A stretch of DNA of 63,820 nt, the filler included, from Folioceros fuciformis (lineage: Eukaryota): the NCBI GenBank assembly GCA_049999805.1. It is 9 parts of 9 records of this genome, joined end to end, with 100 filler letters (N's around TTAATTAATTAA, not from the genome) between each part and the next. Parts side by side here need not be neighbours in the genome. Positions count along the whole stretch, not along the records: positions 20,338 to 38,759 come from JBNGIO010001267.1; 8 more parts are not named here. One strand, written 5' to 3'. Under the pieces are notes generated by a model. That model ran no database searches and was not told the origin of the DNA. It was given only the letters and a program-made list of their open reading frames with translations. A program made the position numbers and the translations under genes. Positions within the stretch are counted from its first letter, which is position 1, and the number at the start of each line of letters is the position of its first letter. This document shows, piece by piece, positions 1 through 63,820 of this stretch.

Positions 1-859
1 TCCCGAAAATTTAGATGATCGACTAAGTTTAGCATTGAATGAGGTATTCCTAGAAATAAGGTCTAGGCTATGGCAACGAGGTCGTCCATGACATTTGTTT
101 GTTTGTTTGTTTGTTTGTTTTCCATCATTGGATAATGTATACAAACATGATAGCTATAAGTATATTGTATGATATATTCTCATTTTTTTGGGTTTAAAAT
201 AGGAAAATTTTTATTAGATGTACTCAATTGTCAAAATACATTAAATTATAGAAATATTGATTAATTAATTTTATTTTAAAATTTAAATATTCATATGATA
301 AACACAATAATTTTCTTGTATGGAATATCTACATGGTTAAACCATATACAGTCCACATTGTTTGACTTCACAAACCTTCCTGCATCCTTAGTCTGCTATC
401 CAGGAGTATTGGTGGGGACAAACTTGCAGCTCATGTGATTTTGTTTCTAAGACGTCGAGTCAATCTATCACTATATCTTTTTTTAGAGTTTAGGGTTTAG
501 GGTTGAACATCATGGATATGGTATGTATGAAGTATATAGGGTTCTTAGCAAACCTCACCGTTATCAATCCCCAGCAAGAACACAAGGGGATGGCCCCTAA
601 GTGCTCTCTCTTCTCTATCTCCATACCCTTGGCTGTCCCTTCATGCTATTTCGTTCATTTGCCACACCATAGGCCGCTTTTGATTCCATCTGTAGAGCTC
701 TCAAGGGTATGTCCTTTCCATTTATTACTCATTTCTTAATAGAATGTGGTTTGCATCCCCTAGCTTTTGGACATGTGTAAGGGCACTGTATGAGGCATGA
801 CATTTGGTGACAACGCTTGCTTATACACCTTCGTCATTGATCGTGTATATTTTTCACAC

Positions 860-983
860 GTGGTGACAATAGTTGTACCGCAAGTGTTGCTACGTGCTCT
901 TGGCCAACTACTGGAAGCCAGGTGGTGACAATAGTTGTACCGCAAGTGTTGCTACGTGCTCTTGGCCAACTATTGGAAGCCAG
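860..983. repeat. 62-bp tandem duplication (2 copies)
   Basis: GTGGTGACAATAGTTGTACCGCAAGTGTTGCTACGTGCTCTTGGCCAACTA(C/T)TGGAAGCCAG occurs back to back at about 860 and 922. Confidence 0.9.
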
Positions 984-2206
984 GTCGTGCTTAGGAATCC
1001 TCCTCCTCCCACTTTTTGAGTCAAAACAAGTGATGGTTATGCATTTGAGTGAAACCATTTGCATGAAAGCCGTGTATGGTAACCCATTAACTCATGTACT
1101 GTCTCTAGCACAATTCCTGGAAAGATGCAATGAAAGGTTTGTGAACCCTACAGTTGTGGGTGGAGATCCATGCTTGGAATTTGTCACCAATACATGGTGC
1201 TCTCCAGCCCATGAAGAGGGAGAACCCCTGGTTGTGGCCGTTAGGGGGTCCTAGCACAAACCAGGCATGGAGCGGACTATAGGTGTTGGGAGTAGGCACG
1301 AAGGGAGATTTCCTAAAACAAGGAACTACAACCATTGATGCATGTAGGCCGTGTTGCACACCTGGTAGAGTGCTAGTGCAAGCACATGTGAACATACATG
1401 GAGCATGACTGCCGGGGTGGGTGAACTTTAAAGATCACATGGTGTGTTAAAGGGGTCTGTCCGCATTGGTCCACAATAGCCGTATAACGAGAACAAAAAC
1501 GTTTTTGTATTCCATAGTGTTGAATTTCATGATGATATGAAAATTGTGTATTTGTTCAATTACAAGTTAATACATATTATACTTGTCAAACAAAAAAGTG
1601 GTGTCTAGCTAAGAAGCCAAGTTTTGTGGATATGGTATACATAATTTGAGTGTTGTGTTTACCTTTTCTTGGCCTCCATGCGTGCCACACACCAATGGAG
1701 GAACTTCAAGTTTTACCAAATCTTTCTAGTGTTCATTATTTTATATCTATATAAACCTCTAGAGGGACTTCTAAGCTCTTTTTATGTGAATACATGTTGG
1801 AGGTCTCATGCCACAAGGAAGCACAATTTGAGAGCTCGTTGAGTTGGCGTTGCAAGGTAAGCGGTTATCTTTGGTGGGGTTTAGTAATTCCTTTATTTTG
1901 TTTTTACTCTATTGGATTATTTTAATTATTTCATTGATGCAATCCTTTTTTTTTATGACTTTTCATTCTATTTTTTTCTTTTTCTAGTTCATATAATTTA
2001 ACAATCTAAAAAAGAAACTTAATAGGTATTATATTTCTATTATAGGGGAACATATTTATTTCATTGCCAAAAATTAAGGCAGAAATTATTATAGTTTAAG
2101 AAAAAAAAAGCTGCATTTCGAGGATTATACTTCTAAGAGAATATTCATTGTTTCTACTCCCTTGCTACAATTCACCAAAACCATTGTTATAAAATTTTAA
2201 TTAACG

Positions 2207-2419
2207 ATGGATGGAAAGGCTGATTGTGACAATGGCCAAAGAATGGACGATGATGTTGAGAATTGCAGCATTTGTTTATTAAATATGAAAAGCATTAATG
2301 ATATACAAATGATGTCGTGCAAACATAAATTTCATAAGGTTTGTATCAATGAGTGGATAAGCCATGATGAAGATCCTTGCCCTATTTGTAGAGGACCTTT
2401 GCACGAAGGACTTGAGTAA
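2207..2419 (+). CDS. Small RING-H2 zinc-finger ORF (70 aa); may be a terminal exon or pseudogenic fragment
   Basis: CSIC-x14-C-K-H-K-F-H-x2-C-x3-W-x7-CPICR has the C3H2C3 RING-H2 spacing. Flanks are AT-rich and repeat-like. Confidence 0.7.
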   Translation: MDGKADCDNGQRMDDDVENCSICLLNMKSINDIQMMSCKHKFHKVCINEWISHDEDPCPICRGPLHEGLE

Positions 2420-3313
2420 TCAAGACCTATATGAAAATTCAAATCATCAAAGTTTGGTAAATGATGAACTCTTTGATAATGATCTCAGAAATTTAAGGGG
2501 CGGATAAGGGGCGGAATACAATTGACACTGGAGGAACTCTTACAACATGATCCTAACAATTTGGATAATCATGTTGATTTGATATTGGATGAATTCTTTA
2601 GATAATTAAAGATCTAGCTTATAGCAAGAAGGTTTGGTATTGGATTAACTCTTTGTAGATGACTTGGAGAATTAGCTAAGTTTTGGTATTGCATGAGCTC
2701 TTCCTTCTAGATTCTCAAACTCTAAACCCATCCCACTTTGGTTTTGAATGAACTCTCTCAAGAAAAAAAAAATATATAGGTATCATTTATAAGGTCATTG
2801 TCATGACTTAGAAAGTCTTTTCGAGTTTTGCATCTGTGTGAACTTGCTGTGCAGATTGTGACTACATAAGTTGTTCACTCATGGTAGATATATTTGTAGA
2901 AAGGGTAAATCCCTTGCATTTTGACTAAAGAGACAGTTAACGAGTGAGGAACAGTTGGAGAGTGCGGTTTTTGATGGTTAACTTTGTGAATAGTTGATAA
3001 CGGTTTGGGAATGACCATTCAGGTGGTTAGTAACAGTGGTTAGTAACGGAATGGTGTGGGTATATAGTGATCATGAATGATCAAACATTCTTTTGATAGT
3101 TCGCTTACAAAGCTTGATAAAAAAGGCATGCTTAAGCGATTCGAGTGGGTGATTGCAATTGAGAAGCTTGTAGCGAATAGAACAATTGAATCGAAGTTTC
3201 TTCGTAACAAATTTGTGTTTGCACGTGTCATTGCATTTGAAAACGCTACGATGGTGACACACCGCATCGTTAGACTGACATCTTAAAACTTGTCAGTGAT
3301 GATGTCGCAGCGA

Positions 3314-3603
3314 GAGGGGAGGAGTAGAGGAAAGCTACTCCTTTCGTCGATCTTGTGTGCAGTAAAACACCAAAGAGTGGTAGGATGACCAGTAGCCTTG
3401 GTGTGTGCAATGGGGAGGAAGCACTCAAGCGGAGGCATCTAAGAATTATAAGCATGATCACTTTACTCACATCGAGGGAGGAGGAGTAGAGGAAAGCTAC
3501 TCCTTTCCTCGATCTCGTATGCAGTAAACCACGAAAGAGTGGTAGGATGACCAGTAGCCTTGGTGTGCACGATGGGGAGGAAGCACTCAAGGGGAGGCAT
3601 CTA
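3314..3603. repeat. Direct repeat of about 128 bp, 2 copies, about 160 bp period
   Basis: GAGGAGTAGAGGAAAGCTACTCCTTTC...AAGAGTGGTAGGATGACCAGTAGCCTTGGTGTG...GGAGGCATCTA at about 3314-3441 and 3474-3603. Confidence 0.85.
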
Positions 3604-5555
3604 TGTATGTGCACTGTTCCAAGAATATATGCCTATATCATATAGGGGCTGGCCAGCCCATATATACATGAATGTATGCTATATATATATAAAATATATA
3701 AGTTTAAATGGTCTAGGGTTATGTATATTCTGATGTTGAAAGACAAGATCTCTTGAAGCACGACATCATTAATAACGGTTTTTATGATCCAATAATGGAC
3801 ATAAACTTGGTGGGTATACTTAAGTAAATGGACTAAGGTTATTTTCTATTATTGAAAAAGAGGGTTAAGTAAATAGTACAAAATATCCTACTACTTTGAA
3901 ACAGGATAATTTTGGTCGACGTAATAAATAACCTTATACTTAAGTTTTTGAAATTATAGAAAAATCTAATTAATAATTATAAAAATATAGTATCATAAAT
4001 AAAAATACTCTGTGCTCAATCTGAGATGGTATTATAGGTCACAACCCCAATGAGTAAACCACAACTAGATCCAAGACCAAATTAAAGCACTAAAGGTAAC
4101 AAGAAGTTGGAACTCAAGTAGGTTGTAGAAATAAGGTATCCATGACACATTTCTAACAGCATAGAGCCAATGGAATGGGTGAGGAAGACGCATGTGGCTA
4201 ACTAAGGATGGAAAACCGGAATAGCCGATATTTAACTGATTACTAAGTAGACACAGATATAAGTAATTTGAAATTATTGTAATTAAAAGAAGATAAGTAG
4301 GAAGCAAAAGAACTTGTCATGGGCCAAAAGCATTTAGGTCACCCAGGGTTCTTGACCATGTCTCGGTCTGGTTTATGAGTTCTCAACGAAGTTATTCTTA
4401 TCTTAATCATCGATCTCCCAAAGGACTTTTGTCTACAAAATGTTTAATCAAAATTGTTTCTTATTTAGTTGCAAGTTGATACATGTAGTATTGGTTACAT
4501 CATGCGTAGTTTTTTGTGAAGAAGCCAAAGTTTTATGGGAGCAATATAATGTAAGTCTTGCAAACTATAGGTTCCTAGTGTAGGTGTTCATTATTTTGTA
4601 CTACATGTGGCAAGTACTACATCTAAGAAGGTTCTTTCTCCAACATATATCATTTTGTTTCGAAGCAATAAAAAAAGTAAGTTTGGATAAGAGTGAAATA
4701 AAAAAGGAAAGTCTCTTTCTTCAGAAGGAAAATATCAAACTAGAAGGAATCCTATTACAAGATGGTAAATCTCAAAGTTTTACTTGCTACATGTATTATC
4801 ATTCAATCCAACATTTCTTCGTTTAAGTCATAATTTGAACTCAAGAGAGCATAGGTTGAGAAAGTACTTACCAAATTTTCATCTAAAATATCAAGGTCTT
4901 GAGTATATATTGAATAGTTTAAGCTTGGCATTGAATAAACACCTTGAAAACTTGAATGCTTGTCTGCGGTTTGTTATCAAATGAATTCTTTCTAGAAATC
5001 TTGAATGATTGTTTGGGTTTGTTATGGAATGACTTCTTTCTAGAAGTGAGATCTTGCTCATAGCAACAAAAGGTGTCATATTGAGTCAACTTTCTCTAGA
5101 TGACTTGGGAGATTGTGACCAAGTAGGGTATAGGAAGAACATTTCTACAAGATCTACAAATTTGTAATATCATTTAATTTTGAAATTGAACGAACTCTAT
5201 CTAGAGGATCGAGTAAATTTACACTCGTCTAGAGGATTTAGTAAATGTGCAATATGGCTTAATTTTAAATTGAATAAACTCTAGAAATAAGAAATTTGTT
5301 AGAGCAACAAGATCATCCATTATTGAAGAATGTAATTGAACAGGGTTGTTATAAGTACATTACAAGAGAGTATAGTCTCTACATATGTTATAACCTAGAA
5401 AGTCCATGGGAGGTTGTGTCTATTTAAACTTGTTGTGCACAGACATCTCATATAAGCTGACAAGCAGTGGAGAACGAGCGTGCATTGAAGATAAAATCAT
5501 CACAATAAACTTAAGTAAACAACAAGTGAATAAAAAGTTACAATAGAAAGACAAT

Positions 5556-5794
5556 TTACTGGTGAACAGTTATTTCAAAAGTTGACTTTACAAACAATTA
5601 GTACCAATTCAGCACGCTCATCTAGGTAGTTGAAACTGATTGATGACGACTATATAAGGGTGTGTGAGAGATAAATTACTGGTGAACAGGTATTTCAAAA
5701 GTTGACTTTACAAACAATTAGTACCAATTCAGCACGCTCATCTAGGTAGTTGAAAACGGATTGATGACGACTATATAAGGGTGTGTGAGAGATA
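5556..5794. repeat. Near-perfect tandem duplication of about 120 bp
   Basis: TTACTGGTGAACAG.TATTTCAAAAGTTGAC...GACTATATAAGGGTGTGTGAGAGATA at about 5556-5673 and 5676-5794. Confidence 0.9.
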
Positions 5795-5929
5795 GTCAAG
5801 CATTCTTTTGATAGTTCACTAAGACAGCTTTGAAAAGCTACTAGACGTTTAATGTATCTTGTTAAGAATGAGTAATTGTGAACCTTGTGGCAACCTCAAA
5901 AATTGAAGAGACAACACAAGTGGAACTTC

Positions 5930-7650
5930 AATGCGAGCCTGCTAAGTTGGAAGAGGATAGAGCCAGGGGCTGGTATAAGCGCACTAAAGTTAAGTAGGTG
6001 AAAGAAGGGGACTACCCCTCCACGTTCTTCTTCGACAAGGTGGCAGCAAATTGACACAAATCAAGAATTCCTGCCCTGCCGGACTCCCAGGGCACCAGGC
6101 AAGATTTGCTCAGTGGTCTTAAACACCTTATCACTTGCTTCTATGTAGGAATCTTCTCAAGTCTTAGAAACATAGTAGGCTGGGAACAATTGTGGAGCTC
6201 AACATATGGGCAGCTTCCTGCAAAAGTGTCAATGGCCCACCGAATAACGCTCAAAAAGCCTAGCTTAGCCGATGAGGTGTTCCAAGCATTGAACGAGATG
6301 CCGAGGAGTAAATCACCAGGGCATGATGGCATTCCCCCATAATTTCTTTTATAGGAGTGGGAGTTTATGGGTCCATTGTTCATGGAGCCTATGAACATTG
6401 TGTGGGAGGAAGGTAGCATAGGACGTTGGCTTAAATTGGGCCTCATCTCCCTTCTACCTAAAAAGGATGCTAGCCTTTTTATTGCCAATTGGCGCCCCAT
6501 TACGTTGCTTACAACTACTTACAGAGTGATTACCAAAGCCCTTGCAAATAGGATCAAGCCTTATATGGACGAGTGGCTGGAGGCGGAACAACGAGGGTTC
6601 ATCCAAAACAGGTGCATTCTCAATAACTTACTGCTTTTACGCGAGGTCAAGTACAACGTGCTAGTCCAGCGTAAACCGGCGGTCTTCATCTCCTTAGATT
6701 TCTTTAAAGCATATGATTCTGTTGAGTGGCACTTCTTATGGAGGTGCGTCCGAAGCTTTGGTCTTGGCAATAACTTTTGTAGGTGGATAGCGATTCTCTG
6801 TGAAGATGTGGGTGCTATGGTCTCCGTTAATGGGTCCTTTACCAAATGGTTTGACATTACCCGCTCTGTCCATCAAGGGTGCCCCTTGGCACCTTTTTTG
6901 TTTATCATTGTTATAGACTTTCTCTTGCGAGAAATTTAGCAGGACCCAAGGATTGAAGGCATTTAGAGCCCTGATGGCTCGCAGCTGTGCATCTCAGCCT
7001 GAGCTGATGATCCATTGCCGTTCTTATCTGCAACAGAGAACTCACTTATAACTTTGCTCTCTCAGGTGCAGGTCTTTGGTATGTTATTAGGTTGCAAGGT
7101 GAACTAGAGCAAGACTAGGATGTTGTGCATCAACTTGGAGGGGGACCCTCCTACGTGCATCAGGCATGTTACTCGGGTACAACCAGGCACTTCTCACAAA
7201 TACTTGGGTTTACCTTTCCAAGAGGAAGATGAGAATGGGGAGATTAGAAAATATGTTTGTCTTCGGTTCATTCGCAAAGTCACTACTCTAAGACTACTGG
7301 ACCTTAATCTTGTAGGTAGGATTATGGTGATCAATAATATCTTGACTCCTTCTTTGTGGTACTATCTTTTCATGTGGGCTCCTACCAAGGCAGAATGGAG
7401 GAGGTTGCAACACATTATGACTAACTTCCTATGCTGTAAATCTAAGGAATTTCTCTCATCACCTCATAAGGTGGCATGGCAGCATCTCATCCAATCTAAA
7501 CAATTGGGCAGTCTGGGACTGGTCGACCCTAAGAGAAAATGAAAATTTTACATTTTCAATGAGTTCTAAAAGCTGTAGATCCGGCGAGGTACCCTTGGAA
7601 AAGTTGGTTAACCCAACACTTGGACCAGGTTCAAGCAGTTCCCACAAGAA
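5930..7650 (+). mobile_element. Decayed L1/Tx1-type LINE ORF2 reverse-transcriptase region
   Basis: EGD..S.FF, KSPGHDGIP, NWRPITLLTTTYRVITKALANR, QRGFIQNR, SLDFFKAYDSVEW, QGCPLAPFLF, a stop in place of the first residue of (Y/F)ADD, KYLGLP and KVAW...GSLGL. Several in-frame stops. Confidence 0.92.
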
Positions 7651-7723
7651 GGAGGTCGATGAATAACATTTAATATTCGGTCTACCGGCGCACTCTTGCC
7701 GGCTCGGGCTCCAGTGCGCCGGT

Positions 7724-7823
7724 NNNNNNNNNNNNNNNNNNNNNNNNNNNNNNNNNNNNNNNNNNNNTTAATTAATTAANNNNNNNNNNNNNNNNNNNNN
7801 NNNNNNNNNNNNNNNNNNNNNNN
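7724..7823. other. Artificial contig spacer (100 nt of N with central TTAATTAATTAA). Identical spacers at 16209-16308, 20238-20337, 38760-38859, 43728-43827, 48489-48588, 54120-54219 and 62720-62819
   Basis: All eight have the same length and the same central six-frame-stop linker. Confidence 0.98.
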
Positions 7824-8700
7824 AGTATTGGGAGACAGTGACAGGAGTTATGAGGTACTTGAATGGTACAAAAGCTTTGTGCTTATGTTTTGGTAGTGAA
7901 GATGTATCTATCGTGGGATATACGGATGCTGATTATGCAGGGGATATGGACAAAAGGAGGTCCACATCATGTTATGTCTTCATGTGCACTAGAGGGGCAG
8001 TCTCATGGTGATCTCGTTTGCAATCGTGCATAACGCTATCTACCACCGAGGCCGAGTATGTTGCAGCGACTGAGGCGTGCAAGGAAGCCATGTGGCTTGC
8101 TCATTTAGTGGGAGATTTGGGGATCAAGGTTGAGCTGCCAGTGTTGCATTGTGATAGCCAGAGTGCTATCCAGTTGGCGAAGAATCCAGTGTTTCATGCG
8201 AAGACCAAACATGGGAAAGTGAAGTATCACTTCATTCGAGAGATGTTGGAAGACAAGAGGGTACAGCTTATCAAAGTTCACACCAATCAGAACCCTCCAG
8301 ATGTTCTTACCAAGGGGCTCTCTACGGAGCAATTCGCACAAGCTCGGACACTCATGGGCATGAGGTAGACCACTCTCCTATGAAGGTAAATTGGCCTTTA
8401 AGTGGGAGGTTGTAGAGTTATTAAAGCCCAATGTGCTTAGACTAAACACATTAGTCTAAGATTAATGTCTAGTTAAGTATCATTAGTTTAGATTAGCTTA
8501 AGCTAATCTGTAGGAAGCTTCTTGTGCAGCTTCCTGTGCGCTTTTTGTGAAGCTTCCTAGGGAGCTTTTCTAGAGGGTATAAATATCCCCTTGAGCTCCC
8601 CTGCAATTTGAAGCATTGAGAGTGTGACCTCTCTTTCTCCTCTCCTCCTTCACCATGCAGCTCCTCTAGCGATCCTTCAAGAAGTCCGCAGCGGGAGAGA
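7824..8700 (+). mobile_element. Ty1/copia 3' end: end of RT, RNase H, PPT and probable 3' LTR
   Basis: GYTDADYAGDMDKRRSTS, LSTTEAEY, CDSQSAIQLAKNPVFHAKTKH, DVLTK. Purine tract AGTGGGAGG at about 8401 is followed by TGTAG, with TATAAAT at about 8578. Confidence 0.9.
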
Positions 8701-9030
8701 TCAGTCTGGAATACTGTCCTATTGAGCATATGGCTGCCGATATTCTTACCAAGAGCCTACCATGCGATAAACATTTAGCTTGTGTTTCCTTACTAGGAGT
8801 TTGTCCTCTCCCAGGACTGGATGCTGTATTTATGCCACATATCTAGTATGAGGGGGAGTATTTGAATATAGATAATTATCATCCTAGTTATTAGAGAGTA
8901 GATAGGCGAAGGGACGCACCCCTTAACCTTGACACCTTTATAAGCACACTTGTGCTCACACCTCTATCAATCTCTAATCACTCCTTCTCTCTTCTGTTTT
9001 CCTAGCCATCATCCTATTCCAATACTTAGA
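8700..9030 (+). mobile_element. Second Ty1/copia 3' fragment: RNase H end, PPT and probable LTR start
   Basis: Translates LEYCPIEHMAADILTKSLPCDKHLACVSLLG; PPT GAGGGGGAG at about 8850. Confidence 0.75.
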
Positions 9031-9539
9031 ACCGTCAAGTGGCAATTAAACGAGCTAATGCGGGACAACAGAGAGTGGCCTCGGCATTTTTCATGGCGCT
9101 TGCAAGATGTGCAAGGCATCAAGCTACCATACCTGCTCGACAATGTGGGATATATATGAATTCTGGGAACGAAGGAAGGCGTGAGGGAAACAAGTAAGGC
9201 TTTGCCGTAAGCTTGCTATGGTGGCGGGATCCAAGAAGCTTGTATTCGGGTGAAGCTTCGGACTGGAGGGGCAAGGGGAGGGATGACGAGCTTCACTAAC
9301 ATGAACTCGACACGTGCGTGCATGTGAATATATACATCTATACATATCCAGCACCGGTTGGAGGTCTTCTTGCTAAAGGAAACAATTGCTAAATGAATTT
9401 AAGTTTTAACTTTAGATCTATTTTATCATTAAAAATTAACATAATACTAACATCTTAATTTTCTTCCAAAAAAAACTAATTTGAAAAATGCTATCTACTG
9501 CAAACTTGAACAACCTACCAACCTATAGTAGATTTTCCG

Positions 9540-9780
9540 TGATGGGCCTTCGTGCATGTCTTCAAAAACCTGGAAAAATCCTTACTCATAACCCCATGCG
9601 TTTCAATAGCAAGGGGGTTGAACAAGTGATCTTGTTGCATGGGCCTGTTTGCAAGTCTTCCTTGTCGCGCTTCCTTCTGCCGGCCAACCCAGGGGGTTGA
9701 TAATGATGTGCTCGCTAATGGTTGTCTGAGTGGGGTCTCTGACCATCACATCCGCTATAGAAACTTAGTCCCCCTTGGTC
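9540..9780 (-). mobile_element. Fragment of RLE-type (CRE-like) non-LTR retrotransposon
   Basis: Nucleotide match to about 18700-19500. Encodes ADVMVRDP, IINPLGW and PLAIET.GVM-like segments. Confidence 0.75.
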
Positions 9781-9882
9781 AAGAAAAAGCTCTTCTAAGT
9801 CATAGGAATAGTGTTCTTCTTCTTTCCACTATAGTGTCTTCTTTCAACATTGTGTAGCTTCCTCTTCTAATTGTGGGGCCTC

Positions 9883-9965
9883 CTTTCAACAACATGTATC
9901 CATGGCTTTGCATTATCCAATGCGGTTTTTATAACAGCAACAAGTGTAGATCAAGCGGCTTCTTC
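9883..9965 (+). mobile_element. RLE-element 3' coding fragment, opposite in orientation to 9540-9780
   Basis: CAACATGTATCCATGGCTTTGCA...CAATGCGGTTTTTATAACAGCAACAAGTGTAGATCAAGCG matches the reverse complement of about 22680-22760. Confidence 0.65.
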
Positions 9966-12900
9966 CACCTTCTTCGGCACAGATAGTAGGTAGACCTTTC
10001 ATTATTCCACATCACAATTTAAGGTAGACCCATAGGTAGTTTTTCAACAAGATATTCGAAGGGGTTAGTATCTTCTGCCTTGCTCAAGTTGTTCCTATAT
10101 CTTTGGAGTAGATGAGACTTTCCATCTCCTTTTCAATAATAGAACATAACTTCATACGCTGACTATATAGAGTTTAAGATATTAAAAATAAATTTCTAGA
10201 TCAATTAGTTTTATAAATATAATAAAATATTTACATAATCCTAAAATTTTATTTTATGATGATTATACATTTATTTGATAAAATATTTACATTGTATGCA
10301 TAAATACACTTCTTAAGTCTTCATGTGTTTTATAGCTTCCTCACAGGTGTGCATGGCACATAGACCATTCATCATTTCACATCATGTTACTATTTGTTGG
10401 GGTTAATTCTCTTTTGGCATTTTGTTTTCTTCGAGTTATTCCTTGTCAGTTTTTGTGTAGATGGGATCTTTCATCTCTTTTCCAATACAATATAAGACAC
10501 TTTTGATAAAAATATGATATCATATCATGATAATATTTTGTATATTTGATGCAAAAGAGATGAGAGATCCCTTCTACTCAATAAAGAGGGGAAGAGACCC
10601 AAAGAACTGCATATGATTGTATGATTGTACCATGTAGTTTATATAAGGTAACATGGTAACACCCTCTTCCAATGGGACGGCTATAGGAGGATGTCCTTCT
10701 CAGCCCCTCTCGTAATAGGGATCCAACATGCTCGTGTTGCTCCCTTGTTCTTCTTGAGAACAAGGGAGCCTCTCTTAGTACCCTACTTCAGAGAGGACTT
10801 TTATCTAGACAAATTTCACTTTGACAATCACAAAGTATTGTCCAACCTTGTCTTCAAACGATGAAATTGAGCAAATTCTTTTTCTATAACTAAAACTTCT
10901 CAAACTTGTGTTGATAATGTAAACAGTTTAGAGTAAGTATGCCCAACCATGTGGGTGCCAGCACCTTGGCACCTATCTTCTTCTTTGGCTTCACCTTGCT
11001 CTCTTGCTGCAGTTATTGGTGCTTCAATTTATCTAACTTCTACTTATTTCTCTACTTATCTCTATTAATGTATATGCTCATGCATGAATCGTATTGGCTG
11101 ACATGTGGGCATAGCTCGTTCTGGCACCACACCAATTACATTATTTTTTGAATAAAAAAATATAGAAGAAAAAAAAACAAATGAGATTCGATGTTCACCT
11201 CGGGGGAAAATACGTGTTGGTTTGTGGTTAGGTGATGTGTGTGTACTCAAGTCAAGTGGCTCCCTTGTTGATCAAGGTGCCAGACTCCCCAGCTGAGAAT
11301 AGAGATGTTTGTCTGTCATGGCAGAACCTCCTCGTGGAGAGTGTCGGTGGGGCAACTTTTGCAATCCGAGCTCGTTTATTCGGGACAACTGGTTTCGGAA
11401 AGGGCAAAACAAAGTGAAGCACAGAAAAGACATGGGAAAATGCATGACACAAGTCGTTGATCACGGTGAGCATTGACAACGGTCGTTGATCACGGTAGCT
11501 GTCAGGTCAGGCAGGCCTTTGAACGGTTTAGGTTTGAGGGGATTTGTCAGTTTTGATGTGTACGCGATGAGTGAGACACTTGGATAGCTGTTCACGCACG
11601 CCAGAAGCTGAAAGCAAGTCCCTGCATGTGTCTCAGCGCGAATTCGGGACCGAAAGAGATGGTGCAAGTGGCAAGGCAGGCAGGCAGGCACAGGCAGTGT
11701 GAACTCGTCCACACCGCACTCTCCGACTTAATTGGGCACCGTAATGCCATGCTGCGTCCATCCTCCGTCTTGTGCACTGCACTGTAACGTAATGCGATTC
11801 CCATGCGCATGCTTGGTAGGAATAGGACCTTGGGTGTCATGTTTGAAGTCGTCTCGATCCGGTCTCTGAGAACCAGAGCAACCCTGCTCCTGCCCTTGCC
11901 CCTGCTCCTGGTGTGGTGTCTCCTGTCCCTCATGGAGCTGCAGCCATCTAGTCCAACACGAGGGGGAACGGTGTTTGGGCAGAGGACACTGTCGCCTGCG
12001 AAGTTTATGGCCGAGAAAACAATGCTGGCAACAAGCCCAGAGCACCAGTCGCGGCTGGCAAGTGGGACATGGTCGTTGGGTCACGAGCTACCGGCCAAAC
12101 TCAAAGCTCAGGAGCTCTCTCACGGCAGCGCCTCTCAGTGCTGCCCGGCAGGAAACCAACGCCCACTACCGCGCGGCCCCGGTTATGGATCCATCGGCCG
12201 AGTAGGCGATCGCCACCTACCATATTTTGCACTTTGCCTTTAGTGGGCTGGGCTGGGCTGGCGTGTCGCCTGTACCCTACTCTCGCTATGATGGTCAAAC
12301 TTCTACGACGATGTCGCAGCTGGGACAGCGCTGCAGGCACGGCAGGAATAGCGCTTGGCCGCTGATTGATGCGCATTCCTGCTCCGATTTCCGCACAAAT
12401 GTAAGGCACGGGCGAGGAGTTGATGGTGATGGCTATCCATTCCTTGCCTTGACTTCCCAACCCACCCACCTTGTCACCTCCCCTCTCATCCCCGTTTCCC
12501 TTCATCAGCTGCATCGATTGCAGCGCTTACAGAACGGAATCATAACGTCACCACCAGCAACCCCGAGCTTAAGCATTATATAAGTCCCAGATTCCCCAAA
12601 CGATCCGGGAAGTGCCCTCGCCACCCTCCACCGGTCGCCACAAGTGAACACTCGTACCTAAGCGTGCAAACTGAGCAAAGGCGTACTGTCCTCTGCCTAC
12701 TCCTGACGCCGCCCCCTGCCATGCGCTCCTTGTCCAAATTAGGCGCCAGGAAAAAGCTTCCAGCTGTGGACCCCTTTCCTGACCTGACCTGCATCATTGT
12801 GACTCAATTCCAACCCGGACTCCCTACACCTCACAATTGAGAGTCCGGTGACGCCATCCTGACGCAACATTGCCCCGCTGCCTCGCATTCGGCCGCTCCT

Positions 12901-13879
12901 CGAATTTCTCCTGCAACAAACAATTTCCCATTTCTGCTCCATATATTTATTTCCTTGCCCAACAAATTCAATTTCCCGGCTCTCATTTCTTCAATCCATG
13001 TTTGTCTGCAGCAACAGGGATGAGCCAGCTCCGACTCCTTGGCCCCGGCCCCGGCCCCGGCGATGGCATGAATGAGCGAGTGAATGGAGTCACGGAGTCC
13101 GTCTTCCCCGATTCACCCACCCCCGCCATCATGCATTATCCTATCCCTCGCTAGCTTGGGTCGCCTTCACGAAACTATTATCCTTCACGGCTTCGACCAG
13201 TAGTAGTCTGGACTGCGTCACCTCTGTCCGGCGCCACGCGGCAGCAAGTTTGCCCTCCAGGTGGAGAAGTTGTAACCACGTGGCTCTGCCACGTAGGCTG
13301 GAGAGCACCAGACCCCACGGTACCTTCTGGCCCCGCCGCATTGTTGTCCTAACCTCTACGGGCACCTGCCCGCTCCCCCGGCGCATTTAAAATGCACCCA
13401 ACGTGCCTCCTTCGCTCACCCGGGGAAGCTCGTTTCTCTTCTTCTCCTACTCCTGCTCCTGCTCCTGCTCCTGTTGCCGCTCCCGGCCCAAGGGAGGAGA
13501 AGGCCACAGTTCGCAGAGCGGGAAGGGGGAGCCTCTCGTGCTCTTCTCAAGCTCTGCTTGTGTCGTCGTCGAGCTCCATTTTCGTTCTGCTTGTGCACTT
13601 GAAGTAGACGCTGCGTCTGGATAAGTGTAAGGCGGGGAATTAGCAACATTATAGTCCTCTTCGGGCCCTGGCGAGCACCTTGTGGATTAACACAAGAAGC
13701 CAGCAGCGGTGCCTGAGGGGATGAGGATGAGGATGCCAGTTTCGGTATAAATTTCGTCCCCGCAATCGATTGCATTCGCTGCACTTGCACATCGCTCCCG
13801 GGGCCGGCTTTTTGCTTGCGGTGCTTCCTCTCCAGGAGGCAGAACGTGACTATCATCAGCCTGTTACGGACGCGGCACC

Positions 13880-16080
13880 ATGGTGGGAGGAGGCCCCATG
13901 CCCGTGCAGAGGCGGGAGGGAAGCCGGATGATCAATAACGGGAAGATCACGGTCTACGTCGTTCTTGTGAGCATCTTGGCGGGGAGCGGCGGGCTCATGT
14001 TCGGATACGATGTGGGAATTTCAGGTAGGAGGTGTTGTGTTGTCGCTACTGCTGGTGCGGGTGACTGTAAAACTTGCATATGAGGCTTGCATGTCTGTGC
14101 CAGTCCTGACGGGGTCCGGAATCGATGGATGGCAGGGGGCGTGACTTCCATGGATTCCTTTCTGGGGAAGTTCTTTCCCAAGGTGCTGCGGCGGACGCAG
14201 AGCCCCGACAATCCCAACAGCTACTGCAAGTATGATAACCAGCTGGTGCAGCTCTTCACGTCCTCGCTCTATATCGCGGGCCTTGTCGCCACCTTCTTCG
14301 CATCCTACACCACCAAGCGATTCGGGCGCCGGGCCACCATGCAAATTGCCGGCGTGAGCTACATGGTGGGCACGGCTGTGGCCGCCGGCGCAGCCGAGAT
14401 CGGGATGTTGATTGTGGGAAGAATTTTCCTCGGTATTGGTGTCGGCTTTGCAAACCAGGTACTGTATGAACAGTAAGCTGGAGGGAGTGCTTCAGATGAT
14501 GATGCATGTCAGTGCTGCTATCGCGGTTACGATTGGTGCGGGGAAGGGGAGAGAGCGTGAGCGCGAGCGCGAGCGTGCTAGTGGTGACATTGACATGATG
14601 GCGACGCTGACATGCTGGCGACACTGACATGCCTGGTCCAGGGGATCGCGATTTCTTTAACTGCTCTTGTTTATGTGATGCGCAGGCGGTGCCGCTGTAT
14701 TTGTCGGAGATGGCGCCTCCCAGGCTTCGGGGTGCTTTGAACATTCTGTTTCAGCTCTTCATCACCATCGGCATTTTGATTGCCAACTTGGTGAACTACG
14801 GCACGGACAAGATCAATCCGTGGGGATGGCGCTTGTCCTTCGCAGGAGCCGGCGCACCGGCGTTTCTCCTCGGCATCGGTGGCATCATCTTGCCTGACAC
14901 TCCCAACTCCTTGATCGAAAGAGGAAACTTGGAGGAAGGGAAGCGGGTGCTGAAGAAAGTTCGGGGGACGGACGATGTGGACGAGGAGATAGCGGAGCTT
15001 ATCGAAGCCAGTGAGGCAGCCAAGCAGGTAAGTCAGGCTCGCAAACTTTTTCTTCTGTCGTCTCATGTTGTTTGCTTGTGTGTGTTCTCACCCGTCCCTG
15101 CCCATGGCCAGGTGAAGGATCCGTGGAGGAGCATCATGCTTAGAAGGAACCGACCGCAGCTGGTCATCACCGTTCTGTTTCAGCTGTTCCAGCAGATGAC
15201 CGGGATCAACGCCATCATGTTCTACGCTCCTCCCTTGTTCCAGACGCTTGGCTTCAAGTCGGATGCTGCGCTTTACTCCGCCATCATCACAGGAGTGGTG
15301 AACGTGGTTTCAACCATGGTTTCGGTGCTGTCTGTTGACCGCCTAGGCCGGAGAAAGCTATTGTTGGAGTCCGGGTTTCAGATGTTCATTTCCATGGTAA
15401 CCACACGCTACGCCTTGATGTTGGATGCTGTGCCACTTCATACTTGGCGAATTGGTTGATGGGGAACACCTGCCACTCTTGTCTGTGCCCTGCAGGTGGG
15501 AATCGCGATCCTCCTTGGTACAGGCATCAAAGATGAGCGATCCCTGCCCCACGGATCAGCCATCGGCGTGGTGTTTTTAATCTGCTTGTTTGTATCGGGT
15601 TTTGCGTGGTCATGGGGCCCCCTAGGTTGGCTTGTGCCATCCGAGATTTTCCCTTTGGAAACCCGATCTGCAGGCCAAAGCATCACTGTCTCCTTCAACC
15701 TCTTGTTCACCGCCGCCATTGCTCAGGCTTTCCTTTCCATGCTGTGCGGCATGAAGTATGGTATTTTCCTCTTCTTTGCGGGATGGATTGTGGTGATGAC
15801 CATTTTTGTCTACTGGTTTCTACCCGAGACCAAGGGAGTGCCCATCGATGAAATGAAGTTCGTGTGGAGGAAGCACTGGTTCTGGAAAAAAGTCGTCCCC
15901 AACACCGAAGACACTGATTTCCCCCTCCCCACCATCAAGGGCTCCCAGAATGGAGGACACAGAAAGGACGGGGAAGTGGAGGAAGAGGGCATCAATAGCC
16001 CGCTTCGCAGCCCGCATAACGGGGCGAAGAGCGACCAGAACCAATCCCAAACTCACCTCCAATCGATTCGTGGGAGGTAA
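13880..16080 (+). CDS. STP: Sugar transport protein (STP/MST hexose:H+ symporter, STP13-like); 5 exons 13880-14024, 14136-14458, 14686-15027, 15112-15396, 15496-16080
   Basis: [103 protein letters not shown] introns keep the frame. Confidence 0.96.
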
Positions 16081-17078
16081 TACTTTTTCAGATCCAGGAA
16101 TACAAAATCCTTATTTAATGTTTCTCGCGTGATTCCGAATGTGGAGAGCGATGGTCGAAGTGCCTGTGTCTGAGAATTAAGAACTACCAAGGGGTAGAAC
16201 TGCTAGAGNNNNNNNNNNNNNNNNNNNNNNNNNNNNNNNNNNNNNNNNNNNNTTAATTAATTAANNNNNNNNNNNNNNNNNNNNNNNNNNNNNNNNNNNN
16301 NNNNNNNNGTATTCATGATACTGTGTTGTTACAAGTACCTAATTAAAGATTTGATGCAGGAACTCCTCGTGTCGCCATTCCTGTGGATGCTTAGAGAGGG
16401 TTGATATCGAAGGGGATGCTTGCCATGGTAAAAGTAGTACAGAGGTTTGAAACGGTTCTATTCTTTACTCTGAGTGATGAGCGCCGGGTATTTCGTCTCA
16501 GCAAGACAAAGGAATCGTGGCTTGCTCACGCATATGGCTGTGACGTGAAAGCCCTCAGACCTGTACACTTGAGCGTTTGACTAGACGAGGAGTGGGAATC
16601 ACGGCAGGGCTAGTGCCACGTCGAGCAGCTACATTTGGTGCTTGAAGCCTGTGGTAAACCGTGCGTGTTGAAACCGCATCAGGAACCACCAGACAAGGAA
16701 ACAACGATGTTTGGAAGGCGACGAAACAACTTTGTAGTTCCTGCTGTCGAATGCTTGCGGACGAAGTGGCGAATCGTTGTATGCTGGCAGTATGTCAATT
16801 GGATTTGGCTTGTCCCTGTTGAGTGATGGGTAGGGGAAGCTGGGTAACTTTGAGACAGCCCTTTCATTCGTTAACCTGCGTTGTCAGACACTCAAAGGAT
16901 GGGTCATGCAACGTGGTGCTCTCAAGCTGCCCACAGTTTGAGACGCGAGGTTGGAATTTGATTAACCGGTACTGCATTTTACATGAGCTAGTTTGCTACT
17001 CCGAAAAAATGGAAGTCAGGAGGATCGCAAATGGTGGTTCTGGCGAGTAATGACTGTAGTGTTAGAAACCGCCCCGCT

Positions 17079-17906
17079 CTATAGTCCTTGTTCCCGGGTG
17101 TCAGTCGAAACGTTATTGACTGAGAAGTTGAGCTTGGCTAGCAGGCGAGACCACGTTTCAACGACGCTGCCGACGTTTTGAAATTCGATGAGCTTCCCTT
17201 GCCTTCGATAGAATTCCTCCAATGGTTGGGTTTGTTGATGGTAAACCTGAATCCTCTTCTTCACCACTTCCTCCGTATCATCTGCTCTGATGGTCATCTT
17301 ATCCAAGCAAGCCGGGGGTGGCAGCAAGGGTGGCATTCTAATCCGAGGACCTCCATCCTCTCCCGCCACATCTACATCTGCCAAATTGAAGCTCAAACCG
17401 CACTGACTACACATCCTTCTTCCCAAGCATTTTCTGACGAGCACATCCTCCGGCATCCACAGGTTCACGACCTTCTCAACCGGCAGAAGCTGCTCCAAAG
17501 TCTCCGCCTGGCTGACGGTCCTGGGAAAGCCGTCGAGGACGAACCCTCCTCTTCCTTGAAGCTGTTCGTCGTTCAATCTTCGAAACAGCAGCTGCAGGAT
17601 CACGTCATCCGGCAGCAACTCCCCTAGCTTCACTGCGTGAGCATAAGCTGCAGCTGGTCCGTTCTTCTCAGTCAAACCTTGGCGCACCAAATCTCCCATA
17701 GCTATGTGCGGAATTTCAAGAAGATCAGCCAATTTCCGGCCGAAAGTGCCTTTCCCCGTCCCGGGACATCCCAGAAACACCCATCTGCTGGGCACGCGTT
17801 GCTCCCGCTGTCTCTGAGGCACCTGGCCCTTGTACTTGTAAGCTGTAGGAAGCCGGAACCTGTTTGCTCGCAGCCGACCCACAAAGTTTCTCACGCTGGA
17901 ATGCAT
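17079..17906 (-). CDS. ADK: Adenylate kinase, intronless, with a basic N-terminal extension that is probably an organellar transit peptide
   Basis: P-loop GCPGTGKGT, GDLVR, LDGFPR, LID GRRMCSQCG, RADD; uninterrupted 275-aa ORF. Confidence 0.93.
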   Translation of the reverse strand: MHSSVRNFVGRLRANRFRLPTAYKYKGQVPQRQREQRVPSRWVFLGCPGTGKGTFGRKLADLLEIPHIAMGDLVRQGLTEKNGPAAAYAHAVKLGELLPDDVILQLLFRRLNDEQLQGRGGFVLDGFPRTVSQAETLEQLLPVEKVVNLWMPEDVLVRKCLGRRMCSQCGLSFNLADVDVAGEDGGPRIRMPPLLPPPACLDKMTIRADDTEEVVKKRIQVYHQQTQPLEEFYRRQGKLIEFQNVGSVVETWSRLLAKLNFSVNNVSTDTREQGL

Positions 17907-18575
17907 CCTACTCCAAACCGAAGTGTCGACGACAATCAGGAAAGAGTGTGAAAGAGTTGCTGAAAGATTTTCAACTGCTACTTCTGGGCCAGCAGCTCAC
18001 ACATATATAGAGTGTTGAGAGGGTCGGTTGGTAAACTCACGCGGTCTGAGTATGTACAGTACCAACCAAGTCAAGGCCCAATCCACGACTCCTTGGCCTT
18101 CGGCGAAAACACTGTTTCGACTTTCCGACGAATTTGACAAAGCTTTGGTCCCAAGCCGTGAGAAGCCTCCACTATAAGGGCATCAGTTTGGTGGTTCTAA
18201 CCTAGCACGCTTGTTGCTGCATAGTTGCAACACCCTGATAATGCACACTAGAGCTCTCTTGGTTACTGCACGAGTAGGCTTACACAAATGAGGTTACAAC
18301 AAAAAGAAAGGTTCGTGCACGAGGTCCAACCCTTGTAAATTAGCATAAAGAAACATTCAATTTGGGGAACTTGAAGACTTTATAGAAAAGAGATTTGAAG
18401 TTCCAACAAGTGGCAATACGAAAAGCCAAGAACATGGCCTAACCCTTCGTCCGTCTAGCTTGTAACTCCCTATAAGATGTCACATTTAGGTGTAAGGTAT
18501 GGCCTACTTATCATCGGCCTACTTATCATCGGGCCACATCCGCCGTGTTGGATGTTGTCTTATTGCCAAGGCCTA

Positions 18576-19540
18576 TTATAGTGCAATTGAAACTTTTTGC
18601 TTAAAAAAAAAATCGCAATGGAAACCCATTGCCGAAAAAAAAATGCCACCACACCATGACATGGATAAGGGAAGCCCTACGCCGCTCTTGCTGATGTGAG
18701 GGGCCTTCGTACATGTCTTCAAAAACCTAGAAAAATCCTTACCCATGGCCCTAAGCGTTTCAATAGCAAGGGGATGAACAAGTGACCTGGTGCATGGGCC
18801 TGATCTTGCAAGGCTTCCTTGTCGCATTTCCTTATGCCGCCCAACTCGGAGGGTTGATAACGACGTGTTCACCGATGGTTGTCCGATTGGGCTATACTTG
18901 CAAGTCTTCCTTGTTGCTCTTCCTTCTGCCGCCCAACCCGGAGGGTTGATAACGACGTGTTCACTAATGGTTGTTCGAGTGGGCCTATACTTGCAAACCT
19001 TCCTTGTCGCGCTTCCTTTTGCCGCCCAACCCGGAGGGTTGATAACGACGTGTTCACTGATGGTTGTTTGAGTGAGCCTATACTTGCAAATCTTCCTTGT
19101 TGCGCTTCCTTTTGCCGCCCAACCCGGAGGGTTGATAACAACGTATTCACCAATGGTTGTTCGAGTGAGCCTATACTTGCAAGTCTTCCTTGTCGCGCTT
19201 CCTTCTGCCTCCCAACCCGAGGGTCGCGCTTCCTTCTGCCGCCCAACCTGAAGGTCGCGCTTCCTTCTGCCGCCCAACCCGAGGGTTGATAACGACGTGT
19301 TTATTGATGGTTGTCCCAACCTGAGGGTCGTGCTTCCTTCTACCGCCCAACCTGAGGGTTGCACTTCCTTCTGCTGCCCAACCCAATGATTTGATAACGA
19401 CGTGTTCATTGATGGTTGTCCGAACGGGGTATGGTGGTATGGTTGTCTGAGGGGGTCTGTGACCACCATATCCGCTATAGAAACCTAGCTTCTTGACCAG
19501 GGTCTGTGACCACCATATCCGCTATAGAAACCTAGCTCCT
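18576..19540 (-). mobile_element. RLE-element 3' remnant with internal tandem amplification (93-bp and 31-bp units)
   Basis: SIADMVVTDP, repeated VVINPPGWAAKGSATRK.CKY, PLAIETLRAMGKDF and QKVSIAL. GATAAC.ACGT recurs at 18856, 18948, 19041, 19134, 19288 and 19393. Confidence 0.8.
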
Positions 19541-20849
19541 TTGGTCAAGAGAAAAGGTATGTGATGAGGAGACGCCAATTTGGGTCAATTTCAAGGTAAG
19601 CGCACATAGGAGTGTTGAAGCTTTGAAGGGCAGAAGCATCCCCTCAAGACCAAATAAATACATATGCGCCAAGTCCGACCGCACCCGAAAGGGAGATGGA
19701 GCCCACCAGGTTGTACGTGGCGTGGTATGTAAGCATAGCGATGCGAAATAAAAACGAGACCGATCCAAGAAGCAGTGCGGGGAGGGAGTGGGACTCGGTA
19801 ATCGGGACTCCACTGGAGCCAGTGCCAAAATATGCTTGCGAACCGAAGGTGCAGTGCTGTCGGGGGATCATGAATGCCAATGAGCGCAAGAGCCAGGCAG
19901 CGAGGAAAAACTGGCACGCAGCACCCGGAGCCGGGAGACAGACGGACCGACATTATATCCCAAACGCCGAAGCTGTTACCGGAGCTGGCGGCCCGGTCGG
20001 GGCCAGGCGCCCATCAACTCCCCTCGCAACAGCTACCGAAGCTCGCGTCCCGTTCCGTCCCGATCCGACTCCCGAGTCTCGACTCCTTCCCTCTTCCTCT
20101 TCCCTCCACACATTCTCTCTCCTTCTCTCTGTCTGCCTGGAAGCTGTACAGTACGCTCATCAGCGTCGTCCTGCGCCTGCCTCTCTCATTTCGCCTCCCT
20201 CTTTCCCTCCCTTCCCTTCTTCCTTCCCTCCCGCCTTNNNNNNNNNNNNNNNNNNNNNNNNNNNNNNNNNNNNNNNNNNNNTTAATTAATTAANNNNNNN
20301 NNNNNNNNNNNNNNNNNNNNNNNNNNNNNNNNNNNNNGTACTGTGTGAAACGGAGTGTGGCGCGTTTAGGCCCGTACAGCACTCCACCAGTCGGTAGGGG
20401 AAAAGTGAAGCCCGGCCTCCCCGCCGTGTGGTGTGGCGTGTATTCACCCGGGCTTAGCGCTCCCCTCACGCCCACTTTTGTTCAATGCAGCTTCAGGAAC
20501 ATTAAAGGCCCGCTGCCTGCAGCCGACAGCCTGGCGTCTCGCAACCTTCTGCTCCGCCTTGAAATCAAGACCCGACGTGTGGGCCTCTAGTTGCACTTGC
20601 GAATCGGGCCCGACACGGCCTAGTTTCACATGCGGATGCATGGCCACAGCGATGCCATACAATATGGACTGATTTATTTATTTATTTTAAAAAATAAGAT
20701 GGAAAAAACATATACCGCTAAACACGGAAATAAACCATGATAGGAACACTAGGATCGATAAAAGATATGTGTAAATATTTAATTCATTCTACCTATTCTT
20801 CTCTATACCATTTTCCTGCTAAGGGTATAATTAAATGAATTTGACATCA

Positions 20850-20952
20850 AGACATCTAGCGCCGCTGGACGTCGACGAAAGTTACTATGATTTTGTTCCC
20901 GAGATACAGGTTCGATCCTGGCACTGATTATGCTTCCTCGACAAGAATTTTT
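20850..20952 (+). other. Possible tRNA-derived SINE head or Pol III unit
   Basis: A-box-like TAGCGCCGCTGG (20857-20868), B-box GGTTCGATCC (20909-20918) and T5 run (20948-20952). No acceptor-stem pairing, so not a tRNA. Confidence 0.35.
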
Positions 20953-21020
20953 CTCCCACCTACGTAATGTATAGGTGAATGAAAGACGTCCTCGTCTTTG
21001 AATGCCTGGATTGCTTGGAG

Positions 21021-21590
21021 CTAGTATCCCCCGTAGTAGACGTAGGAGGTGAAGTTGTCAATGGCCGAGACGCCGGAGAAGGAGTAGACGGTGGATTCGG
21101 ACCAGCCGCGAGCGAGGCGGAAGAGGCCGGTGCCGCCGACGATGGAGCTCTCTCGCACGGGCGAGAAAATGGGAGTGAAGCCGCGGTAGTTGATGGTGGT
21201 GCCGGTGGGGAACCCGCTGGCGTGGTTGAAGACGACGGTGAAGACGAGCTCCAGGGCGGGCTGGGAGTCGTCGTTGTTGTCCCAGACGTAGAAGCCCTTG
21301 GCCCGGCCCACGGACTCGGAGGCGGGGTCGGGGGAGACGGTGAGCAGGTCGTCGAACACCACCACGCCCCCGAACAGGCTGTGCCCGGAGACGTTGGCGG
21401 GCAGGCCGCCCAGCGGCGGCACCACGAAGAAGGCGCTGGGGTCCGGGATGAGCAGCCTGTCGTGCAGGAAGAAGGTGATCTCCGTGTACTGCGGCCTGCT
21501 CTTGGCCTCCGCAGGCACGGACTGGAGCAGGGCCGCGAGCACTGCGAGGGCGGCCAGCGCCGCGGCGGCCGAGAGGGGAGCGTTCTCCAT
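21021..21590 (-). CDS. DIR: Dirigent-family protein, secreted, intronless
   Basis: Signal peptide; FFLHD, FGGVVVFDDLLT, SESVGRAKGFY, RESSIVGGTGLFRLARGW. Confidence 0.93.
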   Translation of the reverse strand: MENAPLSAAAALAALAVLAALLQSVPAEAKSRPQYTEITFFLHDRLLIPDPSAFFVVPPLGGLPANVSGHSLFGGVVVFDDLLTVSPDPASESVGRAKGFYVWDNNDDSQPALELVFTVVFNHASGFPTGTTINYRGFTPIFSPVRESSIVGGTGLFRLARGWSESTVYSFSGVSAIDNFTSYVYYGGY

Positions 21591-22619
21591 GGCACCGGCT
21601 TGAGGATGGGGTTCCTTGTGCCCGTTAATGTATGGTACTGATTGGAAGGGCGTATTCGGGGCAGGGAGATTTGGAGTCAGCGGGAATATACCCGCGGGGG
21701 ATAGGCTGGGACGCTTCGAGGGTGCTTCATCGGAAGGTTCTGGGATGGGGCTTGCTAGCTCGGGGTGGCTAGTTTCGGGCTTGTTCGTGGTGCATGCACT
21801 GGATGGGCGATAGAGAATTTGTGTCGAAATCGGGGTGCTAACCTGCAGGGTGTTGATCTTCCGGGATTATGGAAGTTACGAGTGTTGGGTGGTGACGGGA
21901 GATGGTGGTGGTCGATCGGAAAGGAAGCGCGTACCCCAATGCGAGCATTTCAGTCGTTCTGAGATACCGAGTTGACGCTGAAGTCCTGTGTGTAAGTGTG
22001 ACGGGTATCGGTCTGAGGGAGAAATTCATCGCAGTCGAGCGCATCGGCAGTCGGCATTGAGTGTGCGTAGATGGACCCCATGTACCGCCGAATCGGATAC
22101 ACGATAATCTTTCTTGCACACATTTGAAATCGTGGAAGCTCACCAGTGGAATGAATACACGATGACAGGAAACGAAGATGGATCGCTTCTCTGCGTGCCA
22201 CCAGATGCGAATTCATCAGCTTGAGCTTGAGTGTTAGCCAATTCGAAGGAGTTCGTGGTTCCGAGCCTTGCATTATCCGATGCATCAAATTGCACAGGTT
22301 TCGATCTTACGGACGGATAAGATAGCTTGATGGCCAAACAGTTTCCTCTGGCAGCTGGGATCGCATCTCCAGGAATACAGGAAAAGGAAGCGGGAGGCCC
22401 GGGCCGGGCCGGGTTGAGTTCTCCATTTTGATCGACCACTATTGACCGACTTAGCTTTGCTACTCAATGCGGCTTGTTTACTCCTGGTCGAGATATACAA
22501 TAATTACTAAATAAATAATTTAATAATAATATAGAGAAAAATATAAATGTGTGCTCTATTATGTGCACCTGCTCTTTCCAAGCTTTATAAATACCCATCT
22601 CAATCTATCTTATTATTAC

Positions 22620-23700
22620 AGAAGGACCAAAAATGCCTACCGGTGCCGAACCAAAAATGCCTACTGGTGCTAAAGAAGTCGCTTGACCTGCACTTGCTGC
22701 TGTTCTAAAGACCGCATTGACCAATCCTCGTTGCAAAGCAATGGATACGTGTTGTAGAAAGAAGGCCACCATAAAGGAAAGAGGGAGAACACCATTCCTA
22801 TTGTTCTAATAAACCTTAGTGCACTCCTTGATAAACCTTGAAAAGTCCTTGCTCATAGCCCCATAAGTCTCAGAAAAGTCCTTGCTCATAGCCCCATAAG
22901 TCTCAAGAGCCAAGGGGGATGAAAGTATGCCTGTCTTGCAAGAATACTTATGGACTTTGGCACTTGCACAACCCTCTACCTCCCAACCAGGGGGGTTGAT
23001 GATGATATGCTTGTAAATCGAATTCCTAGTGGGATCCGTAACAACTACGTCAGCAACACAAATTTATTCGCCCGTAAATCGAATTTCTAGTGGGATCCGT
23101 AACAACTGCGTCAGCAACACAAATTTGTTCACCCGTAATCGAATTCCTAGTGGGATCCGTAACAACCGTGTCAGCAACACAAATTTGTTCGCCCATAGTG
23201 AACAAAAGGTCAGGTCTAAGTGAAACCCCGTTGCACAAAGTATATAGACGCTCCCTATACAAAAGAAACCCACACTTCCTAGTCATTGAGAACATGATAT
23301 CCTGAAGTGCATCATGAGTGGCAATGCAGTGCCCCCCAATGGGACAACATGCCAAATGAGACTTTGTATCAACAATGGCAACCCCACAACTGCATGTAGA
23401 GAGAAAAAGCCAAGGGGTGGGGCAAACCTAAGCGAAATCTCATCGCGGTGGCGAAAGTTGCTGGTGCGATTCGAAACACCTGGATGCAAGGTCGAGCCAA
23501 AGGCCAAGAGCCGCTTCTATACCTGAACAAGATTGAATACGAGCTCAAGAAGACCTAGGGACGGATGAATTTGAAAGAAGGGCTCTTAGTGCTTGGCCAT
23601 ATTGCTTTTCTAGCAGAGAGGCTTGGAGACCCTTAACCCTTTCCTAGAAAAGGAGGTGAAAGGAGGAGAAGGACCCTCTAACCAAAGGTAGAGAATCCCT
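22620..23700 (-). mobile_element. Longest RLE-type (CRE-like) non-LTR retrotransposon 3' remnant: CCHC knuckle plus restriction-like endonuclease
   Basis: ARIQSCSG..A..LW, CSCG...D..SHLACCPIGG....HD, RPDLL, ADTVVTDP, KVHKY, PLALETYGAM, QHVSIALQRG. Frameshifted, with internal 60-bp (x3), 34-bp and 23-bp duplications. Confidence 0.82.
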
Positions 23701-24073
23701 CGGTTGCATAAGAGATACCTGTAATGGGAAAGACTTGATTGTATGCAACACTCCAAGATTTAAGTAAAATTGGTAATAAATTAAATATTCTACTTATGGC
23801 GTCATCTCTAAACAATCAACGTACATTATAAATTCGTATATGGTTAAGACTTACATAGTACCTTGGATATTGGCTTTGGAGCTACAAGCATTGTACGATA
23901 AGCAATACAATAATTTTGAGAAAAATGCAAATTTATTACTTGCTAGGATAATTGAGACAAAGCTTTGCACATGGTTAAAATGACATGTTGTCCCATCTAA
24001 ATATCTCAAATTTAGATGTTCCAAGTGACTAGCATGTTCTTGTCACTTGGTGAATCCTTATGTACACATGTAC

Positions 24074-24545
24074 TTTTCTTGAAGACCAATATTTTGGAAA
24101 CTAGCATGACGTGAAGCTAGGTAGGAATTCTTCAACTTTTCTTGAAGACCAATATTTTGGAAACTAGCATGAGGCGGAGCCAAGCCAGGAACTCTTCAAC
24201 TTTTCTTGAAGACCAATATCGTTTCTTGAAGAACAATATTTCGGAAACTAGCATAAGGTAGAGCCAAGAACTCTTCAACCAATGTTAAAACAATGCACCA
24301 TCTTCAACCAACGTTGAAACAATGCACAGTCTTCAACCAATGTTGAAACAATGCACAACAGCCCTCACATGATGAGGCTCGAGGAAATAAAGGCAAGTGG
24401 AAATGAAGACGAATGGAGATGAAGACAACTGGAAATGAAGGCAAGTGGAAATGAAGACAAATGGAGGTGAAGACAACTGGAAATGAAGACAAATGAGAAT
24501 GAAGGCAAATGGAAATGAAGACCAATGGAAATGAAGACATAAGAG
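24074..24545. repeat. Compound tandem repeats: about 63-bp unit x3, about 28-bp unit x3, then a short GGAAATGAAG-based array
   Basis: TTTTCTTGAAGACCAATAT at 24074, 24137 and 24201; CTTCAACCAA.GTT.AAACAATGCAC x3; GGAAATGAAG(A/G)CAA repeats at about 24390-24540. Confidence 0.85.
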
Positions 24546-25512
24546 TCCACAATTCAAGAGTGCCAGATTCGTGGACCAGGTGACTTTCAATCTACTCCAT
24601 CTACTCCACTCAGCCTTATAATACTGCCCTGGGCATCGCCAGAAATCAGACCAAAACTGTATCAACAGATGGTTTTTTTGAAAAGAGCTTACTGACACCA
24701 GCAGTTGGAGGAGACACAATCAAACAACGGTAAAACGTGGCACACGAGGTCCGCGATATGGGGCTCTTGGGAAGCGTGCCCCATGGGGTGTCCACGCGGC
24801 TTCGATCCTCTATCCACTGAAGCTTAAAAAAAAATGCGCCGCCCTCAAATCAGCTTGCAAAAAAGAACCCACAGACGTTCTCTGCAGATGTGGATTCCAC
24901 TGCCGCTGGCACTGGAAGGGGGCACAGCAGTAGACGTCTACAACCAAATGTTGAATCGAGGCGGATCCGTGTTGCACAGAAAGAGGCTCTTGGATCCGTG
25001 AGAGTTTATCATTCATCATCAGAATGCGAGATTTTGAGAGTTCGGGGTACAGGTGACAAACACACTCAATCTTCTAGCTATTGAAGAGCGCGCATCGGCC
25101 GGAGCCAAAACTAAATTGGAATCAAAAGAGCGTCGTGTAATAAGGTTATTGTATGGGACTCCCTAAGGTGGAAAGGGCTTCCCAGCAGTTGAGAAGACTG
25201 CCATGCTCCACACACAGTACCAGCCTAGTGTCAGGAACTTATTGGGTTAGCTCACTCAACACGAGTTGAAAAGAATCGTTCTAAACCTGCAGGACTTCGG
25301 TATCGTTTTGCTAGCGAAGTGCCCGATTCTACCTTCACGCTGTACACCAGACTCTGCAGCAGCTTGCACAGATGTCCAACGTAATTATCCCTCTCCTCCG
25401 CAAAATTCTCTCAGACAAGCTCCGTGCAGGGCTGCAGAATTATTCCAATCTCGCTCCTTCAAATCCCAGTCCTTGCAGCCCGGCAAAGATAGAGCCGGCA
25501 AGTTGGGCCGAC

Positions 25513-26821
<1,309 letters not shown>

Positions 26822-29091
26822 TGATCAATGCAGCCTCTCCTTCCTCCACTTCCCGAATCCCGACAACGCCCCCTTCCGCAGAGACTTCCGTCTCCCGTAC
26901 CAGATTGGACTGCTTGAATCGAGGCAGAAGAATGCTCCAAAAGCTTGTCGTCTCGTGTGAAATCTCGTGTCACGACTCGAGGCGCGGGGGCAGTAGAGGC
27001 AGCTCTGGCTGCCGGTGGAAGGTCCAGACGCCAGACGGTGCTTATATACCACGCTACATCTTGCTCCGTCGACATGGCTGCCGTGAGCCAGCTGGGCGGG
27101 ATGCTAATAATACTCGAGGATAGTGCGCTGCACATCGCCACAACCCAAATCCAGAACCGCCGTTGCACAGCATCCCGCAGACTAGACCCTCCCAAGCTCC
27201 AGCCTCCCTGAGTCCCCTCCTCCTTCTTTTGGCGGCACCTTCCGGCGTCCCCGCCTCAGATCCGGCTAATTTACACGGCGTTCGGCTAATTTAGCCGGCG
27301 TTTGGCTGTCCGTGGCCGTACGTGGGGAAGGGGTCGGCGGTGGATGGTCGCCGCGGATCACCAGCCGGGTCTCGGCCTTGCGTGCGGGCTCCACGCCTGG
27401 GTACCGGGACTGGCTACAGTAAGCGATGTGCGTAAGTGTGACGAAGTGGACCCCTCCGTCGCCGAGGCGGGAGAGGACTGTGGCACCGGCCACATGTCCC
27501 GGATGGGCCGTCGCATTGCGGCTCCGTCTCTCCAATTTCGGTGTTCTTCTCTATTTTTGTGAAACCGGGATCGGGGGATCGGGGAATCGGTTTGCAGTAT
27601 GGTCCGCCAGCTCAAATGCATTTCATCGAGAGGCTCGGGACAGCTAGACAAACGCGATTGCGTTCGTGTCTCAGCGTCCTTCCTGTGTGTCTTCTGACGA
27701 ACAGGATAAGGAAGGCAAGTGGAACTCTGCGACTTCGATGAGACAAGCGTGTGTCCGTTTGAATTTGCGTCAAAGCCACGGCGTGCTCCTGCGTCCGAGA
27801 CTCTAATTTGAGCTAGGGAATCAACTTGGCTTCCTAACCCCTGCTCGTCGTCTTGCTCCATGTTTGCTGACACGCCAGTTCAGAGTTCCGGAGGGCTGCG
27901 TTCCCGACACTCTCCTTTATTTCATCAAAGCTGTTTCCTCCATAACCATATCCGTCTCTTCTCCTATTCTCCTGAAACACTAACATGGGAACCTGACATG
28001 GAAACCCTAGAAGGCTTTGGTAACATGTTCTGTAGGTGCGAAAGGTGTCGCTGCAGCACCGTTTTATTTTCCTTGCTGGTCAACATTCTTCTTCCTTTCT
28101 CGGTGGGACAGTCCAAGCGGGTGGTGGAAGGAAGATTTGTGGATGCTGTATTGCATGTTCTGCACCACAAGTCGGCCACAAGTCTGCTGTTTTCCCCACG
28201 TTTCCAAATCCTTTCACAATCAGATCTGTTCCACTAAAGCCTTGGTAGAATCCGAGAGTCCACAGGGGCAGTTGAGAGATGCCAATCCGCCAAGATGGCA
28301 TCCGGAAATGATTCTGTCTGAAGACGTGTTCCACGGCGCTTGCTTGGCATACTGTGGAAGCGACCACGTTGAAATGAGTAGAAACAGTTACAGTGTGCCT
28401 GCCGGTTCCCTTACGACGAGACTGTAACTTTTTTTGCATCTTCCGCCGATGCCTCGGCTTGGTTTCATGCACCAACCTAGGAGGTGAAGCAGACATTCGG
28501 TGACAGTAAAGCCGGAGCAAGCCCCAGTTGTCCTCCACGGATGCACGATGTTGCAGCACACGAATGCGGATGGCAAAAAGCTTCTGGTGGAAAAAAACTT
28601 GTGAGCCGACGGATGAATCCCGAAACCTCATCGTCTACCGCTCATTTTCGGGCTGGTGAAAGCAAGATGGTTCAGAACAGTCTTCTTCTCCACCACATGC
28701 TGCAGAGGCTCGAGATCTCCCTTCACGTGCCACACCGCCATCATTGGCCGTGACAGCCTGACGCTTCCTCCGCACTTCATGCTCCTGTGAACAATTTCCG
28801 GCAGGGCAGGTTACGCAATTGCATCACGCAACGCGCTTTCCAGCACGTGTGCCAAGAACTCCGCAGACCTCATAACTCGGTTGTGTTACGCTCGTCTCTG
28901 TTCTGGCTGCGTTCCACACCCACTGGCCGTTTCATCACCACCACAGTCGACGGGAGACACATTGATCTTCAAGCTGCCGAGGACAAAAGTAGCCATGCTA
29001 TTGGCCTACAGTAACCACAAACCTCGACGTGACAAAGCCAAGACGGCGCGACTCCATTAAATCCTTCATTAACCGAATTTGGCGTGTGGGA

Positions 29092-32000
29092 TCATCGGGG
29101 AAGCAATCTATCCACTGGAACGTATTCGGCTGCCGCTCTCTCTGCACTAGCGTTCGTGCTAAAGCCTGTGCTCGATGATGAGTCCCCAGAAGGAGTGGGT
29201 TGGTGACTGTAAAATGCACGGTTGGCTGGAGGAGCAGCGACTTGCTCTGCACGCGAGCCCATTGTGATCACAATGTTTTGTAACGTCTTGACGACCTCCT
29301 GCCACGTGTATTCTGAGTGAGGATAGATCATAATGTCTTAGGCTCCAGTGGAGGAAGAGAAAGATGGTGCGAACCTTGATGTCGGGGCGTTTTTCCCTGG
29401 CAGGAGCTGAACAGTCGAGAGCCAACCATGCCATCTTTTCAAAGGCACCTTCTGGGTAGTCCTTGACCTTGAGCATTGGGTCGATGATGCTATTGATGCC
29501 ATCTGCCGCAAGCCGAGAGTAGGCCTACAAGGCTGTCTAATTAGGAGAGAGCTCCTATGTCTCGTTCAAACGAGGTACATGATGTTCAGGACACGAAATA
29601 AGAGAATGGATACCTACCCACATGCAGAGGTTAGAGTCTTCTGATGCCCTACGTCTGTCGATAGCCTTTTGCCCACTAATGAGCTCAAGTAGAACCACGC
29701 CGAAGGAGAAAACATCACTGGCAGTTGTCAACTGAAGGCGTATGAAGTAGTCCGGGTCCAGGTACCTTTAGTCATATTGTGGAGCAGAGATCAGAATCGG
29801 ATGTCTGCTGAAAGGCTGTGGATAAGCAACGATATTGTGCTTTCGAGCCTTACCCTTCCGTACCAGCTGGGCTAGTTGAAACGTGAGTACTGAATTGCGG
29901 CGTGACTTTTGAGATGCCGAAGTCAGCCACCTTGGCAACCATATTGCCATCCAGCAAGATGTTGCTGGGTTTGATATCTCGATGTATAACACGAGGCTCC
30001 TGCTCATAACCAAAAGGTTTATCAGAAAAAATCCAGAAAAGCAGAGTTGACAGTATTGCTGGCTGGACGTCAGCAGGAGACTCTGGTGATGAGGGCTGGA
30101 AGCCTACTTACAGCAGAGTGATGCAGGTATTCCAGTGCTTTGGCAACAGATAGAGCAATCTCAATTCGCACGTGCCAATCCAGAGATGGACCGAGACGCT
30201 TCCCTGAAGCAAGCAAGACACCTCAATGTTATAATAAACTCCCTTCCGAATCGACAAGCATGGTCTGTCCTCAAAATGTAACGAAGGCTGACAAGCAGTC
30301 CTGAAGGTATGCATGGGAAGTCGCTGTACCTGTCAAACAGTCATGCAGATTGCCATTGCTCATGAACTCGTAAACAAGGATCTGAGGACACAGAAGACGT
30401 TATTTCCCTTCGCCTGATACGCCAAGCCCTCAGCAGCCGATTCGTGGATTGTCGATCTTAAAAGCATCAGCTATGAAAGCACAAGATGCAGAGAGTCGAA
30501 CCTGCTGTTCGCCATCGTCGCAGAATCCCACAATGCCCACGAGGTTGGGATGACTCAGTTTACTTAAAAGATACAACTCGTTCCGAAACTCGTTGCTGCT
30601 GTAGCACTTATCAGGATTTGCCTTCTTGATGGCTACTTCTTCTCCGGTTTGCAACTTTGCATAGTACACCTTCCCGAAGCCGCCTGAGCCAATCTCATTT
30701 TCAGCTTTAAAGCCGCCTGTCACTGCTTCCAAGGATCTGAGAGAGAACCGTCGTAGATTTGGTGGAACCCTCCAGCTGTCCTGTTGAGCTACTAAGTCAA
30801 TCGTACGCAATCTGTATGGATCCTCGTGACCTGCACGTGACCTGCAAGCGTGAATCCCGCTGGGGCCTGAACGCAAAGTCAACCCACACCCGATTGCAAA
30901 GCTGTAGAGTCAGGTCAGCAAGCCACACCTATGAGATCAGATTTCGCCTTCCTCCGAACTCTCCATCTCCACAAACACAAGAGTCCACCAACTATTACAG
31001 TCACTACGGAAACTACAACTGCAGCTGTCACAGTACGAGGAGTCCTTGATGATGTTTCTGCCAACTCAGGCGGTTGAACAGTGGGAGGAGGAGGAGGAGG
31101 AGGATGCGACAGAGGGTCTGTCAATCATGCAAGACAGCACATCAGTTGGTATGACGATGCATCTCACTTCAAAGAGAAAGAGCCAAACAAAACCAGAACC
31201 TCCAAAGAGATCGGCATCCTCACTTGCTGAAAGAAACGCTCCGCAGCTGCCTGAGCGAGTGGCGTCTGCACAACTCGAATCAGTGTGGTCATCAGCATTG
31301 TTGAAGTCCTGAAAGCAATTCCCTTGCCACCTGCATATATCCAACACAGTTATGACATCTTGAGAGACCCGTTGACTGGCAAGCAGCATCCGTAATAATA
31401 GCTCATGCAACTCACGCCGTCGAGTAGTTGAAACCAGCAGGAGACCTTCCTGTGAAGTAATTGCACCTCAAGTCTCTGCAGAGGCGTATCAGAGCGTTAA
31501 GCCAGAGAAACGTGCATGGTCTTCCAACATATACACATGCACCTCTGACCAGAGGGAATGCTCGCAGCTTACACATAGTCCTTTATCGGCAAGGTCCAGA
31601 GTGGGAAAAAGCCTTGAAGTTTGTTGTGATCCAGCCTCCTGCAATGGTGAAGTATCTACCTCCATCATAACATCAAGTGACAAACGAGAAGCTTCACAGT
31701 TCTGATTACTGAGAGAACTGGGGCTTTATGAGGATGGCGTACAAATATTTCAAGTTTGTGAGCTTCGTCCAGCCAGTTGGTACAGGTCCAGTGAACTGGT
31801 TACCACCCAAAAATCTGGAAAAGGTCCACGCACATTGGTACATGCCTTGAAATCAGGCACAGATGGATGCAAAAGGGCTTAACCCACCTACTTACAGAAA
31901 GGTAAGCTCTATGAGATTTACAATGGCTTCTGGCAACGATCCGCCAAAAACGTTTCCGTCCATCCGTCTGCGTAAAATACAAGACGAGTATATCAGAGAT

Positions 32001-32852
32001 GGATCAAATAAGAGGTTACAAGATCTGCCATCTTCTTGTCCCATTCCGTATGTTGCTGGAAAAGCTACCAGTCCTTACAAGTCACGCAGACCCGTGAGCT
32101 GCAGCACTGAGTTTGGGAATGGTCCTGTAAGATTGTTGTCGGTAAGATGCCTGCACATTATGAGACGGGGTAAGGGGTATCTAATAGGCAACGATTCTGC
32201 ATCAGAAGATTCTTCGGCCAGAATGGCTCTCAACAGGGCTTACAAGAGCTGTAGGTCTTCCAAGCCGGAAAAACTTGGAGGGACGCTGCCCGTCAGGTGG
32301 TTGTTACGAAGGTCAAGTGCTTGAAGATGACGGAGGTTTCCGATCGCAGCGGGAATGGGCCCCTTCAATCCCAGGCTGGACAAGTTGCTGCACAAACAGA
32401 GCAACCCACTCGGTCAGCTAGTCGGTCTTGGGACGTACATTCACATCGACAACTAAACTTCGGAAGGTTGGAAGGAGATGGGTATTTGGGAACGAAGGCA
32501 GAGAGAGGAATGAGAAGCGATGTTACAGCGTGATCACGTCCCCAGAACTGCAGAACACATATTCTGGTGTCGTCACTAGGCAAGGGTCGATTACGTTCGC
32601 CCAAGAAGGTCGCGTAACGTTCAGGAAATTGAATATCGAAATCAGCGTAGTTCCTGCAATGACGCAGGCGACGACGTGAGCCTCCGCAGATCTCCACGTC
32701 TCTCTTCTTCGCCAGTTCCATCTGAGCAAGGAGAAAACAGGGAGCTTTTGCAGAGGGGCGGAGAGAAGCCAACCATCCTGAAATGAGGCATGCGCCCTAG
32801 GAAGCAACACAAGCGAAAGGAGTGCCAGTGCAGTGAAGCCGACGGACCACAT
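29092..32852 (-). CDS. LRR receptor-like kinase, multi-exon
   Basis: Signal peptide, W..DPC..V.C cap, about 7 LRRs in short exons (e.g. [12 protein letters not shown]), poly-Pro linker and TM helix. Kinase motifs [57 protein letters not shown]. Confidence 0.92.
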
Positions 32853-33571
32853 TGCCGTGCAGGCTATGCTACTTCAGCTGCCTGAGTTCCTGTCATCCAT
32901 CCCCAAGACCAGAAGCAAACGACACGATGGTTGGTTTCCCGCGCTTCGGATTGCAGCTCACGCCATTGGATCGCCACACAGCTCAGGTGACTGGGAACCA
33001 GAAACACAAGTCGTCACCTTCGCAACCATGGAAAGTGACAGCCCGGAGGCTGGTGAGAATCACATCACGCCCTCGCGAATCGAATCGCCTCGACCCGTCG
33101 ACCCCTCAACTCGAAAGCTCAGAACGACGAGCAGACATCCCCGCGAGATCTGGGGTCACACGCTGACAAAACAGTTGTCCACGAGCGACAAAGTACATAA
33201 TAGATTCCTCTCCTTACACACAAAGTCCCCGCATTGCCCGACTGTAGTAGATATTAGTTGGACAAGAGACGGAGCAATGGAGAGTGTAAGGAACCGTCGC
33301 AGGTGTGGCCTACCGCAAATCCGTACCTGTAACGCGGCAATATCAGCGACCAGGTAAACAAAACGGGGTGGGATTTGATCTGATGACACAGTTACAGCTT
33401 GCAACCTGGATTTCAGTGCACTGTTTCCTTTTCTGTAACGCAAGTCGGGAAGTACTTGCAAGGGTTAAATACGAAGGTAACCACTGTTCACATTCCGGCT
33501 TTGCAGAAAAGAAAACCTTCCCGAACAAATTTAGAACTCTGCTCATCACTCAAATTGGCACTCACTCGCGC

Positions 33572-36064
33572 CTACGTATAAGCCAGGTGTTGCCTCCCCA
33601 CGGTTCTCCGTTGCCGCGCAAGCTCATCGAGGTCTCGTACAATCTTGAACACAGCATCAGGTCGCGCAAGTTTGGCGGCGTTCGAGGCCATTTCGCTTAG
33701 CTCCGCAGCCTTGGGGCCAAACCAGTCGGCCACAATCCTAGCAATTTCCTTCGGGTTATCACAGAATTTCCCGGCTCCGTTATCAACTACGAAGGGAACA
33801 TTCCCGGCTTCCTGGAGAGAGTCAACGAGTGGATTAGGTCTATGCACTCATTCCAAGCAAGGAATCTGATATGACTGATGAAAAATCGCAGACCTGGCCC
33901 GCAATGAAATCGCTTAGAAGCATCGGCAATCCTCTGATCATTGCTTCTGCTATTGTCCCAGGGCCAGCCTGCAAGACCATGTAGACGCAATGACGCCATG
34001 AGAAACGTAACTCCACCGTGCACACAGGACGTACATCAGCATCAGCAAGATACAACAAATGACAGACCTTGGTGATGACACAGTCACATGCTCCCATCCA
34101 ATCCGACATATTGTTTACAAAACCCTTTATCTGCACAGCAAAAGAGCCCCCATCAGGACAAGGTTTGCCAACAGGTCGACAAGCAGCAATACTGAAGGGA
34201 TAAAATCACAGGTGCAAGTGACCAACGTTCATGACCTGCACAGGCATAGACCATTTAACGCCTTGAAGCTTGTTCACAAGTTTTTGATTTCGTCCACAAA
34301 CCACAACCAGCTGTCCGATGGCCTTTCCGTTTTGTGCATCATACAACGAAGTGCCAAGTGCCCTGGCAGTTGACTCCACCGGACCCATACCTTCTCCTCC
34401 CCCCATCAAAAGCACTGCCGGCAGATCTTCGTCCATGCCCAGCTCTTGGCGAAGTTCATCCTTTCAAGGTGGATAACAGATATCAGGAAACAATGCCAAC
34501 CACATAGGTGAATTTCCCTTGCAATACACTACAGAACAAGTAATGCACACACATATGATCATCATAAGCGTCCTAAAGAAAGGACCGACCTGGACAACCA
34601 TGGCAAATACCTTGGAGCGAGTAGACTTGCAGAAATTAGGTCGAATTGGAAGACCGTGTACTCGGATTTGAGAACTTTGAAGACCTGCCTTTTGTGCTCT
34701 GAGCGCGACCTCCTTCGTTGGGCAAAAGCAGGCAGTTACTAGTTTGTGAAACCTGACAGGCGTTGTAAGACGGCATACGGACAGAAGACTCAGACAATCA
34801 ACACAAGAGAAAGAGGACGAACGAAAAGCAAGAGCAGAGATCGGACACCCTCATCCATACCAAGTAGGATGGCAGGTACTCAGGTCTGTAATAACAGTTG
34901 TGAAGGGTATCTTATGAAGGAGACCTCTAGCACGCAGCACTCTCAGCGGAATGTGCTGCATCAATGGATGTACACTGACAATAACATCCGGCTGATGCTT
35001 CATCAACCCCTTGGCCACCTCTCTGCAGCCAGCCACAGGAGCTGCAGCGTTAAGTTAGGCCATCGTACACAGAGCCAAGCCCGGAAATCCTAACCTGATG
35101 AAAGAAGAGCAATTTCCCTGCTTAGAGCCCTCTTCAGATGGCAAAATCACATACCTAGCCACAAAAGCTGAAGTTGCAGCCATCTGAGACTGATGGACGA
35201 AACGAGGGGCGGTCCCGTGAAAAGTCATCTTCCACAGAGCCTCGTGTCTCACCAGGAAGCTGTAACTCCGAGGAAACTGATTGAAAGGCCAGGGTGTATG
35301 CTCCTTCCAGAGGTCGATAATCGTGACCTGAAACCACAAACCAGAATCGTGGGCTGACACACACAAGTCCACTCCCATTCCATCCGAAAGCACAATGAGC
35401 AACAAGGACACCGCCTACATCACGCCACAGACGTCAAGGCCAACGAGTAGGATACAAAACCTATCACAGAGCATGAATTTCCATCCAAGATCGCCTGCAG
35501 GAAGAAAAAAAATGGCATCCAAAAATGAGAAGGAAAATTGGTGCACGACATACAAGAGTGGCCCGGCATCGCAGGAAGCAGACGAACCTTGTACAGGTCC
35601 CCATACTCCAGCTCAAAAGTTGCTTTAATGGCCTCCGCCGACGCGCGATGGCCCCCGCCGGTGTCACTCATGAGAATCAAAACCCTCTTGTGCGGCGCCG
35701 CAGCCACGAGCTCCGCTGAGCCATCCCCTGCCTCTTGCACACCGTCATCCCCGCCTCCCAGGGCCCTACTATCATCTTCCACGGAATGTGACAACCCCGG
35801 CAGCGGCTCGCAGTTGCTCCGGATGCGGCAGTGCAGCTGATCCCAGATGCGACTGCGCTGGTACCGGGCCCGGGATCCGAATCCCGGCAGCGAGAGAGAA
35901 GCTACGGGGCGCGCGACACCGTAGGCCGCCACGGCACTGTCATCCCGACCCGAGGAGCAGCATTCTGGCTGGAAAGGGGATGCCGATGGAGCGGGCCGGA
36001 AGGAGGCAGCCAGGCTGGGGGAAGTGGATGCGGCGCTCCCCAGGCGCTCCGCTGCGCTTGGCAT
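33572..36064 (-). CDS. MGD1: Monogalactosyldiacylglycerol synthase (type A-like, long N-terminal transit region), multi-exon
   Basis: [84 protein letters not shown]. Confidence 0.96.
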
Positions 36065-36685
36065 TTTTGCTCCAAGAACCCGATGCCAGACTCACGCGGC
36101 CACCATGCCTCTGCCTGTCCACTACGACAGCAGGACAGCCACGGCACGTCGAAGCCAGACAGAGCGTAACGAAACAAGACAAGGAAGAAGATCGGTGAGC
36201 GGGAAGGCTGGGACAAGGTTGGCTTGCCTGTCCCACTTATCCACAATGCCGCCGCTGACTGGTGGAGTCCCTTCGGCTCTTATATTAGATATCTCTGTCC
36301 TGTTCTTTTCATCAGTTTTTGCTTGTAGAAAGAAACCTGTGCTAGGCACAACTTGCTTTTTAACTCCAACCTCGCCAAGTGCCCTTAAGATGGAGACATT
36401 AGAAACTGATCCACCTCATCTTTTTGCCCTCTCTCTTCATTACACTACTCAGTAGCTCCAATACAAAATACTCTCAAACTGTACTTAATATTAATTTATT
36501 TTTTATTAATTAAAAAGATTAAAATCAAAGCATAGTGCAATATTGTTAGGTCTAAGTATTTTCTATTATTGAAAAAAAAGATAAAAAGCCTGTATCTACT
36601 CCAAAGATTAGAAACCACTCCAAGAACAACCCACCCACGTAGGGCTTCTCAAAAACTCCTCATATTATGATATGGGATAATAAAA

Positions 36686-37520
36686 GGCTTACCTACCATT
36701 CGTGCTGAAGAAATAAGAGGCCTACCTACCAGTAGTGCTAAAGACGTTAATATTAGTGCAACATTAGTGCTGAAGAAGAAAAAGCTGCTTGACCTGGCTT
36801 CTTGTTCTTCTAAAAAATTGTATTGGCTAATATTCTTTGCAAAGCTATAAATAGGGTTCTGGGTTTAGGGTTTAAACCCTAAACCCTATGCTGAAGAAGC
36901 TGCTTGACCTAGCTTGTTGCTATTCTAAAAATCGCATGGGCCAATGTTCTTTGCAAAGCCATAGATAGGGCTTAGGATTCAGGGTTTAGGGTTTAAACCC
37001 TAAACCCTATGCTGAAGAAGGGTCTTGACCTAGCTTGTTGCTACTCTAAAAACCGCATGGGCCAATGTTTTTTGCAAAGCCATAGATAGGGTTTAGGATT
37101 CAGGGTTTAGGGTTTAGTTGCTATTCTAAAAACCGTATTGACCAAATGTTCTTTGCAAAGCCATAGATAGGGTTTAGGGTTTTAGAATTTAGGGTTTAAA
37201 TCCTAAACCCTGTGCTGAAGACGTTGATTGACCTAGCTTGTTGTTATTCTAAAATTGCATTGGCCAATGGTTTTTGCAAAGCCATAGATAGGGTTTAGGG
37301 CATTGGCCAATATTTTTTGCAAAGCTATATATAGGGTTTAGGATTGAGGGTTTAAACCCTAAACCCTTGTTGCTATTCTAAAAACTGCATTGGTCAATGT
37401 TCTATTCTTTGTCAAAAAAGGATCATCAAATAGGAAAGAGAGAGAACACCATTCCTGTTGATAAAATGCTGGCCATAACCCCATGAAACTATGCCTTGCG
37501 AGAATACTTATAGACTTTAT
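36686..37520 (-). mobile_element. RLE-element 3' remnant containing the telomere-repeat-punctuated tandem array (about 36768-37400)
   Basis: Both flanks match 22630-22960. Units translate LSMALQRTLAHAIFRIA on the minus strand and are separated by TTTAGGG/CCCTAAA tracts. Confidence 0.8.
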
Positions 37521-38425
37521 TATTGAGTATTATCTGGATATTACCACCCATTGAACCCGATACGGGGTTGGGAATACCGAGGCGTTCTTATAAATGTTCC
37601 TGCCCCCTTATGGACACCACATTTAAAGGGTGTTATAAAGTGCCGTCCACAAGTTCGACAAAATCGGGAGTGGGGATTGGAACTAAAACTCGACAAGGCC
37701 GGTCATGGGAAACAGCTACAGCTTTGCATGAAAATCAACGAGGGGTACAGGGGCGTATATGGCCTGTGGGCCTTTCTGGAAGGGACGGGACGACGTTGCC
37801 GAGTAATCTCTTCACGACCGATCCAGGTTTCGATCTTCCGCGCAAAGAAGGTTGTCTATCTACGTGGCTATCAAGGACTACAACGATGGGGAAATTCACG
37901 AGAAGGACAAGAGAACGTAGGGAGCAATGTTGAGTTTGTGAGGTTGATGTGGATCGTTCAACGACGGGGTCAGGAAGTTGAATGTTGTCAAGTGGTGCAC
38001 TGTGGGAGCGGAGGCTCGATCAGCAGAAAAGCGAGAACGAGTCCGAAAAGATAAAGATGTTTGCACAACAAGGTTACGATACAATGCTCGGACCCAGGCA
38101 TCAGAGCCTGAAGACTGTCTCCAAGGCAAACCGCAACAAGAAACAAGTAGTACAGCAGTGAATTCCACGGCAGATCTGCCAGTCCCGGAAAAACTCTAAC
38201 CTGCTTTGAGTACGAAAGCCAAACCTCTCGAATGTGGGAGACGCGGCGCTCACATTCGGAAAAATCGCCAGACGGTTGGCAGCCTACCTAAAAAAACCAT
38301 GCATGCGTTGCGCTCCTGTCCGCATGCCCGATCCTTTCACACCGGCCTACCTTGCACCTTGCGACGATGCAACGCCTGTTTCCAGATCTGGAGGTGGTGT
38401 CGTGTGCTGGTGGCAGCAGCCGTGG

Positions 38426-38759
38426 CTACCAATGCCGTCCGTTGTAGTTGCACATTCCGTAGCTGCAGACGGGGTGCTTGCCATGGCACTTGTTCCCGCA
38501 CCGCCCGCAGTTGTGCACGTCCTTCTTCAGCTGGACGCACTTCCCGTTGCAGCATGCGGATCCGAGGCCGCACTTGTTCCCGCACCTGCCGCAGTGGCTG
38601 TTGTGGGAGCGGATGTCGCAACATTGCCCGCTGCAGCATGAAGTGGCTCCTGCCTGCCTGTAGAACGACGAGCCGCACAAGTCGGGAACGGTGTTGCATG
38701 TGGCAGGCACCCGACGGAAGCTCTCATGCACGCTGGGGACGGCTCTTGCAATTCCTGAT
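38426..38759 (-). CDS. STIG1-domain cysteine-rich protein, 5' end lost at contig gap
   Basis: CCSGQCCDIRSHNSHCGRCGNKC...CCNGKCVQLKKDVHNCGRCGNKC...CSYGMCNY fits the Stig1 cysteine pattern. Confidence 0.88.
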
Positions 38760-38859
38760 NNNNNNNNNNNNNNNNNNNNNNNNNNNNNNNNNNNNNNNNN
38801 NNNTTAATTAATTAANNNNNNNNNNNNNNNNNNNNNNNNNNNNNNNNNNNNNNNNNNNN

Positions 38860-39134
38860 AACCCACAACGGTGTTTTGTGATAATCAGTCTACCATTGCT
38901 TTGGTTGGAAACCCGTGTTTCCATGCCTGCGCAAAACACATTGAAATTCAGCATCATTTTGTGCGACACTCCGTTGAAAGGCAAATTGTCAAGATTTCTT
39001 ATGTATCAACAGATTTCAATGTTACTGACCTGCTTACCAAGGCCTTGCCGACATCCAAGCATTCTTTCTTTCGTGTTCAGATGGGGCTTGTGGATTATGT
39101 TGGCTTTGCCTCTCAACAGGTTTTGGACTCTTGA
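38860..39134 (+). mobile_element. Ty1/copia RNase H C-terminal fragment
   Basis: PTTVFCDNQSTIAL..NP.FHA..KHIEIQHHFVR...DLLTKAL. Confidence 0.9.
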
Positions 39135-39221
39135 CTTGCTTCACGTCCGGCGCATCAGGCTATGAAGCTCCTTTGCTGTATTTAATCGCGATTTCCTGCT
39201 GATAGGAAGGGATGAGGCACA

Positions 39222-39375
39222 GCTAGAGAGGGAGGAGATTGAGGTAGGGAGGGAGGAGGCGTAGGTAGGGAGGGAGGAGGTGCAAGTAGGGATGGAGGAG
39301 GTGCAAGTAGGTAAGGAGAGAGGAGGTGTAGGTAGGAAGGGAGGAGGTGTAGGTAGGGAGGGAGGAAGCGTAGCT
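39222..39375. repeat. Purine-rich minisatellite of about 21 bp
   Basis: About 6-7 variants of GTAGGTAGGGAGGGAGGAGGT. Confidence 0.85.
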
Positions 39376-40049
39376 AGAGAGTAATGAATGTAACACTAAG
39401 GAAAAGAACCCCAAACTGGATGTTGCACCCTCACGTCTCCTTCCACCATGAAGGGTGAACCAAAAACCCTAAGTTGATAGAATGGTGCGAAAAGAATTTG
39501 GATGGCACTGCTCAAGTCTTGAATGTAGATCCTCACGATATTTCAACCAAACATGTCAATGGCCGGTTTGTATTTTTCTTCATGAGCTGTACCGTCGTGC
39601 TCAAGCCCATATCGGATAGACTCAGTCTTTAGAAAAAGTTTTTTGCAAGACCCCCTCTCTTCGGTTTGGTATGCCATAGAGGCATTGTACACCAAGGTTT
39701 ATGTATGATGACAAATCCGTCGTCACCCTCATAGTTGCACTTTATGTGTAGAGCTTTGGCTTGAATACCCAAATGTTTCAATTCCATGGTTGGAATCGCA
39801 TATCCACGGTGTGGTACCATATAAACCATTGTGAAGTCTTCAATTCAGAGTAGATCATTCTCCGCTACACACCTTTGACACATAAATGTGTGTTCCCTTG
39901 AAGATATATGAAACATACAGCAGTGACTGCTATGCACTGAACAACTCTCAAACGCTTTTAAACCTTTGCAACTTTGGACCATTCTAGATATCCATTCTGA
40001 CAGGTTTCCTGCCCTAATCCCTAGTGGAGTAGAGCTTGATGTGCCTGCA

Positions 40050-40255
40050 TGGCTTGCGTTGCCTGCCTTCCCTTTCCCTGCGTTGCTTGCCTTCCCTTTC
40101 CCTGCGTTGCCTGCCTTCCCTTTCCGTACGTTGCCTGCCTTCCCTTTCCCTGTGTTGCTTGCCTTCCCTTTCCCTTCCTTGCCTTGCCTGCCTTCTCTTT
40201 CCCTGCATTCCCTACCTTCCCTTTCCCTGCGTTTCCTACCTTCCCTTTCCCTGCA
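40050..40255. repeat. Pyrimidine-rich 24-bp minisatellite, about 8 copies
   Basis: Repeats of GCGTTGCCTGCCTTCCCTTTCCCT. Confidence 0.9.
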
Positions 40256-40716
40256 TTACAAAGGAAACGTGAAAATGTAGACAGAAGATTGATGATAGCA
40301 GAAAAGAGTGATGGATGAGTCCACTTACCTGTTGGACTCATCAAACAGTGTCTAACCTAGACGGCATATTCCGCCATTTTGGGCTTCGCGAGATTTTGAC
40401 GCTGAAAACTCGTGTTAGATATCCGCATTTTCATGTGTTTTTGTAAGGAGAACCCGAAATGTAGCCTTAAAGAGTGTTGAGTATAAACTTAATCATCAAT
40501 TGTTTCCAAAGTACTAGCAAATTTGCGGGTGTCATTGCAGTCAAATACATGACAAAACCTCGTAATATGGCGGGTATCACGTAATTCACGTGTTATCGGA
40601 TTCCATGTAAAGTCGTAAGTGTTTGAGCTATATCTCATATTAGGTGACCCTATTCCTCAAAATTATCACCTATCGATATCTATCTGCATTTTTCAGAAAT
40701 GGTGGCGAACTAGAAC

Positions 40717-41880
40717 ACTAGTGAACCGGCGCGGAACAAGCGGGAGTGCGCCGATAGACCGGCGCACACTGCCAAAGGCACATGTCTGTCAAGTGGAAAA
40801 CGAAACTTGCTTGGTGCTACATACAAAAATTATCATATCAATTTGTACTTAACACTTTTATCTAAACGTCTAACAAGTTTTCATTATTTTCAGGCGGCAA
40901 TGTATCGTAGTTGCGATTGAGGACGTATAGGTTTCTGCGAATGAGAGTCCTCGTTTGGGAGGGAAGCTGTTTTTGGCATGTCAAGTTAAATCCATATGCT
41001 AGAATAAAAGTGTCTTCAATGAATAATGTATCTACATGCTTCCGAAGTCTCCTGCTTGACCTGCGTCTGCGACCGCCACGTAATCCTCTTGGCGGAGCTT
41101 CATGTGGTAAAATCATCTCTTCTTGGTAACGACCCTCAAAAGCATCTAAACATTTGGTTACCCACTAGTGCACTTTGACATATGGTTTTTCGCATGTAAT
41201 ATCTGCCTCTAAGACTTTGGCAATCCGAAACGGCCTATTGTCTTTGTCAGTCTTGCAAGGGACTGCAATCATATGCTCTTTTTCTATTTCGGTTATATCC
41301 CCGTTCAAACTTTTGCGGTCCTCATTGAGGTCCGTCTCCCTACGGTATGCCCCCACAAACATGTTTCTTCTGGGAATCTCACGGATGCGTGGATTGTGAA
41401 CAACAATTTTGTTTGGTACAGTTACGGGTGCGTTCAATAATTTTGCCGCCTCCCGATTATACCACCGCCAAGAAGAATCAAGGTCTCTATCTACATCGGA
41501 GTTTATAGAATGCACGATAGCCTCTTACTCTGCCCAAAACCCATCCCACCACAAGTTTTTGCCTGGTCCTAAGTGTTGTCGTAATCGCATCTCCAGTTTT
41601 GATCTGATTTGTGCCAGATGATATTCAACGATAATGTCCAGAACTGTCCTTTTTTTTTTGCTCCTTCCGAGCGGGCAGGGTTTAGGATTTAGGGTTTAGG
41701 TACACTGGAGCTCCTATCGGCAGCAGTGCGCTGGTCTACCGGCGCACTGGAGCTCGTGCTGGGGGAAGTGCACTGATAAACCGGCGCACTGGAGCCCGTG
41801 CTGGGGGAAGTGTACTGGTAGACCAGCGCACTGCTGACATGTCGCACGCATGAGTTCGCCGGTCTACTGCCGCACTGCCG
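40717..41880 (-). mobile_element. Probable internally deleted DNA transposon: decayed ORF (about 41640-40862) between GC-rich palindromic repeats
   Basis: ORFs 41515-41165 and 41116-40862 are in one frame separated by a single TAG. Hairpin motif AGTGCGCCGGT(AG/CT)ACCGGCGCACT variants at 40745, 41725, 41767 and 41809. Confidence 0.6.
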
Positions 41881-43827
41881 ACTACACAACGGCTGAGAGA
41901 TTTAGATGTAGTTGTGGAATCCAAAGCCAACCTAGGCGACCCTGTTTTTGTTTGACAATAAACTTTACTTAATTTGAGCTCATTATAGACTTGAACTTGA
42001 AGTACTTTGAAAAGTTTGTGCGGCAGTTGACCGGCACACCATATGTTTAGGGTTGCGAAATATCAAGTTTCGCGTAGAAGACTCAAACTGTTTTTTTCAT
42101 TAATTTTAGTTTTATTGATCTTTGCAGCAAAAAGAATATTCGGATATATGTCGGTGGCGTTATTGTTTGTGGTTTTAGATCAAAGGTAGATAAGGAGCGC
42201 GGATCACAACGAATGTGAAGTGCGCAAAACGGGCTTTGTGGAATCCGCCCATCTGGGTTAGACAATGTTATTGTTGGGAGTGAGAAGATACATTGAAGAT
42301 AGAAATCACCTGAAACCAATTTAAAATTGACCGACGATTGCTATAAAATCCTGCCAAGCTCCATTTCCTTCAACCTTCGCTATCACCTGCAAAAATTGAT
42401 CGATCTAGTGAGGGGAGAGCTCGGATGCACACTTGCGATGAGCCAATACACGGATCCCAGGCCAAACCGCGGCTGAGCATAGAACAATTTTACAACAAAC
42501 TGCACATCAGACACAATAACACTCGACGGCTGTGTTGTAGACAAGCAAGGCAAACAAGAACGCCATCACCGGTAGCCAATGAATGGGATGGCAAGAAATC
42601 ACTGAATCTGAATACTAACCATGAGATCGAAGAGATTACCTCCACCACACTTTCCAAATGATAAGAAATGTTGCACTGCATTGGACAACGGAGAATTCCG
42701 TCACACTCTGTAGGGACGGTTGTGCAGCACTACAGGTGAACACGCATATGAAGTAGCACACAATGACAGATCGGCAGCGGCGCAGATGCGAAGGCGAAGG
42801 CAACGAGAGAGTGCACATACTAAAGAAACCAATGCTGGAGGCAATGGTGCAAAAGAAGGATAAGTGCAAGAAAAAGAGGGGAGATGATCCAGCAAGAATA
42901 ATATATAATAGATATAACATATCGATCAATTTGTTCTTACCAGCCATGCTAGTGCCAACCCATTACACTTGGGCAACATGCAAAGAAATCGTCTAATTGG
43001 TAGAGCAAATAGATAAAAAAAATTTATTAGAAGAAAGAAGAATCGTGGATGTGATGAAGATAGGTGGCAGTTGAAGGAAACAACGTCCCACAAAGTCCGA
43101 CAAAAGGAACTCACCCGGGAGGAGAAGAGGAGGGGAGAAGGGAGCGGACAGCCACGCGCTCCAACAACAAAGCATGTGCGAAGCGGAGTTCCAGGTCCTT
43201 ACCGTCGGTGGTCCGTCAATGTGTAAAAATAGAGCAGGAGCAAAAACGCGCAAAACTATGATAGTTATGTTGGATTATATCTTAGCACAGAAGGAAAATA
43301 TTTAAATACTATGTACGTGACCGTTCAAAGTACACAACCCTAAATCATATGCCGTTAAATATAATAACGCTGTCGATGGGTTACCAAACCATACCAACAT
43401 CATGAACGGCATGGAACACCGTTTCTCCATCTCCTCCTCCTGATCCTGATCCTTCAAAATGCGTGTTTCTTGACAGGGCCATATACGGCGTTCTGGATAT
43501 GCTAAGGGGGAGCTTCTGGGGGAGGGTTTTGAGGATGTGCCTGAAGCATTGGCCCAGTGGGACTCTCTTGGAAACAAGGTCGCCCTCTCAGTGATCCCCT
43601 GCTACCGGCCGCAGCTGGCCATCTGCATGTCTTTGTGGCCCTTGTAATTCACGCACACGTTCTTGGCAGACCTACATCTGTTCCAGTGGAAGCAGAGAAG
43701 CCCAGAGGCTAATTTTTGGCAACACCANNNNNNNNNNNNNNNNNNNNNNNNNNNNNNNNNNNNNNNNNNNNTTAATTAATTAANNNNNNNNNNNNNNNNN
43801 NNNNNNNNNNNNNNNNNNNNNNNNNNN

Positions 43828-46800
43828 AGTTCCGAGGGCAAATTTGAAGTTGGCCGTGCCAAATAAGTATGAGGGAGTAAGGGATCTACAAGCTATGGAT
43901 TCCTGGATTTACTCTATTGAAAGCTATCTTGCTTCATCTGGCCTGGAGCCTAAGCATTACTTAGGAACTGTGGGCAACTTTCTCAAAGGATATGCTTTGG
44001 TGTGGTGGCGAAGTTATTGTGTTAATGTAGCCCAGGGAAATCGAGCACACACCATCACAGACTGGGCATCTTTTAAAGAGGCCTTGAAGAAGCAGTTCCA
44101 ACCTGCGAATGCTTTACGCTTGAGCCGGCAGCTGCTTGATAATATAAAGCAGACAGGTACTGTACGAGAATATGTAAGTACATTCAGTGAAGCTTTTATA
44201 CATTGTACTTCAATGAGTGAAGTTGACAAACTACATCACTTCATGGTTGGTTTGAAGGACTAGGCTACTAACAAAATTGAGTTGTATAGTCCAATGACCT
44301 TGGCAGAGGCCATAACAGCAGCAAATGCTATCCCAGATACCTTTCATTCCAACACATCCAACTCCTTAAGAAGATTTTGAGGTAATACCCGTGGACAGTA
44401 TATGCAAACTAGGGTTTCTTCCAACAATGTTGCAAGAGGGACTCCCAAGGATAATGAAAGGAGTACAATTGCAAGAGGCAACTCCAGTGCGAGCTTCCGT
44501 GGGAGAAATCGAGGAGTGCGCAGGGGGCGTGGACCTCAGAGAACAGTGACAATGGGTTCTCGGAAAGGAGTTTGTTTTGCTTGTGGAAAGCCGGGACATT
44601 ACGCGAATGAATGCCCCAATACTCAACAAACTTTGAATGTTGTTCAAGACAACCTACAGCCCAAAGACTCAGGATTACAGAAGTATCCGGATCTGAAAAT
44701 CCCAAATGACGGGATTGGCCACATGTTGCACAGGCTACATGTGGTGAGTCTCAAGATGCTGAGGACAACATTATTCACAGGCCAGGTGGAAAGCTCATGT
44801 ATATAGAAGGATGTGTGAATCGTGAAGAAGCGAAGATGTTGCTTGATCTAGCAGCAACACATAATTTCATTTCTCCTGGCAGAGCAAGTAAGCTTGGTTT
44901 GACATGGGCTAGTATTTCAAAGCCATGTACAGTGAAACAAGCAAAAGGAAAGCTGCAGTTCTTAGGACAGCTAGAAAAAGTTCCTTTGCAGATAGGCAAT
45001 TGGATTGGACAAGCAAGCTTCACAGTTGTAGATATGGATGATCATGAAATCATCTTGGGCTTAGAATGGATGAAGGCCAATAAGGTATGTGTAGACGTGG
45101 ACTCACGCACCATACAGATCATAGGAGATGAAAAGCACAAAGTGAGTTGTGCAGTCCTTGAGCATCAGCTTGGGCACAAGATTGATGAAGTCATCTCTAA
45201 CAAACAGCTCAAGCGTTGTGTTAAAAATGGAGAGGAACTCTATTTGTTGGTGTTGCAAGGACTAGAAGATGGTCTTGAGATGGAATCTCAGAAGCAACCA
45301 AAGATTCCAAAGGAGATACAGGCTGTCTTAGACGACTTTAAAGACTTGATGCCTACCGAGTTACCTCCTTTACCTCAACGGAGAGTTAAAGATCATGAAA
45401 TTGATCTAAAGCCATGAAGTGTACCGCCATCAAGAGCGCCATATAGATTGTCGCTAGATGAGCTTAAAGAGTTGAAGAGACAAATGTCTAACTTGTTAGC
45501 CAAGGGCTATGTTAGAGTCTCAAAATCCCCATTTGGTGCGCCAGTATTGTTTACGCGAAAGAAGAATGGAGGATTAAGGTTATGCTTGGATTACAGAGCA
45601 CTCAACCAGATAACAGTCAAAACTTCCTATCCTTTGCCAAGGATGGATGATATGTTTGACAGGTTGAAAGGTGCTAAGTATTTTACCAGACTGGATTTGA
45701 TGGCTAGTTATTACCAGATTCGCATCGCAGAAGGACATGAATACAAAACTGCTTGTAGGACAAGGTATGGATCTTTTGAATTTCTAGTCAAGCCATTTGG
45801 ACTCACTAATGCACCAGCCACATTTCAGACTCTCATGAATAGTATATTCAGAGATCTGTTGGATGAGTGTGTTGTGATCTATTTGGATGACATTTTGATA
45901 TTCAGTTCTACCTTAGAGGAGCATGTCCAACACTTGAGGAAAGTGTTGGAAAGGTTAAGGGCAAATTCTTTGTTCTTAGCTATAACAAAGTGTGACTTTG
46001 TTAAGGAAGAAATAGACTTCCTTGGATTCATTGTCTCTGCTGATGGAATCAGGATGGATCCTGATAAGGTAAAAGCCATACAGAGATGGTTGCCGCCAAG
46101 CAATGTGCATGAAGTGCGTATGTTTTTAGGATTGGCTAGCGTGTACAGAAGATTTGTACCAATGTTTGCCAAAATTGCTGCCCCATTAACTGATCTCTTG
46201 AAGAAGGTGAAGACTTGGAAGTGGGATGAAGAATGTCAAAGGGCATTCGAGTTTCTCAAGTTGAAACTCAGCACTACCCCAGTACTAGCAATCTATGATC
46301 CAAAGAAATATATAGAAGTGTATACTGATGCGTCAGATACAGCTATTGGAGGAGTGCTTATGCAAGAAGGTAGGCCAGTGGCTTACGAATCAAGAAAGTT
46401 GCATGAACATGAGAGGAAATACCCCACATATGAGAAGGAGATGACAGCCGTCATCAATTGTCTCAAGATTTGGAGACACTATCTTCTTGGAAGATCTTTT
46501 GTGCTGTACACAGATAATGTAAGTACAAGCTTCTTTTCTAATCAGCTGCGACTAAATGCTAGACAAGCTAGATGGCAAGATTTCCTAGCGATGTATGATG
46601 TGGAGATTAAGTACAAGCCAGGGAAGGAAAATCTCGTGGCAGATGCTCTTAGTCGCAAGCAGGAGTTGAGTTTAATGTCTGTTTTTAAGCTGAAGAATCC
46701 TAAGCTAGCTACAACGCAGATGGTGATTGAGCCAAGGGACACTCACACGCAGATTAAGGAGGCTTATTTGCGTGATCCATTAGTGCAAGATTGGATCAAC

Positions 46801-48488
46801 GAGATAGAGCAACCGGGGTCTAAGTTTAAGCTTAGAAATGGCTTGTTAATGTTCAAGCAAAATAGGATTGTGATTCCTGATTCTCAAGAGTTGAGAAAAA
46901 AGTTGCTTGCAGAATGTCACGATGTGCTAAGTGCTGGTCATCGGGGAATTGACACAACTTATGAGAAGTTGAAGAAGCTGTTTTACTGGCCTGGAATGTA
47001 CAAACATACTGTAGAGTATGTGAAGTCTTGTGTAGACTGTCAGCAGGATAAAGTAGAGCAGACAAATCCACGAGGTTTGTTGCAACCCCTGCCTATTCCA
47101 AGTGGGCCTTGGAAAAGTATATCAATGGATTTTGTTATGCCATTGCCACCCAGTAATGGATACACAGCTATCATGACAGTTGTTGATAGGTTCAGCAAGC
47201 AAGCACACTTTATCCCCACGAAGAAGTAAGTGAAGGCTTTAGAAGTTGCTCAATTGTTTAGAAGCATATCTATGTGTTACATGGATTGCCTATGCAAATT
47301 GTGAGTGATAGAGATCCCAGATTCACAGCGGAAATTTGGCAACAGCTGAAGAGCTTGGGAGTGCAATTATGTTTAAGCACAGCATATCACCCTGATACAG
47401 ATGGATCTACAGAAAGAGTAAACAGAATCCAAGAGGAATACTTACGACACTATGTACAAATGGACCAGAGGAACTGGAGTAATCATCTTGAGGATGCAGA
47501 GTTTTGTTATAACAATACTGTACATAGCTCCACAGGCTATACACCTTTTCAGATGACAGGTAACGAAGCAATGGACGTAGTTTCCATGTTGAATGCTGAC
47601 GTGTTTGAGACAGCAGCAAGAGAACCACATGAATTTATTGAGCAATTAAGTGCCAGGCATGAAATTGCTAAGAGGATTTTGGCCAAAGCTCAAGACAGGC
47701 AAAAGAAGTTTGCTGATAGGCACAGGAAAGAGGCAGAATTTCAAGTGGGTGACAAGGTTTGGGTAAAGTTGAAACACTTCCCAGTACCTCAAGGATTGTC
47801 CCCAAAGTTAAGGCCTAAGTATGGAGGTCCTTTTGTAGTTCTGAAGCGCATTGGGAATGTGGCTTACAAACTATAACTACCTAATTGGATCTTCTCTCAT
47901 GATGTGTTTCATGTCTCTTTGCTGAAACCGTTTGTGATTTCGAAAGAGAATGAAGAAATGAATAGGAAAGACTATGTTATCCTGGTTCAATATAACCATA
48001 GTCTGCAAGAGATTGTTGAATTTCTAGCAGAAAGAGAAGTGCCTTCTGTCCGTGGTACTGTTCTAGAGTATCTAGTAAGACTTCGTGATTTTGCAGATCC
48101 TGTCTGGGTTTCACTTCAAGATGTACGACAAGGATCATGGATGATCTCACGTTATACTGCAGGTCATTGAGGACAATGACATCTTCCTAGTGGGGGAGAG
48201 AGTAATGGCATAAGGTGGCATAAGTGAAACAAGGTGAAAGTTAAAAGTAGAAAGGTGAAAGCTAAATCTAGATCTGTCTTGATGAAGAAGCAAGTATGCT
48301 TCTTGCTGCCTTTGGAAACAAAATGTGTGTTCCAGGCAAAACCTCCTAAGAAGGATGGAGTTGTAATGACCACTAGTATTCTAGGATGAGTGGTGTGTAT
48401 CATTCCCAGTTTTAGCAGTGGCTTAGCTGTGGAGTATAAACAGGCCAGTGTTAGGGTCTTAAGGATATACTGTGATACACTGATACAC
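43828..48488 (+). mobile_element. Ty3/gypsy LTR retrotransposon internal region (gag, zinc knuckle, PR, RT, RH, IN, chromodomain-like tail), PPT and start of 3' LTR; decayed
   Basis: Gag WW...W..FK..L..QF.P; CFACGKPGHYANEC; LLDLAATHNF; YLDD; TDASD; H-H-C-C integrase finger, VDRFSK, SDRD; EYLV...W tail; PPT GTGGGGGAGAGAG at about 48190. Stops at 44261, 45415, 47227 and 47874 plus frameshifts. Confidence 0.95.
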
Positions 48489-48589
48489 NNNNNNNNNNNN
48501 NNNNNNNNNNNNNNNNNNNNNNNNNNNNNNNNTTAATTAATTAANNNNNNNNNNNNNNNNNNNNNNNNNNNNNNNNNNNNNNNNNNNNG

Positions 48590-49185
48590 AACCCGCTCTG
48601 CCGGGCCGTGCCAGAAGGAGACTGGTTCTGCTCCCGCTGCCAGGAGGGCCAGGGCGAATCGGAATCCTGTTGCTGTCTGTGCCCGTCCCGTGTCGGCGCC
48701 ATGAAGCGCACCACAGACGGGCAGTGGGCGCACCTGTCCTGCGCGCTCTTCGTGCCGGAGGTGTTCTTCGGATGCGGGGAAGGCAGAGAGCCTGTGGACT
48801 GCGGGAAGCTCCCGGGCAAAAGGCGCCGCATGCTGTGCGCCGTGTGCGGAGTTCAGGGCGGAGCTTGTGTTCAGTGCAGCGAGACTGGGTGCGGCGACAC
48901 CTTCCACGTTACCTGTGGATTGGATCGTGAATTCGCCTTCGAGTATCAGAATTCGGCGAAGGGGGGCGTCGTAGTCGCCTTTTGCGAGCGACACACACCA
49001 GCTTGGGAGCAGGTTAGTCTCACAGTCCCCGACAAGAGAATTTGGAACAAACTTCAAAACTTTGCGTGAATGTCTTACGTTGACCCCGTTTCATGGCGTG
49101 TACATTCCAGCTGCAGGAATTTAAGCAACGCAAGGGCTTTAGAATTGTATCTAGGGCTATGGATGACAGCAAAAAGATGCGATAG
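48590..49185 (+). CDS. PHD plus extended-PHD (PZP, JADE/BRPF-like) protein, 5' truncated by gap; exons up to 49012 and 49111-49185
   Basis: PEGDWFCSRC, CCLCP...GAMKRTTDGQWAHLSCAL, CAVC....GACVQC....C...FHVTC, FCERH. GT-AG intron keeps the frame. Confidence 0.9.
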
Positions 49186-49827
49186 CTAGTTCGAGCAGTC
49201 CAGTCAAACTTCCTCTCGTATGCATTACCCAGTAAGCACTATAGGCGGGGGCAACTTGTACACTACATAGCCGAGCTACAGACATAGTTCAGACTGCTGC
49301 GGTTGCAAAACATATGCCATCGCCTATGGCCTGAAATTAGCAAGGCTTCCACTTTTACATAGGGCAACTCAGGGTGTAGCCTTTGCAAGTAACCAGAAGA
49401 GATTCTACTGATCTCCTTGCTCACCTTTTATCCATTTCCCTACAAAGCCCCTGCAGCAATGTTCAAGTCAGGTCGACGAAAAACAGAAATGTCGCTATTC
49501 AGTATACAAATCTACATACATAGCTCGTTACAATTAGATGGTTTTACAGGGAAGTGGGTTTTTAGGGTTAGTGAACTGGAACTGCTTCAGAATCACTCTC
49601 TACCTGAATGCCAACACAGATGCCTGTGATATGGATCGTAAACAAACACCACTCCCTGATAGCTCTATCCACCATAATTTAGTTGCACACGTCCAGCAGC
49701 TGACATTGCATCACTTGGGACCAACTGCATCACAGCTATAAATAATTAGTCTACAGGGCCATCCAAACAGTTCCGAAAGCACTCCCGTTTGGCATGTTAG
49801 AAGCACCAACGCCCCGCTCTACACCTG

Positions 49828-52306
49828 TCAGCAAGTATCGGGTGGCCATCCGAATAACTTTCTCAGCACATCTCTGGGAATGTTCAAAAGCCCTTTTGAG
49901 ACATTCAGCATAATATCAAATTCCTCTTGCGCTTCCTGCAGCTTCCGTACTCGGGTTTCAGTTTCATTCCCAAACACAGGTTCATCACCAAACAGAGTTT
50001 CACCTTCCCCTAATGACTCTGAAGCCCTTTTCGTCAGTTCCTGCTCTAACGCTTGTGCATTTCTAAGAATATATTCCTTCTTGAGGTGGAGTCGAAGCTG
50101 GGTGTTCATGTACTCTGCTGCTTGCGTCTCTTTCAATTTTTGCAGAGCTTCATGGATCTGTCCATTGAGCTTGGGTTCCAGAAGTTGCAATTGACCGGCA
50201 GCACTTGGTAACCCCAATTCCCCCACTTCAGGTGACCGGAGCAAGAAAGTAGCAGACGGGACCAACCCAGATTCTGCCACACAAGTGTCTCTTATCGTAT
50301 GCTTCTCTCCCCCAGCGATCAACCTAGAAGATACTGAGCTTTGGGTGGAAGGATTTCCCTCACAAATTACCCTATCCACTTCGGACAGCGTATCTGAACT
50401 GTCACCATACATGGAATACTCCCTTTGAAATCCAGGGGCGCTACCCAAATCTGCTGCATGCATTGGCCCATCGGTTGTTTCCCTAAGCTGACCATCCTCT
50501 GACAACCCAGCGCCACCACTTGCCACAATCTCCCCCGCAATCTCATTAGACCCATCTACTGCCCTCGGGCCTGAAAGGCCTTCACTCAGGCCACTGCTTA
50601 CGGCAGGAGGACTGCCCTTTTCCCAAGGAGATGTTAAGCTAGAGGGAGCAGCAGTTGTTCGCAAAGAGGCAGGCGTGTTACTAGCATGGAGCCATTGGTC
50701 AAGACTGGCTTCTGAGTGATGCATACCTTCTCCTGGCATGGGTAGACTTCTTGCATGATTTTGGTGGTGAGCTGCAAAAGCGATAGAAGAAAGTCAATAC
50801 TCCGGCGAATTCCTACCCACCCATGCGTGCAAGCCTCGATCATAGGGACAAATTCCTATCGGCTGGGAAAAGCTGAAAAACTCCATCTAGTCCACGCCTC
50901 CAACCTACCGGCTTGAGCTGCGAGACTTTTGAATGCCTCCTCAACAGCCACTCCATCTTGGATCTGCCAATCACAGCACGAACATGAAGGTCTGGTAAGG
51001 AGAATAGCGCTCAAGATGCCTTGACTGGCAGGCTTTCATCCACCAATGTAGAAGTAATTGGTATACAACGTTGACCTGGTCGCATTTGAAGCAAAGGAAA
51101 TTGACGGTTGGAAGTGCGGGCATACGTCTACACCATTTCAGCTGTCAGCCAAGCATCACAATAGCAAGAAAAACATCACATCACCTGCCGCAACGTGCCG
51201 TCAACTAGTGTCTCCAACAGCCTTCCACCATTGCCTCCATGTGACGTCCCTTGCAAAATTTTAAGGGCTCTCTCGAGGAGTTGTACAGCAAAGGATGCAC
51301 TATCTGTGTGGCCCACAGATTCAAGAAGATGAGTAACCAAGTCTCTGAGGTCAGACCTCTTGTCGCACCGCCTACACAAGTATTCCATGTCTATAGCGCT
51401 TTTCTTCACGACTCCAGCTAGCTCAGCCTCCAAGGCACAGTCCAAATGAGCCGCATGAGAACAAGCTCCTCCACCTGATGATCTCTGATGGCACCTGATC
51501 TGATTGGTGTCCCGGTCCTGAGGTGTTATAATTCTACAGCAGATGATGCACTTGCAGACTCTGCAAAAATCTGCCTCTGCACAACAGATTTCACAAATGG
51601 AAACGGGCTCTGCCGTGTGCTGGCTTTCCAATGGGCACGAAGCATTATCCGCTTTGCACTTTCTCTTCTGCCTTTTAGCCGTGCTAGACTCGGCGCCATG
51701 AAGCCTTTCCCTCCGGGCAGGAACATTTGAGCGCCTTTGGGCGGTCCCAGAAGCCCCAGGGATGCACGGCACTTTCCACTGAAAGGATTCGAAAAATTCT
51801 TCGGCATTCAAGTCTGGATACTGCCGGGTTAGATAATCTTTAAGGCTCTTCTTACTGGCAAACTCTAAGTTCCTTTCGCTCTCCTTGCAGAACGCCTTAG
51901 GAGGATACAGATACCTATCTTGCCAGAAGTCACTACCCTGCTGCATCCTATGCCCTACTCTCCATGCCCACGAGTCCCCTGGACCCGGCCAAGGTTGAGG
52001 CGCGTAAGGCCAGCCCTGTCCCTTCTCCCCTGGTCCAGCAGGCCTTCTCCCCACGGATTCTGGAAGGCGGCTAGGTCCACGTCGGGGAACGACAGAGAAA
52101 CTTGTTCCCCCACCTGCCCTTCCCAAAAGGACAAGAGGCAGAGGCGGAGGCGGAGGCGGAGGATCTCCCACCCTCGTCTCCACAGACGGGACAATTGCGA
52201 GAGGACGCTCCCGCTCCCTATCAACCTCCTCCTCCTGCGATGGCAGCTCACAATCGTTTGGTTCTCTTTTAACAGCCGCCACAGCTGATGGTGGAGACAT
52301 GGACAT
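49828..52306 (-). CDS. OBERON-like PHD finger protein; exons 52306-51185, 50963-50909, 50771-49828
   Basis: N-terminal G.GWPYAP..WP.PGD.W.WRVG domain, CEICC...FCRVC.CIIC...CSHAAHLDCAL...YLCRRCD PHD and C-terminal coiled region. Splice junctions keep the frame. Confidence 0.88.
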
Positions 52307-53519
52307 GGATGATTGCAGAGCACATCCTTGATAGAGTGCTGCAACGTTGCGATGCCTTGGGACAGCACGATACCTGCAAAACGATTCAGGGGACGGAGTC
52401 AGCCTCAGAGATGCCGAGCCCGGACATTTCTACACGGAAGCAGTTCCCGAAGCTTCTGCTGGGAAGACAGACCAAACGGCTACATGCTGAAAAATATCCA
52501 AGACCAGCTGTTAATTACATCCCCGCCACTATTAAGGACTCCAAATAAACAACACGCTTCGGTTCATTGACTTGACTTGCGAGGCGTCCATTGCTTGCCG
52601 TGAGATTCCCCTGAGGACTCTTCGTTGCTATCGCTATCCGTCCATGTGCGCAACTTGTTCTGTTACTTCCGTTCACAAAAGCCCAACAAGTAACCAAAGT
52701 ACCTTCGCAACCAACTATGGATGGACGTACGTGGAGAGATGTCTTCTTCTTCTATCCCGACAAGCAACGGCTTGAAGGGTAGCACGAAAGCTTCCGACTA
52801 GACACAAAGGCCAGCGCACCTCCCTGTAGCATGACGGCAACCGGGTAACGACCGCACAACTCATCTCATCACGATGCGTTTGCTCCTTGAAGATGATACC
52901 ATGGGAACGTGCTGGAATTGGAGACGAATAGAGAGATTCCTCGCCTCGCACGAAGGGTAACTCTCTATCCATTCATACTCCGCCACACCCTTAACCAAAC
53001 AAGGGAAGGAAAGGAAAGGAATCCCTCCAACCTGAAAAATCTCCTAGCTTCTTTCTCCTCAAGTCTCTCCTCCATTCCAAGATCCCACGTGCTCCGTCTC
53101 AAAGCTAAGCCTTCACACTCCTGCTCCCATAACCCACCTTCGAAATGCTTGTTTCTCCGTGGCTCTTCACTTTCCTCGGTGTGAAGGATGGTGTCCGATC
53201 TCGAACCCACAAAGTAGCCGGGCGGAATAGTTTAAAAGGAAAGGAAGATATGATGCATGTGCAATGAAAGAAACTTATGATAAACCTACAGCAGCAGCAC
53301 GCCAACCTCACAAGCCCCATGGTCACAAGGAGGAAAATAGAAATGAAGGAAATGCAAGCCAAAAGCTAGGATATGAAACGAACGAAATGAAAGCCGGAAG
53401 CTAGGATATCATTGTTGGGCGTCATTCAGCCCACTAGAAAAAAAAGTTGAGGTTTCACTCAAATTGCTCTAAATGATAGCCTTAACTTTTGAAGTAGGCA
53501 ACACCTTTTCAAATAGGTG

Positions 53520-53730
53520 TTTGGAACGGAGCATGAGGCCCAACATTGTAGAGGCTGTGAGAGCTGTTAGCCAGTTCTTGGTCCACCCTCAACATCAGCA
53601 TTATCAAGCAGTCAAAATAATATTCAAGTCATTGCAAGGCATAAAACATTGGAAGTTGAAATAAACAAAAAAAAACAACAAGAAGAAACCTAGGTTGTTG
53701 GATTCATGATTCATATTGGGATGGAGATGT
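53520..53730 (+). mobile_element. Ty1/copia RT C-terminal fragment leading into the RNase H start
   Basis: RPNIVEAVRAVSQFLVHP...HYQAVKIIFKSLQG, then VVGF-(DSYWDGD). Confidence 0.8.
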
Positions 53731-54119
53731 TGTGATTTAGAATGGGCTGCAGACGTTGTGATTCAAATTGGGTTGGAGACATTGTGATTCACATTGGGAT
53801 AGAGACATTGTGATTCAAACTGGATTTGAGATGTTGTGATTCAGATTGGGCTCGACATGCTGCGATTTAGATTGGGCTGGAGATCTTGTGATTTAGCTTG
53901 GGCTAAACATGTTGTGATCCAGATTGGGCTGGAGATGTGGTGAATTCAGATTGGGCTAGAGACGTTGTGACTTAGATTGGGTTAAAGATGTTGTGATTCA
54001 AACTGGGTTGGAGATGTTGTGATTCAAATTGGGGTGGAGACATTGTGATTCAAATTGAGCTTGACACATTGTGATTCAAACTGAGTTGGAGATGTTGTGA
54101 TTCAGATTGGGCTCAACAC
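53705..54119 (+). repeat. 26-bp minisatellite, about 16 copies, runs into the gap; derived from copia RNase H coding sequence
   Basis: Consensus TGTGATTCAGATTGGGCTGGAGATGT reads C-D-S-D-W-A-G-D. Confidence 0.9.
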
Positions 54120-54682
54120 NNNNNNNNNNNNNNNNNNNNNNNNNNNNNNNNNNNNNNNNNNNNTTAATTAATTAANNNNNNNNNNNNNNNNNNNNNNNNN
54201 NNNNNNNNNNNNNNNNNNNTTTTTTATTCATATCCCCGATTTAGTTGGTAGTAAGTGCCCGTTTCCTAAGATAGACTTTCTGAAGTGAATTGCAAGAGGA
54301 ATCCATGAGAGCGTAACTGTGAATTGGGACAAGGCGTGTATGAGTAATCCACATGTCATCCAGCGCGCCGGCTCGCGAGATGCCACACCGACCAAGACAT
54401 GACCACCTACACTATTTTCTTCCCCTCCTTTTCCTTCCAGCCATTTTCCTGGAACACGTTACTGTTCGATCAGCCATGAGTGCTGCCGTAAGACTAGGGA
54501 CATGGGAAGGAGCGTGGTTGCCACGTGCTGGCCGTCGTACGCTTGTGTCTACTACAGTCCAGTCCAGTTGATTATGACAAATCGGCGTTCCGTTTGATAA
54601 AAGAGTTGGCAAGGTCCCAGGGTCACGAGAATCGCATTCATTTTGTTGTGCGACTTGCAAAGCAATCGCATTCATTCTCTTG

Positions 54683-54764
54683 TGCGATTTGCAATGTAAT
54701 TCCGTCCATTCCCTCGTGCGATTTGCAATGTAATTCCGTCCATTCCCTCGTGCGATTTGCAATG
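54683..54764. repeat. 34-bp tandem duplication (about 2.4 copies)
   Basis: TGCGATTTGCAATGTAATTCCGTCCATTCCCTCG twice plus a partial copy. Confidence 0.85.
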
Positions 54765-55182
54765 CATTGCACCGGTGCCACGACTGCCGAGTAGCAAATG
54801 TTCATGTTGCCTGTCGCTGACCCGTAATATGGTGCGCAGGTTGTAAAAATTTTCAAAAGACGCAGCAGTGAATGGAAAAGAACCAACTTTATTTGATCAC
54901 ACTGGGACGCGTGAAAGCAGAGGATGACGGATTGTCTCGACCGCAGTGGAAGGGAAATGCGTTGCACAAATCCGCTTGCAAACAGCGAGATCAATGGCAA
55001 TGGCATTCAGATGCACAACTCTAAGCAATCAAGAAAATTTTCTTCTGTTTTGGAGTCATTCGCCACTCAATTCTGCGATGCAGCGAATTCCGCTGCACTT
55101 AACACAAAATCTCACACTTGCGGACCAGCTGCTGCGGTTGCGGTTTGGACAGCGGTACTGCGCATTGCGCAAGGCTCACTGG

Positions 55183-55515
55183 CTACCTCATCCGGCCCAG
55201 GGAGAAGCAAAAGTAGCTGAGGATCTTAGATTTCCTGCTCGGCGGGTCGTGGAATCGGGACTCCTCCAGGTCATCGTCGTCCTTCTCGTCGGAGAGATGG
55301 GAGGCCACCAGCCCGCGGCTCTCTGCTCTGCTCTCTCGGGCGCGGGCGAAGGCCGTAGAGTAGTCAATGGTGGACTCGTGCAATTTCCACGATCCGAACT
55401 TGGGAACTGACGTTGCGGCAGACATGGCACCAGATCTGGAGGTCAGGTCACGCTTCTCAAATTGCGCCTCCCCGCCCTCTCCTGCACTGCTGCAGCACAC
55501 ACCAGAAGCGGCCAC
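55183..55515 (-). CDS. NOI/RIN4-family small protein
   Basis: VPKFGSW (AvrRpt2-cleavage-site type motif), then DYSTAFARARESR and a C-terminal Cys/aromatic tail (SYFCF). Confidence 0.85.
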   Translation of the reverse strand: MAASGVCCSSAGEGGEAQFEKRDLTSRSGAMSAATSVPKFGSWKLHESTIDYSTAFARARESRAESRGLVASHLSDEKDDDDLEESRFHDPPSRKSKILSYFCFSLGRMR

Positions 55516-55900
55516 TATGAGATTTATACGTCTCTACGCTCGATCTCGCAGGCTCAGGTCCCGGCTCAGCCTCCGCATCTCCTCATGAAGGAGCCGGCCC
55601 GCCGATGTCTTGACCGCGCGAGAGACTGCAGATGCGGCGGATCCCGAGAAGGCACACGAGAGGCGAGGAAAATGCGAGGCTATGAAGGAGAGGCAGAGCA
55701 GAAGAAGGCGACGAGAAGGCATAGAGATGGTCTACTACCATACTGTGTGAAGCCGGCCTCGGCGCCGCGGCGCCTCTCTCTAACGTGACGACTATAAAAC
55801 CGACTCCACTGAAAGCAGAGGGTTTGGGCTCTTTTCAGCTTCGTCTGTGCCGGAGGTTAGATGCTCTCGCACTACGTGGGAAGGGATTCTTTCCGGTCCC

Positions 55901-56729
55901 ATGGCCATCTCAAATGCTCCTCTCTCTTTCTGGGCACCTGCGATCCCCGCAGCTGCCACTTCCTATGTCATACCGTCTTCTGCCTCCTGTGCTTCTGCCT
56001 TCCTTGCCCGACCTAGGAGGGTGCCTACTACGCTTCCTTTCTCTCCGCTAAGCCGGGCTCGGTGCCTGGACGTTGCGTCCTTTTCTTCTTCTGAGTGCGG
56101 TTGGCAAAGGGGTAGTCCCGTGCGAGAGAATTGGCTCAGGACGTGGCAGGTTCATGCGGGACCGAATGAGGTATCGGGAGGCCTTTCTCTGACAGAATGT
56201 TTAAGGGGAAGTGAAGGGGCACTTGTTTGGTGCGTGTATGGCACATGTGTCATGCCTGATTCTTTTGCTATCTGACCAGGGCACCGGACCTGAGGACTCG
56301 GAATTGGGCATTGAGGAGGTGGAAGCGAGATTGGGAGTTGGAAGTAAAAAGAAGTCTCCAAAAAGGTCCTTTCCTTTCGTCTTTTCATCGCTCAAGCGGG
56401 TTGTTGCTACAAGAGCGTCATCCGTCAGACAGCAGATTTTTCCTCTGCTGATACACTGATGTTTTCTCAGGCAAGGAGATGGTGTCGCAGCTTCTGCTAA
56501 ATCCGTCAACGGGCAAAAAGGATGGAATGAGATGACAATGCCAGAGAAGGCTTGGTCTCTGTATATTGGAGAGAAGGGTGTTCTGTTCTGGATCAACAAG
56601 CTTGCTTACATCTTCATCTTCGTGATAGCCGGCGGCTGGGTGGCTTTCAGATTTGTGGGACCAGCACTAGGGTTGTATCAGCTTGAAGGTGATGTCCTTC
56701 CACCCACTAAAATTTTCGTCGGCAATTAA
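55901..56729 (+). CDS. Conserved plant membrane protein with transit-peptide-like N-terminus; exons 55901-56170, 56280-56365, 56471-56729
   Basis: Ser/Ala/Pro-rich N-terminus; C-terminal W..M...EK...LY.GEKG.LFWINK.AY...TM...FRFVGPAL.LYQL. GT-AG introns keep the frame. Confidence 0.8.
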
Positions 56730-57173
56730 GCTCGTTGTCCAACAACTGGCTTCTGTACAGTAACGATTAGCACTATCGTTCAGTCCACTAGTCGAACCAA
56801 ATTCCGCATGGAAGTTCGGAACACTGTAAGATCACAAGGCTGTTACACATTACGCGAAATGTATACCCTAGTACAAAGCCTACAAGAGGCTCAAAGTGAC
56901 CATAGGTGATAAGCTGCAGGGATGAATCTCATTTACAAAGAATATCTACTTTCAACATACTCATATTTAGCAATCAAATGAATCGGTGCTATATACAAGT
57001 GGTCAGTCATGGTGGCACCCGTTTCTACGTCCATGCGCCTAATACCACCAGAAGACAACGCTTACTAAACATTTTAGACACAGGCATCATCTAGCCTCCT
57101 ACTTTTTGCTGCACAATGTGTACTGTACAAACATTACCTCTCGATTGATACTGCTGGCAGCTTCGAGAGGGTA

Positions 57174-60100
57174 TCATATTACAGAAGCTGCTTGGATGCA
57201 AGCAGAATACCAGGGTTCATGCACCTTGCAAGTCACGCTGGCCACCACCTCTATGGCATCCACTGCTTTTATAACTCGGTGAAGTAGAAAACCTCCTCCG
57301 ATTCTCTTGAGCATAAACTCGACAATCGCAACCGATTCTGCTCCTTTCCCTAAGGCCAGAAGCACCCACATGCTGGACCTCACCGCAGCCGATACTCGGG
57401 AAAAGACAGGGTCACCTGTAGCCAAGCTCCGTCCCAGAACCCGAGTCATCAGCTCTTCACATGCTGTTATGCTCTCTGGAGTTTGATCTGTCGCATTTGC
57501 AGACGATATTCGAGCCAATAGAGCTCCAATTTGAGGAACTGTTGTGCCAGGCTGACTCAACAACGCTGCAAGCTCTTTCCAACCCATTTCTAGCATTGTT
57601 TCCAGCTCAGCTCCATGTACACCACGTCCAATCAATCCTTGCCTTGCAAGAAGCAACCTGTCGAAGGGGACACAGAACCCTCAGATGTCAATAATAAGCA
57701 CAGCAAGCGCTAACAGGGCCAGCAGTCTCTAACAGTATCGGTAGGTAGATCACAACTGCTTCGACAGAACAGGCTCACCCTGTCGCTGTAACAGTGATAC
57801 TTTGAAACTCTGCTTGTGATTCCCTGATTCTTCCAGTATTGAGACCTAAAGTCTCAGGAAGGGAGTCTTCGGTTGCGCCCTCTGACGTGCAGATTGATTG
57901 CAGCAACCCAACGCGGACAATAATACCATTGGACCTCCAATCAACCTTTCTCTGCTGCACTTCAGCTGCATCCCACAATCCTAACATTTAAGCTTTCCGG
58001 CAAGCATTTCACTGTGCTACAAAAACAAGCCTACCCCGACAAGAGAAATAACTAGTGCACCTGAATCTATATTTTGTGGATTTTCTTGCGCCACTTGATT
58101 GATGGCAATTCCTCCAACTCTTCCGCCTGTCCGCATTGAGAACACTGGTGGCAGCCCTGTTGCAGACGAGCCAGCTGGTGCCGGCGGAAATACCTGTCCC
58201 ACACGTTCAAGAGCTGCAACTGCTGCCTCTATTTCACTCCTTGCAGTAACCAGCGATTGCTCCGCCTCAGCAATCCACACTGCAGTTCGTGGCAAACTGG
58301 CTGTAACTGCAACTAGTTTGCTGTCGGCAACACACAGAACAGCCTGAGGAGGAGGCACTTGAAACCGTTCTGCAAAAGCCTTGCGCAAGTACTCGATGCC
58401 AGCAGAGCCCGTGATCAAAGGCTTCAGTGAGCGAAGACGCATTGAACTTATATCTTGCTTCAGAACCTGTGCATCAATTCAAAATCAACAATTACAATCA
58501 TGCCAGCAGTAGTAAGCAGCATGAACCATGCAGGGCAACAGTAGGAGAGCAAAAGGTCCCATGAGCTAACCTGAAGTTGTTCAAAAATGAATCGCAGACC
58601 TTTCACCAGCGCATTTGCAAAAGCATCATGTCCTTGTATACTAACTGCAGTTGTTAGATCATCCACTAGGGAACGATGGGCAGCTTTGGCCTCTGAATCT
58701 CGTACTGGTGCCCCCAACTTCAACATAATGCTAGATGCATAGTCTAATAAACGCCTTAAATAGTTGAAATCATTCATACCAGACTCAAGCACCTGCAAAA
58801 AAATGTCAGACTTTAACCAAGCCTCGAAAGTGCCAAAGTGCGAAGGCTAAGGGCATTAGCATCAACAAAAAGGAGTAGCCAAACCCCTCAAGGAGATATC
58901 CGTAGAACAATATAAACAAACCTGAGTCAAAAGGTCCAAGTCCATGCACTCCTGCAATTCTGCCTTCCAGCCTTCTGGAACAATAGCTTCTAGCTCTTGT
59001 CTCACTTCTGCCACCAATCCTACTACTCTCTGATAATGAGGTGGATTTTGAGCAAGACCGTCTGCAATACTGTCCCAAAAAGCTCGCTCCATGGTCGACC
59101 GCATGTGTGCCTACAGTGTTCATAAAAATAACCTCACAATTAAATACATGACCTTAAGGGTACCAGCCATAAACTTTCCCTCAGGAACACCATAGTTGGG
59201 AATACAACCAGGATAGCTCACCTGCACCTCGACTACCTTGCTGGACAATGAGATAGGTCCTTCACCAGGATTGACTTCCTGAGCTTGACTCGCCGGCAAT
59301 GCCCAACGTGGATCATGAAGTATCTCATTGACCATCTGTTCATTTGTCAGCCCCGCGCCATGAAGTTGGAAAGAGTGATCTCTGAGAAGTTCTTCCATGG
59401 TCACCTTTGGAGCACTCTCCCCCTTCTTCGCAGACTTGAACAAAGAACGGACAGCTCTTGCCCTAGGTTTCACCCCTTCAGAAGCTCTTTCTGTATCTGA
59501 TGAGACTGAGGACGGGGTTGGCGGCGATCCAGAAGCCGAAGCTGCAAAGGGTGGTGGCAACTGGGTGCCATTCTCTCTGGCCTCTGCATACTTAGACTTG
59601 ACTTCCGCCAGAGCTTCATCCATTCGCGCTGCACCTGCAGCTCCTGTGAGACGAAAGATTCTGTCTCGTAGAAGTTTCTGATCTTCAATAACCTGAAGAC
59701 GATTAAAAAAATTAGCATTGCCACCAGTTGGATTCCTAGACGCAAGTCCAAGAACAAAAGTGAGTGACCGACCTGCTTTCTGATGGCCTGCGAGTCAAGA
59801 CTCAAGTCACTTGTATCCATTTCTTCCTCACTTCTGCACTTCTGCAACATAGACATCTCCAGCTGGCATGCCATTCGACTCAAATCTTCTTCAAGCACCC
59901 TAGCATCTCTTGTCTTCCATGCCACAAATTGGTACAGATAGGTGCACCAAGCTGTATCAAAGGCCAACAGTTGGGAAGCAAAAGGCCTGAAAGCCGACGG
60001 CCGCGGCCCATGATGAGGAGGGCTTGCATCCATGGTCAAGTCAGGCCCATGGGTGGGAGAGGAGGGTAGCGGGGGACTTCCGGCTGGACCATCTATGATC

Positions 60101-61990
60101 GTTGAGACCAAAGTTTCAAACTCGGGGAGAAGCTTTGATGCAGCTTCTGCAAGTGCAACTTCACGGTCCCCTTTACTGCTGAACACTGCCTCAGGCTGAC
60201 CACATATCATGTACGCACAAAGAAACACCCGTGCAGGATATCTCTCCAGCTCTCTATCTTCAATTCTCTGACCATCCTTGGCTCTTGCAGCTGCACTCTG
60301 AGATCTGCTGCTCTCTTTGGCAGCTCCCTTCACGCCACCCGGTGGTACTGACCTCCTCGACGTTGGTCTGGTTTTAACTGGAGTTGCCAATCGTCTCAAA
60401 ATATGGCCCAAGTCCGCAACGTTACATTGTGAAGCACAGGACACCATGAGACGGCTTTCTACGCGGGCCAGCAGGGCCTTGACGACTCTCAGAGTTGCAG
60501 GAGATGTTATTCTTTCCGCCAACTGCTCAAACGGAAGAGCAGACACAGACTCCAGATTGATAGCACATGACGCATAATCCTGAGCCAGGGCATATGTGGT
60601 ACTCCTGGACCGGCGGAATTGTCTCCAACATCTACAACCAACGAACCCAAACAACGTTAAAAAACCGCAGAGGTTGGTTCAGAGCCCTACCACAAGGGAC
60701 TATTCAAGCGACACTAACCTGGTCAGTTGGCGACAGAGTTGGTCACCCTGCTTGTGTAGCTTATGGCCGTGGTTGTGGCAAGTCCCACGGCAACCACCTC
60801 TCTGTCGCAGAAACTCCGCACGCTGCCTCTTGGCCTGTGCCATACCGATGTCACCGGCAGTACAGCGGGCAGAACATGCAGCTTAGCAAGCCTCGTTCTC
60901 GAGCTTGTCAACGATTCAAAAGCAAGACACGAAATCACACATTCGAAATACCCTTTGCAGACGGTCCTCGAGTTTCTCTCGCTTTCGTCTCAATTCCAGC
61001 TCTCTCTCTCGCAATACCGTTCTTGCCACAGTTCTGGCTTGCATGACAGCCGCCTGGGCCCGGCTCTTCTCGGCTTCGATCAGACCAGCACGTTTCTCTT
61101 CGGCAGCTGCAATTTTCTGGCACAGCGCTGTGCGAAGGGCTTCTATCCTCTCCTTATCCCGTCCTTCCTGATTGGAACGTTGCAGCACCGACTGTGCAAT
61201 CCTTTCATGAGCCAACGCCCTGCGTTGTCTTTCGGCCTCGAGCAGAGCCAGCCTATTCGTCTCCGCTTGCTGCACACGCGACTCAATTCGCAAGTCTAGC
61301 TCCTCCCGTTCCCTTTCAGCACGGAGCTGCGCTTCCGTTTTTGCCGCAACGCGCAGTTCGTGTAGCCTAGCTAGACGCATCTGTTCCTGTGCCAGAAGCT
61401 CTGACCTGATAGCCGTAGCAATCGGAGAGGAGAGTTAGCGTCTAAGCTTTTCGGTTGCAACGATCTCGTGAAACGCACCCTCCACATGCAGGAAGCGTAC
61501 CTTTTCTGCTCGGCTGCGGAAAGCCTGGCTTCCAAACGTTGTGCAAGATCTTCATGTTGGAGGGATACAGGTGTCGTCCTTGGCCTCGGGCGAGCTTTGT
61601 TGACAAGCCACTCATGGAATTGCTGCAGAGCTCAATGGACACACTGAGTTGCATCAGAGAGTGCAACACTCTTCGCCAATGCGGCTCATGTTCTTGATAA
61701 GTCGGATTTCAAAACTAGCCAAAAGCTCACATAGTCTCACCTAGTGAAGACAGAGCAATACGAACCTGTCGTCTGAAATCTGCTTCTTTCAGCTTTGCCT
61801 CTATCTCCTCCAGGCTCGTAGGGGACCTGGCTTTGTTGTCCAGCGTCTCTTGCCATCGCTGTAATACTCTTTTCGGTATAGGAGAAGTAGCACCAACACA
61901 TTCCGCTATTTCGATCTCAAACGCGATTCCCGGATTATGTATGCCATTCATGCTGGCTATGTCGATGTCGATGCTCATTGATGCTGCCAT
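57174..61990 (-). CDS. T-complex protein 11 (TCP11) domain protein, multi-exon
   Basis: SLEEIEAKLKEADFRRQ, long coiled coil, RCWRQF, RYPARVFLCAYMI, FD.AWCTYLYQFVAWK..DA, NEQMVNEILHD, TMERAFWD, LPETL.LN..R, VHEPWY. Confidence 0.92.
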
Positions 61991-63365
61991 GAGTCATCCA
62001 CTTGAACAACTGGCCTGCAGAGACACAAACCACCATAGTCTAAGCAGCAAACAAGGCATTCAAGTGGGCTCCAACAACCTCTCCACCTACCTCACGAAGC
62101 ACAGAACACCAGGCTCACCAATTGAGAAACAATCAGCAGAACCAGGCCAACAGATCTTGTCCCTCAACAGGACCGTGTGTCCGAGAGAAGGAGTTTGCTA
62201 AGGCGGCCCTGTTATGAAACACATGCATGTTTGGAACTGGAGGCTGGCAAGAAGGTGTAATCAAGTAACAAACCTGCTCCTATAATCAAACAAACAAGGC
62301 ATGCATGCGACAGCTGAAGCTCAAAGCCCAAATGTGAAGAAGCAGACAGTCAGAACTCCCTCCATGAAGCCTACCCAGCGAGCGGCAGCAGTTGAATCTA
62401 GACCCGTGCACTCTCCGGACCGACCGGAGCTCACGGCCAGTGCGAATGACAAGACCACGAGCAAACCAAACATACACAAGAGGGTGTCTGGGCAAGTTGC
62501 TACCTCTCAAATTTCGATGCCAAACACCTCGCCCACAAGCAACCAAACTGGGTTGCTCCCGAACGCACTGTAACCAGAGGGATCAGCTGATCAAGATTGC
62601 GTGCAGACTAAAATCCCTCCAACGTGAGCGCCTGGCACTGAATCCAACTACAAACCCTCTCAGCACCGAACCGAAATCCAGAAAACACAACAGGAAATGT
62701 ACCCCACACACCCCCAGATNNNNNNNNNNNNNNNNNNNNNNNNNNNNNNNNNNNNNNNNNNNNTTAATTAATTAANNNNNNNNNNNNNNNNNNNNNNNNN
62801 NNNNNNNNNNNNNNNNNNNATCCTTTTTGGAAAAATGCATTCCCAAAGTTCGTTGCATGGTCGGTTGTTGAGCATTGGCTTGGGCTTGCTCCATCTTCAA
62901 TAAAGCTAAATAATATGTATTCCTTACATGGTTCTCCAATGCATGCACTCTTCTTGAAGTTCTAACCGCCAACTTTTACCCAAGCTTGAGTCGCAATTGT
63001 AGTTTGTCCTACTTCACCATGACCATTTTTTTTACAAACCACACAAAACATTTGATTCTCTTCATTGGTTGAGCACAACTCCACCGAATGAAATGCAACC
63101 TTTCATTTTTCCTTGAAGACTCTTGCCTTTTGCACGTTTTTTCTCTTGTGACTCGGTTGGCTCGTTTGGCTGTTGTCTCCACTCCTTGTTTGGTCATCAC
63201 GTGGAGCCCCTCCAAAAAAAACAAGATGCTGAACTTTGAGAATTGAGAAAAATGAGCCATCTTTTTTCTGTAATTTAAAAAAGAATATAGCACCATAAAA
63301 CAAAGTTTAAAAAGAAAAGAGCTCAACCAAAATTGAACTCTAAACCTAAAGAGGTCAAAAAGGGA

Positions 63366-63490
63366 CAAGCTTTAGAAAGGAAGAGCCCTTACCAAGAAAA
63401 AAGAACGAGCTTTACAAAGGAAGAGCCCTTACTAAGAAAGAAGAAAGAGCTTTAGAAAGAAAGAGCCCTTACCAAGAAAGAAGAATAAAG
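63366..63490. repeat. Purine-rich tandem repeat of about 40 bp, 3 copies
   Basis: AGCTTTA.AAAG.AAGAGCCCTTAC.AAGAAA at about 63369, 63408 and 63448. Confidence 0.8.
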
Positions 63491-63820
63491 AGAAAGGAAG
63501 AAGAATAAGGAGCAAGAAGGAAGAACAAGGAGCACACCACAATGAAGAGAACAACAATAAATGATCTCTAAATGCTAGTGTTGTAGCCTTATGTGCTCTT
63601 GAAGGGGTGTCTATTCATACCATGATAAGATAAGATAAGATAGACATGTTTATGGATTAGCGTCCATATCAATAAATTATTGTATACATTACTAACTACA
63701 TTTAAAGTAGAATACTATGTATTAAAAACTAATAAAATCTCATAAAATAAAGGATATTTAAATAGATCATAGATGGTATTAGATAAATAAAGACATGACT
63801 CTTGGATCCATGAGGTAAGT

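What the first reader, a model, noticed from the sequence alone, without database searches (positions are those of the whole stretch)
36768..37400. Array of retroelement fragments bounded by telomere repeats and joined by telomere-telomere junctions
Seen: about 7 units, each 35-90 nt of the RLE element's 3' coding end (minus strand LSMALQRTLAHAIFRIA, matching 22680-22750). The first six switch into TTTAGGG-type repeats at the same point (...ATAGAT|AGGGTTTAGG). The other breakpoint varies (36889, 37010, 37117, 37213, 37300, 37368). Four junctions are head-to-head, including the perfect 28-bp palindrome AGGGTTTAGGGTTTAAACCCTAAACCCT at 36981-37008. The copy at 22.6-23.0 kb has no telomere repeats at these positions, so they look like additions. 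Established: TTTAGGG is the common plant telomere repeat, TTTAGGG/CCCTAAA inversion is the signature of end-to-end fusion, and some CRE-clade RLE elements such as fungal MoTeR are telomere-associated. Inference: repeated telomerase addition to broken or cDNA ends, then ligation or template switching, at an interstitial site about 0.7 kb upstream of the MGD1 start codon.
Basis: partly seen in the sequence, partly recalled or inferred. Interest (0 to 1): 0.8.

Follow-up and report, generated by a model that had tools for sequence, protein, structure and literature searches.

The report
Telomere-repeat repair scar, tandemly amplified
A broken, dead retrotransposon copy was patched with telomere repeats added from both sides of the break, and the patch was then copied several times in place; the same inward-facing patch recurs at unrelated sites in this plant genome, so it looks like a general repair scar rather than a trait of the retrotransposon.

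Summary
The array is real: seven 33-92 nt pieces of a non-LTR element's 3' coding end alternate with six TTTAGGG tracts, four head-to-head; two runs' contigs tile it without a mismatch. The units share derived changes absent from other copies, one G-side breakpoint, and only three C-side breakpoints: one or two telomere-filling events, then tandem duplication. The junction is not element-specific: inward junctions match 24 times on 20 contigs, outward ones 0 times. Empty-site comparisons show them inserted into LTR retroelements at clean breaks or deletions, 7 of 11 ends in register by 2 or more nt. This is the vertebrate short interstitial-telomere mechanism, in its two-ended form. The element has an R2-like endonuclease but does not target telomeres; it does carry telomere motifs in a 5' UTR minisatellite (25 of 25 loci). 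Three more junctions touch this element family; enrichment is unresolved (P 0.007-0.1). Telomerase as the source is inferred. The scan's index showed no earlier report of this.

The parts
36554..36761 (-). 3' UTR and 3' terminus of the decayed RLE non-LTR copy, with short partial duplications next to the array
   Evidence: matches other copies
36762..36853 (-). unit U1, 3' coding end of the element; most diverged; groups with U6
36854..36887 (.). tract T1: about 3 G-strand repeats, inward junction, 2 C-strand repeats
36888..36967 (-). unit U2
36968..37008 (.). tract T2: 4 G-strand repeats with variants, inward junction; holds the perfect 28-bp palindrome 36981-37008
37009..37088 (-). unit U3, sister of U2 (92% identical, tree support 96/81)
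37089..37116 (+). tract T3: G arm only, same variants as T2; C arm absent (read as deleted)
37117..37169 (-). unit U4 (shortened)
37170..37211 (.). tract T4: 4 G-strand repeats, inward junction with one mismatch
37212..37290 (-). unit U5, same start as U2 and U3
37291..37300 (+). tract T5: 10-nt remnant of a G arm
37301..37333 (-). unit U6 (short), shares variants with U1
37334..37367 (.). tract T6: about 3 G-strand repeats, inward junction, 2 C-strand repeats
37368..37403 (-). unit U7, the only unit that runs on into the rest of the element; its junction is in telomere register by 2 nt
37404..37520 (-). decayed continuation of the element towards its 5' side, then truncation
   Evidence: 64-73% gapped identity to other copies
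35420..36064 (-). start of a neighbouring MGDG synthase gene (ATG at 36064); neighbour only, no link shown
22659..23731 (-). second copy of the element on the same contig, without telomere tracts (comparison copy)

Best explanation
A short interstitial telomeric insertion made during double-strand break repair, later amplified in tandem. Step 1 (inferred): a staggered break hit the 3' coding end of a dead RLE element, so that 55-80 nt ended up on both sides. Step 2 (inferred): telomerase added 2-4 TTTAGGG repeats to the 3' end of each side, priming on 1-2 matching bases. Step 3 (inferred from the junction sequence): the two G-rich ends annealed through TA, the only self-complementary word in the repeat, and were filled in and joined, giving GGGTTTAAACCC. 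Step 4 (shown by shared derived states): the unit of element piece plus filler was duplicated several times at the DNA level, with deletions trimming three units. One or two primary telomere additions account for all six tracts. The structure is most likely a neutral scar.
For: Shown: units share a 1-nt gap (4 of 4 units covering it; of 25 other copies only one has a gap there, part of a 7-nt deletion), T at column 76 (6 of 7 units vs 1 of 25), a non-A base at column 96 (6 of 6 vs A in 24 of 25), A at column 99 (6 of 6 vs 3 of 25). Five units form one side of a branch in the best tree, in 0 of 500 label shuffles as clustered. Same G-side breakpoint in 6 of 6, same C-arm length in 4 of 4, shared tract variants. 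Genome-wide polarity: inward 24 matches on 20 contigs, outward 0 (also 12 vs 0; outward 22-mer 0 with one mismatch allowed). Empty sites: clean insertion in an LTR in 7 of 7 other copies; filler at a 624-626 bp deletion against 2 independent copies; a young LTR cut at GGG, flank 100% identical to 6 copies. 7 of 11 ends are in register by 2 or more nt (read; P about 1e-6 at 1/16 each). L039 shows the predicted primary product: a 22-nt direct duplication flanking an inward filler that was then amplified 25 bp x 5. At least 6 of 25 other copies have local tandem duplications without telomere repeats. Vertebrate precedent in PMC7215372 and PMC8537989 (passages).
Against: Telomerase is not shown; no telomerase-RNA fragment was identified. 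Tree support for one origin is weak (51/78) and units are only about as alike as family copies are to each other (85.3% vs 84.5%), so the amplification is old and could be close in time to insertion. The C-side junction of U2, U3 and U5 has 0 nt in register against family copies, so a second event or a deletion is needed. In the array the G arm (20-28 nt with variants) is longer than the C arm (15 nt), which a fold-back could also give. The 11 ends are the ones with comparison copies, not a random sample. 3 of 30 other junction loci touch the same element, which a purely general mechanism does not predict (P 0.007 on pooled background, 0.10 on the window's own background).
Confidence: 0.6

Rival explanations
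1. Same history, but the filler was not made by telomerase: it was copied from telomeric DNA or RNA by a repair polymerase, or one G-rich end folded back on itself at TA and copied itself.
For: Fold-back through TA gives the same 12-nt junction (inference). Short fold-back inversions and insertions from telomeric regions are documented at yeast breaks (PMC11724301, passages). L186 holds an inverted 13-nt copy of nearby sequence, a mark of templated insertion. In-register bases fit templated priming as well as telomerase.
Against: A simple fold-back needs arms that differ by 7 nt or more; 7 of 8 exact junctions with both perfect arms of 12 nt or more differ by less, though only three of these (L034, L036, L037) are clean once variant repeats are allowed. 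Captured fragments should also give outward junctions, as in ALT cells where outward ones prevail (PMC10762111, passages); here there are none.
Confidence: 0.18
2. One reading: repeated, independent telomerase additions to broken or cDNA ends, with ligation or template switching during reverse transcription of the element.
For: The G tract lies on the cDNA-sense strand at the growing end. There are three C-side breakpoints, one in register. L187 has a G tract 5 nt after a short 3'-end fragment (weak match, E 4e-4); L039 and L186 are further arrays in this family.
Against: Identical G-side breakpoint in 6 of 6 and shared variants inside tracts; nested sub-groups U2+U3 and U1+U6 indicate serial DNA duplication, not simultaneous copying from one RNA. 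27 of 30 other junction loci do not touch the element's 3' end (32 scanned, 2 of them chance-length 12-mers).
Confidence: 0.12
3. The element's reverse transcriptase switched to the telomere-like motifs in its own 5' UTR and copied the C arm from there.
For: 25 of 25 fetched 5' loci carry 8-19 G-strand heptamers on the sense strand, the strand needed to template a C arm on cDNA.
Against: Only 1 of 25 has the 15-nt perfect tract that the C arm needs; no flanking 5' UTR sequence follows the arm; it cannot give the G arm (one C-strand heptamer in 25 loci); the same junction occurs in LTR elements.
Confidence: 0.05
4. Assembly artefact.
For: Short-contig draft; no single piece spans the whole stretch.
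Against: Units differ by 8-26%, so they are not read duplicates; X1 and X2 contigs match with 0 differences, one 1010-nt piece spanning U3 to the unique flank.
Confidence: 0.03
5. Relic of a true end-to-end chromosome fusion.
For: Head-to-head orientation is the textbook sign (PMC8537989, passage).
Against: Both flanks belong to one colinear element copy; arms are 2-4 repeats; 20 contigs hold such junctions.
Confidence: 0.02

Closest known systems
Short interstitial telomeric sequences (s-ITS) inserted at double-strand breaks in primates, rodents and horse (PMC7215372, PMC8537989; passages read)
   Same: A few repeats inserted in one step; flanking deletion, clean insertion or direct duplication from a staggered break; bases in register at the break; head-to-head cases explained by a second telomerase on the other end.
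   Different: There head-to-head is occasional (3 of 41 TERC-ITS loci); here inward junctions recur on 20 contigs with none outward, in a plant, and several were then amplified into minisatellites. No telomerase-RNA fragment was found here.
Inward telomere fusions with TA microhomology in human tumours (PMC10762111; passages read)
   Same: Commonest inward junction is the TA-annealed palindrome, the 6-nt-repeat counterpart of GGGTTTAAACCC.
   Different: Somatic, long tracts, outward fusions prevail; here short, inherited, interstitial, inward only.
MoTeR and FoTeR telomere-targeting RLE retrotransposons of fungi (PMC7367193, PMC12857005; passages read)
   Same: RT plus C-terminal REL domain with the RAD variant; minisatellite-rich 5' region; telomere-like repeats near the 5' end.
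   Different: This family inserts at dispersed non-telomeric sites; its telomere motifs are internal to a ~34-bp minisatellite; the array consists of 33-92 nt fragments, not whole elements, and MoTeR arrays are joined by same-direction tracts.
Plant telo boxes / short interstitial telomere motifs (PMC3022908; passages read)
   Same: Short AAACCCTA-type motifs near a gene's 5' end; a telomerase origin was proposed.
   Different: Those are single motifs; this is a two-armed filler with empty-site evidence. No regulatory role shown here.

Membership tests
Break-inserted short ITS | Short telomere-repeat run at an internal site, using the organism's own telomere repeat | tested here: met
   Tracts of 10-42 nt inside a contig; long TTTAGGG runs reach contig ends at C783 and C1146
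Break-inserted short ITS | An empty ancestral site exists | tested here: met
   25 of 25 other fetched element copies lack the tract; paralogous empty sites for L034, L035, L036. Orthologous empty alleles were not available.
Break-inserted short ITS | End-joining marks: deletion, duplication, bases in register | tested here: met
   624-626 bp deletion, clean insertion, 22-nt duplication; 7 of 11 ends in register by 2 or more nt
Break-inserted short ITS | Telomerase involvement (telomerase-RNA fragments, or genetic dependence) | not testable with these tools
   The telomerase RNA of this organism was not identified; no mutant data
Chromosome-fusion ITS | Flanks derive from two different chromosome ends | tested here: not met
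   Both flanks are colinear parts of one element copy
RLE-encoding non-LTR retrotransposon | Reverse transcriptase upstream in a single long coding region | tested here: met
   RVT_1 on a broken piece of a long copy, E 5.6e-5, below Pfam's cut-off; its 3 homologs carry PF00078, 2 of 2 rescanned above cut-off
RLE-encoding non-LTR retrotransposon | C-terminal CCHC knuckle and PD-(D/E)xK-type endonuclease | tested here: met
   Profile hits R2 proteins at E 2.5e-9; top 7 fold matches are all R2; motif C-x1-C-x9-H-x3-C-x8-THD-x19-E-x11-RAD-x12-D in 2 of 4 copies, degenerate in 1, absent in 1
CRE clade | RT groups with CRE1/2, SLACS, Cnl1, MoTeR in a tree | not tested
   No reference sequences in hand; motif spacing is close to that printed for SLACS/CRE and MoTeR in PMC12857005 but differs in two spacers and RHD reads THD
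Telomere-targeting RLE element (MoTeR/FoTeR type) | 3' ends inserted in telomere repeats | tested here: not met
   0 of 21 visible 3' termini among 25 loci
Telomere-targeting RLE element (MoTeR/FoTeR type) | 5' ends flanked by telomere repeats or chromosome-end location | tested here: not met
   0 of 20 examined 5' boundaries, three of which end at the contig edge; draft assembly limits this
Telomere-targeting RLE element (MoTeR/FoTeR type) | Telomere-like repeats and minisatellites in the 5' region | tested here: met
   25 of 25 loci

The most novel reading that the evidence does not exclude
This RLE family is coupled to telomerase away from telomeres: breaks or stalled cDNA ends near its 3' end are preferentially healed by telomerase on both sides and rejoined, perhaps helped by the telomere motifs in its 5' UTR, and the palindromic scar then breaks and re-duplicates, so the element seeds telomere-containing minisatellites. 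Four loci in this family (this array, L039, L186, weakly L187) fit.
Probability: 0.17. Interest if true: 0.8.

Novelty: new variant of a known kind. Interest (0 to 1): 0.45.

Why it matters
The array itself is probably a neutral scar. The wider pattern is the useful part: a strict inward polarity (20 contigs to none) with empty sites suggests that in this plant telomerase often extends both ends of an internal break and the ends are still rejoined, instead of the chromosome being truncated. That makes the long-proposed telomerase origin of plant interstitial telomere motifs testable at nucleotide level with a telomerase mutant and induced breaks. It also warns that a head-to-head telomere junction is not evidence of chromosome fusion, and shows one route from a repair scar to a new minisatellite. 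An RLE family with telomere motifs in its 5' UTR that does not target telomeres is a second lead.

Tried and rejected
Telomere targeting by the element: rejected. Chromosome fusion relic: rejected (colinear flanks). Element-specific junction: rejected as a general rule, enrichment unresolved. 5' UTR as template: poorly supported. A shared variant tract (exact 20-mer) occurs at one other locus, C6186, in unrelated sequence, and 11 more with one mismatch, so tract variants recur and are weaker evidence of common descent than the flank changes. Pfam gave no family above threshold for the endonuclease pieces; a homolog search among longer proteins and a single-sequence PDB search found nothing; the atlas gave only unnamed clusters. 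Blasting junction flanks against fetched loci gave no empty sites beyond those searched for directly. A scan for flanking direct repeats found long ones at 2 of 25 junction loci (L038, L039), so duplication is not the usual outcome. No RNA holder listed. Runs X3 and X4 cover few bins. Paper searches: the exact junction word gave 4 unrelated papers; searches listed no report of two-ended telomeric fillers in a non-seed plant or of this element family; the library lacks most subscription journals and no supplements were read. Passages of PMC3400083, PMC10856949, PMC10088271 and bioRxiv 2022.05.23.493040 added nothing specific. PMC3636483 was seen only as a search listing. The organism was not determined.

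Full report
Setting. The window is a chain of draft contigs joined by N spacers. The array lies inside contig C1267 (window 20338-38759) of an 87-Mb plant draft. The organism was not determined; long TTTAGGG runs reach contig ends, and named relatives of the element's protein come from Marchantia paleacea, Closterium and Spirogloea (7 of 10 looked up had such names).

Observation. Seven pieces of an element's 3' coding end (33-92 nt, minus strand) alternate with six telomeric tracts of 10-42 nt. Four tracts are head-to-head; three contain GGGTTTAAACCC exactly and 36981-37008 is a perfect 28-bp palindrome. The array has 19 telomere heptamers against 0.09 in shuffles. The element's 3' UTR and terminus lie at 36554-36761 and a decayed continuation at 37404-37520, so both flanks belong to one colinear copy. 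Contigs of runs X1 and X2 match with 0 differences: X1 36267-36827, 36870-37020, 36991-38000; X2 36200-36890, 36870-37011, 36991-37729. They are one sample, possibly the assembly's own, and break at the two identical junctions, so unit number is supported but not proven. An MGDG synthase gene starts 0.7 kb away.

The element. It is an RLE-type non-LTR retrotransposon: weak RVT_1 match on a broken piece and PF00078 on its homologs; a 40-sequence profile of the C-terminal part hits R2 proteins at E 2.5e-9; the model (pLDDT 85.6) has R2 structures as its top 7 matches; the motif spacing is close to that printed for SLACS/CRE and MoTeR (PMC12857005, passages). CRE membership was not tested by a tree. 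One search gave 46 matches and 30 loci; 25 are distinct copies elsewhere (four are this array, one a duplicate; 16 matches had no locus). None of the 25 has a telomere tract at the array's breakpoint, none of 21 visible 3' termini is followed by telomere repeats, and none of 20 examined 5' boundaries is preceded by them. It is not a telomere-targeting family. Unexpectedly, long copies carry a ~34-bp minisatellite with GGTTTAGGGTTTAG-type motifs on the sense strand upstream of the coding region: 25 of 25 loci fetched from 56 matches, 8-19 G-strand heptamers each, longest tracts 14-18 nt. MoTeRs also have telomere-like 5' repeats (PMC7367193, passages).

The units are copies of each other. Against 25 other copies the units share a 1-nt gap (4 of 4), T at column 76 (6 of 7 vs 1 of 25), a non-A base at column 96 (6 of 6 vs A in 24 of 25) and A at column 99 (6 of 6 vs 3 of 25). 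The best tree of five units (U6 and U7 left out as too short) and 25 copies puts the units on one side of a branch, with weak support (51/78) and 0 of 500 shuffles as clustered; U2 and U3 are sisters (96/81). U1 and U6 share variants and the shorter tract. The G-side breakpoint is the same in 6 of 6, the C arm has the same length in 4 of 4, and the C-side breakpoints reduce to three classes. Against this: units average 85.3% identity, family copies 84.5%, so the amplification is old, and one tract variant recurs independently elsewhere. This region duplicates readily without telomere repeats: at least 6 of 25 other copies have local tandem repeats.

The junction is a genome-wide feature. The 26-nt palindrome matches 7 times on 6 contigs; the 12-mer 24 times against 5 for the reversed control; a two-repeat 14-mer 653 times against 5. 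With matched patterns, inward junctions match 24 times on 20 contigs and outward ones 0 times (P about 2e-6 to 4e-6); an outward 22-nt palindrome is absent with one mismatch allowed. Three loci chosen because they lie in repeats gave empty sites: L036, a clean insertion into an LTR relative to 7 of 7 other copies; L034, filler at a 624-626 bp deletion relative to 2 independent copies; L035, a young LTR cut after GGG (flank 100% identical to 6 copies) and joined to another element. L039 shows a 22-nt direct duplication around an inward filler that was itself amplified. Reading, 7 of 11 ends with a comparison copy are in telomere register by 2 or more nt, 9 by 1 or more, 2 by none (one of these is the C side of U2, U3, U5).

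Mechanism. Shown: insertion into empty sites, inward polarity, register, serial duplication. Inferred: a staggered break duplicated 55-80 nt; both 3' ends were extended with G-strand repeats; they annealed at TA and were joined; the unit was then amplified and trimmed. Inward-only polarity is what extension of two 3' ends predicts, whereas captured fragments should give both orientations (outward ones prevail in ALT tumours; the TA microhomology is described there; PMC10762111, passages). A fold-back at TA would give the same junction but needs arms differing by 7 nt or more; 7 of 8 long exact junctions differ by less, three of them cleanly, while the array's own arms (20-28 vs 15 nt) do not exclude it. 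That paired nicks yield tandem duplications in plants, and that polymerase theta makes templated insertions, is recalled, not from a call. The junctions can fold into hairpins of about -7 to -12 kcal/mol; whether this drove amplification is untested.

Is the element special? A profile of its 3' 700 nt hits at the junction in 3 of 32 other junction loci (L039, L186, weakly L187; two of the 32 are chance-length 12-mers), within 400 nt of 1 of 26 one-sided tracts, and in 1 of 62 control pieces. L186 is a second amplified array of 67-88 bp units inside a decayed copy. Background coverage is 1.3% pooled or 3.8% in this window, giving P 0.007 or 0.10 for 3 of 30, and 0.06 or 0.32 without L187. Unresolved; this is the novel case.

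Comparison with what is known. It works like vertebrate short ITSs inserted at breaks, including staggered-break duplication and in-register bases (PMC7215372, passages) and head-to-head cases ascribed to a second telomerase, 3 of 41 loci (PMC8537989, passages). A telomerase origin was proposed for plant telo boxes (PMC3022908, passages). Ten searches listed no report of recurrent two-ended fillers in such a plant; I read passages only, no supplements, and the library lacks most subscription journals.

Verdict. Observation confirmed; interpretation partly supported. One or two repair events plus tandem amplification, 0.6; new variant of a known kind; interest 0.45, carried by the genome-wide polarity and the 5' UTR motifs more than by this array.

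Noticed in passing
L097:4662-5120 and L094:4637-5090 (5' region of long element copies); L130-L154: The RLE family has a ~34-bp minisatellite with telomere motifs on the sense strand upstream of its coding region, plus further G-rich minisatellites upstream, although it inserts at non-telomeric sites.
   Followed up: partly
L186:390-730 (C6255): Second amplified array of inward telomere junctions (67-88 bp units) inside a decayed copy of the same family; the spacer includes an inverted 13-nt copy of nearby sequence.
   Followed up: partly
L039:542-675 (C1737): Inward telomere filler amplified 25 bp x 5, flanked by a 22-nt direct duplication in the element's 3' UTR.
   Followed up: yes
L187 about 570-670 (C6162): G tract starts 5 nt after a short, weakly matching 3'-end fragment of the element, near the array's C-side breakpoint; possible telomere addition at a truncation point.
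   Followed up: partly
L038:1443-1596, L062:1006-1137, L066:970-1070: Further small tandem arrays built on telomere junctions outside the element; L062 lies about 220 nt beyond the truncation of an element copy.
   Followed up: no
L034, L035, L036: Inward telomere fillers inserted in LTR retroelements, with empty sites in other copies; L035 is in a very young LTR.
   Followed up: yes
L069, L079, L122, L123: Long telomere runs near contig ends mix TTTAGGG with TTAGGG and other variants.
   Followed up: no
run X3 on window 37271-37356: Only C-to-T differences at five listed places, as from a bisulfite library; could give methylation of the array.
   Followed up: no
P0004 (Spirogloea muscicola gene model): Nine tandem copies of the C-terminal part of a related RLE protein: the same region is tandemly amplified in another lineage.
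   Followed up: no
window 9547-10594, 18615-19491, 22659-23731, 53856-53910: Four more fragments of the same element family; two carry their own tandem repeats (93 bp x 4.6 at 18795-19224; 61 bp x 3 at 23013-23194).
   Followed up: partly
window 489-502 and 41677-41700: Two one-sided short telomere tracts in other contigs of the window.
   Followed up: no
window 7724, 16209, 20238, 38760, 43728, 48489, 54120, 62720: Artificial N-spacer joints: the window is nine unrelated contigs, so neighbourhood across these points means nothing.
   Followed up: yes
L041 (C4736) and L048 (C7138): Same junction and flanks on two contigs, probably one locus assembled twice.
   Followed up: no
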